A stretch of 64,000 nucleotides of DNA from Schmidtea polychroa. Lineage: Eukaryota. The stretch lies in NCBI GenBank assembly GCA_044892525.1, contig CM097885.1, forward strand, positions 8,558,001 through 8,622,000. Reading direction: 5' to 3'. The position numbers and the translations under genes were made by a program. The notes beneath the pieces were generated by a model. It searched no databases. It was given only the letters and a program-made list of their open reading frames with translations, and was not told the DNA's origin. Every line of letters begins with the position of its first letter. Positions within the stretch are counted from its first letter, which is position 1. Positions 1-64,000 of this stretch are shown here, piece by piece.

Positions 1-102
1 TATTTACAAAATGTTCGTGGAACCCCCGCTATCAGTCACCGAACCCCTGCTATCAGTCCACGGAACCCTGGGGTTCCGTGGAACACACTTTGTGAAACGC
101 TG
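1..102. mobile_element. End of a hAT (Buster/Charlie-like) DNA transposon or MITE
   Basis: Terminus reads CAGCGTTTCACAAAGTGTGTTCCACGGAACCCC on the minus strand, with an internal palindrome (CACGGAACCC..GGGTTCCGTG). It is followed by ATCTAGTC, which fits the NNNTANNN 8-bp target preference. The other end is outside the window. Confidence 0.55.
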
Positions 103-677
103 ATCTAGTCTATTGTCTACTACTGAAATACCTGAGGATCCTTTACTCAATGATGTTGTAGCTCAACAATTCATACCTTCTAGAAATTATACCTATCCTG
201 AATCGAACTCCACCTCCATCTCATCTGATCATAATGATCGCACTACCTTACCTTCTGTTGTGTACTTATTATTAGTGGTTATTTATTAGTTCTTTATAAT
301 TATTTTGTGACTTGATGTATGGGATCATAAATGTCGCGATTCAATTATTATTAATTATTTATTAGTTCTTTATAACTATTTTCTGACTTGATGTAGAAGA
401 CAAATCTGTAATGCCCGACAGCGTCTCCAGTAAAAATATGTGGTGGGACAGTCTGGATGCCTGTTCTTTGACTTTCACCGACTAATCACATTTCCAAAAT
501 AGCTGTCCATGACTACCAAAGTCGGAAATAAATGATCAATATGCATTTATGGTAAGTAGACATCTCATTAACTGTTCTGATTAACTTCAAGTTCTTAAAC
601 TGCAGAAACAATAACCGGACTTTATTGTAAAATCGGAGATAAATGTCAATGGAGACTTTATGATGAGGATCTTACAA

Positions 678-950
678 TTTCTGGTAGCTCTGATAGCTCT
701 GATGGTAGCCCTGATTGCTCTGATATTTCTGGTAGCTCTGGTAGTTAGGATACTTCTGATTGCTCTGATAGTTCTGATAGCTCTGATGGTAGCCCTGATT
801 TCTCTGATAGCTCTGATAGCTCTGATAGTTCTGATAGTTCTAATTGCTCTGATATTTCTGGTAGCTCTGGTAGTTCTAATGGGTCTGATATTTCTAATTG
901 TTCTGATAGTTCTGATAATTATGATAGTTCTGGTTGTTCTGATTGCTATG
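678..950. repeat. Degenerate 9-bp tandem repeat (TCTGATAGC-like; Ser-Asp-Ser in one frame)
   Basis: About 30 variants of TCTGATAGC/TCTGGTAGC/TCTGATAGT. The SD-rich frame has an internal stop. Confidence 0.8.
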
Positions 951-3399
951 AAAGTGAAGTTATAAATGCTGATTCAGTAAATTTAACTAGATCTCAAATT
1001 AAAAATATTTTACATTGACTTTCCTGAAATTAAATATAATTTGATTAATTTAATTCATTATTTAAAATTAAATCAGAATTTTGAAAAGAAATTACTTTTA
1101 CTGGAGGTTAAATTATTATTGATAGCAAATCTGAGAAAGAAGAACCAGTTCAAAAAACGCTTCAGATATTATGTTAACTTTGGGATTATTTGATCTTTAT
1201 GAAATGAGTCAGGATGATAAGGAAATAGATCGGCTCTTATTCCTTCCAGCTTTGCCAAATAACACAGTTGAAATAATTTCTCATCTATACTATTTAAACC
1301 TGAAAAGTGCTGTAAAATATTCTACTAATATTACTTACAAAATTATGTTGTCAACTATTTCCGCAATGTTTTACTTTTTCATTCAATCATTGACCTGGGA
1401 ACTTGCAATTCTTTGAAAATCGATGATTTTGAAATTTGGTGTTCTGAACTAGTTGGTAAAATTCCTACAACTTCATATTTTATAATCAGTGGTCAGGAAA
1501 AACTGATGCTGACTGTCGGAATTGATAAATTAAAAACAAAATTTCTCAGGATAGAATAAGTAGAATAAATAATTTTGTACAATTAATTACTAAATCATTT
1601 CCAACCAAAGAAAACAAATTAAGTATTCTTTAATCAATTCAACGAATTCTGCTATGAAGAGGCCGACACTTACACAGTTAAAGCTAAGCGATTATTATAT
1701 TTTATCATTAGAGATAATAAGTAATTAGTAAGCTAACGTGTTAATAAATTCTGCCAATAGGATTTCTTATTGTTTTGAAGCTTAAAGGAAAGGAACAGTT
1801 TGGAAGATCATCCTATCTATTGTATTTAGATGTCTGCAGTAGTTATTAAGATTTGACGATCTGGCAATTAAGTATCATTCTCGGCTTCTACTAGGGCCTT
1901 GCCTATTCTATAACTCCATGATACACCTTATTCATGATTGCTGATGTGTTGATTATTAATATCTACGACTTTTGATGAAAACATATAAAATTATAACCAA
2001 AACAATGAATAAGATTTTAAGCTGCACTCGTTGCCCTTCCACCTGCCTACTCCTAGATAAAAATTCCATATAAAAGTAAAATATATCAATTATACTACTA
2101 AGGTTCAGAAATTCATTAAATGATACTATATAACCTATACATATCGAGAAATAATAAAATCCAAATCATGTTTACAAGATTTTAATAATATTACAAATAT
2201 TTACATATAATTCTAGGATAAATAAATTACTATAAACAAAAATTATAGCAATTACACCACTAAAATGCCATAAATTCGTTAAATATATTTAAATCATACT
2301 ATATAACATCGTCGTAACGAGAAAGATCAATTTTATAAAGTATATATTTTGATGGGCAACTTGCATTGATTAGACATCCAGATAGTCGGAATCTGGTTCT
2401 AGAACCTTGCATAGGCGTAATTCCATTGTGCTGTAACCATTTTCTATTGTCGCTTTAGTTTATTTTCCCGCTTCTTTAGAACTTCTGGCTATAAACTCAC
2501 TGCTTAAGCTTTATCATTGTCTAAGGCACTTGTTAATATGACGGTAATGGATTCCGTCTACGTGATAAATATCATGCTTCTGGTTGTTATTTATAGCCAT
2601 CGTAGTGACAGGTAGGCAGTCGTACTCTTTGGCTCTGGGTTTCCAAAGTCTACCTCTATCGTCTACCTCATTGGTTCGAATCCATTCTCGTCAACCGACA
2701 CAGGTTTCTTTATTATATTTTCCTTGGAGATTTTTAACATCTTTCGTGGACTACGGGTTCCAACTTCACCTGAATTACTTCTTGCAGTTCCTTGACCGGA
2801 GGTTAGAAGGCAACTTCCATGATCTCGTCGTCTGGCTCGTTAAATATTTTCTTTGGTCTAATCTTAATTTCTTCCTCATTTTTGGATGGTGCTTTCAATG
2901 GCTCTTCAGATCGTTTGGCAACCTTCTTCAATTTAAATTTGAATTTATCTCTTTTTGCCGGTAACATTTTCTTTAATATCTTTTTAACCTTGGTTTTAAT
3001 ATTTTTTTAGTTCTTAGTTTTCTTTGACTGTCGCAACTTTTGTCCCTTCCGTCGGCTGGTAGCCAGCGCTGGTAGGTGGTTTGGATGATTTCGCTGTTTC
3101 TGCTTCACTCACGCATGTTTTGTATTTATCTTCTTCATCTATCGATATTGTTGGAGGTGGTGGTAGATCTTCTGGTGACTTCCCTCTTCTCTTTGCCTGT
3201 GGTTGCTCTGATGTTGTTGGATGTTCGGGTAATCTGTTCCACTTTAGCCGCTGTAGTTGCCGGAATGAACTCCTTCTGAGGTACAGTAATATGATCTAAC
3301 CTTTATACTGTTGTAACCTTTTCGGCTTTGTGAATAGATGATCATCTGTGATGGCAGTATGCCAAATTTATTTACCACAACCCGCATTCCTCTAAACCG

Positions 3400-3830
3400 A
3401 TAAGCCAAAATTTGTCTCTACACACCATTGGTGGGCAAGAGAGACTGCCAATTCCTTGGCAATATAGTATTCATTTGAATTGTTCCTGAATGCTGACATG
3501 AGTTCAAACATAATTTTAAGCAAAGTTGAAACACTCATTAAGTCAATTTTATCAGCCTGGAGCAATATTTGATATAATATTCACACTTTGAAAAATATTT
3601 GTGAGCACAACCAGAAGATAAACAAATTCAATTATATCTTTTGTTTTCTCGATCAGATTTATATTTATCAATGCTCTCAATATATCTGCTATGCACTCTT
3701 CCCGGATGACAATCTTGTTAGGCACAGTGCCTTGAGTTTGATATTTGATTTAGTTGTAAACAATGACAGAATGTTCCAACGTTTGATACCTAACCAATAA
3801 ATCCGTATAACGTATAAATCCGCTGAATAA
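3400..3830 (-). pseudogene. Degenerate hAT (Tip100/ZMYM1-like) transposase fragment
   Basis: Manual translation of the minus strand gives IKRWNILSLFTTKSNIKLKALCLTRLSS (cf. the KRW...LKxLCxTRWSS motif) and LQADKIDLMSVSTLLK...AKELAVSLAHQWCVETNF, interrupted by frameshifts and stops. Confidence 0.6.
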
Positions 3831-6111
3831 CATCAAAGAATTGTGATAGTTCGTGTACTTGAGAAACTGCATCATTCGGAACCAAAATTAGTAGAAATTA
3901 TCTTTATTACTTCAATTTGCGCTGTTGGGCTTAAATATTTGGTTGGTTCCACCAGGTCGTTTAATAAGTTCTATCAACACTCGGTCAAGTATTTTATTAG
4001 GAAAAAAGGAGGAATCTAAAGGGAAATACATTTGGAAATACAACGTTGAAAAAAGTAACAGGTTGCAGTGCTTTTGTTTTATTACTGTTTACTAATATTT
4101 GAACATTTATAAAATCAATTTGAAGCGTGCACTTTTAAACATTTTAATGAGTTTTTAATTTAATTAATTTAAAACACCGTATAACAGGCATTTACCAAAT
4201 AAACAATTGACTTCATGTTACGCACAAAACAGGATGTACAGTAAGAACATATTCATAATATATTATGAAGAACAGCTAAACAACAATCGAATTTCGTTTG
4301 TAATGTCAATAATGTTAATTTCGTAACTAGAAATTTATTGCATCTCATCACGTCCTTCTGACTGACTGCCCGTGCTAAACTTGTCATAATTTTTGGATTT
4401 TTATGGTCGGTCGGGCCCCACAGCACGGCTATATCAGCTACCACAGTAGTTGCGCCACTCATTCCAGATTGATGTTAATGCCGCTGTCTCAAAATATCAT
4501 TCGTCTATATTCACGATCAATATCTAACTAACTCTCTTCTAGTCTAAACTCTTTCTTGGCATATATTTTCTGCGTCTCAGTGAACAATTCCTGGGTTTCA
4601 TAGTGTCATACGATTCTATCTCAACTCACTCTGAAATTCAAAACTAAATTTTAGTTTCATTTTTATATCATTAAAAAACAAAATTCGGAATTTTTGGTCA
4701 TGATATGAGTTCGTTTCGTAACCTAAATGTTTCACTTCTCTAAATGTCTATGACCTGCTCAAGTGAAAATTATTAATTTTTATGAATTCAAGAAGTAAAA
4801 TGTAAAAATTAAAGAATTTTGCATATCGATTTACCAAACATAAATATAAAATCCATAAATAACAGTATAACCTTACTGTTGTATGCGCATGAATGAATCT
4901 CGTTTTTTTTCAATTGATCTCTTAGATTCTGGTGGTTATTAATTATGGTTTGATGGATTGTTTACTTAACTTATAAATGACATTTGGGCACATTTCATCT
5001 CCTTCCGCTCCTAGACGTAGCCATTTTGTAGTCAAAATCTTTTTAAAAATTTGCATTTTCATATTAAAAAATATTTTCAATAACATTTAAATTTCAATAA
5101 CAATATTGATTTAAATAATTTTCTTAGATTTTAAAAAATATTAATTTTATTTTTTTACAAAGTTTGGAAATTAAGTTACAAATAAATTCGAAAAACACTG
5201 AAAAATTAACATTAAAAAACCAATATTTATAAAATATTTGTTTATCTATAAAAACATTTAAATATTGAAATTTCAAAAGTAAGAGGAAATAATTATTATT
5301 TATAATTATGATTTATGAATGTTGAAAAACTTTGAAATATTTTAATAATTGATTTATTTTCACAATTATTGAAACATTCGAGTCTGACAAAATATTTCGA
5401 TTTTTAACATTTTCACATATTAAGTTTATTGATTTATTTATTTTACTCTATTCTAACTTTTGGATCATTGAAATATCCTTATCCAATTGTGGATCATTCC
5501 CTTTATATTTATAACCATAACGAGATCATTAGATCAAAGGCTAAAACCCCACAATTCCTGAAATACATTAATAACCGGTTTAGCGTTACAGAGTAAAATT
5601 TTATTCAAATCTTTTTCTTTAAAAATTGAATGAAATTTTTTTGTTATTTTGTTAAAAGGTATTTGAATTAACAATATTGATTTTTTGTTAAATTTCTATT
5701 TTTGCTCTGATGATTTTGAATTTCTTTCTAATCTGTTCAAATAAATTCTAATTTTAGATAAAATTCTTTAAATTAATATTTTTAAATATTAATTTTTATA
5801 TTTTGACCTATTTTTAATTTTGATTTTCTGTTATTTAAATTTCCATCAAAATTTTACTTTTTGTTATCAAATTTTAATTTAAATAATTTTGTAAGATTTA
5901 AAATAAATAAAAAAACAATGAAAATTAACATTAATAAAATTTCGAATTACGCTAAAGCTAAAATACAATATTTATAAATTGTTTGTTTATCTACATTAAA
6001 ATACAAATTATAAATATTGAAATTGTAAACGTCAGAGGAAATAATTAATATAATAAGTATGATTTGTGAAAATTGTTGATAATGTTGAAAATTTTGTTAA
6101 TTTTAGATAAA

Positions 6112-7566
6112 ATGTTTTCAAGCATATGGGAAATGATGAAGAGAAATAAATTTGAATTTGATAATGAAATCAGCAATGAATTGATGTGCAGAATTTGCAA
6201 ATGTTTAATGATAAAATCTTGCCAAGCTCCTTGCGGGTGTCACTTTTGTTCTGATTGCATTGAGCATTATTTGGAAGGAAAAGATAAATTCTGTCCAGGA
6301 GCAGCAAAATATTGTGAAGTTCTAACGATTCTTTTCACTAAAGATGTTTCTGTGGATCATTCAGTGAATTTAAAAATATCTGAAGTTATTGTAAAATGTC
6401 CAATGCAAAATTGTGAATTCAAAACCGAGTTGTGCATGATGGAGAGCCACATGAGAACATGCAACAAGCAGCCAATCAGATGTCCATTCAATAGAATTGG
6501 ATGTGAAATGAATGAGGTGGTAAAGGACGAAATGAAAGCCCATCTCAATGAAAACAATGAAGGCCACAGCAAATTATTGATTGATCAGACAAGTAATTTA
6601 TGCAATGAGATGCAAGCAATGAGAGATCAGAATATGAAATTGCGTAACGAAATTATCGAATTGAAAGGAGAAATGACGCAATTCAAACAACAATTTGATA
6701 AAATCAATGTAAATTTTATTTGTAATTGATTTAATTGTTATTTGTGATTGTAGGTGAAATTGCGCAATATTGAAAGGAAAGAGGTGGAGAACAGAGCAGA
6801 AATAGAAGAATTGAATGAGGAAATGGTGGCAGTGAAGAATGAGAATCGCTCATTGAGAATGGAGATTGAGACAAATATTGGATCGATCAATCAAGTTTGA
6901 TTATTGATTTGATTTATTATTGAATTTTTATTGATGCAAAGCAGGTCAGACAGCAAATTGAGGTGATTGAATCAAAATGTCAACAGCGGCTGCAACGGGA
7001 GAATGAAAAGGTGATTTATTGTTTTTTTTGAAATATTTGAATTTGAAATTCAGTTGCAGCTTGAAATGGCGAATGATGGCGCCAATGAAAATCGGCCGAT
7101 AAAAAGAAAAATAGCAAATGAAAAATATATAAATTATGGATTTTTGGAATGGCAAATCGATGAATTTTCACAACAAAAGAGAATAGAATGGATTTTCAGC
7201 GAGGCATTTTATTCCGGGCCAATCGGTTACAAAATGTGCTTGTGGGTGAGCATTGGGAGTTTTTATGTTTGGGTTGGTTTCTGTGTGATGCGTGGGGCAA
7301 ATGATGAGCAATTGGATTGGCCGTTCAATCAATCGGTGACAATCGATGTGATCGATCCAGCAAATGGCAGCATTTATATGAGCAAGTCAATGAAATATTC
7401 AGATCGCCCTGATGATGACAGATGGAAGAAACCGTCAAAGGACAGAAATATTCCAATTTTGATTTATGATGATGATGATCGCTCATACTATCCTTATCCT
7501 GATGGCTCAATCTATGAATTAGCAGCCAAAAATGATAAATTGCTGCTCAGGTGCAGAATTGAATAA
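6112..7566 (+). CDS. TRAF-family protein (RING, TRAF zinc finger, coiled coil, MATH domain); exons 6112-6708, 6754-6894, 6945-7010, 7054-7566
   Basis: RING CRIC..CGCHFCSDC..CP, zinc finger CP..CEF..HMRTC..CPF..GC, and MATH motifs FSEAFYSGPIGYKMCL and MRGANDEQLDWPF. Three phase-0 GT-AG introns (45, 50, 43 nt) keep the frame open. Confidence 0.9.
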
Positions 7567-8958
7567 TTATGAGAAAATTATATATATAAGAAAAAATATA
7601 TATATTTGGCTTTACATATGTTTTTTGTAATTTATGTTTATTTTTATACTAATATTTATTTATTTTATATTCAATTTTTAATTAATATTTGTTTTTTTAA
7701 CAAAATACGAAATAAATGCAATTTAGGCAGCATTTATGTAGCAATAATAAAATATTTATTTTACACCATTTCCAAATTAGATCTGTTATAAGCGGAGAAT
7801 TTCTACGTGACATTCAATTGACTGTCACTCTTTAATTTTATATTTCTTTATGTTTGTTTATTTGTGAATTTTAGATAATTTTGTTTAAATGAGATCTGAA
7901 TAAAATTAATATTTGACTGTTTTGTGAGACCCCTTAAAGAATTTTGGTTTTTTTTGAACTAATTAATTTTTTTAGGTTTTTTTATAATTATTAATTAATA
8001 TTTTTCCGCTCAGGATTTTTATTATAAAAACATCTTCATTGGCATTGAACTATAAATCTCCTTTAAATTACAATAGTAAAAATAGCCTATTAAAACAATA
8101 AATTATCATAATTTAATCACAATGACTTACTCTAATGTAGAATCAATTTACAATAAAAAGACAAATTGTTTAATGCTTTATTATGATAACATTCAAGAGC
8201 TTCTATGAATAAAACTTAAAATTTGGAAAGATTTTGTCAAAGAAATAACGAAGTGCAAAATTGAGATATTTATTTTAAATTTCAAATAGAGTGATTTATT
8301 TTTAGAATAAAAATTTAATTATAACTGGTTTTATCATTACATTTTATTAATTATTTAGGGTTAATGACCAAATTATTTTATATGTTTTATGGGGAAATAT
8401 TCGTGATAATAGGAATTAAAGTTAGAATTTCAAGGGGATTTTAATCAATCTTATTAGTCTGAGGTAAATATATATCCTTTTATGGATATTTATCGATAAC
8501 ATACTAATCTTAAAAGACAGAGATATTTCAGGGAAATTTGATGCTTTTTAGATGATTGTATTAGAGAATTCGCTTGAATATACCAATTATTGTCATTTAA
8601 ATGAATTTACTGGTTTGTTAGATGTTATCTAGTCTCTTTTGGAATTTAATGATAATTATTTATATTCTAGATTACTGACTTTGATAATTGTAATGAATTT
8701 ATACTGATTTTTTGAAAATATACAGCAATCAGTCAATCAATTTGAGTACATGTATTACTTTTAAAAAATAATTAAAATTAATTAATTTTAATTTATTTAT
8801 TCAATCTAAATCAATTACCTACTATATCTTATTTATTAACTTAGTTGATTCGTATTAACTTGAATGATTAGTATTTTTTATTTACTATTCAGTATCTTAC
8901 AAATCTTGCAAGTACCTTAATGATTCAAATTTAATGTTCTTTCTTGTCCATTAATTAC

Positions 8959-9330
8959 AGTAGATAGATGGCGACCATCTGGATCAGGGGCCCTCTGGAT
9001 CACATACTTCCTCCCCCTTAATGGAAATTTTTAAAATTCTTTTCAAGGTCAAACTTTCTTTTATTTTAAAGTTCAATTTTTTTTAAATTTGAAATTCGAG
9101 AGTTCCCGACAAAAGATATTATTATTTGAAAATAAAGGTCTTTGAAACACAGGGATTATTATTATATATACTCCGAGTTTATCCGACAAGATATTCTGTC
9201 ACCCCTATCGGTATTGTTCACAAAGGTACTGGGTCACACTCAACAAGTCGCAAGGGTATTATTAAACAAATCAATAAAGCATACATTTATTTAAACAATA
9301 AAATAATTTAACAAAGGGTTATGTAAATAC
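8959..9330 (+). mobile_element. Polinton/Maverick terminal fragment (element A)
   Basis: Starts AGTAG. Homologous to the terminus at 44877 and shares the subterminal CGAGTTTATCCGACAA.ATATT motif seen (inverted) at ~30250-30290 and 40900-41240. No matching opposite end found. Confidence 0.6.
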
Positions 9331-10589
9331 AAAGTCATTTTATTATTATTATTACTATTTTTATTAATATTACTATTATTACTATTACTATTATTATTAT
9401 TATCATTATTATTATTATTATTATTATTGTTGATTATTGTAAATTAAAATAAAATTTAAATAAAATTTAGGCTAATAATTCAAATAGAAAGTAAACGAAG
9501 AAAAAAGACAAATAAAAGCGGGATCATGCACGGAATCAATAGTTAAGGAAAGTGTGATGGAAGCAGTATTAGAAAAGGCAAAAGCAATTACGAAAGGCAA
9601 GAATCCGGAAATCCGAGAAAAATCAATAAATGGTAAAATCATCGAAATTGAATGGGGAAAATGGGACAGGTATAGATTAGCTAATAGTCAACAAGATGAT
9701 GATTAAGGATTTATCAGAAAATGGTTAGGAAGGGTCGAAAAGCATTCAGTAGGTAGTTAGGAGCTTACGGCAGCAATAGGGGGGGGGGGTAAAAATGTTG
9801 CAAACTTTGGATTGCATAACTTTTTCCGTAGACATTTTTTGATTACATAATTGTTGCCACATGCTCCAATGATTTTTTTTCTGGGATTTTAAATACAAAA
9901 AATTTTTTTTTCAATAAACAAGCCAAGGATAAGTATTATTTGATTGGGTCTCCTTGATCCTGAGATTTTCAATAGAAAAAGGTAGTCTTCAATAAAAAAG
10001 CATGGATTTTTCAGACTATAGTGAGGGGATCTCCTTGGTCCTGAGAATTTCAATAGAAAAGGTGGTTTACATTAAAAACGCATAGTAAATTTTTAAAATA
10101 AAGCAAATTATGGGTCTAAAAATTGAATTACAGTAAAAAGGTTCAGATTTTTTTGAATTAAAGTAAATTATGGTCTAAATAAGTAAATTATGGGCTAAGA
10201 TTTTTGAATTAAAGTAATGAATGGGCTCAAATAACTAAATTAAGGTTCAAATTTTTAAATTAAAGTAAATAATGGTTCTAAAAAATTAAAATAAAGTAAA
10301 TTAAGGTCCTAAAAAATTAAAATAAAGTAATGAATGGGCACAAATAACTAAATTAAGGATCTAAAAAGTTAAATTAATTAAGTTAAAAAAATTAAGTTAA
10401 TTAAGGTCCAAATTTTAAAATTAAGTAATCAATGGTAAAAATTAAAGTTAAATAAGTAAATTAAAGTAAGATTTTTAAATTTATTAACAAAAAGTTGAAA
10501 TAATAGAAGGTGTTTGAGAATTGAAATTTTTTAATGAAAATTTTTAATGGAAATTTTTATGAAATATTTTTCATTGGTTATTTTTAATG

Positions 10590-10671
<82 letters not shown>

Positions 10672-10850
10672 ATATCAACCAAATACTATACAACACATAA
10701 AAAATTAACTAAACACATAAAAATAACTAAACACATAACAAAACATATAAACATTAACTAAACACATAAAAATGAATTAGACACATAAGAAACATAAAAA
10801 ATTACCAAACAAATAACAAATGCATAGATATAAACTTTTATTTAATAAAA

Positions 10851-13800
10851 TTAGTCCTCATCAGACAAAATAACGTCATCGATATCGATATCATCTTCTC
10901 CAAAATCTTCTCCAATATCTTCATTAAATTCTTCCTCATCTTCTCCAACATTTTCTCCAATATTTAATTCACTTAATCTTACATGCCCATATGCTAAACT
11001 AGTATTTTTCCCCACCCAAACCCTTTTGTCATCTGCGTTAGTGCTATTTTTGTGTTTTTAATTGTAAAAATTTGATGATTTTTGCTTGTTATATTAGTCT
11101 GAGGAACCGAAAAAATCTGGTTAGTGTTATAACAATCCAGGTATGACTGATGTTTTATGTCTCTACCTTTCAACGTTACACCTTTAGCCTTTTTTGTTTC
11201 CTCATCACCCAACAAGCTATAACATTTAGGTCTAAGAAAAACCCATTCCTTATATTTAAGACCTTTATTCTCGTCTTTGAACTTTCCAATGACAGAATCA
11301 AGGTTCTTACTATATAAGGAATGACAACTATTGTAATTGGAAGTATCTAATAAATTATCTCGAATCATTGCAGGTAAAAGAACCTCAAGTTTACAGTTAA
11401 TGACTTCGAGGAAAAAAGAATCTGTATCACCTGCAACGATATTAATTTTACAATTAAACTCATTGCGAAATGATTCCAGATCCTTATATTGCAATTCATA
11501 CATTCTTAGTTTAGATAGATCAAGTACAGATTGACCAATGTAACTTGGTCTATCTAAACATATAGAATCTGAATTCAATAATGCCGCGATTAAATTATCG
11601 TCTATTTTAATAGATTTTTTAAAAGTCGGCTTTGAAGAATATTTAACTAATTTACCGGCAGTTGTACAAACACGAAGATTCATTCTTCTCTTTAAATTTT
11701 CAACTGTTTTGCCGTATAAACTGTTATTTAACAATTTATAATAATTTTTATCTAAGTTATTTATGCTTTTTGACCTTAATTCTGTATTTGTATTTATATA
11801 TTTTTTAAAAATTGGAGATTGCTTAAATCTTACACCCCTATTTACACGTGTTACTTTAACACCAAGTTCCAAATATAATTTTAATAATCTCCAATGAATC
11901 ACATAATTAGATTTTGGAAGATGAGTTAATAATAATTTTTCAACCTTAGACCCAGCAGGTTTCATTTTTTCAGCAGCTACAGGGAAATCATTCAACTTAT
12001 CATGAAGCTCAGAAGGAATTACAAGATCAACTTCAAGAGTGTATCCATAAGACAAAGATTCAAGATTTAAATTCCTACATTCATCCATTATTAAATCAAA
12101 TCCATCAAGAACCCAACTAAATTCGCCACAAGGTAATGATTGACTTAAAGCCCAACCATAAAGATTATTAATATCTATATAAAGTAACTCGGTGTTCTCA
12201 TTGGTTTTTACGTAATGCTTATTCACAAAAGTAAGACCGCCTCTTATTCGACCCTCATAAAAGCTAAACATTTCGTTTTCAGTTATGAGCTCAATTGGTT
12301 CATTTAAAGACATTAATGCAGAAGACCAAGACATACCTGGAATTCCGAAATAATTCAATAGTTCCAATCTATTGTGAGCAATAGATTTCAACCGAAACTG
12401 ATGAAAGAAATCAGCCAAAAGAAAACAATCAAGTTTCAAGTAGATCATCATATAATCTAATAAAGTTACGCAATTAGTTTCTACCCAAATCTCCTGAGCT
12501 TTTTCATACTCAAGCTCAGTGACACCTTCCCAGATTGGTGGTAATTCATAAGTAGTTTGGAGAATATCTAAAGATGTAGCGAAATTATAAGGGAAGATTC
12601 CTTTTTCAGAAACTATAGTGCCAGAAAAAACAGAATTAGTAAAAGGCAAAGAATTCAAAGTTTTGACTGCTTTAGCTAAAGAATCATTGACAAATTGATA
12701 AGAATCAATGAATCTTAAGCTAATTTTGCCTAAATGAGCAATCAAAGAAATAAATTTTTCAGTCGTTATTGGGATGCAACCTAAAGTCCAATTTTTAAAT
12801 TTATTTAATCCATATTTAAGTATATGGTGCATATCGTATCCCTTCAAGTTGTGAAATACGATAAGCAAAATTTTTTTTATTTTCCTATTTATGTTACATG
12901 TGCTACAAGCTGCACCCAAGTATTTCCCCGTAAAATGATCGTGATCTCTAACAGGATCGACGATAGATTTCATACAAAGATAACAAACAGATGCACTAAC
13001 AAATTGACGTTGTTCAATTTTCGTTAATTTAATCATTGGTTTCCTACCCATTTTATAATAAAAAAGGAAGAACCTTATTTAATGCTATATCCTCTATAGC
13101 ACTTAAAAAACTCTCGACGCAATCTAAACCTATGAACTGTTGATATGATTTAGATCCGTCAAAGTTATTTACAAGTAAAAGACCAGCAGATATTGGCATG
13201 TGTCGTTGGAAATGAACATTATCAAAAGGTAAAATAGCCTCAAAATCGGCATAAACTACAAAAGGAGGAGTAACTGTTTTCAACCAGTGAGTAAACTGCA
13301 ATAATTTATTTTGAGGGAAAGTGTAAAGAGTTGTTCCTAATTGATTACGTTTACATAATATTTCATGTTTTTCCAGTGCGTGTTTATACCTAAACCCATT
13401 CAAACACCGATGGCACCATAATGATTGTATGCGTGTAGGATAAGTAGTGTTGATACCACAATTCAGTAACCTATTTAAATTACTTATAGCAACGTAATGG
13501 AAATTGTTTCCTTTATTCAATGGTAGTAAATTAATTACAGTTCCATTTAAAACTTTGGAACGATGTATAATGTCTAAATGTGGATGTTTTAATACATAAT
13601 TATCAGTTAATTGTTTGCTATTATCATATGAAAAAACATTAATTATTAAACCCGGATTTTTAGATTCAAATTTCTTAATGTCTTTTAATTTCATAGGTAA
13701 TTCTAACGGGTCGTATACTAAGTCAGATAAATTATAACTCGATGTCCTATTTCTAGCATAACTACTAACTTCATCATATTTTAAAATAGCTAAAATGCTA

Positions 13801-14703
13801 TATAAAAAACATGAATCATCAGTGTTTTTTATATTAATTAAACAATATTTATTTTTTAGATAAGTAGGTCTTTCAATGAAACTCCTACCACTTAATCTAC
13901 TTAACCTACTTATTTTTGTTATGGTGAAGTGGATTTCTGTTATATTTTTTATAATCCAACTACTTCCTAACTCGGTAATATTAATAATTTTCTCATTTAG
14001 TTCCTTAATGCCTTCATCAAAAAATGATGCAGTTAAAGGCTTTGCATAATTTGAGATATTATTAACCTTTATTTCCCCGTCTTTTTCAAATTCGATTGTT
14101 ATTCCGAATTGAATTTTGACGGAGTCTAATTCGTTAATAATATCTCGAAATTTTATAATTAATTGTTCAGGAAATATTATTTCCTTTATATTTAAGTCGC
14201 TAGTATTTAAACTTAATATTTGATGGGTACCCCTTAGATCTTTTAGTATTATGGGAACATTACCCCCTATTTGTATTATATTTAATCCATCCCAAGAATC
14301 AAAGGAAGTGAATAATCCATCATTGGATTCAACAACCAATCCGACCTGGGATTCAACAAAAGGCAATCCGACCTGGGATTCAACAACCAATCCATCATTG
14401 GATTCAACAAAAGGCAATCCAACCTGGGATTCAACAAAAGACAATCCGACCTGGGATTCAACAAAAGACAATCCGACCTGGGATTCAACAAAAGACAATC
14501 CATCCTGGGATTCAACCTCTAATCCGACCTGGGATTCAAAAGAAGAAGTATCTAATTTAATTTTTTTATTAGTAATATTTTTTTCTATAGTCAAAGGTCG
14601 TTTAAAAACAACATCTTTTTTAAAATTAAACATATCTAAATGATTTTTATGTTTATTATAAAAAACGCTATATGTTACAGGGTCACTAGTCTTACATACG
14701 GGA
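10851..14703 (-). pseudogene. Protein-primed family B DNA polymerase (pPolB), frameshifted, 5'-truncated at 14703
   Basis: Motifs YADFE (ExoI), HNLKGYD (ExoII), YIDINNLYG, KLLNNSLYGK, AGDTDS, and an endonuclease VII-like DHDH..G..C..CN insert. Frameshifts near 13060 and 11035. Confidence 0.92.
14310..14540 (-). repeat. Coding minisatellite of 24/27-bp units (FVESQVGLS), 9 units
   Basis: Directly visible. The inverted arm has 7 units at ~15440-15612. Confidence 0.9.
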
Positions 14704-17141
14704 ATTCTTTAATAGAAAACGTTATGAATGTTCGAGAAAAATTTCAGGAATTTGGTAAATTTTAATTTATTTATTAATTAATTTATTAATTAATTTATTA
14801 ATTAATTTAGATAATATTAATGAAGACAATTTAAAATCAAAGATTACAGGAAATTTGAAAAGAAAAAGTAAACATAATTTTTAATTTATTGATTTAATTA
14901 ATTAATAATTTAGGTAATACGAATAAAGAGAAAAATTATGTCAATGTGTCAATAAATCGAAATGAAAATTTACAATGTAAGTATTGATTACTTTTTTATA
15001 ATTTAAAGGAAATTTAATGTAATTTTTTATTTAAGTAAATGTTAATATTTTTAATTTAGTAAATTTTTATTTTTTAGTAAATAAAATTTGTAAAATAATA
15101 ATAATTTGCAAATTTTTGCGTAAACATTTATTAAAATATTTCATTTAAATTATATTTTTTTTTATAGGTATACTTTATCCAAATTATTGTTCATCGAAAG
15201 AACATGATAATAATTGCCATTCTATAATGGAGAATTATTATACGAAAAAATATTATAATAAAACTTATTTTATATGTCCCGTATGTAAGACTAGTGACCC
15301 TGTAACATATAGCGTTTTTTATAATAAACATAAAAATCATTTAGATAGGTTTAATTTTAAAAAAGATGTTGTTTTTAAACGACCTTTGACTATAGAAAAA
15401 AATATTACTAATAAAAAAATTAAATTAGATACTTCTTCTTTTGAATCCCAGGTCGGATTAGAGGTTGAATCCCAGGATGGATTGTCTTTTGTTGAATCCC
15501 AGGTCGGATTGTCTTTTGTTGAATCCCAGGTTGGATTGCCTTTTGTTGAATCCAATGATGGATTGGTTGTTGAATCCCAGGTCGGATTGGTTGTTGAATC
15601 CAATGATGGATTATTCACTTCCTTTGATTCTTGGGATGGATTAAATATAATACAAATAGGGGGTAATGTTCCCATAATACAAAAAGATCTAAGGGGTACC
15701 CATCAAATATTAAGTTTAAATACTAGCGACTTAAATATAAAGGAAATAATATTTCCTGAACAATTAATTATAAAATTACGAGATATTATTAACGAATTAG
15801 GCTCCGTCAAAATTCAATTCGGAATAACAATCGAATTTGAAAAAGACGGGGAAATAAAGGTTAATAATATCTCAAATTATGCAAAGCCTTTAACTGCATC
15901 ATTTTTTGATGAAGGCATTAAGGAACTAAATGAGAAAATTATTAATATTACCGAGTTAGGAAGTAGTTGAATTAAAAAAAATATAACAGAAATCCACTTC
16001 ACCATAACAAAAATAAGTAGGTTAAGTAGATTAAGTGGTAGGAGTTTCATTGAAAGACCTACTTATCTAAAAAATAAATATTGTTTAATTAATATAAACA
16101 ACACTGATGATTCATGTTTTTATATAGCATTTTAGCTATTTTAAAATATGATGAGGTTAGTAGTTATGCTAGAAATAAGACATCGAGTTATAATTTATCT
16201 GACTTAGTATACGACCCGTTAGAATTACCTATGAAATCAAAAGACATTAAGAAATTTGAATCTAAAAATCCGGGTTTAATAATTAATGTTTTTTCATATG
16301 ATAATAGCAAACAATTAACTGATAATTATGTATTAAAACATCCACATTTAGACATTATACATCGTTCCAAAGTTTTAAATGGAACTGTAATTAATTTACT
16401 ACTATTAAATAAAGGAAACAATTTCCATTACGTTGCTATAAGTAATTTAAATAGGTTACTGAATTGTGGTATCAACACTACTTATCCTACACGCATACAA
16501 TCATTATGGTGCCATCGGTGTTTGAATGGGTTTAGGTATAAACACGCACTGGAAAAACATGAAATATTATGTAAACGTAATCAATTAGGAACAACTCTTT
16601 ACACTTTCCCTCAAAATAAATTATTGCAGTTTATTGACTGGTCAAAAACAGTAACTCCTCCTTTTGTAGTTTATGCCGATTTTGAAGCTATTTTACCTTT
16701 TGATAATGTTCATTTCCAACGACACATGCCAATATCTGCTGGTCTTTTACTTGTAAATAACTTTGACGGATCTAAATCATATCAACAGTTCATAGGTTTA
16801 GATTGCGTCGAGAGTTTTTTAAGTGCTATAGAGGATATAACATTAAATAAGGTTCTTCCTTTTTATTATAAAATGGGTAGGAAACCAATGATTAAATTAA
16901 CGAAAATTGAACAACGTCAATTTGTTAGTGCATCTGTTTGTTATCTTTGTATGAAATCTATCGTCGATCCTGTTAGAGATCACGATCATTTTACGGGGAA
17001 ATACTTGGGTGCAGCTTGTAGCACATGTAACATAAATAGGAAAATAAATAAAAAAAGGAATCTTCCCTTATAATTTCGCTACATCTTTAGATATTCTCCA
17101 AACTACTTATGAATTACCACCAATCTGGGAAGGTGTCACTG
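14703..17141 (+). pseudogene. pPolB 5' part (plus arm) with three upstream phase-1 micro-exons
   Basis: Near-identical to the minus arm. Exons ..14754, 14811-14867, 14914-14976 and 15168.. splice in frame. Lesions are a TGA at 15968, frameshifts, and a ~265-bp deletion at ~17055 that removes ExoII. Interrupted at 17141 by the viral insertion. Confidence 0.85.
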
Positions 17142-17323
17142 TGTTTGCGGTGTGCTTCTCTTTATGAACTTGGGAAATGGGGGGGGGGGCGTCGGGGGGC
17201 TCCTATATCTATAGCACGCCATGGCGTGCTTATTAATAAACCATGGTTTATTATGAGATATAGGGGCCCCCGACGCCCCCCCCCATTTCCCAAGTTCATA
17301 AAGAGAAGCACACTGCAAACACA
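17140..17323. repeat. Left terminal Y-shaped hairpin
   Basis: A ~70-bp stem (TGTGTTTGC..CCTATATCT / AGATATAGG..GCAAACACA) encloses two palindromic arms, AGCACGCCATGGCGTGCT and TAATAAACCATGGTTTATTA. Confidence 0.95.
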
Positions 17324-17741
17324 TGACTGCGTGGGAGTTTATAAAACATATATAGTAAAGTACAGGCAGATGCGTTTTCCAAGAATGGCATAGTAATAAA
17401 TGCCTTTACTTTACTATAATATTTTTAATGATGAGTCATAAAACAATGACTGCGTGGGAGTTTATAAAACATATATAGTAAAGTACAGGCAGATGCGTTT
17501 TCCAAGAATGGCATAGTAATAAATGCCTATACTTTACTATAATATTTTTAATGATGAGTCATAAAACACATTAATCAATAATATATAAACACACTAACTC
17601 GTTTATCTATCATTTACAAATGAATAAGAGTTTATAAAACATATATAGTAAAGTACAGGCAGATGCGTTTTCCAAGAATGGCATAGTAATAAATGCCTTT
17701 ACTTTACTATAATATTTTTAATGATGAGTCATAAAACACAA
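17323..17741. repeat. Three copies of a ~120-bp sub-hairpin ITR unit (single inverted copy at ~22855-22978)
   Basis: Near-identical units, each with an 18-bp inverted repeat, a GGCAT-N8-ATGCC stem-loop and ATGAGTCAT. Confidence 0.93.
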
Positions 17742-17765
17742 AACTAAAATTTATTAAATAACAAA

Positions 17766-20642
17766 TTAAGTGTCCGAAAATCCTGCACGCATACCAAAAT
17801 TAGTCCAGTGTGGTTTCTGAAATCTTGCGACATTATGTTTTACCATGGGAAATATGTCATCTTCTGTTGGTGTTTCGTCAGACCGAATCCAATAATAAAA
17901 CGGTGTACAATAAGGAACAGATGGAGTCATCCATTTAGTTGTTGGCTGCCACCATAAACCGTCTTTACTCTGTAATTCTTCTTTCGAATATATTCGACGA
18001 ATATTAATAGCTGGAATTTTCCCATACATTTCTATAGTATACGATATCTTCCAATTAAATGTGCAAGTTAATTGAATTTGATTTCCACTAGGACCAATTA
18101 TAGTATTAAGTTTAATGAATAGCGTAGGCATGGGATTATGTTCAGATACATCAGGGGCTTCTCAAGTTTTACGATATTCGTCGACAGCTATAGCTTCTTC
18201 TGTAAACCATCTATCAGCAAGTTCTGACTTATCTGCAGGCTTCATTTTTTTATGAACTGTATTGATCGTAGCTGCAAAATCATAAGTCACATTAGAATCA
18301 GCATATTTTCTAGTCCATTTATGATATCGAATTTTAGAAGGATAAGGAGCAACTCGTTTATCAGAAGTTCGAGTACTTCTTCCTAACGCACACATGTAAC
18401 TAAATGGTTTAACTACTTTACAATTAAAATAATCAAAGCGATTCCAAAATACTGGATCTGTATCTTTTAAATTGGGATCTGCCAAATCAGTTCTTTGATG
18501 CCACATTTCTGTAATATACCTGGGATATTTAACTTTCGATGCTGTATAATCATACTCAATACTTTCTCCAGTATTACAATTAATAATTTCAACTTCCGGA
18601 CATGTCTCACATATATATATCCATCCTGCTTTAGGCAACATTTGAGGTGTTAATTTAGACAATTGATTATTGACATTATAACCATTAAGTAAACTGGCTT
18701 CATTCAAAAAATAGTCTTTATAGGCTTTTGCTTTATTTTCGGGCATAGAACAGGGTCCGAATATATTCGCAGTGTCTTTATAAACCAACATTTCAACCTG
18801 ATTTTGTAATCCAGAAAAATTTTGTGGAGATGTTTCCCCAACGACCTGAATATTGAAGATTTCGTAGTGCATTGAGACTGGTTTCCACCATAAATATCTT
18901 TCCATTGCAGACCACAAATCCGGGTTACCGAACATAATATGAGGATAATAATATTCGAGCGGAATATTGTGCCATTCGCTTTGTTTGGTGGTGCCGATGC
19001 AAGAAGCTCCGCAATTGGTAGAGGTGAATTGCAAAGAGGTACCATCAAGGCTGGGTCGGAAGTCTCCTTGAGAATGTCTGAGTATTCCATTACCTCCACC
19101 AGAGCCGGGGACCCCAGAGGATGGGACAACGGGAGGAGCAGTTGTTGTTGACATTTCATGAACAGAAGAAATGATTTCTTTAATAGCTTGTTCAGTATAT
19201 AAGGACCCTCGTGTGCTCTCAACATGCTCTTTATGGCTATCTAGTATATGATTGGTTAATTCTTTATGATGTAATCTATTACGCACATCTACAGATAATT
19301 TCTTTGGCATCCGACGCACATATTCTTTAAGTTGTTCCTGTGTTGCCAATTTCCAGTCCTCGTGTTGATGAGATTGATGATGATTTATTTGATAGTAATA
19401 TTTTAATATCTGTAAATTTATCCTATTTAATTTCCGATCATGTAACATGTGATCATCAGGACCGTTACGATTGTACCATGTTTGGGCTATTTTATTATTT
19501 TTAATACTATGCAAATATGCGGTGAATTTATCATTTACATCTAATTTAGTTAATGATTTAATAGGGAGTTTTCGTGGTAATCGTCTTGTACTAGGATTCC
19601 AATAATGTCTGAATACTGTAGTTGTCCACTTGAATTGATTTTTACCATCAGGTGTCCATGCATACCATGAATTAGGTTCACTAGGATTATATGTTTGATA
19701 TGGATTTATCTTTTTGTGTTCCTCTGGTGTACGTAATATAAGATGTTCGTATAATTCTTTTTGAGGATCTTTTGAATCAAATTTAGGTAACTCCATTAAA
19801 TAATGCGTTTGAAACATGGCAGAAGTTAGAAATTTTGTAATGTTACCTTTGGAAGTTTCAACAAATTGCTCTAACATTCCTGGATTGTCATTAAAAGCTT
19901 TTCTTAATACATAATTATTATCGATTATTTCCTTTTTTATATCATTCTTATTCCACGGTATATTTACATTAGAATAACCATATAATTTTAACGCATTTAC
20001 ATAATATTTGGCTTTAGCTAAAAAGTATTCATATTGCTTACCAAACAAATTAGGGACATCTTTTGGCAATGGATTTTCGAAATTCTGATAACGATGAAAT
20101 TCATCTAAGATATTTTCTTCGGGAGACAAGTATTCGCTATAATCGAAATACCCATGATGTTCGCTTAAAGGCTTAAGATTATTCATTTCTTCTTCTGAAT
20201 ATTTTTCATATATATGTTCTCTTGGGTCCGGTAATACATATTCTTTATCAATAGATTCTTTTAAATGTTCTCCTATTACATCACCAGCTTCTACTAATCC
20301 TAGTATTGCAGCATCACTCATATTACCCCATTTAGATATTACTTTAGTATAAAAATTTTTACTTCTAAATAATGTAATAATTTTAGTAATTTGTGGATTG
20401 ATATATTTTCTATTTAAAAAATTAGTTATATTAGAGGTAAACTTTTGATTTAATGTAAGTGGCTTAAATAATTCACTAGTAAGAGATTTAAATGAATTCG
20501 AATGATATAATGGATTAAAACCAGAAGGTCTTTTCATGTCTGCTTGTAATTTTGTAATAAATTTTGATACATGTGGTTGTATAACCTGACTGTATAATAC
20601 AAATAACCTTTCACCAGCATTTATATAAGGAGAATTTGGCAT
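17766..20642 (-). pseudogene. Parvovirus-type capsid protein (VP) with one in-frame TGA at 18162-18164
   Basis: Gly-rich SSGVPGSGGGNG, then WKPVSMHYEIFNIQV (cf. parvoviral RPKxMxVKIFNIQV) and HNPMPTLFIK (cf. HPPPQIFIK). ORFs 18162..20750 and 17766..18131 are in the same frame, 10 codons apart. AATAAA lies just after the stop (17750-17755, minus). Likely major-VP ATG at 19154; the VP1 start is uncertain (20642, 20537 or later). Confidence 0.85.
18704..19225 (-). CDS. Overlapping alternative-frame ORF (173 aa) across the presumed major-VP start
   Basis: ATG-initiated and open for 173 codons in AT-rich DNA, with a hydrophobic stretch NIIILILCSV. Position resembles AAP/SAT. No sequence family recognised. 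Confidence 0.4.
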   Translation of the reverse strand: MLRAHEGPYILNKLLKKSFLLFMKCQQQLLLPLSHPLGSPALVEVMEYSDILKETSDPALMVPLCNSPLPIAELLASAPPNKANGTIFRSNIIILILCSVTRICGLQWKDIYGGNQSQCTTKSSIFRSLGKHLHKIFLDYKIRLKCWFIKTLRIYSDPVLCPKIKQKPIKTIF

Positions 20643-20644
20643 AA

Positions 20645-21944
20645 AATTTTTATAAGCGATCTCATAAACAACGATTATCCCGCGTACATAAAGTCTATAG
20701 CGACAGTGAAGAGCGGGGAAGCAGTGTATCTTCCGTATTGTCTGGCACATCTGTGTCCGATCTGCGAACTCCTACAAAGACTAGTTCGGTATCTAAAATC
20801 AAGCGATCTTCTAAGCACGTTTCCCGTAAACATAAGGCAAGGAGACACAATGATTCTGAGCATTGTGATATACCAGCTGTCAAAGCTGTTGATCAGTTGG
20901 TTTCAGATAATAAAACTCAAAATAATCATCAGGAACGATCAAGAAGATTTAACTCCTTCAAGTTCCAAGTATCTGTTACAAAATATCGATCTCTGGAGCC
21001 GGAACTTAAAAAACTCATGGAGGACAAGTCCTTTACAAGATTCGTTATCGGTCAAGAAGAGGAAGGTGATAATGGATATCACCATATGTAAATGTATTGG
21101 GAGGTATTATTATATTTATTCAATTTAGCTATTAATGGAATAAATATGATAATTACAGATTTACAACAACATGTCTATATATGCCTTTAGGGCAAAAACG
21201 GATATTCCCTTTGTCAGAGGAGTCCCAGGAATCGAACGGCAGTCCGCTATCGACTATGCAACAAAATCTGAGACAAGAGTTGCAGGAGGATTATCTGTAA
21301 ATATTGGGACTCAAAGTAAATACAATTGTGCATCTAATATAGATTATTTCAAACAAGCACTGAATTCTGCCTCGATGAAAGATGGATTAAATATTCTTAT
21401 GCAACACGAAGCTTTTCACTACACAACAAAGAGAAAAACCATAATGGAAACTTTCGTAAATAAATTCGGTCAATCAACTATGCCAAATTTTAATGACAAT
21501 TTTCTAATTGATAAAATAAATTTATTGGATTGGAGAAGCCACGTGTTTGTAGGAGAATTTGGCATAGGTAAAACCAATTTCGCCTTATCACATTTTAAGA
21601 ATCCGGTGCATTGTAAACACCTTCAAATGCTTAACAGAATTTCGGATAATGTTGATAAATGCGACGGAGTAGTGTTCGATGATCTTTATTTCAACAAAAC
21701 TCGAATAGAAGAATTTCTTTCGTTGGTAGATTGTGCATACGAGAATGTCATAAATATCAAATATTCGGTAGCTGTAGTTCCAAAGGGATTGTCCAGAATA
21801 TTTTGTATAAACGATTTGGACTTATTCTATCCAGAATGTATTTCACCAACAATAATGGAAGCTATACATAGAAGAATTAAAATTCATCATTTCCGAGGCA
21901 GAATTTTTAAAGAATACAAATCTGAACAAGTAAAATTTTTATAG
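20645..21944 (+). pseudogene. CRESS-DNA-virus-type Rep (HUH endonuclease + SF3 helicase), intron 21104-21158, one TAA at 21089
   Basis: Motif I-like FKFQV, then VIGQEE..GYHHM*MYWE (motif II HxQ if TAA was CAA), motif III IDYATKSETR, Walker A GEFGIGKT, Walker B VVFDD, motif C IFCIN and Arg finger AIHRRI. A 55-nt phase-0 GT-AG intron joins the frames. No in-frame ATG found; the frame is open from 20645. Confidence 0.85.
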
Positions 21945-22135
21945 TATTATTTATTAAATTAATATTAGACAATGAAACACCCGTATCAGATACAGAACCA
22001 ATGTCCCAGCCAAAATGTCGATTCCTCAGTATCCAGTGCAAATCCTGTATGAAATTCATGCGTATTTACTTGGGAGTGTGCAATAATAGTTTTTAGTGTT
22101 TAGTATATAATAATAAATGTTTTAAATAATAAATG

Positions 22136-22804
22136 TTAAAAGAAATTCTTTATTTTATCAAAAATATCATACTTAACATCATTCAATACATTTATATCTT
22201 CAAATACATTTATATGAGTATTAAATTCGTATGGTTTTTCTACAACGATATATAGAGAACGATTTTTAAGAGCTTGTTCATGCTCAGAGGCATATTTCCA
22301 TATAGGATGATTATTGGATATTATACAAGGGCAATTACTTAGTTCAATTTTTGAATCACCTTTACGAAAAACTTTTAGAAAAATATTACCTTCACATAAT
22401 AACTTTAATAAATTAACATTTTTGAAATCGCAATATATTTCTTCACCAATGATAATCTCTTTTCCGACACAGTCATCGAAACAAAATTCACTTTGAGTTT
22501 GTGCACCAGTAAAGAATCCATGTTTAAGTGTCCCACGACAAATTGCAGTAAATAATGTTTTCCCACCGTTACTTACTCCTTCTAATATAATGGTCTTGGT
22601 CTTTCCGGCTTGAGATGATAAGATTGTATATATCCCAAGAAGACGACGAATATATTTTTCATTTTCTTTAGGGATAATATGACGATTCTCAGAAATAATT
22701 TGATTAATTTGTCTATTGTGATCGCTGTTAAAATGGAAATTGTTGTTATTAATAAAAGCTTCCATAAAAGTTGATAATTCATTGTATAGTAATAGCTTAT
22801 TCAT
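22136..22804 (-). CDS. Stand-alone parvoviral NS1-type SF3 helicase (222 aa, no endonuclease domain)
   Basis: GKTKTIILEGVSNGGKT, EFCFDDCVGKEIIIGEE (cf. NFPFNDCVDKMVIWWEE), LKLLCEG..VFRKG and PCIISNN. Intact ORF with TATATAAA ~35 nt upstream of the ATG, next to the right ITR. Confidence 0.9.
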   Translation of the reverse strand: MNKLLLYNELSTFMEAFINNNNFHFNSDHNRQINQIISENRHIIPKENEKYIRRLLGIYTILSSQAGKTKTIILEGVSNGGKTLFTAICRGTLKHGFFTGAQTQSEFCFDDCVGKEIIIGEEIYCDFKNVNLLKLLCEGNIFLKVFRKGDSKIELSNCPCIISNNHPIWKYASEHEQALKNRSLYIVVEKPYEFNTHINVFEDINVLNDVKYDIFDKIKNFF

Positions 22805-22977
22805 TTGTAAATGATAGATAAACGAGTTAGTGTGTTTATATATTATTGATTAATGTGTTTTATGACTCATCATTAAAAATATTATAGTAAAGTAAAGGCA
22901 TTTATTACTATGCCATTCTTGGAAAACGCATCTGCCTGTACTTTACTATATATGTTTTATAAACTCCCACGCAGTCA

Positions 22978-23148
22978 TGTGTTTGCAGTGTGCTTCTCTT
23001 TATGAACTTGGGAAATGGGGGGGGGGGCGTCGGGGGGCCCCTATATCTCATAATAAACCATGGTTTATTAATAAGCACGCCATGGCGTGCTATAGATATA
23101 GGGGCCCCCCGACGCCCCCCCATTTCCCAAGTTCATAAAGAGAAGCAC
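22978..23148. repeat. Right terminal Y-shaped hairpin (inverted copy of the left, outer end truncated by about a dozen nt)
   Basis: Reverse complement of 17140-17323 with only a few substitutions and G/C-run length differences. Confidence 0.95.
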
Positions 23149-24811
23149 TCAGGAGATTTGGGTAGAAACTAATTGCGTAACTTTATTAGATTATATGATG
23201 ATCTACTTGAAACTTGATTGTTTTCTTTTGGCTGATTTCTTTCATCAGTTTCGGTTGAAATCTATTGCTCACAATAGATTGGAACCATTGAATTATTTCG
23301 GAATTCCAGGTATGTCTTGGTCTTCTGCATTAATGTCTTTAAATGAACCAATTGAGCTCATAACTGAAAACGAAATGTTTAGCTTTTATGAGGGTCGAAT
23401 AAGAGGCGGTCTTACTTTTGTGAATAAGCATTACGTAAAAACCAATGAGAACACCGAGTTACTTTATATAGATATTAATAATCTTTATGGTTGGGCTTTA
23501 AGTCAATCATTACCTTGTGGCGAATTTAGTTGGGTTCTTGATGGATTTGATTTAATAATGGATGAATGTAGGAATTTAAATCTTGAATCTTTGTCTTATG
23601 GATACACTCTTGAAGTTGATCTTGTAATTCCTTCTGAGCTTCATGATAAGTTGAATGATTTCCCTGTAGCTGCTGAAAAAATGAAACCTGCTGGGTCTAA
23701 GGTTGAAAAATTATTATTAACTCATCTTCCAAAATCTAATTATGTGATTCATTGGAGATTATTAAAATTATATTTGGAACTTGGTGTTAAAGTAACACGT
23801 GTAAATAGGGGTGTAAGATTTAAGCAATCTCCAATTTTTAAAAAATATATAGATACAAATACAGAATTAAGGTCAAAAAGCATAAATAACTTAGATAAAA
23901 ATTATTATAAATTGTTAAATAACAGTTTATACGGCAAAACAGTTGAAAATTTAAAGAGAAGAATGAATCTTCGTCTTTGTACAACTGCCGGTAAATTAGT
24001 TAAATATTCTTCAAAGCCGACTTTTAAAAAATCTATTAAAATAGACGATAATTTAATCGCGGCATTATTGAATTCAGATTCTATATGTTTAGATAGACCA
24101 AGTTACATTGGTCAATCTGTACTTGATCTATCTAAACTTAGAATGTATGAATTGCAATATAAGGATCTGGAATCATTTCGCAATGAGTTTAATTGTAAAA
24201 TTAATATCGTTGCAGGTGATACAGATTCTTTTTTCCTCGAAGTCATTAACTGTAAACTTGAGGTTCTTTTACCTGCAATGATTCGAGATAATTTATTAGA
24301 TACTTCCAATTACAATAGTTGTCATTCCTTATATAGTAAGAACCTTGATTCTGTCATTGGAAAGTTCAAAGACGAGAATAAAGGTCTTAAATAAAAGGAA
24401 TGGGTTTTTCTTAGACCTAAATGTTATAGCTTGTTGGGTGATGAGGAAACAAGAAAGGCTAAAGGTGTAACATTGAAAGGTAGTGACATAAAACATCAGT
24501 CATACCTGGATTGTTATAACACTAACCAGATTTTTTCGATTCCTCAAACAAAAATAGCAAGCAAAAATCATCAAATTTTTACAATTAAAAACACTAAAAT
24601 AGCACTAACTAACAAAGATGACAAAAGGGTTTGGGTGGGGAAAAATACTAGTTTAGCATATGGGCATGTAAGATTAAGTTATTTAAATGTTGGAGAAATT
24701 GTTGGAGATGAATTTGATGAAGAAGATGTTGGAGAAGATATTGAAGAAGTTGTTGGAGAAGCTGATATTAATGACATTATTTTATCTGATAAAAATTGTT
24801 TTATTAAATAA
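23148..24811 (+). pseudogene. pPolB 3' part (plus arm), nonsense at 24392
   Basis: Resumes the pPolB sequence right after the virus. Motifs YIDINNLYG, KLLNNSLYGK, AGDTDS and DDKR..AYGH. Confidence 0.92.
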
Positions 24812-24970
24812 AATTTTATATCTTTACTTTTGTTCTTTATATGTGTTTGGTAAATTTTTATGTTTGTTATGTGTCTAGTTATTTTTATGTGTTTAGTTAA
24901 TGTTTAAATGTTTTGTTATGTGTCTAGTTATTTTTATGTGTTGTATAGTATTTGGTTGAAATATTATTAC

Positions 24971-25021
<51 letters not shown>

Positions 25022-25950
25022 AATTATTATTATTATTAATCTATAAAAAAAAATAACTTAAAAAAAATTTACTTAAAAAATTATTCCATTAAAATTTTCA
25101 TTTAAAATTATCCTAAAAAAAAATTATTATTTCATTAAAAAATTTCAATTCTCAATTACTGAATATTATTCCAACTTTTTGTTAATAAATTTTAAAATTT
25201 TACTTTAATTTACTTATTATATTACTTATTTAAAAATTATTACATTAATTTACTTATTTAAAAATTTTGACCATTGATTACTTAATTTTTCAATTTGGAT
25301 CTTAATTAACTTTAATTTTATATTTTAGACATTAATTTACTTTAATTTAAATTTTTAGAATCTTACTTTACTTATTTGAGTCTTAATTAACTTTAACTGA
25401 ATAAATTTAGACCTTAATTAACTTTAATTTTAAATTTTAGACCATAATTTGCTTGAATTCAAAAATTACCATGATTTTTTAGTGTAAACCCCCCCCCTTT
25501 TTATTGAAAATCATAGGACCAAGGTGACCCCTCATTATAGTCTAAATAATTCCATGCTTTTTAGTGTAGACCACCTTTTTCTATTGAAATTCTCAGGACC
25601 ATCGAGACCCCCTCACTATAGTCTGAATAATCCATGCTTTTTTAATGATAGCCGGATTTTGTATTGAAATTCTCAGGACCAAGGAGACCCATCCAAATAA
25701 TACTGACTTATCCTTGGCTTTTTGTATTGAAAACAATTTTTCTATTGAAAATCCCAGAAAATAAAATCATTGGAGCGTACGGGAACAATTATGTAATAAA
25801 AAAAATGTCTACGGCAAAAGTTATGCAATCACAAGTTGCAAAATTTTTTACCCCCCCCCCCCTCTATTGTTGCCGGGAGCCCCTAACTACCTACTTATAT
25901 ATATAAATAAGTCTAATAACTTCATTTACAACATTCACAAATATTCATCG

Positions 25951-26519
25951 ATGTCTTCAAACGATCCACAGGTTTGATGTTATAATTATTTAGTAATTTA
26001 ATTATTTTAAATAAGGTACAAGAATTGTCTATTGATTGGGATCATTCTTTTTTAATAATAGATAAATTTCTAACAATAAATGATGAAGATTATATATTCC
26101 TGGCCAAAATAAATAAATCTTTCAAACATTAAGTAATTCAAAATCTATTTGATAAGTTCGACTTCAATATGTCGATGTTGAAATTAACCAGCTGTATATT
26201 ATCTATAAATAATATTAACCATACAGAAATTAACACGCTTAAGGTTTTCTGGATATGTATGGATTTCAGGTTCCGAAAATATCGCGAGCTTATTGAAATC
26301 TTCCTTCTTAATGCATATAAACTTGGTATTACAATACATAATTTACTGAATGAAGTCAGAAAACAGTTTATTACATGTTGTATATGTCGAATTCGAGAAG
26401 TTTCTATTCTATATCTGCCTTGTGGCCATATCATTATTTGTTCCTTATGTTTGAAAAACTGTAGTAGATGTCAGAGTTGTGGTGTCATAATCGATGAATC
26501 TCATTCAGTGTATTTTTGA
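25951..26519 (+). pseudogene. Protein with a C-terminal IAP-type RING finger; intron 25972-26015; in-frame TAA at 26130
   Basis: CCICRIREVSILYLPCGHIIICSLC..CQSC..VYF-stop matches the IAP/MDM2-like terminal RING pattern. TATA at ~25897. No BIR domain recognised. Confidence 0.7.
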
Positions 26520-26542
26520 AATAAATGTTGTAAAACTCCTAC

Positions 26543-26654
<112 letters not shown>

Positions 26655-26673
26655 CATTATTATTATTATTATA

Positions 26674-26729
<56 letters not shown>

Positions 26730-26922
26730 ATTTCAACTTTCTATCACAAATCATGGTTAACTAAAAACATAGTCGATTATTATAAAATTTATAACACAAA
26801 AGTTATACCATAAAAAGTTGACAAACAAAAATAACTAAATATTTACAAATTTTTATTCAACATCGTATTTACACAAATATATATATAATCACAATGTTAA
26901 ATAATTGGCCCAAATTATAACT

Positions 26923-27190
26923 TTAAATTATTGAGTTGAATATTTGATTGAATTGTTGATCTCGAATGACAGGATCCGTTTCAGGAATAACGATATTACC
27001 ACTACCATCTAAGACATCGACCCCTCTATAATGTTCATATGCAAAACTTGAGTTTTTCCCTACCCAAGCTCTCTTATCGTCGTGATTATTTAAAGCTATT
27101 TTTGAGTTTTTAAAAGTAAACAGCTGATGATTCCGGGTTCCTATTCTAGTTTGAGGAACCGACATGTCTGTGTTGTTGTTATAGCAGTCA
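26923..27190 (-). pseudogene. pPolB C-terminal fragment fused to truncated major capsid
   Basis: DCYNN..VPQTRIGTRNHQLFTFKN.KIAL..DDKR.WVG aligns with the C-terminus of ORF 34106..35989. Confidence 0.88.
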
Positions 27191-27739
27191 GACCTTTTCA
27201 GTCTAATATGTACACTAACTCCCGGAAGTAAATATTTCGGTTGATCCATAAAATCGAGTTGTAATGATGAGCACATGGTGAAAACCTTTGAGACTTTAAC
27301 CCACATTTTTTCTTTCATCATCTGCTGCTGCATAACTCATAGGAGTAAGACATGTATTTTTAGTATCGGAATTGTAATTTAAAATAGTTTTTATTAATGC
27401 CTTGTGAATGAATGTATTATTTCCACTCTCAATCTTGATATTATTAAATCCCAACACTGCATCTTTAAACAGAGTATGAAACAGGAAATTGTTCGGTATT
27501 ACATCTGCATTGGCATCCAAAACTTTTCTATCTTTATCTACAACCTTGATCTGAACAGTCAATAAAGTATCGTTCAAATCTAAATATTCAGTTTGCGAAC
27601 CAGTAATATAAAACTCTTTATCATTTCTACTATCGGTAATTGAATTCATAAGAAAAACTTCCTCAAAAGCCCCAAATTCTATTACAGCCTGGGGCGATGG
27701 TCTATCAAATATACATAATTCAGATTTACCACAAATCAT
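27191..27739 (-). pseudogene. Polinton major capsid protein (double jelly-roll), N-terminal part
   Basis: KSELCIF..P.Q, EFYI.G..YLDLNDT.L, HTLF, IKTILNY..DTK, and after a frameshift DQPKYLLPGVSVHIRLKRS; all typical of Maverick major capsid. Confidence 0.85.
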
Positions 27740-28104
27740 TTTGAAATATTAGTTCCATGTCCTTTCATTCGTTTGTTTATACGTGATATTCCATGTCTTT
27801 TACGTTTTGGAGCTGGGGCTGGGGATGGAGGCGTATCTTTTTGAAACATACCTGCAACCCCGGGTAGAACCTTCCCTAACTCAGCTAAAGCATTTGTTTT
27901 TAGGGATTGTAATATTTTCTGTTCATTCATAATCACGTCTTTAGTAGTTTTCATGCCAAAACTACCAATACGTTTAAGAATAGGAAGTGCAAATCTCCCT
28001 ATTGTTTTTAACCAACCTGATCCGTACTGTTTACCAACGAAGTATGGTAATTCACCGCCAGATTGGCTATCACTATACATACTAATAATATCGGAATTAG
28101 CCAT
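27736..28104 (-). CDS. Conserved small Polinton virion protein (QSGG site, amphipathic helix, basic tail)
   Basis: QSGGELPYFVG.QYGSGW..IGRFALPILK, lying between the minor and major capsid genes with overlapping start/stop codons. Confidence 0.7.
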   Translation of the reverse strand: MANSDIISMYSDSQSGGELPYFVGKQYGSGWLKTIGRFALPILKRIGSFGMKTTKDVIMNEQKILQSLKTNALAELGKVLPGVAGMFQKDTPPSPAPAPKRKRHGISRINKRMKGHGTNISK

Positions 28105-29113
28105 CTACTTTACGAAAATGTAATGTCAAATGAGTTTTTGAACCTTTTGGAAAGTTTATAAGTTTTCCACTATCATCACGAATATTTATTTCTATATTGT
28201 TTATACATGAACTTGCTATTGGTAAATACATGGGATTATCGATATTTATATTGAAAACTTCATCATGTTCATATCTACCAATCCATACCGATTTCAAAAA
28301 AGGAACACTGGAATCACCAACAGTTATGGGTTCGATAATGTTAGTATATATGAACATTTGTTGATGATGTTCTAGTATTATTGGTTTGCGTATACCAGTC
28401 GATTTTTCTCGATATTTTTGCCTATCTAATCCAAGTGAATTTGCCAAATTTTTATCAAATGTAACTTCGCAAATATCATCATTCAAACTGAAGGTAAACA
28501 TTAAATCTTTCACAATTTCCAAATTTTTAAATATGTGTGAACAATTGAACTTTAAATATTTAAGTAAATCATCAAGTTTATCAAAATATAATTCATCAGC
28601 AAAGGTAAATGATTCTTCAACTTCATTATTATACGACACAGATATTTTGATTTCTTCTTTCACTATACTGTTTGCTTCAAATAGATTAAAACGTAATAAA
28701 TACTCGGTCTCCGTAACAATATTTTTCAACTTATTGCAACCCATTCGTTTGGCATCTTCAATAGTTTCGAATGTTATTGCAAATGGTTTAAAATCACAAC
28801 TGATATTTAATCCATCCTTGTAAAACATATAGCAATGAGAATCTAATATTTGATTCGGAATATGATATGTTTTATCATAATTACTGATAACAAAGATACC
28901 GCTACATGTTTTCACAATATTCCTTTTGAAATCAATCTTACATTGACTCTAAAATGGGAATGTGTTGTACACGAATGTAAAATCTTGCAGTGCAACTTCC
29001 CAGTCCCCATTTAAAGAAATCGGATTCTGGAGGTTGACCATGAATTTGCTGGCTTGATTATCTGGATGAATTAATGGACAACTATTGCTCGGCAAAATAG
29101 TATAAAAATTCAC
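28097..29113 (-). pseudogene. Polinton minor capsid (penton) protein, one in-frame stop at 28949
   Basis: N-terminal FYTILPSNS..PDN..F..L..PISLNGDWEVAL and C-terminal IYTNIIEPITVGD..P..PMYLP..IEINIRD..G..LTLHFR. The two ORFs are in the same frame. Confidence 0.85.
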
Positions 29114-29739
29114 TTTATTAGGTCTTTTGCTGATATCCATGACGGGTTTTGATAACCATGCCATTTGACATAGTATTGTTTATCCTTGCCGACCTTTTTA
29201 GTTAACAATATATTTTTTGAATTCTAAATACTTTTGGGGGAGGAATGACTTGTAATTCCTGCTCATAAAATTTCCCTTGTACAATATTATTATCATTATC
29301 TTTGATGACATACATTACAGGATTCTGTTTAGTATTTATTTTTGAAATTACAAAGACTTCATCACTCCAATTTGTATCAAAATTTTTAATAAATGGTGAT
29401 GCACTAATTTTACTAATTCTAACATGGTAACCGACTTTATATTTAGGTTTTGCAATTTTTACAGATTTTTTAGAAGTCAATGATGTTTTTGATGTAATAT
29501 CAACCGGTCTCAATCCATTCAGTCCTCGATGTGATGAATGATTATAACTTGTTAATATTTTCGGTAAAACATTTACCCATTTTTTATTACCTTGATGCAC
29601 GAACAATTTCTTTAATCTATCTCTCAATGTTCGATTTAATCTTTCAACATGGGCAGCTTTTATTGAGAATGTACCGAGTAGTGATTTATTTTCAGTTTAT
29701 CGAGGATTTGCTTAACTTTGCTATTGTAGAACTCTTTAC
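29110..29739 (-). pseudogene. Retroviral-like (rve) integrase 3' exon with C-terminal chromodomain, frameshifted
   Basis: After the acceptor TTTTAG (29740): GKEFYN..KAAHVERLNRTLR..YNHS.H..KYKVG..VRISK..NWSDEVF..GKFYEQELQ, then YYVKWHGY..SWI. Confidence 0.88.
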
Positions 29740-30316
29740 CTAAAATAATAATAAGTAATAAATTTAATAAATCAATATGTGTTTGTCCGAATACAGCCAA
29801 GTTGATGGATATTTTATATATTCTCGACAAACCAAAATGGTCAAAGCATCCAGGAAAAGGAATATCTCAAAGATTGGAGAATTTAGAAAACAGCTATGAA
29901 CTATCATTTGTATATATACAAAATATAAAAATTAAATTGATTGATCATATTGAAGTTTTCAATAACTCTATTATTGAAAATAAAAAGAATATGAAAATTA
30001 TTGATAAGAAGCATGATTATTTGTTAAAATAGATTGAATTATTATTAAGCGAAATTCAAGCAATCAAAGGATCAATAGAATATCTGAAAAGCAATTCAAC
30101 ATTACCAATTTCAAACAATATTGCTGCAAATACTAGTACATCAATATTTAGTTTACCTTTGTTAATTTTAAATTATTTAATTGTTTAAATAAATGTATGT
30201 TTTTGTTGATTTGTTGATTTGCGAGTTGTTGAATGTGAGCAGTACCCATAGGGGGACAAAATATTTTGTCGGATCGACTAGGAGTATATATAATAATAAT
30301 AATAATATACTTTGAA

Positions 30317-30381
<65 letters not shown>

Positions 30382-30600
30382 TAATAATAAAAATAATAAT
30401 AATAATAATACTTATAATAATAATATTTTTACTTTATTAAAACAAATTAAGAAAACATTTGCGCACACGGATTCCCCTTTGAATTACCTTTAAAATGACC
30501 CCTTGATCAATAAAATCCAAGCAAAGGTACTCTCAAAATATTAATTTTAAGAAAATACGCACACGCAATCTTTAATTAAATTATATAGCCGCCATCTTGA

Positions 30601-30870
30601 AAAATATGACCTTGACCTTTGAAAGTATGACCATGATACTTTCATCTCAAACACTTTTATAATAATGTCTGAAAAATTCGAAGGTTTTTACCCTTTGAAG
30701 GTTATTGACCAACCATTCACCTTCGAGGGTATGACCATTAGATAGACCTCTCAAATACCTTTCGAATGATACCCTTTGGTGAAGGTTTGACTTTAAAAAT
30801 ATGACCTTGACCTTAAAAAATATGACCTTGACCTTAAATATATGACCTTGGCCCTAAAAATATGCCCTTG
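30601..30870. repeat. Cluster of AAAATATGACCTTGACCTT repeats
   Basis: At least five variants, tandem with ~20-bp period at 30795-30870. Confidence 0.75.
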
Positions 30871-31629
30871 GTGAGTTGTGTTAAAGAATTTCTATTCTTA
30901 GAAAGATTCTCCATATTATAAGAAAAAATTTTCAAGATTACTAACTTCATAGTCGAAAATATTTTGCAAAAGACTGAAACTTTGACTTTTCGAATATTTG
31001 TTCATAAATGATTTTTTGCTATAATGAATTTTTCGAATCTGATATTGAAATTGACAATTTTGACAAATAAAATTTTTTGCTGATTCATTAAATACAATTT
31101 TTATGTCCTTTTCGACTTAAAAAATGCAATTTATTTATTATTCTTAGATTTGTATTGTTTAAATATTCATCATATATTAAATTCTATGTGAAATCTTTTA
31201 AATAAAGATGAAGAAATAAAATTATATTTAAATGTAATCAATAATAAATAACAATTTTTGTATATGAAATAATTGATATAATATTAATAAAATCATAGCT
31301 AAACTAGACCCTTCTAAAAGACAGATTAAACCTGTTGATAAAGATGCATTTCAATTATTTGATGATATAGAATCATGATCAGATGAAGATTTTGTTTTTG
31401 GATCTGATGATTTTTCTGATGGTAAAATACTTATTATTGGTTTATCCAATTGGTATTATTGGACGTATTGGTGGACCAAGAAATTAAAGAAAGTGAAGAC
31501 GAGGAAGAAAACGACAATTCTACCACAGAATTAAATAACTAAGATGGAACTTCTGATACAAATATATCTAGTAAAATTGAAGAAAATATGAAGAAAAGAG
31601 AAAGTGAAATGAAGGGTAGTAAGGGATGT

Positions 31630-31956
31630 ATGAAAGCGAATGGGGTCACATTGAAAGATACTGAACTTACTCATCGGTCGTATCTGAATTGTTATAATAA
31701 TAATGAGATTTATACGGTACTCCAATTTAGAATAACAAGTAAAAACAATCAAATTTTTAGTATTAAAAATAATAAGAGGCCTAATGTTGATGATAAGCGC
31801 AATTGGGTATTTAAAAATAAAAGTTATGTGTATGGTCATATTATAGGGGATGGTATGGTTATAGCTGATGATTCTGGTGAAGAAATGTTGCTACCTATAG
31901 TTGATCGAGATGAAGATTTGTTATATCATCCTCATTTTCCGGTTGTCAATTATTAA
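31630..31956 (+). pseudogene. Further, diverged pPolB C-terminal fragment
   Basis: KANGVTLK..HRSYLNCYNN..SKNNQIFSIKN..DDKRNWV..YGH aligns with the other pPolB tails. Confidence 0.8.
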
Positions 31957-32617
31957 AATTTATGATATAACAAATTTGTTTTTACTCTATTTTTAAACGT
32001 TACAAAATTTTTATTTCGTTAGTGTTACTTGTGATAGTACACTATTTTTAATATCACTAATTATTTTAGTACACATTTTTGCAATACATCTGCAACACAT
32101 CTGAAAACTATGAATGACTCACATACAAAGGTCAATTATTCACACACGCAATATACATGCAGTAATTTGATTAGTTATACACAAGTATAAAATAGAAGTG
32201 AATTGGCATGATAGTCTTTATTTTTAAAATGCAATCCTAGAAGAACGCTTTTGGTGAGAAAACATTTTCTAATTTATTGAAAAAAACAAGTCCAATTAAG
32301 AACATAACTGAGACGAAGCCTGTCAAGAATGATGTGAAACCAGTACAAATGTATCATAACCATAAGATATATTTCTTGGTAGATGAAATTCCATATAAAT
32401 TCTCAAATACAGTCAAATTTATCAAGAAGCAAAATATTCAAATTTCATAGCTCATATAACAAAAGAAGATGTTGCTGTAAATATAGTGTTGGGGAAAATC
32501 AATAAGAATCAATAAGTTGCAATAGAAATAAATCCCCAACAATCGAAATTCCCGTTTTAATAATTTTAATTTGCACTTTCTAATTAAAAACTATTTTCAA
32601 TTAAATTTCTCAACAAT

Positions 32618-33142
32618 AGTAGGTGGTTTGGGCACCGGGAAAACAGGACTCCGGGAGCACAGTACCCCCCCCCCCCCCCCGGGGGAAAAAATTAAAAAAA
32701 ATTTTTTTTTCAAGGTCAACTTGAGAACAAAGACAATGAGTCATCCGATGACTCATCACTCGTCTAGAACAAAGACAATGACTCATCCGATGACTCATAA
32801 AAAATTATTATTATTTTTCAAAAATATTATTATCTGTGCTCGCGGAGTTCTACTTTTCGTCAGCCCAAAACTTAGTCTAAATCTCAAAATATTTTAACAA
32901 TTTATAGTTCATTTTGAAGACCAGACGAAGACAAATCTTTTGAGCCATATAAATAATTTTTATCATTAGTAGTATAAAAGTTATTAATTTTTTAGTCAGA
33001 CACTAATTTATAGCAAATTTATAGCAAATTTTATGAAGAAATTTGCGGGTGATTTATCATTCACCCAATCAGGTAAGACTTTAATTTTATGAAGAAATTT
33101 GCGGGTGATTTATCATTCACCCAATCAGGTAAGACTTAAATG

Positions 33143-33143
<1 letters not shown>
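32618..33143 (+). repeat. Left TIR of element C (~525 bp plus (TTA)n)
   Basis: Inverted copy of 41358-41884 with about 6 substitutions counted by eye. Contains a C-run, four ATGA(G/C)TCAT sites and a ~56-bp tandem duplication. Confidence 0.95.
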
Positions 33144-33189
<46 letters not shown>

Positions 33190-33214
33190 AAAGTTTTAAC
33201 AAGTTTTAACAAAG

Positions 33215-33304
<90 letters not shown>

Positions 33305-34105
33305 CTGTTGTTATTGACTTTGAGAATAACTGACAATATACAAAGAAATTAAAAAAATAAGAATAAATTAAAAAGTAATAATTAGAATAATATAGAAAAA
33401 AATTTTAAAAAATAGGGTTTGAAAATCAAAATTGACACATTTATTGAAATATTTAAATAGCATATATAAGTAGTTATTGGAGGCTTTATTTAAAATATTT
33501 TCAAATATTTTATTAGGCTTCTAGAAGCTAATTATAGAAGCTGTAAAAAATTTAAAAATTTTAGTTTGTGTCATTTTGAAATTTTAAATGTAAAAATTAT
33601 AAAAAAATTTTAAAAGTTTTTAGTAAAACAATTCATTATATTTACAACCAATGAGAATTAAGAGAAAGGAAATAAAAGAAAGATTGAAGGGTATTTTGAA
33701 GAAGAACATTGCTAAATTCCAGGAGATTGACAAGGACTATCGTATAGTCGAAAATTCTTTCATTAAATACATTATTTGCAGCAAAAGGCTTAAATTATCA
33801 TTTTATTGTTATTATTATTATAAGAGAGATGTAGTTGCATGCTGACTGCAAACTACTGTTACAAATTATTTTCTCGTATACCAAATATAAAAATGAAAAC
33901 ATTACAAGTTTTCAAAAATAATAATTTTTACCAATAATATCATTTTATGCTGAAACATTTTCGATAAATTTATATGAAAATATAATGTTTAAACATAGAA
34001 AGAATTGTGAAAACTATAACGAGTTTTCAATAAAATATATACATTATAAAAGAATACAAATCAATAAAAACATTTTTTTTTTAAAAGATATATTAATATA
34101 TCACA

Positions 34106-36142
<2,037 letters not shown>

Positions 36143-36527
36143 CTAAATCTGTTTGCAAGTTATTAGGATGTCCATCTTTAAATAAAATATTAATTGCCTT
36201 GGACATTTCTTCTGCAGATTTTGCCTTGACTGGTATTGCTCGTGCAAACCTGCTGTATACATTAATACATGTTAAAATATATTTATTCCCATTGTTAATT
36301 TTCGAATAAGGTATCATCATCAAATCCATTTGCCATAAATCGTCAATACCAAATGTTTTATACGCTCTTGTTGGAAATCTTTTCCGCATTGGTTTGTTCA
36401 AACTGTACGCAAGCTGATCTGATAACCACTTCTGGGTTTCTTTTTTCGAATTCGGAACTCTTTTCTTTAATTTTGCCACTCCACCGAAACCGGCTTCGTC
36501 TTCTGGGTTCTTCCAAATCTTCTCCAT
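36143..36527 (-). pseudogene. rve integrase 5' exon (rest deleted)
   Basis: AGFGG..KL..WL..Q.AYSL.KP.RKRF, DLWQMDL, KYILTCI..SR.A.A.P.K.K and LQTDLG, followed directly by donor GT and (ATT)n. Confidence 0.88.
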
Positions 36528-36585
36528 TACAACAAGAAGATTTAAAATTAAATTTAATGTCGGGCAATGAAGGATTAGCACCCAT
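36358..36585 (-). CDS. Small ORF overlapping the integrase start, with an N-myristoylation signal
   Basis: MGANPS (Gly2, Ser6), SSCC, then a basic stretch. ATG lies 3 nt after the upstream stop. Confidence 0.45.
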   Translation of the reverse strand: MGANPSLPDIKFNFKSSCCNGEDLEEPRRRSRFRWSGKIKEKSSEFEKRNPEVVIRSACVQFEQTNAEKISNKSV

Positions 36586-36588
36586 TGT

Positions 36589-36855
36589 TTATGACTGTGT
36601 AACTCCACCTAATAATGATAATGCCAGAGGTATCAATGCACCAATAAATCCACCTTGTTGTTTATATATAATTTTCCTCATTTGCTTACGATTTTTATTA
36701 TTTACTAATGATAACAAAGGTTTCCTATGTTTGCTCAATAAATGCTTTTTTGATTTACTGATTTTAATTTTGCCTTTGACTACTTTAAGTATAATATTGA
36801 GTAAATCATCGACAACAAAATTTGGGAATGATTGCAATATATTCATTCTTTTCAT
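36589..36855 (-). CDS. Small basic Polinton protein with QQGG site and hydrophobic C-terminal helix
   Basis: KQQGGFIGALIPLALSLLGG. Its start overlaps the upstream stop. Confidence 0.7.
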   Translation of the reverse strand: MKRMNILQSFPNFVVDDLLNIILKVVKGKIKISKSKKHLLSKHRKPLLSLVNNKNRKQMRKIIYKQQGGFIGALIPLALSLLGGVTQS

Positions 36856-37124
36856 ACTCGGGCCTTTAACAATGCATTAAAAAATGGAAAACTGCGATGA
36901 TTTTTAACTACTTTTTTACCGGTTTTACGGGTTTTACGGGTTTGACGTTTAGGTTTAGGATTTTTCGAAATAAGATTCATTGCAGAGAAATTTTCAGTTA
37001 CAAGTTTTTTAGATGGTGTATAACTAGTTGTTGGTGGAACTTTTGGAACTTTTGGAACTTTAATACTCTTTCTAATACTTTTTCTTAATTTCCTAATATT
37101 TTTCACCCTTGCTTTTAGAAACAT
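36852..37124 (-). CDS. Lys/Arg-rich small protein (putative DNA-condensing core protein)
   Basis: Very basic 90-aa ORF tightly packed between the ATPase and the QQGG gene. Function inferred from composition only. Confidence 0.55.
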   Translation of the reverse strand: MFLKARVKNIRKLRKSIRKSIKVPKVPKVPPTTSYTPSKKLVTENFSAMNLISKNPKPKRQTRKTRKTGKKVVKNHRSFPFFNALLKARV

Positions 37125-37142
37125 TATTATTCATAGAGGTTT

Positions 37143-37769
37143 TCAACTTTGTTTATAAACCATGGCACCTTTTGGGTTGAAAATATCTGTTTTTACTCGT
37201 AAATCATCGGGACATTGTTGCGTGAAATCAAGAAATATATATCCATGAGGTATTTTTGTAGCATCTTGAAATGCACTGATAAGAAAATTACGATTGTTAG
37301 GGTATGCTTGATGTGCAAGAAAATCAATCACTGTTGCATCTCTAGGATTCTTGAAAATAACTAAATATTGTACATTTAAATTACGTGTTCGATGTGCCCC
37401 ACCTTGATGAAATAGATTTTGTGTTATGAAAATAACTGTTACACCGACATGTCTGCTGATCTTTGTAAATAAATTATTAAAATCTTTTTCTTTATTAGCT
37501 TCTTGATACAGATCATCAATAATAATGACATCACCTTTCTTTAATCGGCTGGACCAGTTTTTATCGAATCCCTTTACTATTTTCATGTTTTTTATTTCAC
37601 AGAAACTTGATTGAGTTAATCCATGTTCTTCATCAGCACCCCTATGCCAATAAATCCTGTTGAATTTTGATTTGAATAAATTTGATTTTAGTAATTTACA
37701 AACAAATAATGTTTTTCCACTACCACTCGGACCAACGATTTGGTATACTGCATCATTTCTTAATTCCAT
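37143..37769 (-). CDS. A32/FtsK-like genome packaging ATPase
   Basis: Walker A GPSGSGKT, Walker B IIIDDL, SRH, ITQN, YLVIFKNPRD and HGYIFLD. Confidence 0.93.
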   Translation of the reverse strand: MELRNDAVYQIVGPSGSGKTLFVCKLLKSNLFKSKFNRIYWHRGADEEHGLTQSSFCEIKNMKIVKGFDKNWSSRLKKGDVIIIDDLYQEANKEKDFNNLFTKISRHVGVTVIFITQNLFHQGGAHRTRNLNVQYLVIFKNPRDATVIDFLAHQAYPNNRNFLISAFQDATKIPHGYIFLDFTQQCPDDLRVKTDIFNPKGAMVYKQS

Positions 37770-37868
37770 TTCAAAAATTTTATAAATGTGTATTTGTTTA
37801 TATTCAATGATTTAATGAACTCGTGCTCAATTTGTATATAAAGAATAATTTTCATAAATGATTTAATA

Positions 37869-38306
37869 ATGTTAGCAAATATAAATTATCGAGGAAATTT
37901 TGATGTATCGAATATGAGGTTCCCACCAGGGAAACCCCAGCAAATTATCGATAGAAGCGGGAAATATCCGATAATATTTTTCAAGACTGGTAAATGTAGA
38001 ATCATGGGATGTAAGAAACCTTTGGATATTAATAAATTACAATATCGAATAAATAATATTATAATCCAATCAATTACCGTTACTATGGATATGGGACATA
38101 GTATCAATTTATATAACATGTCGAAAAAATGTGATTGTATGTTTGAACCGGAATTGTTTCCGGCACTAAGACTATTAAAATATAACCCTATATGTGTCAA
38201 CGTGTTTGCTAGTGGAAAGGTTGTCATGCTGGGGTTGAGAAATTTGGAGTATAGAGAATTTGTTGACAATGTTCGAAATGAGATAATTTCATTGGTCGAT
38301 TTCTAA
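37869..38306 (+). CDS. TATA-binding-protein-like protein encoded by the Polinton
   Basis: Two TBP repeats: IIFFKTGKCRIMG, and IQSITVT...INL...FEPELFPAL..NP..VNVFASGKVVMLG (cf. YEPELFPGL..IFVSGKVVLTG). Confidence 0.88.
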   Translation: MLANINYRGNFDVSNMRFPPGKPQQIIDRSGKYPIIFFKTGKCRIMGCKKPLDINKLQYRINNIIIQSITVTMDMGHSINLYNMSKKCDCMFEPELFPALRLLKYNPICVNVFASGKVVMLGLRNLEYREFVDNVRNEIISLVDF

Positions 38307-38380
38307 TTGGTTAATTTCTAATTGGTTATTGATTGATTTAAACAAACGGTTTTTTGTTTAGGATTCATTTATTCAACACT

Positions 38381-38795
38381 ATGTACAAATTACCAAGCGC
38401 AGCAAACCTCATGAAAGATATCGACGATTATGGTAAATTTAAAATTTTTATTTTGACATTTTTTTTTTATTATTTTAGAAAAATATTTAGAAGTTATGCT
38501 CAATAGGATAAAATATTATTATCCTCAAATTGCGGAAATAATCAAGGACAGAGATCCAGAAATCGTTCCAGATTTGATTTTTTATTCAACCCAAATTAGA
38601 ATCATGGAGGTATTCCATCAATTCTTATGGGATATTAAGATCAACAGAACCATGAAGCAAATGGAGCCAGAGTACCAGTGCATCATCGGATGTTCATGTT
38701 GTGCCGATCGATATCGGCGATATGTCGAATGGGAGTTCGTGAAAACTCTGAGAAGGTTTCACTACTCCCGGATTGTTGATTTAGGATATGAATAA
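38381..38795 (+). CDS. Hypothetical protein, intron 38433-38478, Cys cluster CIIGCSCC
   Basis: An ATG exon of 52 nt splices in frame through a 46-nt GT-AG intron into ORF 38496..38795. AATAAA overlaps the stop. Confidence 0.6.
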
Positions 38796-39106
38796 ATGTA
38801 TTTAATGTTTCAATTGTGTTTTTTTTTTTTTATATTTAAAATAGTAATAATTATAATAATAATAATAGAAATAGTAATAATAATAATAGAAATAGTAATA
38901 ATAATAATAATAATAATAGAAATAATAGTAATAGTAATAATATAAATAGTAATAATAATAATAATAAAACATTAATAGAACATAAATGCAACATCAATGC
39001 ATTTTGAATGCAATTTAAACAAAGACATGCTATAATCTGATTGGTTGATAGGCATGAGTCAAAGGTATAAAAACCCTGTAACATTTAAATTTATTCATTA
39101 TTCACG

Positions 39107-39517
39107 ATGACCAAGAAAATTTCAAGCACCGAAAAACCTAAAGAAATGGTACAACCAGTTCAAATGTTCCACAACTACAAAATGTATTTTTTGAAAGAAG
39201 AAATCAATATGAAATTGGTTGCACCAGTCAAGCTAATTCCAACTAAATTTCAATTCTTATCCGGCACGCTTTCAATGATTGATGTCAAAACTATTGATGA
39301 TGTTTTTAAACGGATAGATTCGAATCTATCGTGTAATCAACATGCATGGTTCAACAATAGATATGTAAGATTTTATGATGCTTTCGATGAAATCAGTTTC
39401 AAAGAAAATGAAAATTGGTATATAACAATTGCAATCCAGGGATATAAAGTTGATAATAATGATGTATATTCTCCTATTTGGAAAATTATGTCTGCTAGAC
39501 TTTCACAAATATTTTAA
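39107..39517 (+). CDS. Hypothetical Polinton accessory protein (136 aa)
   Basis: ATG ORF with TATAAA ~40 nt upstream and AATAAA just downstream. No family recognised. Confidence 0.6.
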   Translation: MTKKISSTEKPKEMVQPVQMFHNYKMYFLKEEINMKLVAPVKLIPTKFQFLSGTLSMIDVKTIDDVFKRIDSNLSCNQHAWFNNRYVRFYDAFDEISFKENENWYITIAIQGYKVDNNDVYSPIWKIMSARLSQIF

Positions 39518-39644
39518 TGTTATATTTAATAAATGTATTAGTCAGATTTGTTTTTTCTCTTTATTAATTGCAACATAAATGCAAATGACATGCAAATTTA
39601 ACAAAGAAAATCTATAAACAAACTTATAATATAGTTTTAAAGTG

Positions 39645-40021
39645 ATGAAAATGACTGCAGAAAAAGGTTAACATGATTAATTAATTACCGAATTATTTAT
39701 TATTTAGAATTTGTAATCAACTTTTTGTTGGAAAAGTTAGCAGAAATAGCTGGTGTGAAAATTGAGGACATATTATCTGTTACAAATGCATTAAATATCG
39801 GCTGGGTAGTTGAGAGTCAAGATACAGGATTTGATGATCAGGAAGAAGAAACTCAAGAAACTGATACTCAAGAAATTGATGAGGAAATATATGAACCTAT
39901 AGATGAACCTATAGAGGAACCTAAAGATGAACCTAAAGATAATATTACGAATGATTGTATTGATCATGTCGTTGAAAATATAATGAAATGCGGAGATGAC
40001 GACTGCGAATGTGTTAATTAA
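39645..40021 (+). CDS. Hypothetical acidic protein, intron 39667-39707
   Basis: A 22-nt ATG exon splices in frame (41-nt intron) into ORF 39725..40021. Confidence 0.55.
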
Positions 40022-40098
40022 TAAATCTTAGTTAGTTAGTGTTTGTAAATTTATTCAAAATTTTATTTAAAAACGAAACAAAATAACTATATTAATTT

Positions 40099-40613
40099 TT
40101 ATTTAAAAAATCGCGATAAAGCATACAAAATAGCAACACCTGTTGCAAGTTTTACATAGTTTTTAAATTTTCTTTTCTGATGATCTATTTCCTTCGCATT
40201 TCTGGCGAGTTGATTCAGTACGCCCCATCTGCCATTGGCTTCAATCCATGGTTGAAACTTTGACTTGATTATCTAGAAAATATATATTAATAAAATATAG
40301 ATTATAAAAGTATTACTTCTTGAGACCACTGATAATAATGTTCAGAGTCCCATAAACTTCTTTCGATTATGATCTTCATATAAGCAAACCCTACTAGTAT
40401 TCGGGTCCACTTCATCTCATCATCGCATAGACAGTTAAAAATCCTATGAAAATAGAATTTTTTCGTTTCGAGGCAATCGCTATTGAGCATATCTTCATAA
40501 TCAATATGATTTCCTTCTATAATCTTTTCGGTCCGATCGACCAGGAAACTGAGGCTTTCCATAATCTTCTTGTTGATAAGTTCGCTTAAAAGATTTTCCA
40601 TAAAATGAGACAT
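40099..40613 (-). CDS. Bcl-2-family protein (156 aa), exons 40613-40317 and 40272-40099
   Basis: BH1-like LCDDEMKWTRILVGFAY. After a 44-nt phase-0 intron come BH2-like FQPWIEANGRWG and a C-terminal TM anchor LATGVAILYALSRFFK. Confidence 0.82.
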
Positions 40614-40739
40614 TTCTACAATAATTTAAAATATGATGTTTTATTTATACTAATACCGTATGATTTTGATTGGTTGATAGACTATAAATGTAAAAGAAAG
40701 GTTTTGATTTGATACACCATGAAATCTATATTCATATTG

Positions 40740-41357
<618 letters not shown>

Positions 41358-41884
41358 CATTTAAGTCTTACCTGATTGGGTGAATGATAAATCACCCGCA
41401 AATTTCTTCATAAAATTAAAGTCTTACCTGATTGGGTGAATGATAAATCACCCGCAAATTTCTTCATAAAATTTGCTATAAATTTGCTATAAATTAGTGT
41501 CTGACTAAAAAATTAATAACTTTTATACTACTAATGATAAAAATTATTTATATGGCTCAAAAGATTTGTCTTCGTCTGGTCTTCAAAATGAACTATAAAT
41601 TGTTAAAATATTTTGAGATTTAGACTAAGTTTTGGGCTGACGAAAAGTAGGACTCCGCGAGCACAGTTAATAATATTTTTGAAAAATAATAATAATTTTG
41701 TATGAGTCATCGGATGAGTCATTGTCTTTGTTCTAGACGAGTGATGAGTCATCGGATGACTCATTGTCTTTGTTCTCAAGTTGACCTTGAATAAAAATTT
41801 TTTTTTAATTTTTTCCGCCCGGGGGGGGGGGGGGGGGTACTGTGCTCCCGGAGTCCTGTTTTCTCGGTGCCCAAACCACCTACT
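41358..41884 (-). repeat. Right TIR of element C
   Basis: Reverse complement of 32618-33143. Confidence 0.95.
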
Positions 41885-42827
41885 AACAATAATTTTGTTA
41901 TTTTCAAATTTCGATTTAAATAATTTTTGAAAAATATTTAATTATTTTTCAAGAATTTTGAAAAGAAAATTACAAATAAATAAGAAATACACTGAAAAAT
42001 TACCAATAATCAAATATCAATTTTATCTACATCAAAAAACATTTTAAATATTGAATTTTTAAAAGTAAGAAGAAATAATTATTATTTATAATTATGATGA
42101 AAAATTTGAAATATTTTATTAATTTCATAATGAAATATTTAATTGATTTATTTTCATAATTATTGGTTAGAAACTTATTTGAATAAGACAAAATATTTGC
42201 TTTTTTAACATTTTCACAGATATTAATATTTTATTGATTTATTTATTTTACTACAAATTTTCATTATCCCGATTGACTTATTTTAATTATTTCTTAAAAT
42301 TCTTGATACAAGATTTAGATTAAATCTTCTGAGTGAATTATATTCTAATATTTGGATCAGTGAAATATCCTTATCCAATTGTGGATCATTCCCAATATTT
42401 ATAACCATAACGAGATCATTAGATCAAATGCCAAAACCCCACAATTTCTGAATACATTAGCGTTACCCAATAAAATTTCATTCAAATATTAAACAATTAT
42501 TCTTTAAAAAATGAATGAAATTTTTTTGTTTATTTTGTTAAAAAGTATTTGAAATAACAATATTGATTTAATTTGAATTTCCGTTTAAAAATGTTATTTA
42601 AATTTCCATCAAAATTTTACTTTTTGTTATCAAATTTTAATTTAAAATATTTTGTAAGATTTAAAATAAATAAAAAAAATAAATAGTAACATTAATTTCG
42701 AATTTCGCTCAAAGCTAAAATACAATATTTATATATTGTTTGTTTATCTACATTAAAATACAAATTATAAATATTGAAATTGTAAAAGTCAGAAGTAATA
42801 ATTAATATAATAAGTATGATTGATGAA

Positions 42828-43570
42828 TTGAGAATAGAGATGGAGACAAATATTGGATCAACCAATCAAGTTTGATTATTTATTTGATTTATTATTGATT
42901 TGTTATTGATGCGAAGCAGATCAGACAGCAAGTTGATGAGATGAAAAAGAAATGCGAGCAGCGTCTGCAACAGGAGAATGAATCTCCAAAGGAAATAATT
43001 AATATAATAAGTATGATTTATGAAAGTTGTAAAATGTTGAAAATTTTGTTAATTTTAGATAGCTCTGATGGCTCTGATGTCTCTGATGGCCCTGATGGCT
43101 CTGATATAAAATGTATAAATGACGGACATTTTGAATGGGAAATCGATGAATTTTCAAAACAAGAGAGAGAGATAAAACAATTTACAGCGAGGAATTTTAT
43201 TCCGGGCCAAATGGTTACAAAATGTGCTTGAGGTATTTATTACTGATATTTATGATTATTCGGGTTCGGTTAGAGTTGCGTTCATGTTTATGCGTGGGGA
43301 AAATGATGAGCAATTGGATTGGCCGTTCAAACAATGTGTGACAATCGATGTGATCAATCCAGCAAAGGGCAACATTTATATAAGCGACATTTATTTGAGT
43401 GAGTCATTAAAATATTCAGATTGCTCTGATGATTACGAATGGGGAAACCGTCAAATAGCAGAAATTATCCAATTTACATTTATAATGATTATTGTCAAGA
43501 TGAATCAATCTATGAAAAAGCAGAGGAAAATGATGAATTGCTGCTCAGGTGCAGAATTGAAAAATTATGA
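42828..43570 (+). pseudogene. Degenerate TRAF paralog (coiled-coil exons + frameshifted MATH; RING/zinc-finger exon deleted)
   Basis: FEWEIDEFS and FMRGENDEQLDWPFKQCVTIDVINPA. Upstream 41.9-42.8 kb parallels 5.1-6.06 kb. Confidence 0.85.
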
Positions 43571-44876
43571 AAAATTAAAAAAACATTTCAATAAAAAATT
43601 GATTTTTTTTGGTTTTTGATTTGTTTTATTATTTGCCTTGTGCTGGTTGATCAATATTTCTGGATCAGTTATTGATGCATTTGCCCAATTACAAACTGAT
43701 TGCAACATTATTGATGCTGTGGATCAGATGTAACCGCATTTAATGCTGATTGGATCAAATTGGATCATCAATTTAATGAGCATTGTGCAGATCCATTTAT
43801 TGATCTGCTTTGAATCAATTTTTATTGTTGCTCGTGATTTTGAATTGAAATATTTTGAAATTTTTAATTTTTATTTTCTTTCCAATAAGTGAAATTTTTG
43901 CATTTTAATTTCCCCTCAATTGTTACGCTGCTTTGTTTACAAATTGAGATTTCAATTGCTATTTTATATTTCTCAACCAATTTCCCTCAAATATCAATAA
44001 TATCGGAATTGCCGCCAGAAATCAATGAGAAAATCAATGAAAATTAGCATTATATTGATATGAAATTGAATTATTTATTGAGCAGCTGTCATTATGAGCA
44101 TGCAACACACATCATCAGGGAATCTCACAATTGCTGTCATTATCTGATCTATTATATCAATGCGGATCAGATATTATGGCAGCCATGTTAGATTTCTATC
44201 AGATCATTTATTTGAATTTATTATAGTAATATTGAAATTGAGCATTTCTTATAATTGAAGGTGAAAATGCATTTGATAGAATCCCTTGAAGGCCAGCCAA
44301 ATTATCATTATCATTACCGATAATTACAATTCCATATTTATAATAATGTTGCTAGGTTCAAGGCAGCAACCAAATTGACACCTTTAGGAGTTCCTTGAAA
44401 TCTTCATCACATTCCCAACAAACATTGAACATTTCAACATCAAAGCGTTCTGTAGAGTCTCAAAGTTTCTCATTTTCAAGGAGCTTATCAAATATTTGAA
44501 CGCTTTCATTTTAAATTTCTTTATGTTTGTCTGTTCAAATAATTTTTTTATTTAAACGTGTTTTTATGAAAAGAATTTTAGATAATTTTATATTAAAATG
44601 AAATCTCACAAAAGCAAAGCCGAAAGCTACTGCATAACTAAATCAGTAATGTATTAGTAGGAATATAAGACCAATCGCATATTTAGTTTTTAATATATTT
44701 TTTTTTCAATTATATTTTATTTTATATTAATATTTATTGATTTATATTTATTCAATTTCTTTAAAATTTTTAATTAATATTTTTTAACAAACTACGAAAT
44801 AAATACAATTTTGGCAACATTTATGTAGCAATAATAAAATATTTATTTTACACCATTTCCAAATTAGATGTGTTAT

Positions 44877-45200
44877 AGTAGTTGGATAGGGGTCCGCTAG
44901 ATCACGACTCCGCTGGATCACATACCCTCCTCCCTCCCCCTCTTCAGGGGAAATTTTTAAAATTCTTTTCAAGTTAAAATATGTAGGTCAAGGTCAAATT
45001 TTTTAAGCTTAAGATCAATTGTTTTTTTTTAATTTGAAATTCGAGAGTTCCCGCCAAGGGATATCATAATTTGAAAATAAAAGTCTTTGAAACACCAGGA
45101 TTATTATTATTATATATACTCCGAGTTTATCCGACAAGATATTTTATCCCCATATGGGTATTGCTAGCAAGGGTACTGGTCACGCTCAACAAGGTTATTA
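44877..45200 (+). mobile_element. Polinton terminal fragment (element E)
   Basis: Begins AGTAGT where similarity to the paralogous 7700-7790 segment stops. Clearly related to 8959-9260. Confidence 0.65.
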
Positions 45201-47978
45201 TTATTTATATTATTATTATAACTATTATGAGGAAGTTAAAAGATTCTTAAAGATTAATAAGAAATTTCGTAAAAATTTTAAAAATATTTTTATTGAAAAA
45301 TATTTTAAAAAGAAGAAATTTATCAAAGAAATATTTTAAGAAAATCTGAAATTTGTTTAAATAACAAAAATAATATCAGACAAGTTTTTTGAGATATCTT
45401 TTATTAAATAAAATTTTTTGGAATTATTTAGTGATGTAAAAACGGATGAGAATCCTATTAATATGATTATTACCAATAGCAGATTATTATGGTTGGGGTG
45501 GCTACCATCATCATAACTATTATCACTATCAAAATTCTTACTGTTATTATTACTACCCTCGCTATCATTACTCAGATCATTATTATTATCAAGATTTTTA
45601 CGGCCCTTGATATTATAGCTATCATAACAAGTATTGTCCCAGCTATGATTCCGGCTTTATCATTTTTCTCTTATTCGGGATAGTTACTGTGGTTATTCTA
45701 GATATTATCGTAGCGATTAATTTCGTGTAGAATGTTCGGTTAATTTATTTCCAGAACGTGATCATTTGACAATTTTAGTTTTACAATTTCCGATTTAAAA
45801 TTTGTCGCGAGTATTCTAGTCAAAATCTAGTCCATGTAGTTACACAAACAAAGGTCGTAGATTTTCTTACTTATCGGATTTGGCTCATGTTGTAGTACTA
45901 CGTTTATCTTATGATTGTGCATGGTGATTATGTTATTTAACTACCACATGCTGTTCACCCCCGATCTCACTGATTACAAAATTCGAGGCCTGGCAGTTTC
46001 CGAGTTTTTTTCTTTTTATAGAGTTAGTAGTCGTAAGAGTAGGTTCAGTATTATGTGTGTTATCCCCGTGTTTCAACATCTGTACTGCCTAGTGCCGTAT
46101 GTAGTGATTACCTACAGGTTCAATTCCGATGCGACTAAATATGACTAAGACTGGACTCCGTTTATCATCGTATTCCGAATGTGGTGCCTACTGTCAGGAT
46201 TCCAACTGATAAAAAATCGGTCCTACATTGGATACGGTATTAATCATAAGGTATATCACTCGAATGTCATTTCCTTACAAAAGTACTTTTAGTCAAGGCC
46301 ACATTTTCCAGGAAACGCTCACTATCGGGTGAAACTTTTTATATCAACGAAGAGATCCAGTGAACGACAATATGAAAATTTCAAGTAGAAATACGAATCG
46401 AATTAAACGGTAATTGAATTTCTTCGATGGAGATTTACTACGCTCGGGGACGATGTCTGATACACTGGGGAATGCAAATACACCTTTAACAATGAAAATT
46501 CGTTTTGGAGGATGAATGGGGATAGTACACTACGGGGTCCCTCAGTCATTGCGAGCACTTTGGTTTTCTTGGTAAGAAGATTGTGGTTTCACTTTACGAT
46601 GGTAATTTCTGAAAATCTTCTCTCTCTCAGATAAAGTTATAGCTCACCATCCTGTGGCAACAGATCAGTGACCCGATCCATACCACTACGACGCTGAAGT
46701 ATCATCTGACCTGCTGGCAGGAAGAACAACCAGTGTCCCTATAGCTGTGGCCTTCCGAACCCCAGTTCCAGGGAATATCAAAAATAATACAATATCATAG
46801 TGCATTCAATAAACTATTTCACTAGTTGTCATTTCAGTAATAAATCAATCCGGATTATGTTTGATCATTATGAGTTCACTCATGAAGCAAATTTACTGTT
46901 CAATGTACCTTTACTTAGGAAATAAAATAAATATTCGTTATTTATTTACTTATGAAATAATTAAACCTTTCTTATGCCTTTACTTAGGAAATTCAATAAA
47001 CACATAAGTATAATTGAACAGGAGAGAAAGGGAACCATGAATATTTAATATTGTTACAAATCTTCAAATTATTTTACATACATGAATATATAGAAAAAAG
47101 TCATACTACGTACAAATAAAGGTTTACTGTCTGCCTGAAATCCGGATTAATGATAGAATAGTTCTCCTTTCGTAAAGTTCGTTTAAAACGCTGAATCCTC
47201 GAGTGGTTTGTCGGCTGTGTGAATTAGTAGCGTGTTCCTAGTGATCTGGATAGTCATTTGCTGAATGTGGATTGTCTCACCTAAGTTCGATAGTTTTTAA
47301 CACTGAAATTTTTGTTTCGGTGCTGTGCTTATATAGATAGTTACAAAATGCGCGGACCAATCAGAATTGAGGCGCCGTTAATTTATTTGATTTAATTTAA
47401 ATTCTATGTTTTTTATAAGTTTTTCCCAGTTTTCTTTATTTTTTTCCTATACTTTTATTTATTTTCTTAAATTTTCCATTAACTACCTATTTTTGATGTT
47501 GTTTTATCAGTTTGATGTGCTTTTATATCCTGATTTTTATTTTAAATTTTTGTTTTATTGTTTTATGTTTTTAATTTATTGCTGCACCTTTATTTTATTT
47601 CTAATTTATTTTCTGATTTATTTGTGATATTTTTATTGTTTCTTATTGTTCCTTTCTCATTTTTCTTATTTGTACTATCTTATTTTATTTCAGCCCAACA
47701 ATTGATAAATTTTTTTAAAATCCTTAATTTATATAGTTATTATATCCCACTTGATGATAAGAAAACTGTTGAAATATATCGTGAAAAGAATATTTGATTG
47801 GCCTTTTCTTATAATAATAATAATTATTATTATTATTGCGGTATTTATTTAAAATCTTGACTATGAATCAGTAATAATATCGATGTTTTTTTATATTTTT
47901 ACATATTGATAGTCAAGTTTTTAATAAACACTATGTCAATTGAAAAGAAACCGGTAGTGAAAATTGAAAAAAGTTCTT

Positions 47979-48034
<56 letters not shown>

Positions 48035-49482
48035 GTTATTATTATCGATAGCGTGGTGTCTATGATTTATCCATATTATTAGCATAATAGTTAATAACAA
48101 CAGTATCGCTATTACTTAACTGATTATCATCATCAAGATTAATATTATAGTTAAATCCATCTTTAAATCCACCTATAAATTTCTCAGCAAAAGTCTTGAA
48201 ACCAACAATATATATATTTGATCAAAAGGATTTATAAAATAATAAGTTTTTAATTTTACACAAAAACCACCACTCCAATTATTAAAACAACCAGATATCT
48301 AACTATTATTAAAGTTATTGTTATCATTATTATAGTTATTTATTATCGTTGCCAATATTTAAAACAATAAAGTGATAATTTAAGCCTTTTTGCTGTAAAT
48401 GTCCTAAGATATCACTTTATATTGTTTTAAATAATAGATACTGCCAAGAAAGCATCACTTTATATATTAACAATATTGAAATCAGTAATTCCCTACCTAC
48501 GATTGTTACTCTTATGGTTGTTATGTCAATTAATATTACTTAATGTTTTCAATATTTGTTAAATAGTATTACCAACACGAATAATAATAGAAATATATCA
48601 AATGTTAAAGACCTTTAATTTTCATTTCGTCATCATTAGTGTTGATTATTTGCAAGCCATAGCGTTTGACTCATACATCCCTTTCTAGTACATGAATTGT
48701 CAATAAGAATAAGTATATTCATTGATCCAAACCACGTTATTTAAATTTCTTTCTTTCTTTATTTGTAGCATAACATGAATAATCAATCAAACATAAAACT
48801 TAAAATCTTGCTTCTCGTGCGCAGACAAGAATGCGTTAAATCCAACTTTGAAAGAGGAGAACAATTTATTAAAAATGTATATAGATTGTCTAGAGGGGTC
48901 CTGGTTCACCTCCGTCCAAATTAAGGATAAGACACAGAAGATATTACAAATCAAACATAACCGGGATAACCTGGTCACAGAAAGCAGGTCACAGAGAACC
49001 CTGATACATGATCAGCCTTTTATCAGGTGTGTATCAGAGATGGATATTTTAAATGAAATGGATTCTTATAATATCATTGATATTGTTACTCAGCAATGCA
49101 AACTGTAAACGAAAAATTAATGTTGTATACATGTTGTTATTGTAATTTTTTTGTCATTATTGTATTTCGAATAATTTTTTCTACACTAAATAATCTAGAA
49201 CTAGTCTACCCTATAAGCTTTCTTAATTATTTTTTTTGTAATATGAAATTTTACATTATTTGCTACTCGAATTTGTATTTTCATTTAGCTTTAGTGTCAC
49301 TGCTACAATAAAACAATATTGTTGTTGTAATCTAACAAGTTTCTACAACCATTTTATCAGCGTAATAATTCTTTAATAGTATTTTTTATTTACTTACTTA
49401 ATATATTAAAATGAACTTATATATTAACAGCCAACAAAAATAATTGGCTTTGTTTTTATAATATTTAAGTATCATATTTAAA

Positions 49483-52400
49483 ATGGAATTTTATGACTTA
49501 GAATTAAAATTAAAATCGTACTTGACAAAATATAAAATTAGGTTGTGTGATGATCCATATACCGTAAACAATGAAAAAGGAAATGAAATATTGGTTTATA
49601 ATTTCTGTAATATTTTTATAAGTTTGGAATTAGATTTTAGCAACAAATTTGTCCAAAGAAATGAAATATAATATTTCTGAAATAGAGGAAGTATTGAATA
49701 ATTTACGAATAAAATCCATAAACAATATCAAATCCCAAGACAAATTTCAACAGGAGTCGGTGGTTTCGATTAAAGTCCATCAACCGAAATCTAATCAAGA
49801 TGTTAAAAAAATTATTTCATTCATTTTAATTACAACCAATTTAGTTAAATTTAGAAATCCTAGATTTTAATAATTTTTTCGGATTGCAATTAAAAAATGA
49901 AATTTCCAATTTGCTTGGATATTCAGAAAATTTAATTAAAATAATTTTTCGAGGAAAATTAATAAAGGACAATGATTTACTAATTAATCAAGGATTAAAA
50001 GTGCATTTTAGATTTGATAATATTTTTTTCTAATGAAATTATTACCAATATAAATATCTCTGTTATGATATATCTTTTGAAACATAATTGTAAAATTCAG
50101 AACAACAGCAAAGTGATGGTGTTACACATCAGTCAGGAAAATGCCACTGCTAACAGCGATTGTTTGGATTTCGGAAAGAATAAAGATATGGCGGAATATT
50201 TAGCCAAGCGTGCAGTAGGTAAAATTCGATATTATTATGAGCTGATGCCATCTGATAGTTTGTATAGATGGGAGATTTCAATCCGATTTTATGAATGTCG
50301 AAATCACAAATCAAAGTGGAGAAGTGCTACAATTAACTAACAGCCAGAAATCAGTGAGAATAAAATGAGGATTTTCCTATTTATGATAACATATTTAGTT
50401 GCTAACATATGGCTTGACAATGCACCAGCAGGCTGCGGCACTTATCGGGAATAATCAGCACCAAATGGCTCTTTTGCACTGCTTGGAAGCAGACGAAGCC
50501 TTTCAGTGAGATTTCATTATAATATTAATTAATTAATTATTATTAATTTTATTATTATTTAATATTATTAATTATAAAATATTTATTATTAAATATTATT
50601 AAATTTTATTTATAATTATCTATTTTAAATTTTTATATAAATATTATGATTTATTTATTAATATATATATATATATATAACTTTTATATGTTTATAATAT
50701 TATTAAATATTTTAATTAATGCAAATTTTAGTTATAAAAAATTATATTATTTATCATATTATTAACAATGAATTAATTATATAAAATTATTTTTATAATC
50801 ATTTATTTTTATTATTAATATTTAATATTATTAAATATTTATTATTAATTAAATTATTAAATTTAATATTATTATTTAATAATAATATTGATTATTATAA
50901 AATTTTATTTACGATAATTATTAATTAAAATTAGTTTAAAATAATTTTTAAAATTAACTAATTTTATTTAATGAAATATAAACGAATGAAAAGTGAGCAA
51001 ATAGATATCTATTGACCTACCAATTGTATGTGTAGGAAGTGTGAATATTGCGAATATTATTTATTATTAATTATGATATTATTAACAATGTAATTAATTA
51101 TATAAAATTATTTTTATTATTAATATATATTTTTATGATTTATTAATTAATATTTTTTAATATTATTTATTAATTAATATTTTTTAATATTATTTATTTA
51201 TTTATTATTAAATATTAATATTTATTTTTTACTATTATTTTCTGTTTTTAAAAATATTTATTATGATTTATTTGTTAATATAAATTTTTCTTATAAAAAA
51301 TTATTTTATTTATTATTAATTAATTTGAATTTTTTATTTATTTTTATTAATAATTAAATTATTAAATTGATTTTTATAAAATTTTATTTGCGATAATCAT
51401 TAATTAAAATTACTTTAAAATAATTTTTAAAATTAATTAAAATTAAATAGTTAAAATTAAATAATTAAAATTTTTAACTAATTTTATTTAATGAAATATA
51501 AACGAATGAAAAGTGAGCAAATAGATATCTATTGACCTACCAATTGTATGTGTAGGAAGTGTGAATATTGCGAATATTATTTATTGTTAATTATGATATT
51601 ATTAACAATGTAATTAATTATATAAATTTATTTTTATTATTTTTATTATTAATATTTATTTGTTAATATAAATTTTTCTTATAAAAAATTATTTTATTTA
51701 TTATTAAATTAAATATTATTATATAATAATATTGATTTTTATAAAATTTTATTTACGATAATTATTAATTAAAATTGCTTTAAAATAATTTTTAAAATAA
51801 ATTAATAATTAATTAAATTAATTAATAAAAATTAAAATATAAATTATGAGAAATAAAATTTTTTAACTAATTTTTTTAATGAAATATAAAAGAACGAAAA
51901 GTGATTTTATTGACCTACCAATTGTATGAGTAGGAAGTGCGAATATTGCGACAGCATTGACAATGTAGCGATATTACAACTAGATATCGTCTGGTGTTAC
52001 TATTGCCTGCAAAACATGGATGACCTATCAAATGCCAGTCCGTACAATTATAACTCGAATATGGACATGCATTGAACACATATTTGACATTTAGAAATCC
52101 GGCTGGACATTTGTGAGAGGAGGATGAAGAAATGTTACGGAGAAGGAAATGAAAGAATCAAGCGTATTAGGGAGAAGAAATCATTTGAGGGAGTCCCGGA
52201 AAGCATTCACGTGTTTCGGCTGTACCTATTGAAAGCAATTGTTGCATTCTATGAGAATGATATCGGGAATGGACGGGAGAATCTATTGAAGGCACGCAAT
52301 TTATTGATTGTTTCATTCTGTAAATGATTCCCTGTGTTGTAGGCATCAGAGATTTACAGCTCATTTGTTATACCTGAGTCTCTGGTCACTGAAGGTGAGT

Positions 52401-54880
52401 GAATGTGTTTATCTGTGTATTCATTGGTCAACTTATCGATGATTTACTATCGTTAGTGATGCTGCTGGGGTTCACTCGGAACCAAGCAATAGAGGGGCTT
52501 AGAGTCAGCAAGGAAATGCCGACCTGTGTGGAATATATTCTTCGCAGGACAGAGGACCAAGTATTGCTAGCTGAGAAACGGGAAATAGATCACAGACGGC
52601 ACGTAATTGCGAAACGGCTCGGTTTTACGATGGATCACACAAGGTTAGTTGTTTATTTACCAACAATAAGGGGCCTGATGACAATGTATACAGGTCTTAT
52701 TGGGTACTGTAGTAAGTTATATTTTTTTATTATTATTTACCTTTTAAATAAAAAAACTATGTAGTTTAATTCTCTATAGTAAAATATAGTAAAATTTACA
52801 AAAAAAATAAATAAATAAAAGAATTATGAATATGAATGCTATGAAGAATATGAAAATTATGAAAGTTATATATGATTTCCTTCATGACTTCCTATTGTCC
52901 AGGTGAATAAATTTTGATACGTTAACTGCTTTTTTATTGGTTTAATAAAAGTAGTAATAAAAGCAGTCCAGATACAATTTTTAAAGCTGATGCTGCTGGG
53001 TACTACAGATTTCTCCCGTAATTGGTATTGCGAGTAGGATACTACCACATGTATAAATAATGACAATAAATAAAGGCTTGATAATGAATAAGATATATGG
53101 GTATAAATAATGATGATAGTAAATAAGGGCATTAATGACAATGTATAGGTGCATTGATTAGGATAAATAATGATTTAATGACAATAAATAAAGGCTTGAT
53201 AATGAATAAAGGACAATGACAATATAGGGGCATTGATGGGTATAGATAATGACATGGTAATGAATAAGGGCCCTAATGATGTATACAGACTGTAAATGAA
53301 TAAGGGTGTAATGACAATATATAAGGGCTGGATGACTATATATAGGGCTCATTAATAGCAAAAATAATGACTGAATGACAATAAATAAGGACTTTGTAAT
53401 GTATAAGGGTCTTAATGACAATTTATCGGGGCGTGATGAAAGTAAATGAGGTCTTGATGACAATTAATATTTATTTTGATTGGTTGTTTTCATTATTTGT
53501 TTGTTTTGACTGTTTTGTACATTCGAATCATATCTAAACATATTCTACTAAGAAATAATTCCTTATAAGATATTAATTCATAACTAACCCATCAATATCA
53601 TTAAATGCTCTATTAATTATCTGTAGCAATCAACATGGCTTTATCATTTGCTCTCATCGATTATTTCGTTCATATTTGATACAAAATATCTGCACTCATA
53701 TTGGATCTGTCTTGCCGTCTTTGGCCAGTATTATATTATTTTCTACATTATACTCAAATATAGCAAAATGCACTTTAATATCTCAGCTAATTTGCATTTT
53801 TCTAAATAATTATATAAGTCAATTGCAGACAGTTTCCATAGGTACTTCTCCTAGCAACACAAATATTGATGTTAATAGATATTGAATTTGTTTATATCAT
53901 TTGTGCAATGAAGTTATTTGATAACGATATATTAAATTACCACGTATAAATCTGTTCAGTATAAATCTTGATGTGCTGGAAAGGCTCATTGAACAGTCAC
54001 ATATGAACAATGGTCTTTGTTTAGCAGCAGTTCGACGAGCTAATAACAATTTCAATGACGCTATGGAACTGCTATTCACTCATCAAGACCAATTATTAAC
54101 AGACCTAGCAGAACAACAAGAACAAGGGATTGTTACTGATGGAGATATTAGATACGAGGCAGTTCTAGAGGAGAAAAATGCTATTCATAAAGTAGAAACA
54201 TTGATTTAATATAGGACTTATCTGTTTTTGAAGATCGAGAAAAGGGTGAATAAAGATAGAGAGATCATCAGGAAATGTTTGCGTCAGTCATATGGCAACA
54301 TTGAGATGGCAATAGATTCATTGGTTGCTGGAAATCTCACCGTAGCAGCCGCAGCAGCAGCAGATGACTGTCCTATCATGTCTCATTCCAGCTCTCCAGG
54401 AGAAATGAGTTCCAGTGCGAATAATATTGACATGTATGTATAAAATCATTATCTATCCCATGGTTCCCAGCCAAATAGCAATTAATTAATGGCTTACTGC
54501 TACAATTAGGTTACTTAAGGTTAGATTCAGCGATCCCCTAGGTAACAGAAATGGTTATTTATTACCATAGCAACTGCACATAGGTCGATTATAATTTGAC
54601 ACTGTCCATTATTAGCAAAACCTTTGATGTCATCATTTCTGGTTGCTATTGTAACCGGGTGGGAACCATTGACCCGAATTATTATCTATTGTAATCAATA
54701 TTCAATAGAACGGAATTGGAACGTGAAATATACGAAACAATTGGAGACAACGCTCAATTTTCCCAAGAAAATCAATACATTAATCCCGATTTGGTTCATG
54801 AAATAATGGCCTTCAACAAATTTGCCCAGATGCTCAGCATTCAAGAAATTACATATGACATAAACACCTTTGCCTGGTAA
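49483..54880 (+). CDS. NUB1: NEDD8 ultimate buster 1 (multi-exon; exon boundaries not all resolved)
   Basis: IRLCDDPYT, ubiquitin-like IKIIFRGKLI, LEADEAF, DNVAILQLDIVWCY, KKCYGE..ERI, RLYLLKAI and UBA-like LGFTRNQAIEGLR, plus further UBA-like exons. Confidence 0.88.
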
Positions 54881-54970
54881 CCAACTGCAACGACAACAAA
54901 AACTCAACTGATTTATTTTAAAAAATAAACTTATTGATTAGTTCGGTTTTGATATAAAAATATTTTCATT

Positions 54971-58640
<3,670 letters not shown>

Positions 58641-60834
58641 ATCATTAAAATAACTTGTAAAGAAATTATAATTTTTAAAATTTTAAATTTGATAACAATC
58701 TAGCATAAACAGCAAATAAGTCATTATAACAAAGAAAACCTTAAACAAGTTATATAAATTATTATGAGAAAAATATAAATTGTATAATTCAAAAAATTAT
58801 TCTTATCAATATTTTAAATAAAATTTGAAACTTGAAAAAAGTTTAAAATGTTTGTAATTCATAAAATATATAATTTTAGTATTGAATCGCAATGGTTTGG
58901 CAAGAGGCTAAGTTGCGCACAATTCAAGTCAATTCAATTCAATGTCCCCACATTAGTAAAACTGGTGAAAGAAGAACTTGTTTAAATACCGAAGGTATAA
59001 ACAGACAAACAAAGGCATCCGTTTGAAATTAAACATAAAAAGCTTGTTATGAAAAAATAAATAATCGTATTGTGGGGATGTAACGTTTGACTATTTCAGT
59101 CTCCTTAACTGTTAAGGCACTTTAATATAAGAGTCATTGTGACTTGGGCTTTGGCCACTTATATAGACCTGTTGCATTGGTTACAGGCTGTCTTCGATAT
59201 CAAAGTCATTGTGCTGTGCAGTCATTATTATTGTAAGCTGATTCAATATTGTATATAATCCAGTGACCTTATGTGCCCACTCTTTGTCTTGATTTTAGTC
59301 CTACTTCTGTAATTTTTGTTAAGAACATAATAACGAATGTAAATTTGTTGTGATCACGAGTCAATACAGGTCAAAGAACCAATAATTGTGAACGCAATTT
59401 TTAAATATTTCTTAGTTTAGTCCCGATTATAAAAGCTGTACATTTGAAAGAACTTTTATTATCATTCCGTCTATGCCACTACGTAAATTTAAGCGACTTA
59501 GAATAAATAATAAGATTCCCATTTCCGCCAATTACCTGAAACTACTGACAATCGTTTGGGAATTATCATAACATCCGATTCACCGTAGGCCTTATCACAA
59601 GTAAATTAGTCGATCGAAATAGTCACTGCCATTCGCATTAACAATTAGGTATAAACAGGAACTGTCGTCACGAATCGACTTACGGATAATTCCATCAAAA
59701 CTAGAATTCGGTGAATGTCTGCAAGAGACAGAACACAATGCATCATCCTGGTAGATAATTAATGTTACGTTTACAGAAAATTTTTAATTTAATTATAATT
59801 TCAAATCAATTTGGCGAAAGGATAGGTAAACGGAAACCTCACTTAAAGTGTGAAGCGCGCTGAATCGTCTGTTTGATTGAAATAAAGAGTTAATTAGTTA
59901 ATTAGATAACTAGCCTCTAAATATTTCCCCTCATTTAAATTTAACTTGGCCTGATAAATATCGAGTTTATTTAAATTAAGTATTTTTGGAGGTTATATTT
60001 GCGTCTAATGAGTTTAATGAGTTTAATGTTTTTTGAGTTTAATGATAAAGTAAATAGATGGATATGTTAAATAATCAAATCTCGTCCCCAAGTTTGGCAA
60101 AGTTGCTTTGGTTATGATATGTCGATGAGTAAAGATTAAGTCGAATTCGATAACAATGTAGAATGTCTAAGAGATAATTGCATGAACACAAATGAACAGT
60201 TTCGTAGAGTCTTGACCCTGAGATATCTGATCGTACACCTTTCTTAACCGTTCTATTAAGCCACCCCATGACTCATTGTAAATTTTCGTGTGCTGATAAG
60301 AACGCAAATCTTCGACAGTTAAATGACTATTTCGGAGTTTTAAAGAAGCGGATTGGCACGCTTGAAAGTACGTGGTTCTCCCCAACACTCATGAAATAGG
60401 CAAATAAGAAAATTTTGCAGAGAAACCCTTGCCTAATACAGTCATACCTGCCACTGCTTCCACTTCTACACTTTTTTATGACTCACAACTGGAATTAGAT
60501 ATCACCGCTATGCTAAACGAGACTGAAGTGTTTTGATGAAACATAAAGTTAAAGCATTTGCGACAAAAATAATGAGCAATTTAATTCCCAACAATTCTAC
60601 AATATTGGAAAGTTCAAGCAATAATGAAGATGATAAGTCAGAATGTCTGAACCAATATAAAAATACAAAAATATATATTTCTTCTTTTACGATACGGAAA
60701 CACCAAAATTCACAGAATTTAAGCTTGGAAAATGAATACAAACAATTCGAAAATTTGTACAACATCATACTAATAATAAGGCTAACTTATACTGCCTCCG
60801 AGCGAGTCAAATAGTTGGAAATATCAAAATCATT

Positions 60835-61250
60835 ATTGGAATATAAAAATAATTATTGGAAATATCAAAATGATTATTGGAAATATCAAAATCAATATTG
60901 GAATATGTTAGCCACCTTAACCAGATGTTTGGTTCATCCCACATCGCCAATTCTGCTTACCAAAAATGAAGAAAGACACACCTCGAACCCATTTAAAGTT
61001 TGAGAATTAGTTGAGAACATTTCGTCCCCAATACTTCTAATCATTCGCTTTACCAGGTTAAACTACAATCACAAATATCAGTTATCCTGAGGGAAACTTC
61101 GGAGACAAGCAGCTACTAGATGGTCCGATTAGTCTTTCGCCCCTATACTCATGTCCGACAAAATCAATATTGGAATATCAAAAATCAATATTGGAAATAT
61201 CAAAATGATAATCAATATGTAAAATAACCAAAATCAATATAGGAAATGTC
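60835..61250. repeat. ~21-bp minisatellite (TTGGAAATATCAAAATCAATA) interrupted by an rRNA fragment
   Basis: Units at 60835-60905 and 61160-61250. Confidence 0.75.
60908..61159 (-). rRNA. Isolated ~250-bp fragment of eukaryotic LSU (28S) rRNA, non-functional
   Basis: Reverse-complement LSU blocks GTTCATCCC..ATCGCCA.TTCTGCTTACCAAAAATG, ACCCATTTAAAGTTTGAGAAT, TCTAATCATTCGCTTTACC, TATCCTGAGGGAAACTTCGG and GATTAGTCTTTCGCCCCTATAC. Confidence 0.88.
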
Positions 61251-61512
61251 CAAATCGATGGAAATAACCCAGAAATCGATAATAAATCGATGGAAATAAC
61301 CCAGAAATCGATAATAAATCGTATGTGTATAAAAAATCGATTAATGTGCATAAAAAGTCTATAAAAATGTGATAATTATTATAATATAATAACAATAGAG
61401 AAATACAAAATTACACAAGCCCAGTTTTATTTATCATAATTTAAAGCATTGTGATAATAATCAATAGAAATCTCGGCATGGTGTCATTCACAGATATATG
61501 TATATGTGGTTC

Positions 61513-61752
61513 TCATTCCACCATCATTTCGAAACTCAAGTCGGTGTCAGAATGGTCCTGCTCATACAGCACTAAGATATCTGATGCTAATGTCCGGATA
61601 CGGCCGAATAACGGAGTAGAGTTGACTGATAGCGATTCGATTGATGCGATCAGATCCGGGTGGCGCTTTAGGATGGCTGCGTAGCGTTTTCCTGTAAATG
61701 TAATGATCCGTAATTCGCATCGATCACTGACAATAGGAAGCAAATGGGACTC
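61513..61752 (-). CDS. Probable terminal exon of an unidentified host gene
   Basis: GC-balanced open frame between very AT-rich tracts with an AG at its 5' edge. No family recognised. Confidence 0.4.
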   Translation of the reverse strand, partial: ESHLLPIVSDRCELRIITFTGKRYAAILKRHPDLIASIESLSVNSTPLFGRIRTLASDILVLYEQDHSDTDLSFEMMVE

Positions 61753-62340
61753 CTCGTTTGTGATATTTTATTTAAATTTTTATATTTTTTTTTAAATTTT
61801 TTTTAGATTAAAATTTATTTTTCCCAATTTTATTTAAAATTTTAAATTATGAAATGAATAAAAAATTATTTTTTCTTAATTTTCAATAATTTTATTTTTT
61901 TTAAATAAAAATTTTTTATAAATTTTTTTTAATTTTTTTTTATAAATTTTCCTCGTTTGTAATATCATATTTAAATATTTATATTTTTTTTAAAATTTTT
62001 TTTAGATTAAAATTTATTTTTCCCAATTTTATTTAAAATTTTAAATTATGAAATGAATAAAAAATTATTTTTTCTTAATTTTCAATAATTTTATTTTTTT
62101 TAAATAAAAATTTTTTATAAATTTTTTTTTAATTTTTTTTAATTTTTTTTTATAAATTTTCCTCGTTTGTAATATCATATTTAAATATTTATATTTTTTT
62201 AAAATTTTTTTTAGATTAAAATTTATTTTTCCCAATTTTATTTAAAATTTTAAATTATAAAATGAATAAAAAATTATTTTTTCTTAATTTTCAATAATTT
62301 TATTTTTTTTTAAATAAAAATTTTTTATAAATTTTTTTAA
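61752..62340. repeat. Three tandem ~200-bp AT-rich units
   Basis: Units start CCTCGTTTGT at 61752, 61951 and 62161. Confidence 0.85.
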
Positions 62341-64000
62341 ATTTGTTAATTTTCAATAATTTTCAATTTATTTTATTTTATATTTAAAATCATTTTTATT
62401 TTTATATTTTTTTAATCTTTTAATAAATCTTTTAATAATTTTTTTATATTTAAAATTTATTTTTCTTTATTTTAATTTGTTCCTAATTTTATTTAAAATT
62501 TAAAATTATAAAATTAACTTTGTCCCTTTTTAAATTAAAATTTTAAATATTATTTTTCTATTTAAATTTTACCATTTTTAAAAATTTGTTCTTAATCCTA
62601 TTAAAAATTTTAAAATTATTATTTTATTATTTTTCTTTTCAATAATCTTATATTCTTAAATTTTTCTTTTTGTAAATAAAATTTTTTTAATTTTTAAAAA
62701 CATTTAACATATTAATTCTATTTTAAAATTAATTTTTATTTTTTTAAATTAAAATTAAAAATTTTTTCTTGAATTATTTTTATTTTTATATATATTTAAA
62801 AAATTAATTTTTCTTTTTATAATTCTATTTAAAATTTAAAAAATTATTTTTCTATATATTTTAATTTATTTATAAAGATTTGGAAATAAAGTGGAATTTT
62901 GAATTTTTCTCAATGTTTTCAGTCAATACCTTGAGTTATTGGATGAAAGGACAAAAGAAGAAAAAGAGAAATGAAAAAAGAATTCAAGGAAAAAAGAAAT
63001 AAAATTGTGGGGAAAATAATTTATATTGAATCATTTTTTATTTATTTTCAATATTTATTTTTAATATGTAGCAATAATTCTTGAGACTTGAGAAGAAACT
63101 AATTGTCAAAGATTTAATGTCAAAGATTTAATGAAGACTAAAATACTGTTGCGGGAAAGTACAAAACTTAATTTAATTTGTATATTAGTATAAAAATGAT
63201 TTTTCTTAGGGCTGATTTTTTATAGGATGGGATTCCCAAATAATTTAAAAGGGGGAAATTAAATATTATTTAATTAGTATAATAACCAAAGAAACATACG
63301 TTCAATTTTCATCGTATGCCTAATAGCCCATAGCGCCCATAATAAAATAGCTCGTGACGATTCTCCCCTTTTAATGAGATTCTCGAACGGAGAAAATGAT
63401 CGGTAACTGGCCATGAGGAAGTTTGGAGTGACCCATGATTCGACTGCAGTATACTGAAATAATGTTTAGCGAAATTCATATCATATCCTAAATGCATTTC
63501 ACGCAACTATAAAAGTAGTAAAACATACAATGCAATTCTCGTAAAATGACTTGTCCAATTCGCATTTCTCTTTCCATTCGAGGTTACTTATTAGTAGTAG
63601 ATTTGAAAGAATACCTCCGGCGAAATATGTCATTTGAATGTCTTCTTGAACGAGCATTTTACTGGAAATTAATTACTTTTGAAGTAGTGATACATGGATT
63701 TGTGAAATTTTTAATCAAAGAGTCACTGGCGTAGCTACCTCACTTAATTTACGCGTGTAAACTATGTGGTTTATCAAAAAAAAACCAAAATAGGTCGTTA
63801 AAGTTGCCTGAATATATTGCATTTGCGTATAATCACCAATTATAATGTTTATAATAAAATAAATAACAAAATGAAATTATAATTATAATTATCAAATTAC
63901 AATAAAAATATAGCTATTTTTTAAATTTAAAATCAAGCAATATAAAAATCAAATATAAAAATATATAAATCGATCACAGAAATCATCAATTTAAAAGTTT

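Follow-up and report, generated by a model that had tools for sequence, protein, structure and literature searches.

Background

PEVE of Girardia tigrina consists of two unique regions flanked by inverted repeats, and an abstract of 2002 reportedly assigned to it a circovirus-like Rep plus a second helicase. Its counterpart PIVE in Schmidtea mediterranea is integrated in many copies (PMC3198968). Parvovirus dugesia6041 (BK066653), a linear genome of 5710 nt from Dugesia japonica RNA-seq, belongs to a parvovirus group with an 'auxiliary CressRep' that also includes Parvo3071 and Parvo3960 (Buck et al. 2024, PMC11071296). For the Bidnaviridae, which possess a stand-alone helicase and terminal repeats without hairpins, a parvovirus residing in a Polinton was proposed as the precursor (Krupovic and Koonin 2014, PMC4061559). 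AAV vector junctions, in turn, show trimmed ITRs and microhomology and lie at breaks and palindromic sequences (PMC8793687). In literature searches outside subscription papers, none of the papers listed reported a Polinton with a parvovirus-like genome in it; here we describe such an arrangement in a window of 64 kb, the whole stretch of DNA analysed.

Results

The insertion and its junctions

The virus occupies positions 17142-23147 (6006 nt) in place of 18 bp of a Polinton pPolB gene, and nothing is duplicated. Comparison of the two arms of the host element shows that the right arm follows the intact left arm up to 17141 (corresponding to 12517) and again from 23148 (12498); the missing bases are exactly the 18 bp of left-arm 12499-12516. 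A sequence-only reading of this DNA had proposed a virus inside a Polinton pPolB gene that replaced 18 bp with no target duplication, with junctions in hairpin stems and 1-2 nt of microhomology. The arm comparison bears this out, but the limits then given, 17131-23160, have to be drawn in to the unambiguous insert. The microhomology amounts to 2 nt on the left (17140-17141) and 1 nt on the right (23148), and each viral end is trimmed inside the outer stem of its T-shaped hairpin. By exact pairing, the right end lies 8 nt nearer the hairpin tip than the left. Since random pairings of host and viral stem yield a 1-nt microhomology in 46% and a 2-nt one in 18% of cases, overlaps of this length are at chance level; a bulged 6-nt likeness at the left junction is reached by 734 of 105,705 random pairings (0.7%). 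The interrupted arm has suffered a second loss: 90 bp ahead of the left junction it lacks 265 bp corresponding to left-arm 12606-12870, a deletion that shows an A-run overlap. None of the contigs listed from the sequencing runs spans a virus-Polinton junction, and the junctions therefore rest on the assembly.

The empty target site is preserved in the intact arm as a hairpin (12494..12519, minus strand) with a perfect 8-bp stem and a 10-nt loop. The position of the lost 18 bp inside this hairpin is new here: they end in both of its arms, at breakpoints opposite each other with a 1-2-nt stagger across the stem. By a post hoc statistic (the hairpin was noticed after the fact, and there is one event), of the 3649 possible 18-nt deletions in the pPolB gene, 35 have one end in each arm of a stem of at least 8 bp. 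In stability the hairpin falls within the top 1% of the element's sites; it is matched by 3 of 3637 30-mers, all of which overlap the site itself, and on both strands of 5.5 kb it ranks second, joint first and sixth for windows of 26, 30 and 40 nt (12/5504, 4/5500 and 44/5490 windows counted). Folds of equal or greater stability occur at 18 places in the window. The second pPolB type lacks the hairpin, and family copies in runs X1 and X7 have it partly broken. For AAV palindromes, arm lengths of about 20 bp and upwards are reported, against the 8 bp of this stem. These last points count against the explanation preferred below.

The host element

The insert lies in a palindromic Polinton-derived element (9748..25895) with Polinton-type ends and two head-to-head pPolB copies around a spacer of ~570 nt. 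Its arms are 1.0-1.1% apart inside and 10-13% apart in the outer 1.3 kb, so the large palindrome is not a read fold-back artefact. The flanks differ and a 6-bp target duplication is absent; integrase, packaging ATPase and capsid genes are missing among its frames of at least 60 aa and present in neighbours, of which the element at 32618-41884 has a 6-bp duplication, an integrase and a packaging ATPase.

The interrupted pPolB copy of the right arm comprises a 5' part (15277..17141, plus strand), with the 265-bp deletion at 17052/17053, and a 3' part (23148..24811, plus strand; DNA_pol_B_2, E 5e-20) with a stop at 24392-24394. The mirror copy in the left arm (10851..14708, minus strand; E 2e-30) is free of an insert but itself frameshifted near 13065 and near 11040. 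That the element carries a protein-primed PolB is clear from PF03175 (106 bits). The enzyme is probably of Alpha type, the class that includes bidnavirus PolB, as judged from motifs common to two proteins labelled PolBa, among 8 of the 116 places listed, in a comparison containing no PolBb for contrast. A Beta class, suspected from the moderate Pfam score, was dropped once the PolBa motifs were seen. Neither a matching phage record nor a solved structure was found for the pPolB.

The viral genome

The integrated genome is linear, and stops in Rep and capsid show that this copy is dead. The left terminal palindrome (17140..17323) forms a T-shaped hairpin with two short arms (z -20.9, 0/200 shuffles), which recurs inverted as the right terminal palindrome (22990..23148, z -15.6); the G-runs of the hairpins vary in length among copies. 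Inside the left end stand three copies of a ~111-nt inner terminal-repeat unit (17324..17740, minus strand), the middle one of which includes the leader of the right-end helicase gene together with its first codons and was thus copied from the right end. A weak 5-bp stem-loop (22897..22914, plus strand) bears in its loop TATTAC, the nick motif of CRESS viruses, and is a candidate Rep nick site; it recurs on the minus strand at 17387-17404, 17510-17527 and 17680-17697. It was equalled by 42 of 2000 shuffles in one test, and in another (z -1.4) 20 of 200 shuffles folded as well. An 18-nt terminal-repeat motif matched 22 viral contigs, none encoding a relative, and these matches were put down to chance. 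The rest of the window yielded no further viral pieces.

The capsid gene (17766..20771, minus strand; stop at 18162-18164) encodes ~450 residues of unknown fold followed by a parvovirus-type jelly roll. Although the model is of low confidence (pLDDT 40.8), all Foldseek matches listed for it are parvovirus-family capsids (best E 7.5e-7), and in a structure comparison with 48,161 chains all 19 with Z of at least 8 are parvoviral, the best at Z 12.9 (rmsd 5.0, 223 aligned). Together with an Atlas lead of 0.95, these matches identify the protein as a parvovirus-type single jelly roll. A single-sequence model (pLDDT 31.9) was useless. The fast protein search gave no capsid relative among 7672 candidates, the capsid alignment no usable pattern, and the ~450-aa region upstream of the jelly roll, in the position of Cah, no Pfam or Atlas match. 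The capsid is 28% identical (E 5.7e-15) to P0002, a protein resembling Parvovirus dugesia6041 by eye.

A CRESS-type Rep with HUH nuclease motifs I-III and an SF3 helicase lies in two frames (20645..21944, plus strand) parted by a predicted GT-AG intron of ~55 nt near 21104-21158. One sequencing run, guessed to be RNA, crosses this intron without a gap, so that splicing stays a prediction. A stop interrupts motif II at 21089-21091, and no Met precedes motif I. The closest protein, P0001 (40%), has weak Viral_Rep and Gemini_AL1_M matches below cut-off. The Rep of the relative L001, which resembles Parvovirus dugesia6041 by eye, shares 33% identity (E 3e-31), and the first frame matches its N-terminus (E 1e-6). 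This distant relative sits within a non-LTR retrotransposon and not in a Polinton, an observation that counts for the explanation preferred below.

Adjoining the right terminal repeat, with its frame beginning 45 nt away, is a helicase-only NS1-like gene of 222 aa (22136..22804, minus strand; Parvo_NS1 E 8e-13, AAV Rep40 helicase E 6.5e-4). It has no nuclease domain, the nuclease being in the separate Rep. No helicase relative was found among 200 candidates of the fast protein search, and IMG/VR held no relative of Rep or helicase.

Abundance and copies elsewhere

Polinton-derived DNA, in hand-chosen intervals, makes up 22,597 of the 57,994 non-viral bases of the window (39%). In sequencing runs it is hundreds-fold deeper than the virus: summed contig depth, which is not a copy number, reaches 1.2e5-1.1e6 at the listed Polinton places in X1 against 95-227 for window-identical viral contigs, and 6e3-1.6e5 against 17-36 for viral contigs in X5. 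In three of the four runs (X1, X7, X8), contigs part from the window at 17141, or join it at 23148, through sequence resembling the lost 18 bp; the empty site is therefore what is normal for the Polinton family. Viral contigs identical to the window occur in X1 and X5; X8 covers the Polinton and not the virus, an absence from contigs that proves nothing. The genome contains further diverged copies of the virus. Two X1 contigs join Polinton to virus elsewhere (15426 to 17745; 22129 to 23758), joints that may be fortuitous or may stem from deletions at this locus or from other insertions into Polintons, and a joint of 23139 to 17441 reads as a diverged hairpin-stem copy.

Discussion

The virus is a parvovirus/CRESS-Rep hybrid and not a classical parvovirus. 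A linear genome of 6006 nt with T-shaped hairpins at both ends agrees with the linear 4-6 kb genomes with terminal hairpins of Parvoviridae; an NS1 uniting HUH nuclease and SF3 helicase in one protein is not found. The Rep, broken in this copy, has the HUH motifs I-III and SF3 helicase of Cressdnaviricota; the genome is not circular and ends in two inverted hairpin termini. With VP, an auxiliary CRESS Rep and a parvovirus-class NS1 on one linear genome it corresponds to the CressRep-bearing parvovirus group, Parvovirus dugesia6041 having been compared by eye. With the Bidnaviridae it shares the stand-alone SF3 helicase, as a feature only: 17142-23147 holds no pPolB in place of a nicking endonuclease, a Rep is present, and the termini are hairpins.

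How did the virus enter the Polinton? In our judgement the small host hairpin was probably, though by no means certainly, the site of a break or stalled fork at which host repair took up a linear virus, and a Polinton was hit probably because such DNA is very abundant. The hairpin would have formed on single-stranded DNA, either at a fork or at a resected end in the 10-kb palindrome, and would have been cut across or have stalled synthesis; a genome-length virus molecule could then have been patched in by microhomology end-joining. Afterwards the virus seems to have decayed, as its stops and the probable loss of the Rep start suggest. The earlier proposal of capture by end-joining accords with junctions that lack a target duplication, as do reported AAV vector junctions, but template switching leaves identical junctions. 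Its suggestion of co-replication or helper dependence has no support: the data examined show no sign of either, nor of a preference for Polintons, and because Polinton DNA is very abundant, a single landing in it needs no preference.

The other explanations are taken here in descending order of probability. Alternatively, and in our view unlikely, a polymerase copying Polinton DNA in single-stranded form would have halted after three bases of the hairpin; by way of the bulged 6-nt likeness it would have moved onto the viral stem by template switching, run through the entire virus and come back on the opposite arm, after which the hybrid integrated. This would imply co-replication in one nucleus. 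Breakpoints lying opposite one another on the stem, offset by 1-2 nt, would suit such a switch, as would the rarity of the bulged likeness, the copying from the right end seen at the left viral end, and the proposal that Polintons replicate via single-stranded intermediates (PMC4061559). A host fork, however, accounts for the same geometry, and in an element without target duplication a fresh integration of the hybrid lacks backing. Moreover, the window-identical viral contigs stand at the depth of an allele private to the interrupted arm (219.8 at 16238 against 167-227), so there is no sign of the hybrid multiplying. On the same premise, one might speculate, doubtfully, that Polintons in replication take up hairpin-ended viruses whose NS1 is helicase-only and whose initiator module can be swapped, via template switching at hairpins of their single-stranded intermediates, that polymerase-only palindromes with a spare pPolB serve as nurseries of bidnavirus-like chimeras, and that this locus is the first intermediate seen.

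Rather improbable, too, is that chance alone governed both levels, with end-joining mending a random break whose location in a hairpin and in a Polinton was accidental. Chance-level microhomologies, a single event and a post hoc statistic speak for it, whereas the geometry arises in only about 1 of 100 random 18-nt deletions. We attach slight probability to integration directed by Rep, as at AAVS1, in which a CRESS-type Rep nicks an origin-like host stem-loop and a strand switch follows. The TATTAC stem-loop of the terminal repeat would lie on the strand that terminal resolution nicks, for which the odds are 1 in 2; the host loop, on one strand, agrees at 7 of 9 bases around the viral loop, and the deletion covers the place. 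Yet such agreement is reached by 4.9% of 12-mers in the pPolB gene, the viral stem-loop folds no better than 20 of 200 shuffles, neither junction lies at a putative nick site of virus or host, and the motif is taken from CRESS viruses in general. An assembly artefact, in which a viral sequence that was free or located elsewhere became wrongly joined into a Polinton palindrome that had collapsed, is very improbable. Palindromes and hairpins are difficult to assemble, the G-runs of the hairpins vary in length and no listed contig spans a junction, but the arms are set apart by 1% divergence and by indels, one gene runs on in register from flank to flank around a clean 18-bp loss, a right-arm allele has the depth of the virus, and both viral stops recur in X1 contigs with 0 differences, which marks the viral sequence as a decayed genomic copy.

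The locus is a concrete case of the parvovirus-inside-Polinton layout that the favoured bidnavirus scenario merely postulates, with partners of fitting type: a stand-alone helicase, a parvoviral capsid and a pPolB probably of Alpha type. From a barely described virus group, whose linear genome is served by a CRESS-type Rep, it also retains the two hairpin ends and a candidate origin. The further diverged copies make a preference for Polintons, hairpins or neither countable; should the count show no preference, what remains is an ordinary endogenous viral element of a genome rich in repeats.

Comparison with known systems

Like Polinton/Maverick elements with a pPolB of Alpha adintovirus type (PMC8502044), the host element has a DNA_pol_B_2 match and terminal repeats starting with AG; it differs in being a palindrome with polymerase genes only, lacking the duplication, the integrase and the capsid genes. 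Rep-independent integration of AAV vectors (PMC8793687) likewise gives trimmed-ITR junctions with short microhomology, deletion of host bases and no duplication, whereas here a natural virus entered a germ line or stem-cell lineage at a host stem of only 8 bp. PEVE and PIVE also have a parvovirus NS1-like gene and terminal inverted repeats (PMC3198968); the two unique regions between inverted repeats of PEVE are not seen in this virus.

With Parvovirus dugesia6041, compared by eye, our virus shares the gene set of parvovirus-type VP, CRESS-type Rep and helicase-only NS1 of ~225 aa, an overlapping frame in Rep, and motifs. The two are distant: in our virus the helical region in the 'Cah' position is in frame with VP and an intron is predicted in Rep, and the copy, integrated and broken, retains the hairpins of both termini.

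The link to bidnaviruses drawn by the sequence-only reading holds as a fair analogy, and a closer one than that reading was aware of, in that NS1 is already a stand-alone helicase, the pPolB has PolBa motifs and the host element keeps a second pPolB copy; against it, the virus is a CRESS-Rep/parvovirus hybrid and its insertion destroys the pPolB that it hit. Like the hypothetical precursor (PMC4061559), the locus combines a parvoviral capsid, a stand-alone SF3 helicase and a pPolB within Polinton ends, without Polinton capsid genes. Unlike that precursor, it does not, on present evidence, come from an arthropod, and the virus still has hairpins and a Rep of its own; of the pPolB copies, one is destroyed and the other carries frameshifts, and the whole, at 16 kb, shows no sign of mobility. 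The locus is an analogue of the bidnavirus precursor, not an ancestor.

Insertion site and junctions

A large inverted repeat with two head-to-head pPolB copies and Polinton-type ends occupies positions 9748-25895. Its right arm parallels the left arm up to 17141 and again from 23148, and between these points lie the 6006 nt of a virus-like insert (17142-23147). The 18 bp lost at insertion correspond to left-arm positions 12499-12516, i.e. codons 188-194 of the frame 13078-10994, and no bases are duplicated. The arm alignment thus bears out the sequence-only reading, according to which a virus replaced 18 bp of a Polinton pPolB gene and left no target site duplication. Each end of the insert falls in the outer stem of a T-shaped hairpin, with junction overlaps of 2 nt and 1 nt; the microhomology proposed for the viral hairpin stems is real, yet its length is at chance level.

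The arms of the palindromic element differ by 1% over pPolB versus 10-13% in the outer 1.3 kb, share 5 of the 12 listed alleles that deviate from the family majority, and are flanked by no target duplication. The sequence suggests that the arms may have been homogenised, or that the element may be a recombinant of two. At 16111-17073 and 10994-13078 the pPolB contains a zinc motif resembling that of endonuclease VII (PF02945, with a score below the cut-off). A second, divergent Polinton (32618-41884), with a pPolB 69% identical and a 6-bp target duplication, carries an integrase, a packaging ATPase and a small TBP-like gene (37842-38306). In a deleted Polinton fragment at 26133-29696, integrase-like, penton-like and truncated capsid-like frames (labelled by eye) are fused to a pPolB C-terminus, and a RING-finger frame adjoins it. 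The window further holds a U-box/TRAF-MATH gene in two copies, either decayed or spliced (6070-7566 and 42827-43627), and a host AAA ATPase gene of Vps4/katanin type (54971-57354, minus strand).

Viral genes and their decay

The capsid gene (20771-17766, minus strand), recognised by homology and by a model, is a long frame with one stop, across which homology to four related proteins (P0002, P0004, P0005 and P0006) continues. The low-confidence capsid model has parvovirus capsids as its top Foldseek matches, and in VIA-align it reached a Z of at least 8 with 19 of 48,161 chains, all 19 parvoviral. Homology also identifies a CRESS-type Rep (20645-21944, plus strand) in two frames separated by a predicted short GT-AG intron: the first frame matches the beginning of a relative's nuclease (E 1e-6), and the second is 40% identical to a Rep of 345 aa. 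A stop interrupts its motif II, and the earliest Met lies downstream of motif I. The SF3 helicase (22804-22136, minus strand) belongs to the Parvo_NS1 family and lacks a nuclease domain.

Further copies in the genome comprise contigs that share about 89% identity with the window across Rep and capsid, plus deleted forms. One contig has 937 extra nt at 20651/20652, where the Rep frame of the window opens, which makes it probable that the start of Rep has been lost from the copy in the window. The stops in Rep and capsid both occur in contigs identical to the window; the viral copy is therefore a fossil.

At the viral left end (17324-17740) an inner repeat unit occurs three times, one copy including the start of the right-end gene, and every unit can form a weak stem-loop that includes TATTAC, matched by 42 of 2000 shuffles and, in a second test, by 20 of 200. 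In a related metagenome locus, three tandem 109-nt copies (L001:3146-3482) lie behind a CRESS-type Rep, which is enclosed by a non-LTR retrotransposon with a Ulp1-like protease (L001:491-4594).

A host hairpin at the target

A perfect inverted repeat (12494-12501 / 12512-12519), absent from the sequence-only reading, contains the 18 lost bp, and the breakpoints sit opposite each other in its arms. This hairpin is more stable than 200 of 200 shuffles on each strand and comes first in stability among the 30-mers of the 3.7-kb gene; over 5.5 kb it ranks second, joint first and sixth in windows of 26, 30 and 40 nt, respectively. Elsewhere in the window, 17 sites equal or surpass it. The second pPolB type lacks this hairpin. 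A 265-bp deletion lies in the arm that carries the insertion, 90 bp away from it.

The insertion can have several explanations. We lean towards capture of the virus by host repair: a break or stall would arise at the hairpin in the Polinton pPolB, and host repair would capture the virus there. AAV vectors are reported to form similar junctions, both at breaks and at palindromic sequences (PMC8793687). Template switching during the replication of a Polinton is unlikely; the virus and an allele found only in the right arm are equal in depth, which gives no sign that the hybrid has multiplied. Slightly less credit is due to pure chance. Overlaps of 1 nt and 2 nt are expected in 46% and 18% of random pairings; a bulged 6-nt likeness at the left junction (0.7% of random pairings) is the sole uncommon junction feature, and the same geometry relative to the hairpin is found in 35 of 3649 possible 18-nt deletions, a post hoc statistic on one event. 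Rep-directed nicking is marginally more doubtful still: the host loop matches the viral loop at 7 of 9 positions, but 4.9% of sites reach this likeness. Misassembly is very improbable, although no contig spanning a virus-Polinton junction is among the matches listed. The empty site is visible in contigs of three sequencing runs (X1, X7 and X8).

Present evidence does not mark Polintons as a chosen target, and the location of the virus is suggestive but probably unselected. Polinton-derived sequence makes up 39% of the non-viral part of the window, and in two runs (X1 and X5) summed Polinton contig depth, which is not copy number, exceeds viral contig depth by two to three orders of magnitude. 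An expansion of Mavericks has been reported in Dugesia genomes (preprint 10.64898/2025.12.11.693146). Among three related metagenome loci, one has long flanks, its Rep lying inside a non-LTR retrotransposon, and the other two are too short for their surroundings to be judged. X1 contigs contain two candidate Polinton-virus joints at other places. That Polinton preference and template switching should both be true is improbable.

Comparison with known viruses and the bidnavirus scenario

The virus at this locus is genuine, a well-preserved endogenous representative of a group that is known but has hardly been described. Comparison by eye shows the same gene set in Parvovirus dugesia6041, which comes from the transcriptome of a planarian, and in the parvoviruses that Buck et al. 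2024 call 'auxiliary CressRep' (both as presented in PMC11071296). This relationship and the AT-richness of the sequence suggest a planarian host. Integrated planarian relatives on record are PIVE (PMC3198968) and 'endogenized' entries known by name only (Buck et al. 2024). Membership tests placed the virus neither in Bidnaviridae nor in Parvoviridae in the strict sense. The literature searched, of limited coverage, yielded no earlier report of a parvovirus-like genome nested in a Polinton.

In the scenario of Krupovic and Koonin, a parvovirus became inserted in a Polinton scaffold, the scaffold subsequently shed its capsid genes, and NS1 lost its nuclease (PMC4061559). The PolB of bidnaviruses is assigned to the Alpha class (PMC8502044, PMC11071296, PMC11161782); the pPolB of our locus has motifs in common with proteins labelled PolBa, a likeness that does not fix its class. 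The suggestion that the locus is a snapshot of this scenario holds for the layout: like the proposed intermediate, it combines Polinton ends, a stand-alone helicase and a parvoviral capsid, lacks Polinton capsid genes and has a second pPolB copy. Set against this, the virus is not a bidnavirus, the struck pPolB is destroyed, the other copy is frameshifted and the host element has no target duplication. By this comparison, the locus is an analogue of the proposed bidnavirus intermediate.

Follow-up and report, generated by a model that had tools for sequence, protein, structure and literature searches.

The 6,006-nt unit at positions 17142-23147 of the analyzed stretch of Schmidtea polychroa DNA (64,000 nucleotides of contig CM097885.1; hereafter, the window) is very probably what remains of a linear single-stranded DNA virus with hairpin ends, a defective endogenous copy that belongs to the group of "parvoviruses with auxiliary CRESS Rep". 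Flanked by inverted Y-shaped hairpins, the unit encodes a capsid protein (VP, minus strand), a CRESS-type Rep with a predicted intron (plus strand) and a 222-aa helicase-only homologue of NS1 (minus strand). In this one integrated virus, the capsid, the hairpin ends and the helicase are of parvovirus type and the replication initiator is of circovirus type. Many related copies, arranged in the same order, are found in the host genome. The features of the locus are as follows.

16114-17141, plus: 5' part of the insertion target, a gene for a protein-primed DNA polymerase B of Polinton/Maverick type that the element interrupts
17142-17323: left terminal palindrome (Y-shaped hairpin), with its border taken from the empty-site paralogue and small arms at about 17211-17233 and 17234-17253
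17142-17763: left ITR region, consisting of the hairpin, repeat units 17335-17470 and 17458-17593 (spacing of about 123 nt), helicase leader and a third unit, 17628-17763
17766-20642, minus: VP, with about 480 aa of unknown fold, a linker rich in G and a jelly roll of the parvovirus type
18704-19225, minus: accessory-protein candidate ORF, 173 aa, overlying the beginning of the jelly-roll region in the +1 frame
20645-21103, plus: Rep exon 1, an open frame without ATG, with a basic/Ser-rich extension
20651/20652: internal deletion breakpoint, placed by comparison with other copies
20706-21128, plus: remnant of a fourth ORF (C-terminal, about 140 codons) with a YLPxCLxHLCPxCELL motif, overlapping Rep exon 1 in a different frame
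21104-21158, plus: predicted Rep intron, 55 nt, GT..AG, phase 0
21159-21944, plus: Rep exon 2, with motif III, central domain and SF3 helicase
22136-22804, minus: helicase-only NS1 homologue, 222 aa, with motifs GVSNGGKT, IIIGEE and IISNN
22783-23147: right ITR, with one repeat unit (22831-22966) and the right Y-hairpin (22990-23147)
23148-24394, plus: 3' part of the same polymerase B gene (PF03175, 2e-19)

Results

Insertion site and borders

The element interrupts the DNA polymerase gene of a Polinton. An uninterrupted paralogue of this gene at 10994-13051 of the window represents the empty site and fixes the borders of the element at 17142 and 23147, exactly where an earlier note on this DNA had drawn them. 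In the comparison with this paralogue, no target-site duplication (TSD) was found, 18 bp of the target are gone, a 2-nt microhomology is present and the ends are clipped unequally, the outer hairpin arm having lost about 6 nt at the left end and about 17 nt at the right end; these features indicate a virus rather than a transposon and show that it entered the polymerase gene by end-joining. The recent integration that the same note had proposed is plausible, given that the flanks share 98-99% identity with the empty paralogue and that the two ITRs are nearly identical; the copy itself is more damaged than had been claimed. A polymerase B within the viral genome, as in Bidnaviridae, can be rejected: both halves of the polymerase gene are located beyond the hairpins, as parts of the host's Polinton.

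Hairpins and ITRs

Both inverted Y-hairpins proved to be real, with folding energies that none of 200 shuffled sequences equaled in either case (left, -96.3 kcal/mol, z -20.9; right, -83.5 kcal/mol, z -16.6). The hairpin is retained in eight termini from five copies, and 10 of 71 base pairs still pair despite changes on both sides. The palindromes at both ends, seen in the integrated dsDNA form only, are those of a linear genome with terminal hairpins, as in Parvoviridae. The ITRs reach past the hairpins (17142-17641 against 22783-23147) and, as noted before, are nearly identical, differing only in the lengths of G/C tracts and the number of repeat units. The ATG and leader of the helicase gene (ORF 22804 to 22136) sit within the right ITR, and the left ITR copy of this leader reads ATG AAT AAG followed by a stop. 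Long ITRs carrying promoters are found in ambidensoviruses of the Junonia/Galleria type (Densovirinae).

The ITR repeat unit has conserved 18-nt inverted arms and a variable loop, and contains TGAGTCAT in 9 of 11 aligned units. The sole candidate for a CRESS-like nick site is a stem-loop whose TAGTAATAA-like loop is limited to the window lineage; across the 11 units, the loop differs and there is no covariation. A classical cressdnaviricot arrangement, with a circular genome and a nonanucleotide stem-loop origin, does not fit this ITR-bounded element with its variable loop.

The capsid protein

The VP frame contains a single in-frame TGA (18162-18164), and its first ATG past the deletion occurs at 20642, with an earlier one, at 20750, sitting in unrelated sequence. 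We searched for similar folds with a model built from L009, a sister copy whose VP shares 79% identity with that of the window copy over the domain; the model is itself of low confidence (pLDDT 44.5, pTM 0.47). In a structure search of 48,161 chains that did not use Foldseek, ranks 1-20 were all capsids of Parvoviridae (Z 10.1-15.3, 219-256 residues aligned), followed by a drop to Z 8.0, for a circovirus. With Foldseek, the check that the earlier note had suggested, every one of the PDB matches listed was a parvovirid capsid (best 1.5e-7), and the matches in BFVD were nearly all VPs of parvo- or densoviruses (best 2.9e-10). As modeled, the fold is specifically parvoviral, with the jelly roll of Parvoviridae.

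Many members of Parvoviridae, although not all, have a PLA2 domain at the VP1 N-terminus. This domain is found in the sister copies, with PF08398 recognized in the VP of L013 (4.3e-10; 40.2 bits against a cut-off of 23.9) and PLA2 also present in L010, L011, L022, L019 and L020; it is absent from L009 and deleted from the window copy. Among the copies, VP is about 1,000-1,130 aa long. Only five matches to VP were found among 1.84 billion representative proteins. One match, P0007 (HMMER, E 9.4e-7), gives the same reading, judged by eye, as the VP of Parvo5097 over the stretches printed in the supplement of Buck et al. 2024, which makes that VP a direct match to the family. The candidate accessory frame (+1) is open for 158-178 codons in four copies and for 99-123 in two divergent ones, compared with just 27-56 codons for the +2 frame in those six.

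A helicase-only NS1 homologue

The small helicase matches the parvoviral NS1 profile PF01057 (8.2e-13; 48.4 bits against a cut-off of 20), although only over profile positions 62-239 of 271, and its matches among PDB sequences, nine of nine, are to AAV Rep40/68 (Rep40 best, 6.5e-4). The NS1 of Parvoviridae is defined as an N-terminal HUH nuclease joined to an SF3 helicase; the homologue described here is just 222 aa, starts inside the ITR and lacks the nuclease. The helicase-only form occurs in every lineage examined, and the divergent copy L016 has the same length. In the sister lineage L023, an NS1-like helicase is not detectable, so this gene is not universal in the group. Searches of IMG/VR and of proteins of similar length in a set of 5.8 billion returned no match to the helicase.

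The CRESS-type Rep

Exon 1 of Rep carries a motif I-like FKFQVSV (about 20957-20977) and a motif II that reads H-M-stop in the window, where the only nonsense codon, TAA at 21089-21091, occupies the third motif position; other copies have HMQ (L009 and L012) or HLQ (L021). Exon 2 carries YATK (about 21255-21266), the Walker A motif GEFGIGKT (21552-21575), the Walker B motif VVFDD and motif C, FCIND. Read directly, these motifs have the order of a cressdnaviricot Rep, in which an SF3 helicase comes after HUH motifs I-III. The GT and AG and the position of the predicted intron are retained in all four copies compared (55, 57, 55 and 56 nt), and its removal brings the spacing between motifs II and III to 37 aa, against 38 in P0002. 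Rep thus appears to be spliced; the contigs covering the family are unspliced and DNA-like.

Among 5.8 billion proteins, all four Rep homologues recovered carry PF02407, and the Walker A block GIGKTxFALxHFKNP is common to Rep and its database relatives. Rep itself matches the Pfam families Viral_Rep, Gemini_AL1_M and RNA_helicase in the right order, all below threshold, and hhalign over the CRESS motif II region gives a weak match (E 0.031). Rep and the small helicase show no mutual similarity (BLASTP E = 11). The mixed ancestry suggested by the earlier note gains support on each of these points: the VP fold together with PLA2 in sister copies, the PF01057 helicase, the CRESS-type Rep and the dissimilarity of the two helicases. 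In a tree of 43 Reps, those of the window family form a clade with the Rep of L023 (support 100/98), a locus that bears ITRs and VP, which counts for the antiquity of the Rep-VP pairing.

Damage to the window copy

The unit had been described as complete-looking, which does not hold: both hairpins are clipped and a central deletion lies at 20651/20652, where other copies have about 360 nt (L009) or 892 nt (L013) and a contig from run X1 has 937 nt. Missing are the VP1 N-terminus with the PLA2 domain, the Rep start (with the ATGs of L009 and L012) and the first 128 or so codons of the fourth conserved ORF, for which Pfam and the ESM Atlas offered no lead. The central region of the window copy was lost after arrival or was already missing at that time, and the copy carries two nonsense codons, the one in VP and the one in Rep, as previously counted. 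The gene layout reported before also stands, namely, VP on the minus strand, Rep with its intron on the plus strand and the helicase on the minus strand from the right ITR.

Known relatives and the direction of gene capture

The layout is not new, contrary to the earlier note, which knew of no described family with it. It has already been noted in a preprint (Buck et al. 2024, bioRxiv/PMC11071296), in a single sentence on parvoviruses with "auxiliary CressRep", and the group is little studied. The supplement contains 15 such Parvo entries, for example, Parvo3071 (BK066425), Parvo4688 and Parvo5097 "antCahCressrep" (BK066460). As in the window family, these entries join a CRESS-type Rep, a short NS1-class helicase and a parvovirus-type VP on one contig; the NS1s printed for the three are helicase-only (238-257 aa by our count), and their Reps share with that of the window family the signature ..GKTxFALAHFKNP.. 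and DGVVFDD, as judged by eye. The entries, as given there, are contigs from metagenomes or the SRA, 3.5-5.7 kb in length and in several cases called circular. The window family, by contrast, is present in many integrated copies in the genome of an animal and has visible Y-hairpin termini, long ITRs, a Rep predicted to be spliced and a VP of about 1,000-1,130 aa, with PLA2 in some copies.

The resemblance to Parvoviridae, especially Densovirinae, covers the termini (Y-hairpins in long ITRs), the capsid protein (PLA2 in VP1, a G-rich linker and a jelly roll of the T=1 type) and the SF3 helicase of NS1 type; the differences are the NS1 homologue without HUH nuclease, the presence of a CRESS Rep and the gene order. 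As in Bidnaviridae, the origin of which is thought to involve a Polinton (PMC4061559), a VP and helicase derived from a parvovirus are joined to a foreign replication gene. Compared by their descriptions, Oomyviridae (order Lineavirales, Cressdnaviricota; ICTV 2025; "parvovirus-like hybrid virus", NIH-CQV) are also similar: linear ssDNA viruses with a CRESS-type Rep and a PLA2 capsid once taken for parvoviral. Their likely hosts are stramenopiles, unlike that of the window family, and a second, NS1-type helicase is not mentioned in the descriptions consulted.

Oomyviridae bring up the opposite direction of capture, in which a linear CRESS virus like those of the Lineavirales/Oomyviridae, already endowed with ITRs and a PLA2-bearing, parvovirus-like capsid, later gained a parvoviral helicase domain. 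We regard this as a possible but clearly less likely course of events. It would agree with the features of L023, to which both Rep and VP are most closely related outside the family and which has ITRs of 243-273 nt and a divergent VP/Rep pair but no NS1-like helicase, and with the two architectures in the host genome, in both of which Rep and VP are adjacent and divergent while the helicase switches ends. Against it, four modules look parvoviral (promoter-bearing Y-hairpin ITRs, PLA2, the jelly roll at Z 15 and the NS1-type helicase) and one is of CRESS type; the simplest reading of the helicase-only form is truncation of an NS1 whose nuclease had become redundant; and NS1-like helicases are printed for Parvo3071, 4688 and 5097 in the Buck supplement.

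Related copies in the host genome

Our searches of the genome yielded at least 130 matches to Rep, 52 to the helicase and 56 to VP, which are lower bounds rather than copy numbers. The gene order is the same in L009, L010, L011 and L014 and partly so in L012 and L021, and it is kept at separate loci on C1, C2, C3 and C102, with 75-98% aa identity. Between copies, dN/dS is 0.05-0.20 in all three genes (VP, 0.09-0.20) at dS of 0.18-3.2, so the trio is a maintained design. None of the 14 other loci was shown to be fully intact, and protein database searches with the helicase and VP found no exogenous genome of this exact lineage.

The number of copies, some with open ORFs, their arrays on C3 and C4, the position of the window copy within a Polinton gene and the polymerase B near two other loci would suit a family that now spreads mainly within the genome, transposon-like or as a Polinton passenger. 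We consider this improbable compared with an infectious virus, given the lack of a TSD, the deleted target and ragged ends, and the purifying selection on the capsid gene. Polymerase B adjoins only 2 of the 14 other loci; the window copy has no close match (best aa identities: Rep 93%, helicase 98%, VP 94%); and related contigs reach high coverage in virome-type samples, e.g., 27,906x and 3,294x in the printed supplement (PMC11071296).

An assembly chimera, or nested insertion of a CRESS Rep fragment into a densovirus fossil, outcomes of a kind that the earlier note had named as refuting, has nothing in its favor except the unusual gene mix and is ruled out for practical purposes: the gene order is found again at several loci, with purifying selection on the genes; Rep has no flanking repeats; and contigs from runs X2-X4 of one study, possibly derived from the source sample itself, match the window exactly (0 differences), each over some stretch of the Rep region.

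Discussion

We favor an endogenous parvovirus-like virus with an auxiliary CRESS Rep. Pooled across copies, the gene set of the family comprises identical ITRs of about 0.4-0.5 kb, each with a terminal Y-hairpin of about 185 nt; an NS1 homologue that consists of the helicase only, its transcription running inward from the ITR; a putatively spliced CRESS-type Rep (HUH nuclease with its own SF3 helicase) overlapped by the fourth ORF; and, divergent from Rep, a long VP1 composed of PLA2, a middle part of unknown fold, a linker rich in G and a jelly roll of the parvovirus type.

By analogy with parvoviruses, the hairpins would prime rolling-hairpin replication, and PLA2, judging from homology, may act in cell entry. 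The CRESS Rep could supply the nicking and joining activity absent from the truncated NS1, along with the replicative helicase. A nuclease-free SF3 helicase beside a full initiator is also seen in AAV Rep52/Rep40, although the small AAV Reps are N-terminally truncated products of the initiator's own gene, whereas the two proteins of the window family come from separate genes of different ancestry; the PDB title of 9rwg describes Rep40 on the AAV capsid. By this analogy only, the NS1-like helicase would be a packaging motor, kept by the virus since a capsid of parvovirus type depends on a motor of its own. A division of labor, in which Rep nicks and replicates the genome and the NS1-like helicase packages it, thus seems likely for this family.

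Termini and insertion site

The viral element lies in an AT-rich window (mostly 20-37% G+C), on a contig of 272 Mb in an assembly of 781 Mb. It is bounded by inverted terminal repeats (ITRs), the outermost ~160-185 nt of which fold into Y-shaped hairpins of -96.3 kcal/mol (z -20.9) on the left and -83.5 kcal/mol (z -16.6) on the right, with none of 200 shuffled sequences as stable in either case. The hairpin is kept in eight termini from five host-genome copies, with compensatory changes, in that 10 of the 71 predicted pairs are retained with both sides altered. The left (17142-17641) and right (22783-23147) ITRs are almost identical, differing in homopolymer lengths and in the number of copies of a repeat unit of ~111-136 nt, which is present three times on the left and once on the right. 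This unit consists of invariant 18-nt inverted arms around a variable loop, with TGAGTCAT in 9 of the 11 aligned units. A CRESS-type nonanucleotide origin in the unit was considered and rejected, given that the loop motif varies among units and covariation is absent; the unit may equally be a promoter or an enhancer.

Features of the element and its flanks (window coordinates)
16114-17073 and 23195-24394: flanking ORFs, two parts of one protein-primed polymerase B gene (PF03175)
17142-23147: the element, with inverted repeats at both ends
20642/20750 to 17766, minus strand: capsid gene (VP), a single frame with one TGA at 18162-18164
20706-21128, Rep strand: fourth ORF
21104-21158, plus strand: predicted Rep intron, 55 nt
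21171-21944, plus strand: ORF of Rep exon 2
22804 to 22136, minus strand: helicase-only NS1 homologue, 222 aa

The polymerase B gene is host (Polinton) sequence and lies outside the viral element. An uninterrupted paralogue at 10994-13051, 98-99% identical to both flanks, sets the borders of the element at 17142 and 23147 and reveals an 18-bp loss of target sequence, a 2-nt microhomology on the left and the absence of a target-site duplication. The outer arms of the hairpins have lost ~6 nt at the left end and ~17 nt at the right end. This combination identifies the insertion as end-joining of linear viral DNA, not the work of a transposase. Polymerase B was dismissed as a preferred target, since just two of the 14 other host loci that we fetched for comparison have it nearby. 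The interrupted gene also lacks residues 61-148 of the paralogue (at window position 17052), a separate deletion ~90 nt upstream of the insertion.

Polinton copies form a nest in the surrounding region: two more polymerase B genes of Polinton type occupy 10994-14633 and 34106-37769. In the second of these stretches, polymerase B (34106-35989) is accompanied by a fragment of an rve integrase (36018-36608) and by an A32-like ATPase (37143-37769). Of the genes examined, only the host-type ORFs at 6073-7566 are clearly cellular; they have TRAF/MATH domains and weak U-box-like ones. Polinton/Maverick-like elements of the wider genome, as at L061 (G000:C1:10872500-10876500; ORF 1081-2490, minus strand), encode a 469-aa integrase in which a parvovirus-type phospholipase A2 (PLA2)-like domain (PF08398, 8.1e-10) is fused to the rve core (4.3e-12). 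Its gene adjoins those of a double-jelly-roll capsid protein and an A32-type ATPase. A PLA2 query against the host genome returned 2,339 first-look candidates, and the 150 that were scored are mostly ORFs of ~470 aa with ~40% identity.

A CRESS-type Rep and a separate NS1-like helicase

Rep exon 2 has four matches among 5.8 billion proteins, all with PF02407 and every one on a contig of ~2 kb. The alignment with these relatives contains YxxK, GIGKTxFALxHFKNP, DGVVFDD and the motif C asparagine. Exon 1 carries a motif I-like FKFQVSV and subsequently reads GQEEEGDNGYHHM directly before a TAA. Unbroken sister copies in the host genome read HMQ(V/M)YWE at this point, followed by GTATTA...AG; motif II of Rep is thus H-M-Q, and the stop in the window falls on its third position. 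The predicted intron, with conserved GT and AG, measures 57, 55 and 56 nt in three other copies, so that its lengths are not consistently multiples of three; with it removed, 37 aa separate motif II from motif III, compared to 38 in the database protein P0002. A 103-nt model (donor 21088, acceptor 21190) was ruled out by the sister copy L009, where motif II runs on as HMQVYWE. A contig of another copy from sequencing run X1, which is only guessed to be RNA, spans the intron unspliced; runs X2-X4 are DNA-like. Sub-threshold Pfam matches occur in the right order, Viral_Rep in exon 1 followed by Gemini_AL1_M and RNA_helicase in exon 2, and hhalign yields a weak match over motif II. Rep is shown to contain the HUH and SF3 motifs.

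The 222-aa protein matches Parvo_NS1 (PF01057, 8.2e-13) exclusively within the helicase part of the profile, and its best relative of solved structure is AAV Rep40 (6.5e-4). Its ATG and leader lie within the ITR; the left ITR has the same leader, with a stop after five codons. A helicase of ~222 aa is also found in the divergent copy L016, and no relatives were detected in IMG/VR or among proteins of 122-389 aa. The helicase and the Rep helicase show no similarity to each other (E = 11).

A parvovirus-type capsid gene

Sequence searches with VP yielded no Pfam match and no PDB sequence match, and residues 480-862 found nothing in a word-indexed search. When 1.84 billion representatives were searched exhaustively by HMMER with the unbroken, 1,029-aa VP of L009, only five proteins reached E ≤ 0.001, led by one at 2e-16. 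For the fold searches, we modeled the last 470 aa of the L009 VP with an 11-row alignment. Although the model is poor (pLDDT 44.5, pTM 0.47), in VIA-align, run without Foldseek against 48,161 representative chains, parvovirid capsids fill ranks 1-20 (Z 10.1-15.3, 219-256 residues aligned), after which Z falls to 8.0 with circovirus capsids. Foldseek against the PDB gave at least 180 matches at E ≤ 0.001, parvovirid capsids throughout among the matches listed, and BFVD gave 211 at the same threshold, nearly all parvovirus or densovirus VPs among those listed. The structure searches agree in showing that the modeled jelly roll of VP is of the parvovirus type.

The VP frame of several sister copies is ~100 aa longer at its N-terminal end and includes a parvoviral PLA2 domain (PF08398, 4.3e-10 in L013). 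The N-terminal 559 aa gave no lead in the ESM Atlas (score <0.8), and tblastn detected no similarity between the N-terminal half and the 'Cah' ORF of L023, an IMG/VR contig. A +1-frame ORF (18704-19225, minus strand) overlies the start of the jelly-roll region and has equivalents in L009, L011, L013, L015 and L016; across lineages, the frame stays open over 99-178 codons. This placement is reminiscent of the AAV assembly-activating protein.

A central deletion and a fourth ORF

The earlier note described the element as complete-looking, which does not hold: in addition to the clipped hairpin arms, there is a deletion with its breakpoint at 20651/20652, where L009 has ~360 nt, L013 892 nt and the X1 contig 937 nt. 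Missing from the window copy are the beginning of VP1 with its PLA2 region, the beginning of Rep (the Rep ATGs of L009 and L012 are absent) and ~128 codons at the 5' end of a fourth ORF. The count of one nonsense codon each in VP and Rep was correct but understated the damage.

The fourth ORF, on the Rep strand and overlapping Rep exon 1 in another frame, encodes 268 aa in L013 (5197-6003) and is conserved in L009 (2568-3134), L012 and the window. It contains the Cys/His motif YLPxCLxHLCPxCELL, and gave no lead in Pfam or the ESM Atlas (score <0.8). The L013 ATG of this ORF and that of VP1, on the opposite strand, are 15 nt apart.

Sister copies, gene order and selection

Searches of the host genome matched Rep 130 times, the helicase 52 times and VP 56 times; these figures count matches, not copies. 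Two architectures are found. The helicase lies beside Rep, with Rep on the opposite strand to helicase and VP, in the window, L009, L010, L011 and L014, and partially in L012 and L021; it adjoins the 3' end of VP in the divergent copies L015, L019 and L020 (45-65% amino acid identity). L017 and L018 are rearranged. The presence of the helicase leader and ATG in both ITRs may permit switching between architectures.

Comparison of the copies gives dN/dS values of 0.05-0.09 for both the helicase and Rep exon 2, and of 0.09-0.20 for VP, at dS from 0.18 to >3. Such low values in all three genes indicate that the lineages diverged with all three in use, which rules out an assembly chimera, a separate insertion of Rep or a chance nested insertion, and shows that both helicase genes matter; the recurrent gene order likewise argues against a chimera.

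Between the window copy and L012 (G000:C1:15183500-15190700), dS is 0.18 for the helicase and 0.81 for Rep exon 2, a fourfold difference between neighboring genes that suggests recombination between lineages. Clusters also occur: more than 30 matches to Rep residues 46-145 (42-49% identity) form an array at G000:C4:92.18-92.80 Mb, four Rep-fragment matches are spaced ~33 kb apart at G000:C1:145.07-145.17 Mb, and whole and partial elements are joined head-to-tail and tail-to-tail at G000:C3:28.09-28.16 Mb.

Relatives outside the host genome

Scanning IMG/VR with the Rep alignment recovered 38 loci, of which 30 are on contigs with direct terminal repeats, indicative of circular CRESS genomes. 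The only one of the 38 contigs with ITRs is L023 (5,699 nt; 243 nt at 98% identity, or 273 nt by a looser script), which also has the best Rep match (1e-36) and the sole VP match (1.7e-8). It shares the divergent VP/Rep pair of the window family and has, in addition, a 614-624-aa Pro/Thr-rich ORF; no NS1-like helicase was detectable in it. In an IQ-TREE phylogeny of 43 Rep rows, rooted at the midpoint only, six host-genome copies and L023 form a clade (100/98) apart from the other 36.

The earlier note knew of no described family with this layout. Parvoviruses with an 'auxiliary CressRep' had, however, already been reported by Buck et al. (PMC11071296), whose supplement names at least 15 'Parvo..._CressRep' proteins from sources that include wood mouse, bat feces, sea stars, flycatcher, ant, spider and flatworm. 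Judged by eye, the Reps in that supplement have the FALAHFKNP / DGVVFDD block of the window-family Rep. At 238-257 aa by our own count, the NS1s of its entries Parvo3071, 4688 and 5097 have the size of a helicase. The database protein P0007, a VP match of the window family (9.4e-7), is the same as Parvo5097_VP over the stretches compared, and the database protein P0005 and L023 resemble, by eye, the proteins of the flatworm-derived Parvo6041. Apart from Buck et al., we found no description of the three-gene layout in the literature. Oomyviridae (Lineavirales, ICTV 2025) are linear viruses that combine a CRESS Rep with a capsid containing PLA2, and they are attributed to stramenopile hosts. The whitefly ambidensovirus of PMC12297876 is a classical densovirus and was set aside as not relevant.

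Functional and evolutionary implications

The observation that motivated this analysis was real and well read. As a defective, endogenous copy, the element belongs to a virus group already glimpsed before and is not a new kind. The hairpins would prime rolling-hairpin replication; the CRESS Rep would nick and join, replacing the missing NS1 nuclease; and the small helicase would package, by analogy with AAV Rep52/40 at the capsid fivefold, a solved Rep40-capsid complex being available, to go by its title (9rwg).

A broader reading, which we put forward tentatively and consider rather unlikely, is that the elements represent a family-level lineage of animal ssDNA viruses, as yet unclassified, where two unrelated SF3 helicase genes share the two jobs of NS1, the CRESS Rep nicking and replicating and a helicase-only NS1 relic packaging. 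This lineage would perhaps still be active in the host germ line, or colonize it repeatedly. If so, the host genome would hold a natural series of architectures, with the helicase at either end, that documents the replacement of the initiator. How parvoviral NS1 arose from CRESS-type Reps, and how small DNA viruses exchange replication modules, are active questions.

Several features that the metagenomic contigs of CressRep-parvoviruses lack can be read from the locus and its sister copies: real termini with Y-hairpins in long ITRs, against a suggestion that relatives are circular; a conserved predicted Rep intron; a VP1 PLA2 domain; and evidence of selection on both helicase genes. The locus and these copies further reveal a fourth ORF and two architectures, and they render testable the hypothesis that the initiator was replaced and the packaging helicase kept. 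By landing in a Polinton polymerase gene, the element offers a small natural case of the contact between parvoviruses and Polintons that has been invoked for the origin of bidnaviruses.

Follow-up and report, generated by a model that had tools for sequence, protein, structure and literature searches.

Canonical parvoviral NS1 is described as a nuclease and a helicase in one protein (PMC13426907). In AAV2, the initiator's own rep gene also gives the short products Rep40 and Rep52, SF3 helicases that lack the nuclease. Without Rep40/52, AAV encapsidation fell 20-fold (King 2001, cited in PMC12713660), and the sections of the citing article that we consulted report the hairpin following sensor 1 (AAV2 427-434) as the capsid-docking module and term the purpose of AAV's small nuclease-less Reps an open question (PMC12713660). 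The Bidnaviridae (BmBDV VD1 ORF2) keep a stand-alone S3H without nuclease together with a parvovirus-like capsid, a different replicase, namely their own PolB, and termini that bear no hairpins (PMC4061559); the initial annotation of the locus studied here, which stated that bidnavirus NS1 lacks the endonuclease, agrees with that description. The Oomyviridae (parvo-like hybrid virus, NIH-CQV) join a CRESS-type Rep to a parvovirus-like capsid, but this capsid bears PLA2, and a separate parvoviral helicase is not mentioned in the consulted parts of PMC13426907 and PMC4419787.

Closer still are the planarian element PEVE (2002) and the CressRep parvoviruses. PEVE, which is mentioned with the integrated family PIVE by Liu et al. 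2011 (PMC3198968), has a helicase-only gene of 227 aa (AAK53627.1; P0003 in our searches), whose ATG is preceded by an in-frame stop at a distance of four codons and by a TATA box at 37 nt. Upstream of this gene, the helicase segment holds no Rep-like ORF; the upstream ORF is capsid and carries no nuclease. PEVE also has a spliced-looking CRESS-type Rep and capsid-like ORFs, in the circular order VP, helicase, Rep, with Rep convergent with the helicase and divergent from VP. It is deposited as two segments (L001 and L002), and a 243-251 nt inverted repeat, apparently in an intron, divides its capsid gene over L001:230-739 and L002:207-1040, 1290-3170. The CressRep parvoviruses comprise 14 genomes in the naming key of Buck et al. 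2024 (10.1101/2024.03.25.586562, PMC11071296), among them dugesia6041 (BK066653), which comes from a transcriptome of the planarian Dugesia japonica and is PEVE-like by eye, pheidole5097 (BK066460), and apodemus3071 (BK066425). A short NS1 accompanied by CressRep and VP was seen in 11/11 examined; their NS1s measure 184-329 aa and have Walker A at 50-158, read by eye from the protein sequences alone, whereas gene maps could show an upstream nuclease exon. Buck et al. term NS1 'expected' and CressRep 'auxiliary' (PMC11071296), and the consulted passages of their text mention neither the missing nuclease nor a role. In the literature passages searched, a scope that left subscription papers and Repbase (PIVE) outside, we found no statement of NS1 nuclease loss or of packaging use in CressRep parvoviruses. 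The layout with a nuclease-less NS1 is thus on deposit but, in the passages seen, has so far not been described as nuclease loss.

The window, a stretch of 64,000 nucleotides of Schmidtea polychroa contig CM097885.1, contains a further member, as judged by sequence, of this barely described kind, whose three-gene layout was already deposited with PEVE in 2002 and by Buck et al. in 2024. The element occupies 17142-23147, which is 6006 nt between empty-site edges, and another copy contains ~0.94 kb more. It shares with the informal PEVE/CressRep-parvovirus group the short nuclease-less NS1, the separate CRESS Rep (broken here), and the PEVE-like capsid and gene order.

The gene of main interest is a stand-alone parvovirus-type SF3 helicase without HUH domain at 22136-22804 on the minus strand, identified by ORF reading, Pfam, AF2 and a PDB fold match. 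Its frame is uninterrupted from the ATG and encodes 222 aa, of which residues 20-191 match Pfam Parvo_NS1 (PF01057, E 8.2e-13). The SF3 motifs are present, with K82 in Walker A, E121-E122 in Walker B, K148 as B', N165 as sensor 1 and R182 as Arg finger, and the 81 residues ahead of K82 are helical in the AF2 model. The ATG lies 52 nt inward of the right ITR's inner edge at 22856, defined as the end of the sequence common to both element ends with the duplication described below excluded. A TATA box (TATATAA, 22836-22842, minus strand) read from the sequence 38 nt 5' of the ATG provides a putative promoter. These distances match the initial annotation, which had described an intact ORF ~50 nt within the ITR boundary with a TATA box and had held that an HUH domain could not fit upstream. 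The latter point is confirmed as well: the closest in-frame stop is 16 codons upstream of the ATG, no open frame upstream contains an HUH-like motif apart from a single HLQ tripeptide that abuts the ATG within this 16-codon stretch, and there is no room for a nuclease domain or exon 5' of the helicase because only 343 nt remain to the element end, nearly half of them taken up by the terminal hairpin (22990-23148). Compared with Parvoviridae, the gene therefore has an SF3 domain homologous to that of NS1 (PF01057, PDB and viral fold matches), and the HUH endonuclease that NS1 carries in the same protein is missing from its 222 aa. Contigs of run X7, which is tentatively RNA, cover the helicase thinly. 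Summed contig depth, which is not copy number, is highest over the helicase core (22244-22705) and the capsid core (18779-19240); additional, more diverged helicase and capsid copies in the host, a PIVE-like family, are suggested.

In its linear form, its size in the range of ~4-6 kb and its terminal hairpins, the element agrees with Parvoviridae. The left ITR (17142-17445) and the right ITR (22856-23147) are true inverted repeats, 97% identical across ~296 nt, and fold into Y-shaped hairpins, that of the left end being the same as the right one but inverted; z is -17.9 for one end and -19.4 for the other, each relative to 200 shuffles. We rejected a flip/flop reading of the two hairpins, which are plain inverted copies. 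Two extra ITR sub-units follow the left ITR (17441-17740, plus strand). The first repeats the putative promoter of the helicase together with its first three codons; this extra copy of the promoter region spans 17441-17628, and the longest inverted match hence extends to 22796. The element differs in this respect from PEVE, in which we found no parvovirus-type hairpin between VP end and helicase start; here, a single linear integrated unit has its Y-hairpin ITRs at that place.

The CRESS nonanucleotide origin has the consensus NANTATTAC. A stem-loop within the right ITR (22897-22914, plus strand), whose 5-bp stem bears a loop containing TATTAC, has one mismatch to it and the polarity needed for a terminal nick, in what is an integrated linear copy with ITRs. 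We regard it as a candidate nick site and as a weak, post hoc lead: it was equalled in 30/5000 shuffles (this strand, post hoc), two further such sites lie in coding parts, and one variant copy shows a gap of two letters inside the loop, at 22904. The PEVE repeats contain no TATTAC within a hairpin.

The element has inserted into the polymerase gene of a Polinton, since 17141 is connected to 23148 in other Polinton copies. These empty-site joints, with 18 other letters in between, were found in contigs of runs X2 and X5, and the joint also occurs in X1. About 18 target bases were replaced without target duplication, with edges uncertain by a few bases. The interrupted gene encodes a protein-primed polymerase, with its 5' part, itself internally deleted, at 16114-17141 and its 3' part at 23148-24394 (PF03175, E 2e-19), both on the plus strand. 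The empty-site joints show PolB without the element, and PolB as one of its genes, the bidnavirus reading, was rejected. The element thus has the stand-alone S3H of Bidnaviridae and differs from them in its hairpin termini and in the PolB, which here is a flanking Polinton gene.

The surroundings hold more Polinton sequence. An inverted duplication of the polymerase region (10994-16864 and 23148-24609, centre near 14990) has arms that are 98-99% alike, and additional Polinton genes occupy 26169-39517: a RING finger (26169-26519), PolB (34106-35989), an rve integrase (36018-36527), an A32-like ATPase (37143-37769) and, in the same region, a TBP-domain protein (37869-38306, E 6.8e-15). Host-like genes at 6082-7566 and 56725-57087 comprise TRAF/MATH-domain ORFs and an AAA ATPase fragment. 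A parvovirus-like genome with nuclease-less NS1 (17142-23147) is thus found inside a Polinton PolB gene (16114-24394). Bidnaviruses have been proposed to originate from an event of this type, bringing together a parvovirus-like genome and Polinton PolB (PMC4061559). Given the very high abundance of Polinton sequence in the sequencing runs, the insertion may be due to chance.

The other two genes of the element are a capsid gene and a CRESS-type Rep. The parvovirus-like capsid gene lies at 17766-20642 on the minus strand, with an in-frame stop at 18162-18164 beyond which the frame continues to 17766. Its product gave no Pfam HMM match; it resembles PF00740 clusters in the ESM Atlas (0.96, 216/256 features shared), with a recognition score under the tool's mark, which points to the jelly-roll capsid protein of Parvoviridae at low recognition. 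It also matches PEVE ORFs with E 3e-11 (capsid core) and 1e-5. A Pfam search of the element for PLA2 gave no match, and an 862-aa VP starting at 20750 was rejected, as it would span a deletion junction. On the plus strand, a remnant of Rep exon 1 (20652-21103) lacks a start codon and contains motifs I and II, with an in-frame stop (21089-21091) in motif II. It is followed by a GT-AG intron of 55 nt (21104-21158), for which an X7 contig, tentatively RNA, shows a spliced joint 21069 to 21157, and by exon 2 (21159-21944), which encodes motif III (YxxK) as well as the element's second SF3 helicase, complete and with Walker A/B, sensor and Arg finger retained. The motifs were read by eye against PEVE Rep. 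Exon 2 is 30% identical to PEVE Rep over 242 aa (E 8e-41); PEVE Rep itself matches Pfam Viral_Rep weakly (E 0.032). This Rep is the sole HUH nuclease of the element and is encoded on the strand opposite to the helicase.

The copy in the window is an endogenous relic in which Rep and VP are broken. The set of CRESS Rep, helicase and capsid proposed in the initial annotation is indeed present, but that account did not mention that Rep and VP are defective in this copy. At the junction 20651/20652, this copy lacks ~0.94 kb, which would comprise the 5' end of Rep and the control region between the divergent VP and Rep genes. An X7 contig (record 31) has 937 letters between the places that adjoin here, and an X1 contig (record 5) has 303 unaligned letters ahead of 20652. 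The short form is not an assembly slip, because DNA contigs of X1 (record 4) and X5 (record 21) contain it. Related copies differ at the VP stop, the Rep stop and this deletion. The X7 contig of record 31 (2908 letters) covers the starts of both VP and Rep and keeps the intron, and its 590 letters past 21763 could not be aligned to the window.

We found that the helicase-only layout is shared by the closest homologs. A phmmer search with the helicase gave 274 matches at E <= 0.001, of which 150 were listed; the five best of these measure 244, 222, 227, 122 (a fragment) and 232 aa. When matches are ranked on the first 62 helicase residues, the five best are all short proteins that align there with their own N-termini. 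Full-length NS1 in close relatives, which the initial annotation had named as evidence against its reading, was not observed there; the closest homologs are equally short, as is the PEVE protein, and the N-terminal length comparison it had called for places their starts at the same position, with alignment to the N-terminal helices. The HUH motif, tested by a simple sequence pattern, is present in 36/148 matches, with Walker A at 240-585 in these vs 82 in the query. In a quick tree without bootstrap (46 rows, the query and 45 matches chosen by hand from the 150 listed), the query falls into a 9-row clade (SH-aLRT 95) of proteins that are 176-285 aa long, have Walker A at 71-134 and, by the same pattern test, all lack the HUH motif. 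One member, P0049, matches the NS1 of Parvovirus pheidole5097 when the two are compared by eye. Placement of the query was not resolved in an 89-row quick tree of the helicase core alone, also without bootstrap, and certain short homologs may be fragments. The catalytic residues show little or no variation across 75 homologs, B' K148 and Arg finger R182 being nearly invariant, and homologs with 29-37% identity retain both the helicase length and the catalytic residues.

Further searches added little. A word-index protein search with the single helicase gave no match, at near or longer lengths, and one with an alignment returned two proteins, both already known. No locus was found in viral contigs with the helicase, Rep exon 2 and homologs P0006 and P0010 as queries; a locus search with alignment A5 returned PEVE only in viral contigs and nothing in metagenomes. 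Genomic context was read directly for the two PEVE segments and one distant relative, a 3865-nt metagenome contig that encodes a long SF3 protein followed by a capsid-like ORF (L003:259-3628). Its SF3 protein has no HUH motif or nuclease Pfam match, and the contig carries no replicase. In the supplement of Buck et al., Parvo4714 has a separate 'Nick' gene alongside a short NS1, a possible case of a naturally split NS1.

Because the closest relatives are equally short and PEVE likewise has an upstream stop and a TATA box, we consider the helicase-only layout, by sequence comparison, a trait of the lineage and neither a deletion nor a splicing product. It is hardly conceivable that a full-length NS1 lost its nuclease in this copy only, or that a nuclease exon is spliced on: the copy does carry a large deletion at 20651/20652 and rearranged ITR units, yet the shared start position and aligned N-terminal helices of the closest homologs, the PEVE context and the mere 343 nt of upstream sequence speak against both. 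The Rep nuclease lies on the opposite strand, and none of the joints listed leads into the helicase 5' end, where splicing had been raised by the initial annotation; 40 more joints and 625 loose ends exist beyond that listing. We regard a deletion or splicing origin of the short form as largely refuted. That the helicase is a dispensable relic of the ancestral NS1, a functionless passenger, is very improbable. The other two genes have decayed in this copy, and an open frame of 666 nt alone proves little; however, length and catalytic residues persist in the homologs at 29-37% identity, and the copies show a synonymous bias, albeit in a small sample. Four of the five helicase differences listed between copies are synonymous (P 0.016 at an assumed neutral proportion of 0.25), compared to 19/28 in VP; 33 of the 40 listed difference rows were used, six outside ORFs and the stop row being dropped, and 977 further rows exist.

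The structure prediction against AAV Rep40 that the initial annotation had suggested identified Rep40 as the nearest fold. The AF2 model (pLDDT 95.8) has AAV2 Rep40 as its best PDB fold match (E 8e-10, TM 0.61), Rep40 is also the best PDB sequence match (E 4e-20), and BmBDV NS ranked second in a viral fold search. The N-terminal part, however, superposes poorly (TM 0.61, rmsd 6.9) and is ~35 residues shorter than that of Rep40, which has that many more residues before Walker A. The helicase also differs from Rep40 between sensor 1 and the Arg finger, where a spacer of 16 residues, a helix in the model, stands in place of 22; the AAV-type beta-hairpin after sensor 1, the capsid-docking module, is absent in both alignment and model. 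The 16-residue spacer, in which AAV's docking hairpin would not fit, occurs in 121/143 SF3 matches, which sits badly, as far as the sequences and the consulted part of PMC12713660 go, with a docking hairpin common to all parvoviruses. Since 29/36 matches with the HUH motif share this spacer, the missing hairpin weakens the analogy to AAV without singling out the short form, and docking would have to differ across the whole branch.

We additionally modelled self-assembly. A tetramer with ATP supported self-binding with a score of 0.64, compared to 0.00 for the best of three controls, at a partner pLDDT of at least 84; the score mark is passed by 20/30 solved homo-pairs and 1/23 single chains. 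Contacts agreed in at least 94% between runs, and head-to-tail binding was predicted at the nucleotide sites. The model's memory of solved SF3 rings may account for this pass. By prediction, the helicase thus has what characterizes Rep40/52, namely an intact ATPase, DNA-translocation motifs and ring-type self-assembly.

What, then, might this helicase do? Since the CRESS Rep is the only HUH nuclease in the element, it is the likely initiator, and since it comes with its own full helicase, the parvoviral helicase would be redundant for initiation. By analogy, we consider it somewhat probable that the latter is a packaging motor, the likeliest of its roles, in which a ring pumps ssDNA into capsids and Rep nicks and copies. 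The lineage would have lost the NS1 nuclease, leaving the CRESS Rep as sole initiator of hairpin-primed replication, and the retained helicase would serve a capsid-linked job, as Rep40/52 do in AAV. It would assemble head to tail with shared ATP sites, as modelled, and would dock on the five-fold pore via a surface that differs from the hairpin used by AAV. The strongest point in favour of packaging is that the capsid, and not a replicase or a hairpin, is what constantly accompanies the nuclease-less helicase. The proposal, which the initial annotation had also put forward, rests on analogy and gene co-occurrence. A second helicase may even be dispensable for packaging, given that none is mentioned for Oomyviridae in the sources consulted.

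The main alternative, a minority possibility that deserves weight, is a split NS1, in which the CRESS Rep nicks and the helicase mainly melts or refolds hairpins or displaces strands, with packaging secondary or left to Rep. The element ends are parvovirus-type hairpins, and to our knowledge CRESS Reps do not normally handle such ends. The absence of the capsid-docking hairpin and the putative helicase promoter adjoining the ITR, like an early NS promoter, are in line with this division, as are PDB entry titles according to which AAV Rep40 was solved on ITR DNA in melting complexes. On the other hand, Rep carries a complete helicase itself, and helicase retention does not track hairpins, because the bidnaviruses keep their nuclease-less helicase with hairpin-free termini (PMC4061559) and Parvovirus pheidole5097 is listed as circular (Buck et al.). 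Hairpin melting and packaging are compatible, and both could hold. A non-motor or regulatory role, as ATP-dependent scaffold, in transcription control or as partner of a Rep ring, appears improbable: the origin-binding domain is absent and the short N-terminus lacks the linker on which stable oligomers depend in AAV (PMC3375335), yet all motor residues, including the DNA-contacting K148 and the Arg finger R182, are nearly invariant. Returning to the packaging motor, a wider version can be proposed only tentatively. Nuclease-less NS1 and parvoviral capsid might form a fixed module of linear ssDNA viruses at the family level that swapped replicases (CRESS Rep or PolB), with Rep adapted to hairpin ends via the ITR TATTAC nick and docking achieved without the AAV hairpin.

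With PEVE and the genomes of Buck et al. 2024 already in GenBank, the architecture itself is less of a surprise. This copy preserves both hairpin termini, which are usually lost in contig assemblies. Overall, the element speaks for CressRep, although termed 'auxiliary', being the sole initiator in these viruses. Initiation and the parvoviral helicase sit in two unrelated proteins, whereas AAV draws its small Reps from the initiator's own gene, and a capsid-loading role would thereby become separable from replication for testing.

Follow-up and report, generated by a model that had tools for sequence, protein, structure and literature searches.

The window, by which we mean the whole 64,000-nucleotide stretch of Schmidtea polychroa DNA that was analyzed, contains an element of about 6 kb (17140-23148; about 7 kb with its missing part included) that lies within a Polinton-type pPolB gene. 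The gene continues on both sides of the element, on the left at 16111-17139 (+ strand) and on the right at 23148-24811 (+ strand; Pfam DNA_pol_B_2, E 5.4e-20). The element is a broken, integrated copy of a virus with parvovirus-like hairpin ends. An empty site is present in an inverted sister Polinton copy (12440-12640, - strand), and comparison with it shows that 18 bp were lost upon insertion and that no target duplication was formed. As both host junctions also exhibit short microhomology, these features point to insertion by repair rather than by a transposase. The two Polinton pPolB copies (9748-14703 and 15149-25895) are arranged head to head in a large palindrome, 88-96% alike, and only one of the two is interrupted by the element; a third copy, more distant, is found at 34106-36142. 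An open reading frame of 154 amino acids (465 letters, 37842-38306) adjoins the Polinton genes, and those at 6070-7566 and 56725-57354 we take to be of host type (RING-finger/TRAF-like pieces and a katanin-like AAA ATPase). Introns and frames of host type make an animal host likely.

Both ends of the element form complete and matching Y-shaped hairpins (z -19.6), so that hairpin telomeres, one of the traits of the Parvoviridae, are present. The right hairpin (22978-23148) has two ears, and the left (17140-17323) is its reverse complement, ear order included; the right outer arm is 12 nt shorter than the left. A pattern search for the hairpin ears gave no matches. Both ends in the window have the one ear order, and a contig from the same organism joins 22958 to 23096 on the other strand, as would arise from the other order; a second such contig joint is explicable by the window's own left arm.

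Directly behind the right ITR begins an open frame of 222 amino acids (22136-22804, - strand) that resembles the helicase part of NS1 (Pfam Parvo_NS1, E 9.8e-13; 31% to the helicase of the related locus L047, E 4e-29), leaving no room upstream for an HUH domain. It thus differs from NS1 as the family criterion is worded in the relevant text of PMC13426907, where HUH nuclease and SF3 helicase are united in one protein. The sole HUH protein seen in the element is a CRESS-type Rep (20645-21944, + strand), which possesses the HUH motifs, YxxK and an SF3 helicase. In the window copy, this gene has an in-frame stop (21089-21091) and lacks a start codon upstream of motif I. Its apparent frameshift was rejected as such, and is instead a 55-nt, phase 0 intron (GT..AG, 21104-21158, + strand); a contig from a run that is probably RNA lacks a net 55 nt across it. 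Homologues of the Rep number 931 representatives at E 0.001 or better, and the Viral_Rep profile is found on eight of 16 aligned Rep rows, the window's own piece not being among them. With no nuclease part in the NS1-like frame and no other HUH protein seen in the element, the hairpin ends are probably resolved by the CRESS-type Rep.

The third gene (17766-20771, - strand, with an in-frame stop at 18162-18164) is capsid-like. Its best ESM Atlas match scores 0.95, a value of low recognition power, and parvovirus VP families are found on 45% and 15% of the members of the matching Atlas cluster. A Pfam search of this protein gave no match, and its AlphaFold model, made without an alignment, has a pLDDT of 32. 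Single-protein locus searches with the Rep and the helicase as queries returned nothing, nor did homologue searches with the capsid and the helicase. By eye, intron-like inserts near the Rep nuclease motifs can also be seen in P0005, L001, L039 and L042. A further frame of 173 amino acids (20607-21128) overlaps the start of the Rep gene in another reading frame, as does a similar one in L001 (3252-4049), an arrangement that recalls densovirus NS2.

Other copies of the element in the same organism were judged from contigs of four runs from three studies, aligned at 85% likeness or more; in three of the four runs, contigs span the entire stretch. One contig holds about 0.94 kb more than the window between the capsid and Rep genes (at 20651/20652), and the pieces in the three other runs likewise begin at 20652. 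The window copy has therefore likely lost about 0.94 kb between the starts of these two genes.

The inner part of the right ITR contains a 68-bp unit (22883-22950), composed of an 18-bp inverted repeat (22883-22900/22933-22950; 17 of 18 positions paired, or 22 of 27 if extended) and three TTACTAT boxes (22884-22890, inverted; 22905-22911; 22943-22949). Overlapping the left arm of the inverted repeat is a TATTAC stem-loop, GGCAT-TTATTACT-ATGCC (22897-22914, + strand), with a 5-bp stem, an 8-nt loop, TATTAC at 22903-22908 and a candidate nick at 22906/22907. Exact matches to this 18-mer, GGCATTTATTACTATGCC, occur at 22897-22914 (+) and, on the - strand at the left end, at 17387-17404 in ITR unit 1 (17323-17445), 17510-17527 in tandem unit 2 (17446-17628, which takes in the helicase leader and the first three codons) and 17680-17697 in tandem unit 3 (17628-17740). 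The original prediction had placed the motif at the right end, its inverse at 17387-17404 and repeats of it in two extra left units, all within or overlapping the inverted repeat, and its positions are exact. It was also right that TATTAC is on the outward strand at both ends; this follows from the symmetry of the ITRs, and is therefore one coin toss and not two. Similarly, the motif copies cannot be taken as four observations: they are the ITR and tandem repeats of one unit, and the motif therefore counts once.

The three left copies of the 68-mer agree with the reverse complement of the right copy at 68/68, 67/68 and 68/68 letters, and the left motif copy lies 75 nt past the capsid stop. The three tandem inner-ITR units of the left end (17323-17740) are joined at short microhomologies, and none of their joints is at TT^AC. 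Reading inward from the unit, the palindrome ATGAGTCAT (22870-22862), which we take to be AP-1-like, is followed by TATATAAA (22842-22835) and then by the helicase ATG; these putative promoter words span 22835-22870 on the - strand. The unit as a whole is an assembly of repeated blocks, and one of its three TTACTAT boxes falls at the TATTAC loop. Because TTACTAT occurs three times, the loop is readable as the third of these boxes.

TATTAC is found at 84 places in the window; 13 of these lie in a stem of at least 5 bp, and four of the 13 are the motif copies. In dinucleotide shuffles of the 195-nt inner ITR, TATTAC alone appears in 40%, and within a stem of at least 5 bp in 181 of 5000 (either strand) or 73 of 5000 (+ strand). 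With three G-C pairs also demanded, a threshold set after the motif was known, the number falls to 3/5000. The corresponding figures from shuffles of the whole element are 179/500 and 14/500. These statistics take no account of the repeated-block make-up of the unit, and the TATTAC stem-loop is modestly above chance. The 5-bp stem has a folding energy of -2.5 kcal/mol and, in context, a pair probability of about 0.01; it is outcompeted by the larger hairpin formed by the inverted repeat, which pairs at 0.93-0.99 (z -4.65 for the 18-27 bp fold). In both structures, TATTAC is unpaired or almost so. An Rfam search gave no matches.

Two indels in the loop were found among the other copies; both are variants of integrated, perhaps decayed copies, and their contig depths are not copy numbers. 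The first is an insertion of 1 nt behind 22902 (depth 652/4255 in run X1 and 9.5/9.5 in X7), which keeps TATTAC by position. The second, a deletion of 2 nt at 22904 (812/2867 in X1), removes TATTAC. Both lie 5' of the TTACTAT box, which stays intact by position, with no sign of either indel in X5 or X6. No substitution in the 68-bp unit appears in the 40 substitution rows listed out of 983.

Reps of CRESS viruses nick TATT^AC at the apex of a stem-loop that lies near iterons. Eight of 16 viral loci with related Reps possess such a stem-loop, in which TATTAC is preceded by 4-5 loop bases and carried on a stem of 10-17 bp that folds at -12 to -16 kcal/mol; among metagenome loci with related Reps, one of eight has a TATTAC stem, of 7 bp. 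The canonical nonamer, NANTATTAC, is present in eight of the 16 viral loci and is replaced by ATTTATTAC in the window, where there are also 5 bp in place of a stable stem of about 10 bp or more, and an 8-nt loop with a single base before TATTAC in place of 11-12 nt with 4-5. Two of the caveats of the original prediction, the short stem and the deviating nonamer, agree with these results. What the window shares with the canonical origins (L002, L003, L005, L008, L009, L014-L016) is a TATTAC loop, repeated boxes flanking the small stem as putative iterons, and a CRESS-type Rep; it differs from them in stem, loop and nonamer, and in having two copies within the ITRs of a hairpin-ended genome. The TATTAC loop is not a canonical CRESS origin.

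The relationships of the Reps lead in the same direction. A quick, midpoint-rooted tree with long branches was built on Rep exon 2 only, from 55 rows that include 38 of the 40 best proteins (at least 230 amino acids) and 16 of 24 Rep loci; the canonical-origin loci L003 and L014-L016 are not among them. In this tree, the window Rep belongs to a set of nine rows that also takes in L001 and L039 (SH-aLRT 95), inside a clade of 31 rows. The five circular TATTAC loci included sit in a separate clade of 24 rows (SH-aLRT 98), and the Reps that adjoin canonical origins here thus appear, from this placement, not to be the nearest kin of the window Rep.

The terminal palindrome of AAV and the densoviruses extends as far as the nick. 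In the window, the candidate nick lies 71 nt inside the hairpin base, and to reach its mirror position the outer arms would have to be 71 and 83 nt longer. Trimming of these arms on integration is possible, given the 12-nt difference between the two ends and the microhomology at both junctions. The motif is indeed within the ITR, on the strand that would be extended from its 3'-OH into the hairpin, and no nick motif other than TATTAC was identified near the hairpin base. The base itself (22978), where the left outer end and one tandem junction coincide, was considered as a nick and rejected: both joints have microhomology, and the coincidence is therefore no evidence for one. Compared with the terminal-resolution sites of AAV, the densoviruses and HBoV1 (the last as described in PMC8242256), the window site is alike in lying inside the ITR, on the outward-priming strand and adjoining repeated boxes; it differs in its distance from the hairpin base and in that the putative nickase is a separate CRESS-type Rep and not NS1. 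The proposal that a rolling-circle origin was grafted onto parvoviral telomeres thus survives in part. The hairpin telomeres, the nuclease-free NS1 and a CRESS-type Rep as likely resolvase are supported; a grafted stem-loop as terminal-resolution site is not supported, given its nonamer, stem and loop, its outcompeted fold, its position inside the base and its variation between copies.

Each of the element's three genes has a match in two related loci, L001 and L047 (Rep 30%, helicase 31%, capsid E 3e-11 and 2e-6, respectively), in which the gene order is compatible with capsid, Rep, helicase. It is L047 740-1014 that corresponds to the ends of the element; in the light of L047, the 243-nt repeats of L001 were rejected as an equivalent of the ITRs. 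In L047, GCATATATTAC is found 56 nt past the capsid-like stop, on the capsid-sense strand and without a 5-bp stem. TATTAC alone appears in 44% of shuffles of L047 740-1014, and together with four of six upstream matches in 1.7-2.2% of 20000; local alignment of the 18-mer to the same stretch does no better than chance, its score being reached in 37-44% of 20000 shuffles. The non-coding DNA ahead of the L047 helicase has TACTATAA..ATGAGTCAT in the order and sense of the window, a likeness noticed post hoc, and in this register, which is the opposite one, the TATTAC of L047 is without a counterpart in the window. The capsid-Rep gap of L001 has TATTAC at 3183, also without a 5-bp stem. Neither locus has a terminal hairpin, nor a TATTAC stem-loop of 5 bp or more in the 243-nt repeats or before the helicase.

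The 243-nt repeat is common to L001 (1-243 and 5457-5699) and L047 (1-251 and 1661-1911), with opposite outward sense. L047 opens with an open reading frame for the capsid C-terminus, and at the inner border of its repeat L001 carries a splice-donor-like site; the capsid gene might thus alternate between a whole and a split form through the inversion of one part. By anatomy alone, the two loci resemble the planarian PEVE and PIVE elements, as these are described by Liu et al. 2011 (PMC3198968). Unlike the window element, L001 and L047 have 243-nt repeats without hairpins and, seemingly, an invertible part.

In L039, three 109-nt tandem units follow the Rep gene, each with an 8-bp inverted repeat, and there is no TATTAC in 3091-3565. 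In this region (L039 1995-3482), the Rep gene, which belongs to the window's Rep clade, sits inside a host reverse-transcriptase element. The exact 18-mer is found in 22 viral-contig stretches, none of which (0/22) has a tblastn match to the Rep, the capsid or the helicase.

Parvoviruses that carry an auxiliary CressRep beside NS1, a group represented by Parvo3071, have been described in a preprint (Buck et al., PMC11071296), with at least nine such genomes, all labelled linear; its text devotes one sentence to the group and does not use the word 'hairpin'. As in the element, NS1 of the Parvo3071 group is helicase-only (about 250 amino acids), and the Rep motif GKTxFALAHF is alike by eye. The ends of eight published genomes were inspected by eye in their first 400 nt, at one end each. 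Three of the eight (Parvo3723, Parvo3867 and Parvo3867a) have a terminal palindrome, just inside which the NS1 gene starts, as it does in the element; an outward-facing TATTAC stem-loop was seen in none of the eight. In these three genomes, an outward TATTAC, stemless by eye, sits in the NS1 intron at about 105 nt inside the palindrome, and the inward-facing TATA position is occupied by TATATTAC in Parvo3867 and Parvo3867a and by TATATAAC in Parvo3723. Parvo5161 shows, again by eye, the order inverted repeat, ATGACGTCAT, TATA, ATG, without TATTAC. Words of 9-11 nt that the window has in common, by eye, with Parvo3071 and Parvo3580 were dropped, being expected by chance. Relatives thus offer weak TATTAC echoes, in L047 and in Parvo3723, Parvo3867 and Parvo3867a, and no equivalent of the stem-loop was seen in the nearest of them.

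The reading that we tentatively prefer, at somewhat under even likelihood, is that the 68-bp unit supplies the promoter and the Rep-binding sites of a hairpin origin, and that this origin would be cut by the CRESS-type Rep, with the nick elsewhere than at a grafted stem-loop. The 3' hairpin would prime synthesis, and Rep, perhaps together with the separate helicase, would load on the inverted boxes and melt the duplex. Nicking of the outward-running strand between the boxes and the hairpin base would then allow the hairpin to be copied, and the same stretch, read inward, may drive the helicase gene. Under such a scheme, the TATTAC loop is more likely a third TTACTAT box than a transplanted circovirus origin. 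In its favor, the loop box is spared by both indels, one of which removes TATTAC; inverted-repeat units recur in L039 and Parvo5161; and a helicase-only NS1 is common to L047 and the Parvo3071 group. It is less at ease with the G-C-rich stem around TATTAC, which exceeds chance (3 to 181 per 5000 shuffles), with GCATATATTAC in L047, and with the stemless outward TATTAC of the three palindrome-bearing parvoviruses.

These last observations are accommodated if the CRESS-type Rep nicks TATT^AC itself (22906/22907), with the site presented either by the small stem-loop or by the larger hairpin's loop, and with a true palindrome of about 325 nt that was trimmed on integration. We regard this as possible but doubtful. 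The site is inside the ITR, on the right strand, above chance and almost unpaired in either fold; half of the viral loci with related Reps have TATTAC stem-loops, and the insertion variant keeps TATTAC by position. Against these stand the nonamer, the stem of 5 bp at -2.5 kcal/mol as opposed to 10-17 bp at -12 to -16, the single loop base before TATTAC and the variant that loses it, together with the placement of the circular TATTAC loci in a clade apart from that of the window. Similarly, the outer arms are 71 and 83 nt too short to mirror the site, a shortfall for which the microhomology at both host junctions allows trimming as an explanation. That Rep resolves the hairpins is presumed whether the cut is at TATTAC or between the boxes and the hairpin base.

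A reading of the unit as promoter or enhancer DNA of the helicase gene and nothing else, duplicated with the ITR, with an accidental TATTAC stem and no role in replication, seems unlikely to us. The AP-1-like palindrome, TATATAAA and the helicase ATG do follow one another in inward order, TATTAC alone is frequent in shuffles of this AT-rich, block-repeated sequence, and the viral-contig stretches with the 18-mer have no tblastn match to the element's genes; such a role would leave unaccounted for the fold of the inverted repeat (z -4.65) and the recurrence of inverted-repeat units beside genes of the Rep clade (L039, Parvo5161). Least probable is that the real Rep origin lay in the missing 0.94 kb, as in circoviruses, with replication via a circle and the hairpin ends secondary: the capsid-Rep stretch is absent from the window copy and the repeats of L001/L047 point to a non-hairpin topology in a near relative, but the element has two complete, matching Y hairpins, the TATTAC in the capsid-Rep gap of L001 lacks a 5-bp stem, and Parvo3723, Parvo3867 and Parvo3867a have terminal palindromes.

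Returning to the binding and promoter module as the preferred role of the unit, the element would, by analogy, come closest in function to a hairpin origin of parvoviruses, with an initiator of the CRESS type. Parvovirus Reps are considered descendants of CRESS Reps (PMC11071296), and the element bears on the question of how an enzyme that starts rolling-circle replication took on the resolution of hairpin ends. Because telomeres, a CRESS-type Rep and a nuclease-free NS1 occur together here, the nick can be searched for in the short stretch 22883-22978, whether or not the cut is at TATTAC. The bolder picture, to which we give a rather low likelihood, is of a linear, hairpin-ended animal DNA virus in which a circovirus-type Rep cuts TATT^AC in each ITR and in which nickase and parvoviral helicase are on separate genes; if true, a rolling-circle nick site used as a terminal-resolution site would constitute a living model of the step from CRESS virus to parvovirus.

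No published analysis of such an origin was found in a search that did not extend to the Oomyviridae proposal or to the papers on PEVE and on parvo-like hybrids. That a CRESS Rep can go with linear ends is already known, since the Oomyviridae (order Lineavirales), a ratified family of linear CRESS viruses (PMC12451638; PMC13426907), share with the element a linear ssDNA genome and a CRESS Rep. They are unlike it in that the portions of these two sources consulted mention no NS1-like helicase and propose stramenopile hosts; a terminal nick site of the family was not found in the literature searched. Further background is given in PMC5013282, PMC9896142 and PMC8242256.

The gene set of the CressRep parvoviruses, a CRESS-type Rep with a parvovirus-class NS1 and VP, is present in the element and is already known from the preprint; the new part is the presence of two complete Y telomeres in an integrated copy. 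The published genomes measure 3.5-4.2 kb and show a simple G-C-rich palindrome at the visible end, whereas the element is about 6 kb, integrated, and Y-shaped at both ends. The Rep of Parvo4218 seems, by eye, to be of another type. In addition, one viral contig (L011) carries two related Rep-capsid units in tandem, at 283-1173 and 2076-2963.

Follow-up and report, generated by a model that had tools for sequence, protein, structure and literature searches.

A reduced TBP gene in a Polinton of Schmidtea polychroa and a strand-oriented (T/C)ATAAAC box as its candidate late promoter

A Polinton in the genome of Schmidtea polychroa carries a gene for a small protein with the TBP fold, and most morphogenesis genes of its family are preceded by a non-canonical TATA-like box, (T/C)ATAAAC. 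The element lies in a stretch of 64,000 nucleotides (contig CM097885.1, positions 8,558,001 to 8,622,000), here called the window, whose own numbering is used throughout. The fold of the protein, its conservation, a remodelled DNA face, a retained TFIIB stirrup, and a box with a characteristic position and strand were observed directly. We consider it probable that this cut-down TBP is an early-expressed, element-specific factor that drives the late genes of the family from (T/C)ATAAAC via host TFIIB and RNA polymerase II. The wider reading, according to which a large branch of animal Polintons has a one-protein early-to-late switch with the smallest working TBP, devoid of host-regulator surfaces, a private (T/C)ATAAAC promoter and a direct contact to host TFIIB, could in our judgement equally well be right or wrong.

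The element ends at 32618 and 41884, with an AACAAT target duplication flanking both ends, and its terminal inverted repeats (TIRs) have arms of 524 nt that are 99% identical (32665-33188 and 41312-41835). The TBP gene is located inside these repeats, as had been proposed from the sequence alone. TIRs with a 6-bp target duplication, together with the hallmark trio of pPolB, rve integrase and packaging ATPase, identify the element as a Polinton/Maverick (adintovirus), although pPolB and integrase are truncated in the window copy and longer in siblings. An adenain-type protease was found in a sibling (L025; Peptidase_C5, E 4.8e-6); its gene is missing from the window copy. The features of the window copy are as follows.

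32618..33188, + strand: left terminal inverted repeat, preceded by the AACAAT target duplication
34106..35989, - strand: protein-primed PolB, 3' part, 627 aa (about 1400 aa in siblings); Pfam DNA_pol_B_2, E 2.2e-20
36018..36527, - strand: rve integrase, 5' part, which runs into an ATT repeat at the deletion junction; Pfam rve below cut-off (E 2.2e-6)
36587..36593, - strand: CATAAAC box, 66 nt upstream of the integrase start
36852..37124, - strand: Lys/Arg-rich protein, putative core protein by composition; 177 aa in siblings, frame broken in the window
37143..37769, - strand: A32/FtsK-type packaging ATPase, 208 aa; Pfam Pox_A32, E 4.2e-7
37151..37157, - strand: TATAAAC box within the ATPase 3' end, 33 nt upstream of the basic-protein start
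37796..37802, - strand: TATAAAC box, 33 nt upstream of the ATPase start; proposed late promoter
37835..37842, + strand: canonical TATA box TATATAAA, 34 nt upstream of the TBP start
37869..38306, + strand: TBP-fold gene, 145 aa; N-lobe without helices H1/H2, TFIIB stirrup E93-P-E95-L96 retained
38381..38795, + strand: small spliced gene 3' of TBP, with a 46-nt GT..AG intron near 38433-38478; joint in one contig of one sequencing run
39107..39517, + strand: OB-fold protein (orf136), likely ssDNA-binding protein; CCAAT and canonical TATA upstream; model pLDDT 89
40302..40613, - strand: Bcl-2-like ORF (weak; Pfam Bcl-2, E 0.014, below cut-off); CCAAT and canonical TATA upstream
41312..41884, - strand: right terminal inverted repeat, followed by the AACAAT target duplication

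The window copy is a deletion derivative of 9.3 kb without capsid genes. Missing from it are the genes for the putative penton, the pX-like protein, the putative major capsid protein and the protease, as well as the 5' portion of pPolB; its integrase is cut at the ATT repeat, after which the 3' part of pPolB follows. In nine of the ten siblings fetched, integrase and pPolB are separated by genes for the putative penton, the pX-like protein and the putative capsid, and the remaining sibling is a duplicate of the deleted window copy. The virion-gene block that the sequence-only reading had placed beside TBP is complete in siblings only. The 407-aa and 355-aa sibling ORFs were called capsid and penton from size and position alone, with no match among Pfam or PDB sequences. 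Positions 27459-42862 of the window recur at 99.75-100% identity at host C1:8.916-8.932 Mb, about 330 kb away; this second occurrence contains the same deleted element with its flanks and is a segmental duplication or an assembly duplicate.

As for the smaller genes, the Lys/Arg-rich protein gave no Pfam match, and the small spliced gene at 38381..38795 gave no credible family match in Pfam and atlas searches. Atlas searches with orf136 and orf99 returned no usable match. The model of the OB-fold protein (39107-39517) aligned with the SSBs of phage Enc34 (Z 6.9, rmsd 3.4, 103 aligned) and T7 (gp2.5; Z 6.6, rmsd 3.2, 104 aligned). It also resembles ASFV CP312R, the Z-scores across all three being 6.6-7.1. 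An SSB-like OB-fold gene adjoins TBP in 21 of 81 loci outside the host genome. The right arm contains, in addition, an acidic ORF (39643-40023), probably spliced, with a TATAAAC box about 30 nt upstream.

Further insertions are present in the window. At 26169-28828 lies a remnant in which a RING-finger ORF is accompanied by fragments of the putative capsid, pX-like and penton genes; a TATAAAC stands 42 nt upstream of the capsid fragment. A related element, which has a short peptide repeat, is represented at 10994-17073 and 23148-24609 by pPolB copies that are inverted and rearranged. The TIR-bounded element at 17276-23025 (5.7 kb) is a densovirus-like insertion: one of its ORFs is Parvo_NS1-like (22136-22804, E 8e-13), another is also Rep-like, and a third encodes 862 aa. 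Host TRAF-like genes (RING, MATH domain) were seen at 6082-7566 and 42941-43619. Elsewhere in the host genome, C1:23.85-24.19 Mb and C3:38.2-39.1 Mb hold at least 13 matches to a TFIIB-like gene of 301 aa that has no introns and encodes a zinc ribbon and a TFIIB repeat; these matches form an expanded host family. The host TBP genes comprise one canonical gene and at least five divergent paralogues.

The TBP ORF (37869-38306, + strand) encodes 145 aa and is free of stops and introns, exactly as first read. Pfam assigned residues 64-125 to TBP (E 6.8e-15; 55.1 bits against a cut-off of 22.9) as one stretch only, and phmmer matched 35 PDB sequences, all of them TBP or TBP fusions. The first TBP repeat went undetected by sequence searches (Pfam, phmmer and a further comparison). 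An AlphaFold2 model built from 93 relatives reached a pLDDT of 96. VIA-align superposed the protein over its full length of 145 residues on yeast TBP 66-240 (Z 13.3, rmsd 2.4 Å, with 6.6 for the next unrelated row), and Foldseek returned 44 matches at E<=0.001, those listed all being TBP chains (TMq 0.67-0.78). Both the Pfam score and the two-lobed saddle fold thus place the protein in PF00352. In the model, the first repeat retains its strands and has no helix before residue 81, confirming the claim that both repeats are present and the first one shortened. With the fold found in profile and structure searches alike, the objection that there might be no TBP fold falls. The ATPase starts at 37769 on the opposite strand, 100 nt from the TBP start, so the described head-to-head arrangement is correct.

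To define the DNA face, we took the 17 DNA-facing positions of yeast TBP given in Table 1 of PMC12529657 and mapped them by alignment; the register at the start is backed by structural superposition. Over 93 sequences, mean conservation was 0.90 at these positions versus 0.64 at 43 other strand positions (p=3e-4), and 0.41 at 19 helix positions. Canonical cellular TBPs have four intercalating Phe residues, of which three are retained here (yeast numbering: F116 in 92/93, F190 in 93/93, F207 in 93/93), while F99 is replaced by Pro in 92/93. N69, L189 and P191 are retained as well. Among the 93 sequences, V71 is changed to Asn in 88, V122 to Arg in 92, T124 to Met in 93, N159 to Ser in 89, V161 to Thr in 87 and L205 to Asn in 93. 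Since the 17 DNA-facing positions average 0.90 in conservation, the DNA face, now polar, was changed and then held fixed.

The acidic C-lobe stirrup of canonical cellular TBPs is present (E93 in 90/93, E95 in 92/93); according to the accessible text of PMC7221094, these glutamates contact TFIIB in cellular TBP, and helix H2 is the shared site for TFIIA, Mot1, TAF1 and Brf1. This basic N-lobe helix, a further trait of canonical cellular TBPs, is absent: the model has no helix in residues 1-80, and the alignments show a gap. The same DNA-face changes occur in a distant clade, whose ATPase is 36-39% identical and whose N-lobe still has short helices. The proposed look at the intercalating Phe residues and the stirrup in a structure model therefore had a mixed outcome, with F99 lost and the remainder kept.

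To survey promoter boxes, we searched the 90 nt upstream of each gene, both in the host genome and in loci outside it; a usable start was available for 24 of the 26 ATPase matches from outside. Counts per gene refer to distinct sequences after removal of near-duplicates, and 200 shuffle rounds served as control. ATAAAC was found upstream of 27/27 ATPases, or 23/23 distinct ones (shuffle mean 1.8, max 6). It precedes the putative capsid gene in 8/8 cases (shuffle 0.8) and, with start codons assigned approximately, the putative penton in 9/10 (1.0), the integrase in 10/15 (1.1) and the protease in 4/5 (0.4). The box is scarce before pX-like genes (2/7) and the SSB-like gene (2/10), and it precedes only 5/52 distinct TBP genes (shuffle 3.2). 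A canonical TATA, by contrast, stands before 30 of these 52 (shuffle mean 11.6, max 20). The background frequency of the box was 389 in 6272 windows.

The position and strand of the box are constrained. It lies 32-41 nt before the ATG in 17 of 23 ATPases that are 29-100% identical to each other. In eight morphogenesis blocks the hexamer occurs 91 times in sense versus 12 times in antisense orientation, ranking first of 4013 hexamers; with 7-14 sense sites per block, boxes outnumber genes, and many of them lie within upstream coding sequence. The box survives in 25 of 30 aged host copies picked by their ATPase. The base 5' of the hexamer is T in 25/35 sites of the near, helix-less clade and C in 16/22 sites of the distant clade, the two clades counting as one event. 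An A follows the hexamer in 41/54 sites. A role of the box as terminator was rejected: before the ATPase in the host genome, it sits in a divergent spacer.

Within the window, canonical TATA boxes were seen before TBP (-34), orf136 (-41) and the Bcl-2-like ORF (-36), the last two also with CCAAT, whereas both the ATPase and the basic protein have the non-canonical TATAAAC at -33. The statement that neighbouring genes have clear TATA boxes thus applies to the former group and not to the latter. A non-canonical TATA-like box before virion genes is a trait of herpesvirus-type late promoters, and the element family has it too.

A second Polinton family of the host genome (PLA2-like gene and rve, DJR capsid, PolB of 937-959 aa) has the box before 0/11, 0/9 and 0/8 ORFs, with 9 sense and 13 antisense sites overall. 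No TBP match was found in the stretches of this family that were covered (best E 0.08), and its copies may be incompletely covered. It counts as one independent negative, and the evidence that gene and box occur together comes from one related group and this one negative family. About half of the ORFs in the second family start after T(A/T)nAAA-ATG, a context reminiscent of the poxvirus-type TAAATG late signal. In viral contigs, a search with the ATPase alignment found no TBP-less Polintons, and the TBP alignment gave one locus, without Polinton genes.

Contigs of four sequencing runs, guessed to be RNA (none is recorded as such), covered the TBP ORF partly or wholly. A single GT..AG joint (38431-38478) appears in them, as do two poly(A)-like ends, one at 39544 and one at 40084, which lie 11 and 14 nt past AATAAA; one contig spans the divergent TBP-ATPase promoter. 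This suggests that the family is transcribed, the contigs being blind to strand, level, timing and copy. A single adapter-bearing contig end at 37779, 23 nt past the ATPase box, is too weak to serve as a start site.

We propose that ordinary TATA boxes would let host TBP drive early transcription of the SSB-like gene and of the element's own TBP gene. The element TBP is then predicted to bind (T/C)ATAAAC before the packaging and putative capsid genes, and may bring host TFIIB and RNA polymerase II to the genes for morphogenesis. Polar residues (yeast numbering first: V71->N6, V122->R44, L205->N111) could confer the new specificity, E93/E95 would hold TFIIB, and the loss of helix H2 might free the protein from Mot1, TAF1, TFIIA and Brf1. 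A C at box position 7 fits host TBP poorly, and TBP-DNA structures show the N-lobe in contact with the 3' half of the box. The N-lobe is the most altered lobe of the element TBP, and the 3' half of the box has C for A/T. TATAAAC reportedly forces a Hoogsteen pair on cellular TBP (cf. the PDB title 1qn3). KSHV ORF24, in which a polar TBP face acts on a variant box, supports this mechanism as a precedent. Against it stand the scarcity of the box before pX-like and SSB-like genes, the box before the acidic right-arm ORF of the window, the many boxes within upstream coding sequence, the weaker constraint on TBP than on the ATPase, and the loss of one of the four Phe residues, all of which are needed in KSHV ORF24 according to the accessible text of PMC12529657.

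A further point against it is that the host's at least five TBP paralogues and expanded TFIIB-like family could read the box. A host factor, either a TBP paralogue or a Forkhead protein, would then act on it, and the element TBP would have another role. This host has many intronless TFIIB-like genes, and the A that follows the hexamer in most sites yields ATAAACA, which fits the Forkhead consensus. However, the Forkhead variant GTAAAC is rare, with 3 of 23 ATPase upstreams and 17 sense versus 9 antisense sites in the blocks. Moreover, the box has a set orientation and distance, is common to elements from many unrelated samples, and is absent from the family of the same host without a TBP match. 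We regard a host reader as unlikely.

The sequence-only reading had left the choice between an element-specific transcription factor and a decoy for host TFIIB/TFIID. A decoy that dampens host transcription, by sequestering TFIIB or by occupying TATA boxes, would agree with the nearly invariant acidic stirrup, the deleted regulator-binding helices and the loss of F99. Nevertheless, a pure decoy leaves the conserved but altered DNA face and the oriented box unexplained, and we find it improbable. The element-specific factor is favoured because the DNA-facing positions are the most conserved ones and an oriented box precedes the morphogenesis genes. A decoy for TFIID in particular is unlikely in the window clade because helix H2 is deleted and, with it, the surface for TAF1 and TFIIA, as well as Brf1 and Mot1 (PMC7221094, accessible text).

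Alternatively, the protein could be a repressor or a DNA-bending architectural protein on the box, which keeps virion genes off or aids packaging. The surplus of boxes over genes in each block and the usual proximity of the TBP gene to the ATPase are in line with this idea, but the retained TFIIB stirrup and the -33 position fit initiation, and the orientation relative to the ATPase varies between genomes: head-to-head in the host genome, same strand in many outside loci. Such a role is quite improbable.

The evidence from copies again concerns the gene itself, which is real, conserved and under selection. Among the best 150 of 4164 first-look candidates in the genome, all scored, 150/150 matched at 99-100% identity and without stops. 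TBP stands beside the ATPase in 30/30 host loci picked by their ATPase, and its frame is intact in 24/30. dN/dS of TBP was 0.13-0.35 (28 pairs of 8 host copies from subfamilies that are 55-95% identical) and that of the ATPase 0.05-0.12, so that TBP is under weaker constraint than the ATPase. Outside the host genome, 108 of 116 candidates were relatives, and 38 of 81 outside loci have a Polinton hallmark gene on the same contig (25/35 among contigs >=3 kb). Subfamilies look mosaic relative to the window, with TBP at 91% and ATPase at 86% in one locus (L145) and TBP at 61% and ATPase at 95% in another (L193); these identities suggest that recombination may have occurred in the TBP-ATPase spacer.

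Identity to cellular TBPs is about 22-25%. In fast trees of 55 rows and 155 columns, with each host gene entered as a single exon, the 42 Polinton-type rows formed one long-branch clade (SH-aLRT 77) and the 8 cellular eukaryotic TBP rows were grouped (SH-aLRT 92); these trees separate Polinton-type from cellular TBPs, including the host TBP genes, and do not identify the donor. A captured host TBP retrocopy that decays or hitch-hikes, to which the intronless gene and the broken frame in 6 of 30 ATPase-picked copies might point, is already refuted by the low identity to cellular TBPs, by the separate clade, by the 99-100% identical matches, the dN/dS values and the 108 relatives elsewhere. The reservation that the gene might be a one-off decaying retrocopy has accordingly been removed by its conservation in siblings under purifying selection.

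If the element-specific factor is real, gene and box would form an orthogonal TBP-promoter pair in which box and protein change together (TATAAAC prevails in the helix-less clade and CATAAAC in the distant one). They would also be a natural experiment on TBP, concerning its dispensable surfaces and a changed minor-groove specificity. The box and the element-encoded TBP make the control of Polinton capsid genes and their early/late programme a testable question, including (T/C)ATAAAC versus TATAAAAG. The surprise is limited, as a viral TBP for late genes is already known from herpesviruses and large DNA viruses.

The claim that TBP lies outside the canonical Polinton set agrees with four Polinton papers in which the words TBP and TATA are absent (PMC11161782, PMC10748475, PMC8097293 and bioRxiv 10.64898/2026.06.19.733378), but not with Starrett 2021 (PMC8502044), where the Fig. 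5 legend has a 'TBP' label in MELD viruses with adintovirus-like PolB. Like the window element, these viruses have a TBP-like gene annotated in a Polinton-type genome. The likeness is by label only: the accessible main text has one mention, in the section on the non-animal dataset, without analysis, and one text supplement contains neither TBP nor TATA. The word 'polinton' is absent from the accessible text of PMC7221094. Literature searches, with most subscription papers and Repbase Reports outside their scope, found no description of the box or the mechanism.

With cellular TBP (PF00352; yeast 7o4i_O, human 5fur_A), the element TBP has in common the ten-strand saddle, three of four Phe, N69, P191, the EPELF stirrup and the C-lobe helices. 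It differs in the N-lobe helices H1 and H2, deleted in the window clade and kept, but shorter, in the distant clade, and in the substitutions F99P, V71N, V122R, T124M, N159S, V161T and L205N. Another parallel is KSHV ORF24, the viral TBP of beta/gammaherpesviruses, which reads TATT late promoters with a polar TBP face (PMC12529657, accessible text). The TBP fold, a polar DNA face and a non-canonical TATA-like box are shared with the element TBP, and so, by the proposed mechanism, are the late-gene role and the use of host Pol II. According to the same text, ORF24 itself has 752 aa, acts in a six-protein complex, retains the full set of four Phe and not the TFIIB glutamates, and binds Pol II directly. 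The element protein, in contrast, has 145 aa that are all TBP fold, with F99 absent, the glutamates kept and no Pol II-binding domain; no partner activator was found in the element, and none of the element ORFs scanned matched herpesvirus-type activator families. Like the element TBP, the TBP-like proteins of large DNA viruses (PMC7221094, accessible text; BFVD matches) no longer have the N-lobe surface for regulators. The scan of element ORFs revealed no gene of the TFIIB family. Large DNA viruses mostly supply their own TFIIB and have diverged stirrups according to the same part of PMC7221094, whereas the stirrup of the element TBP is retained.
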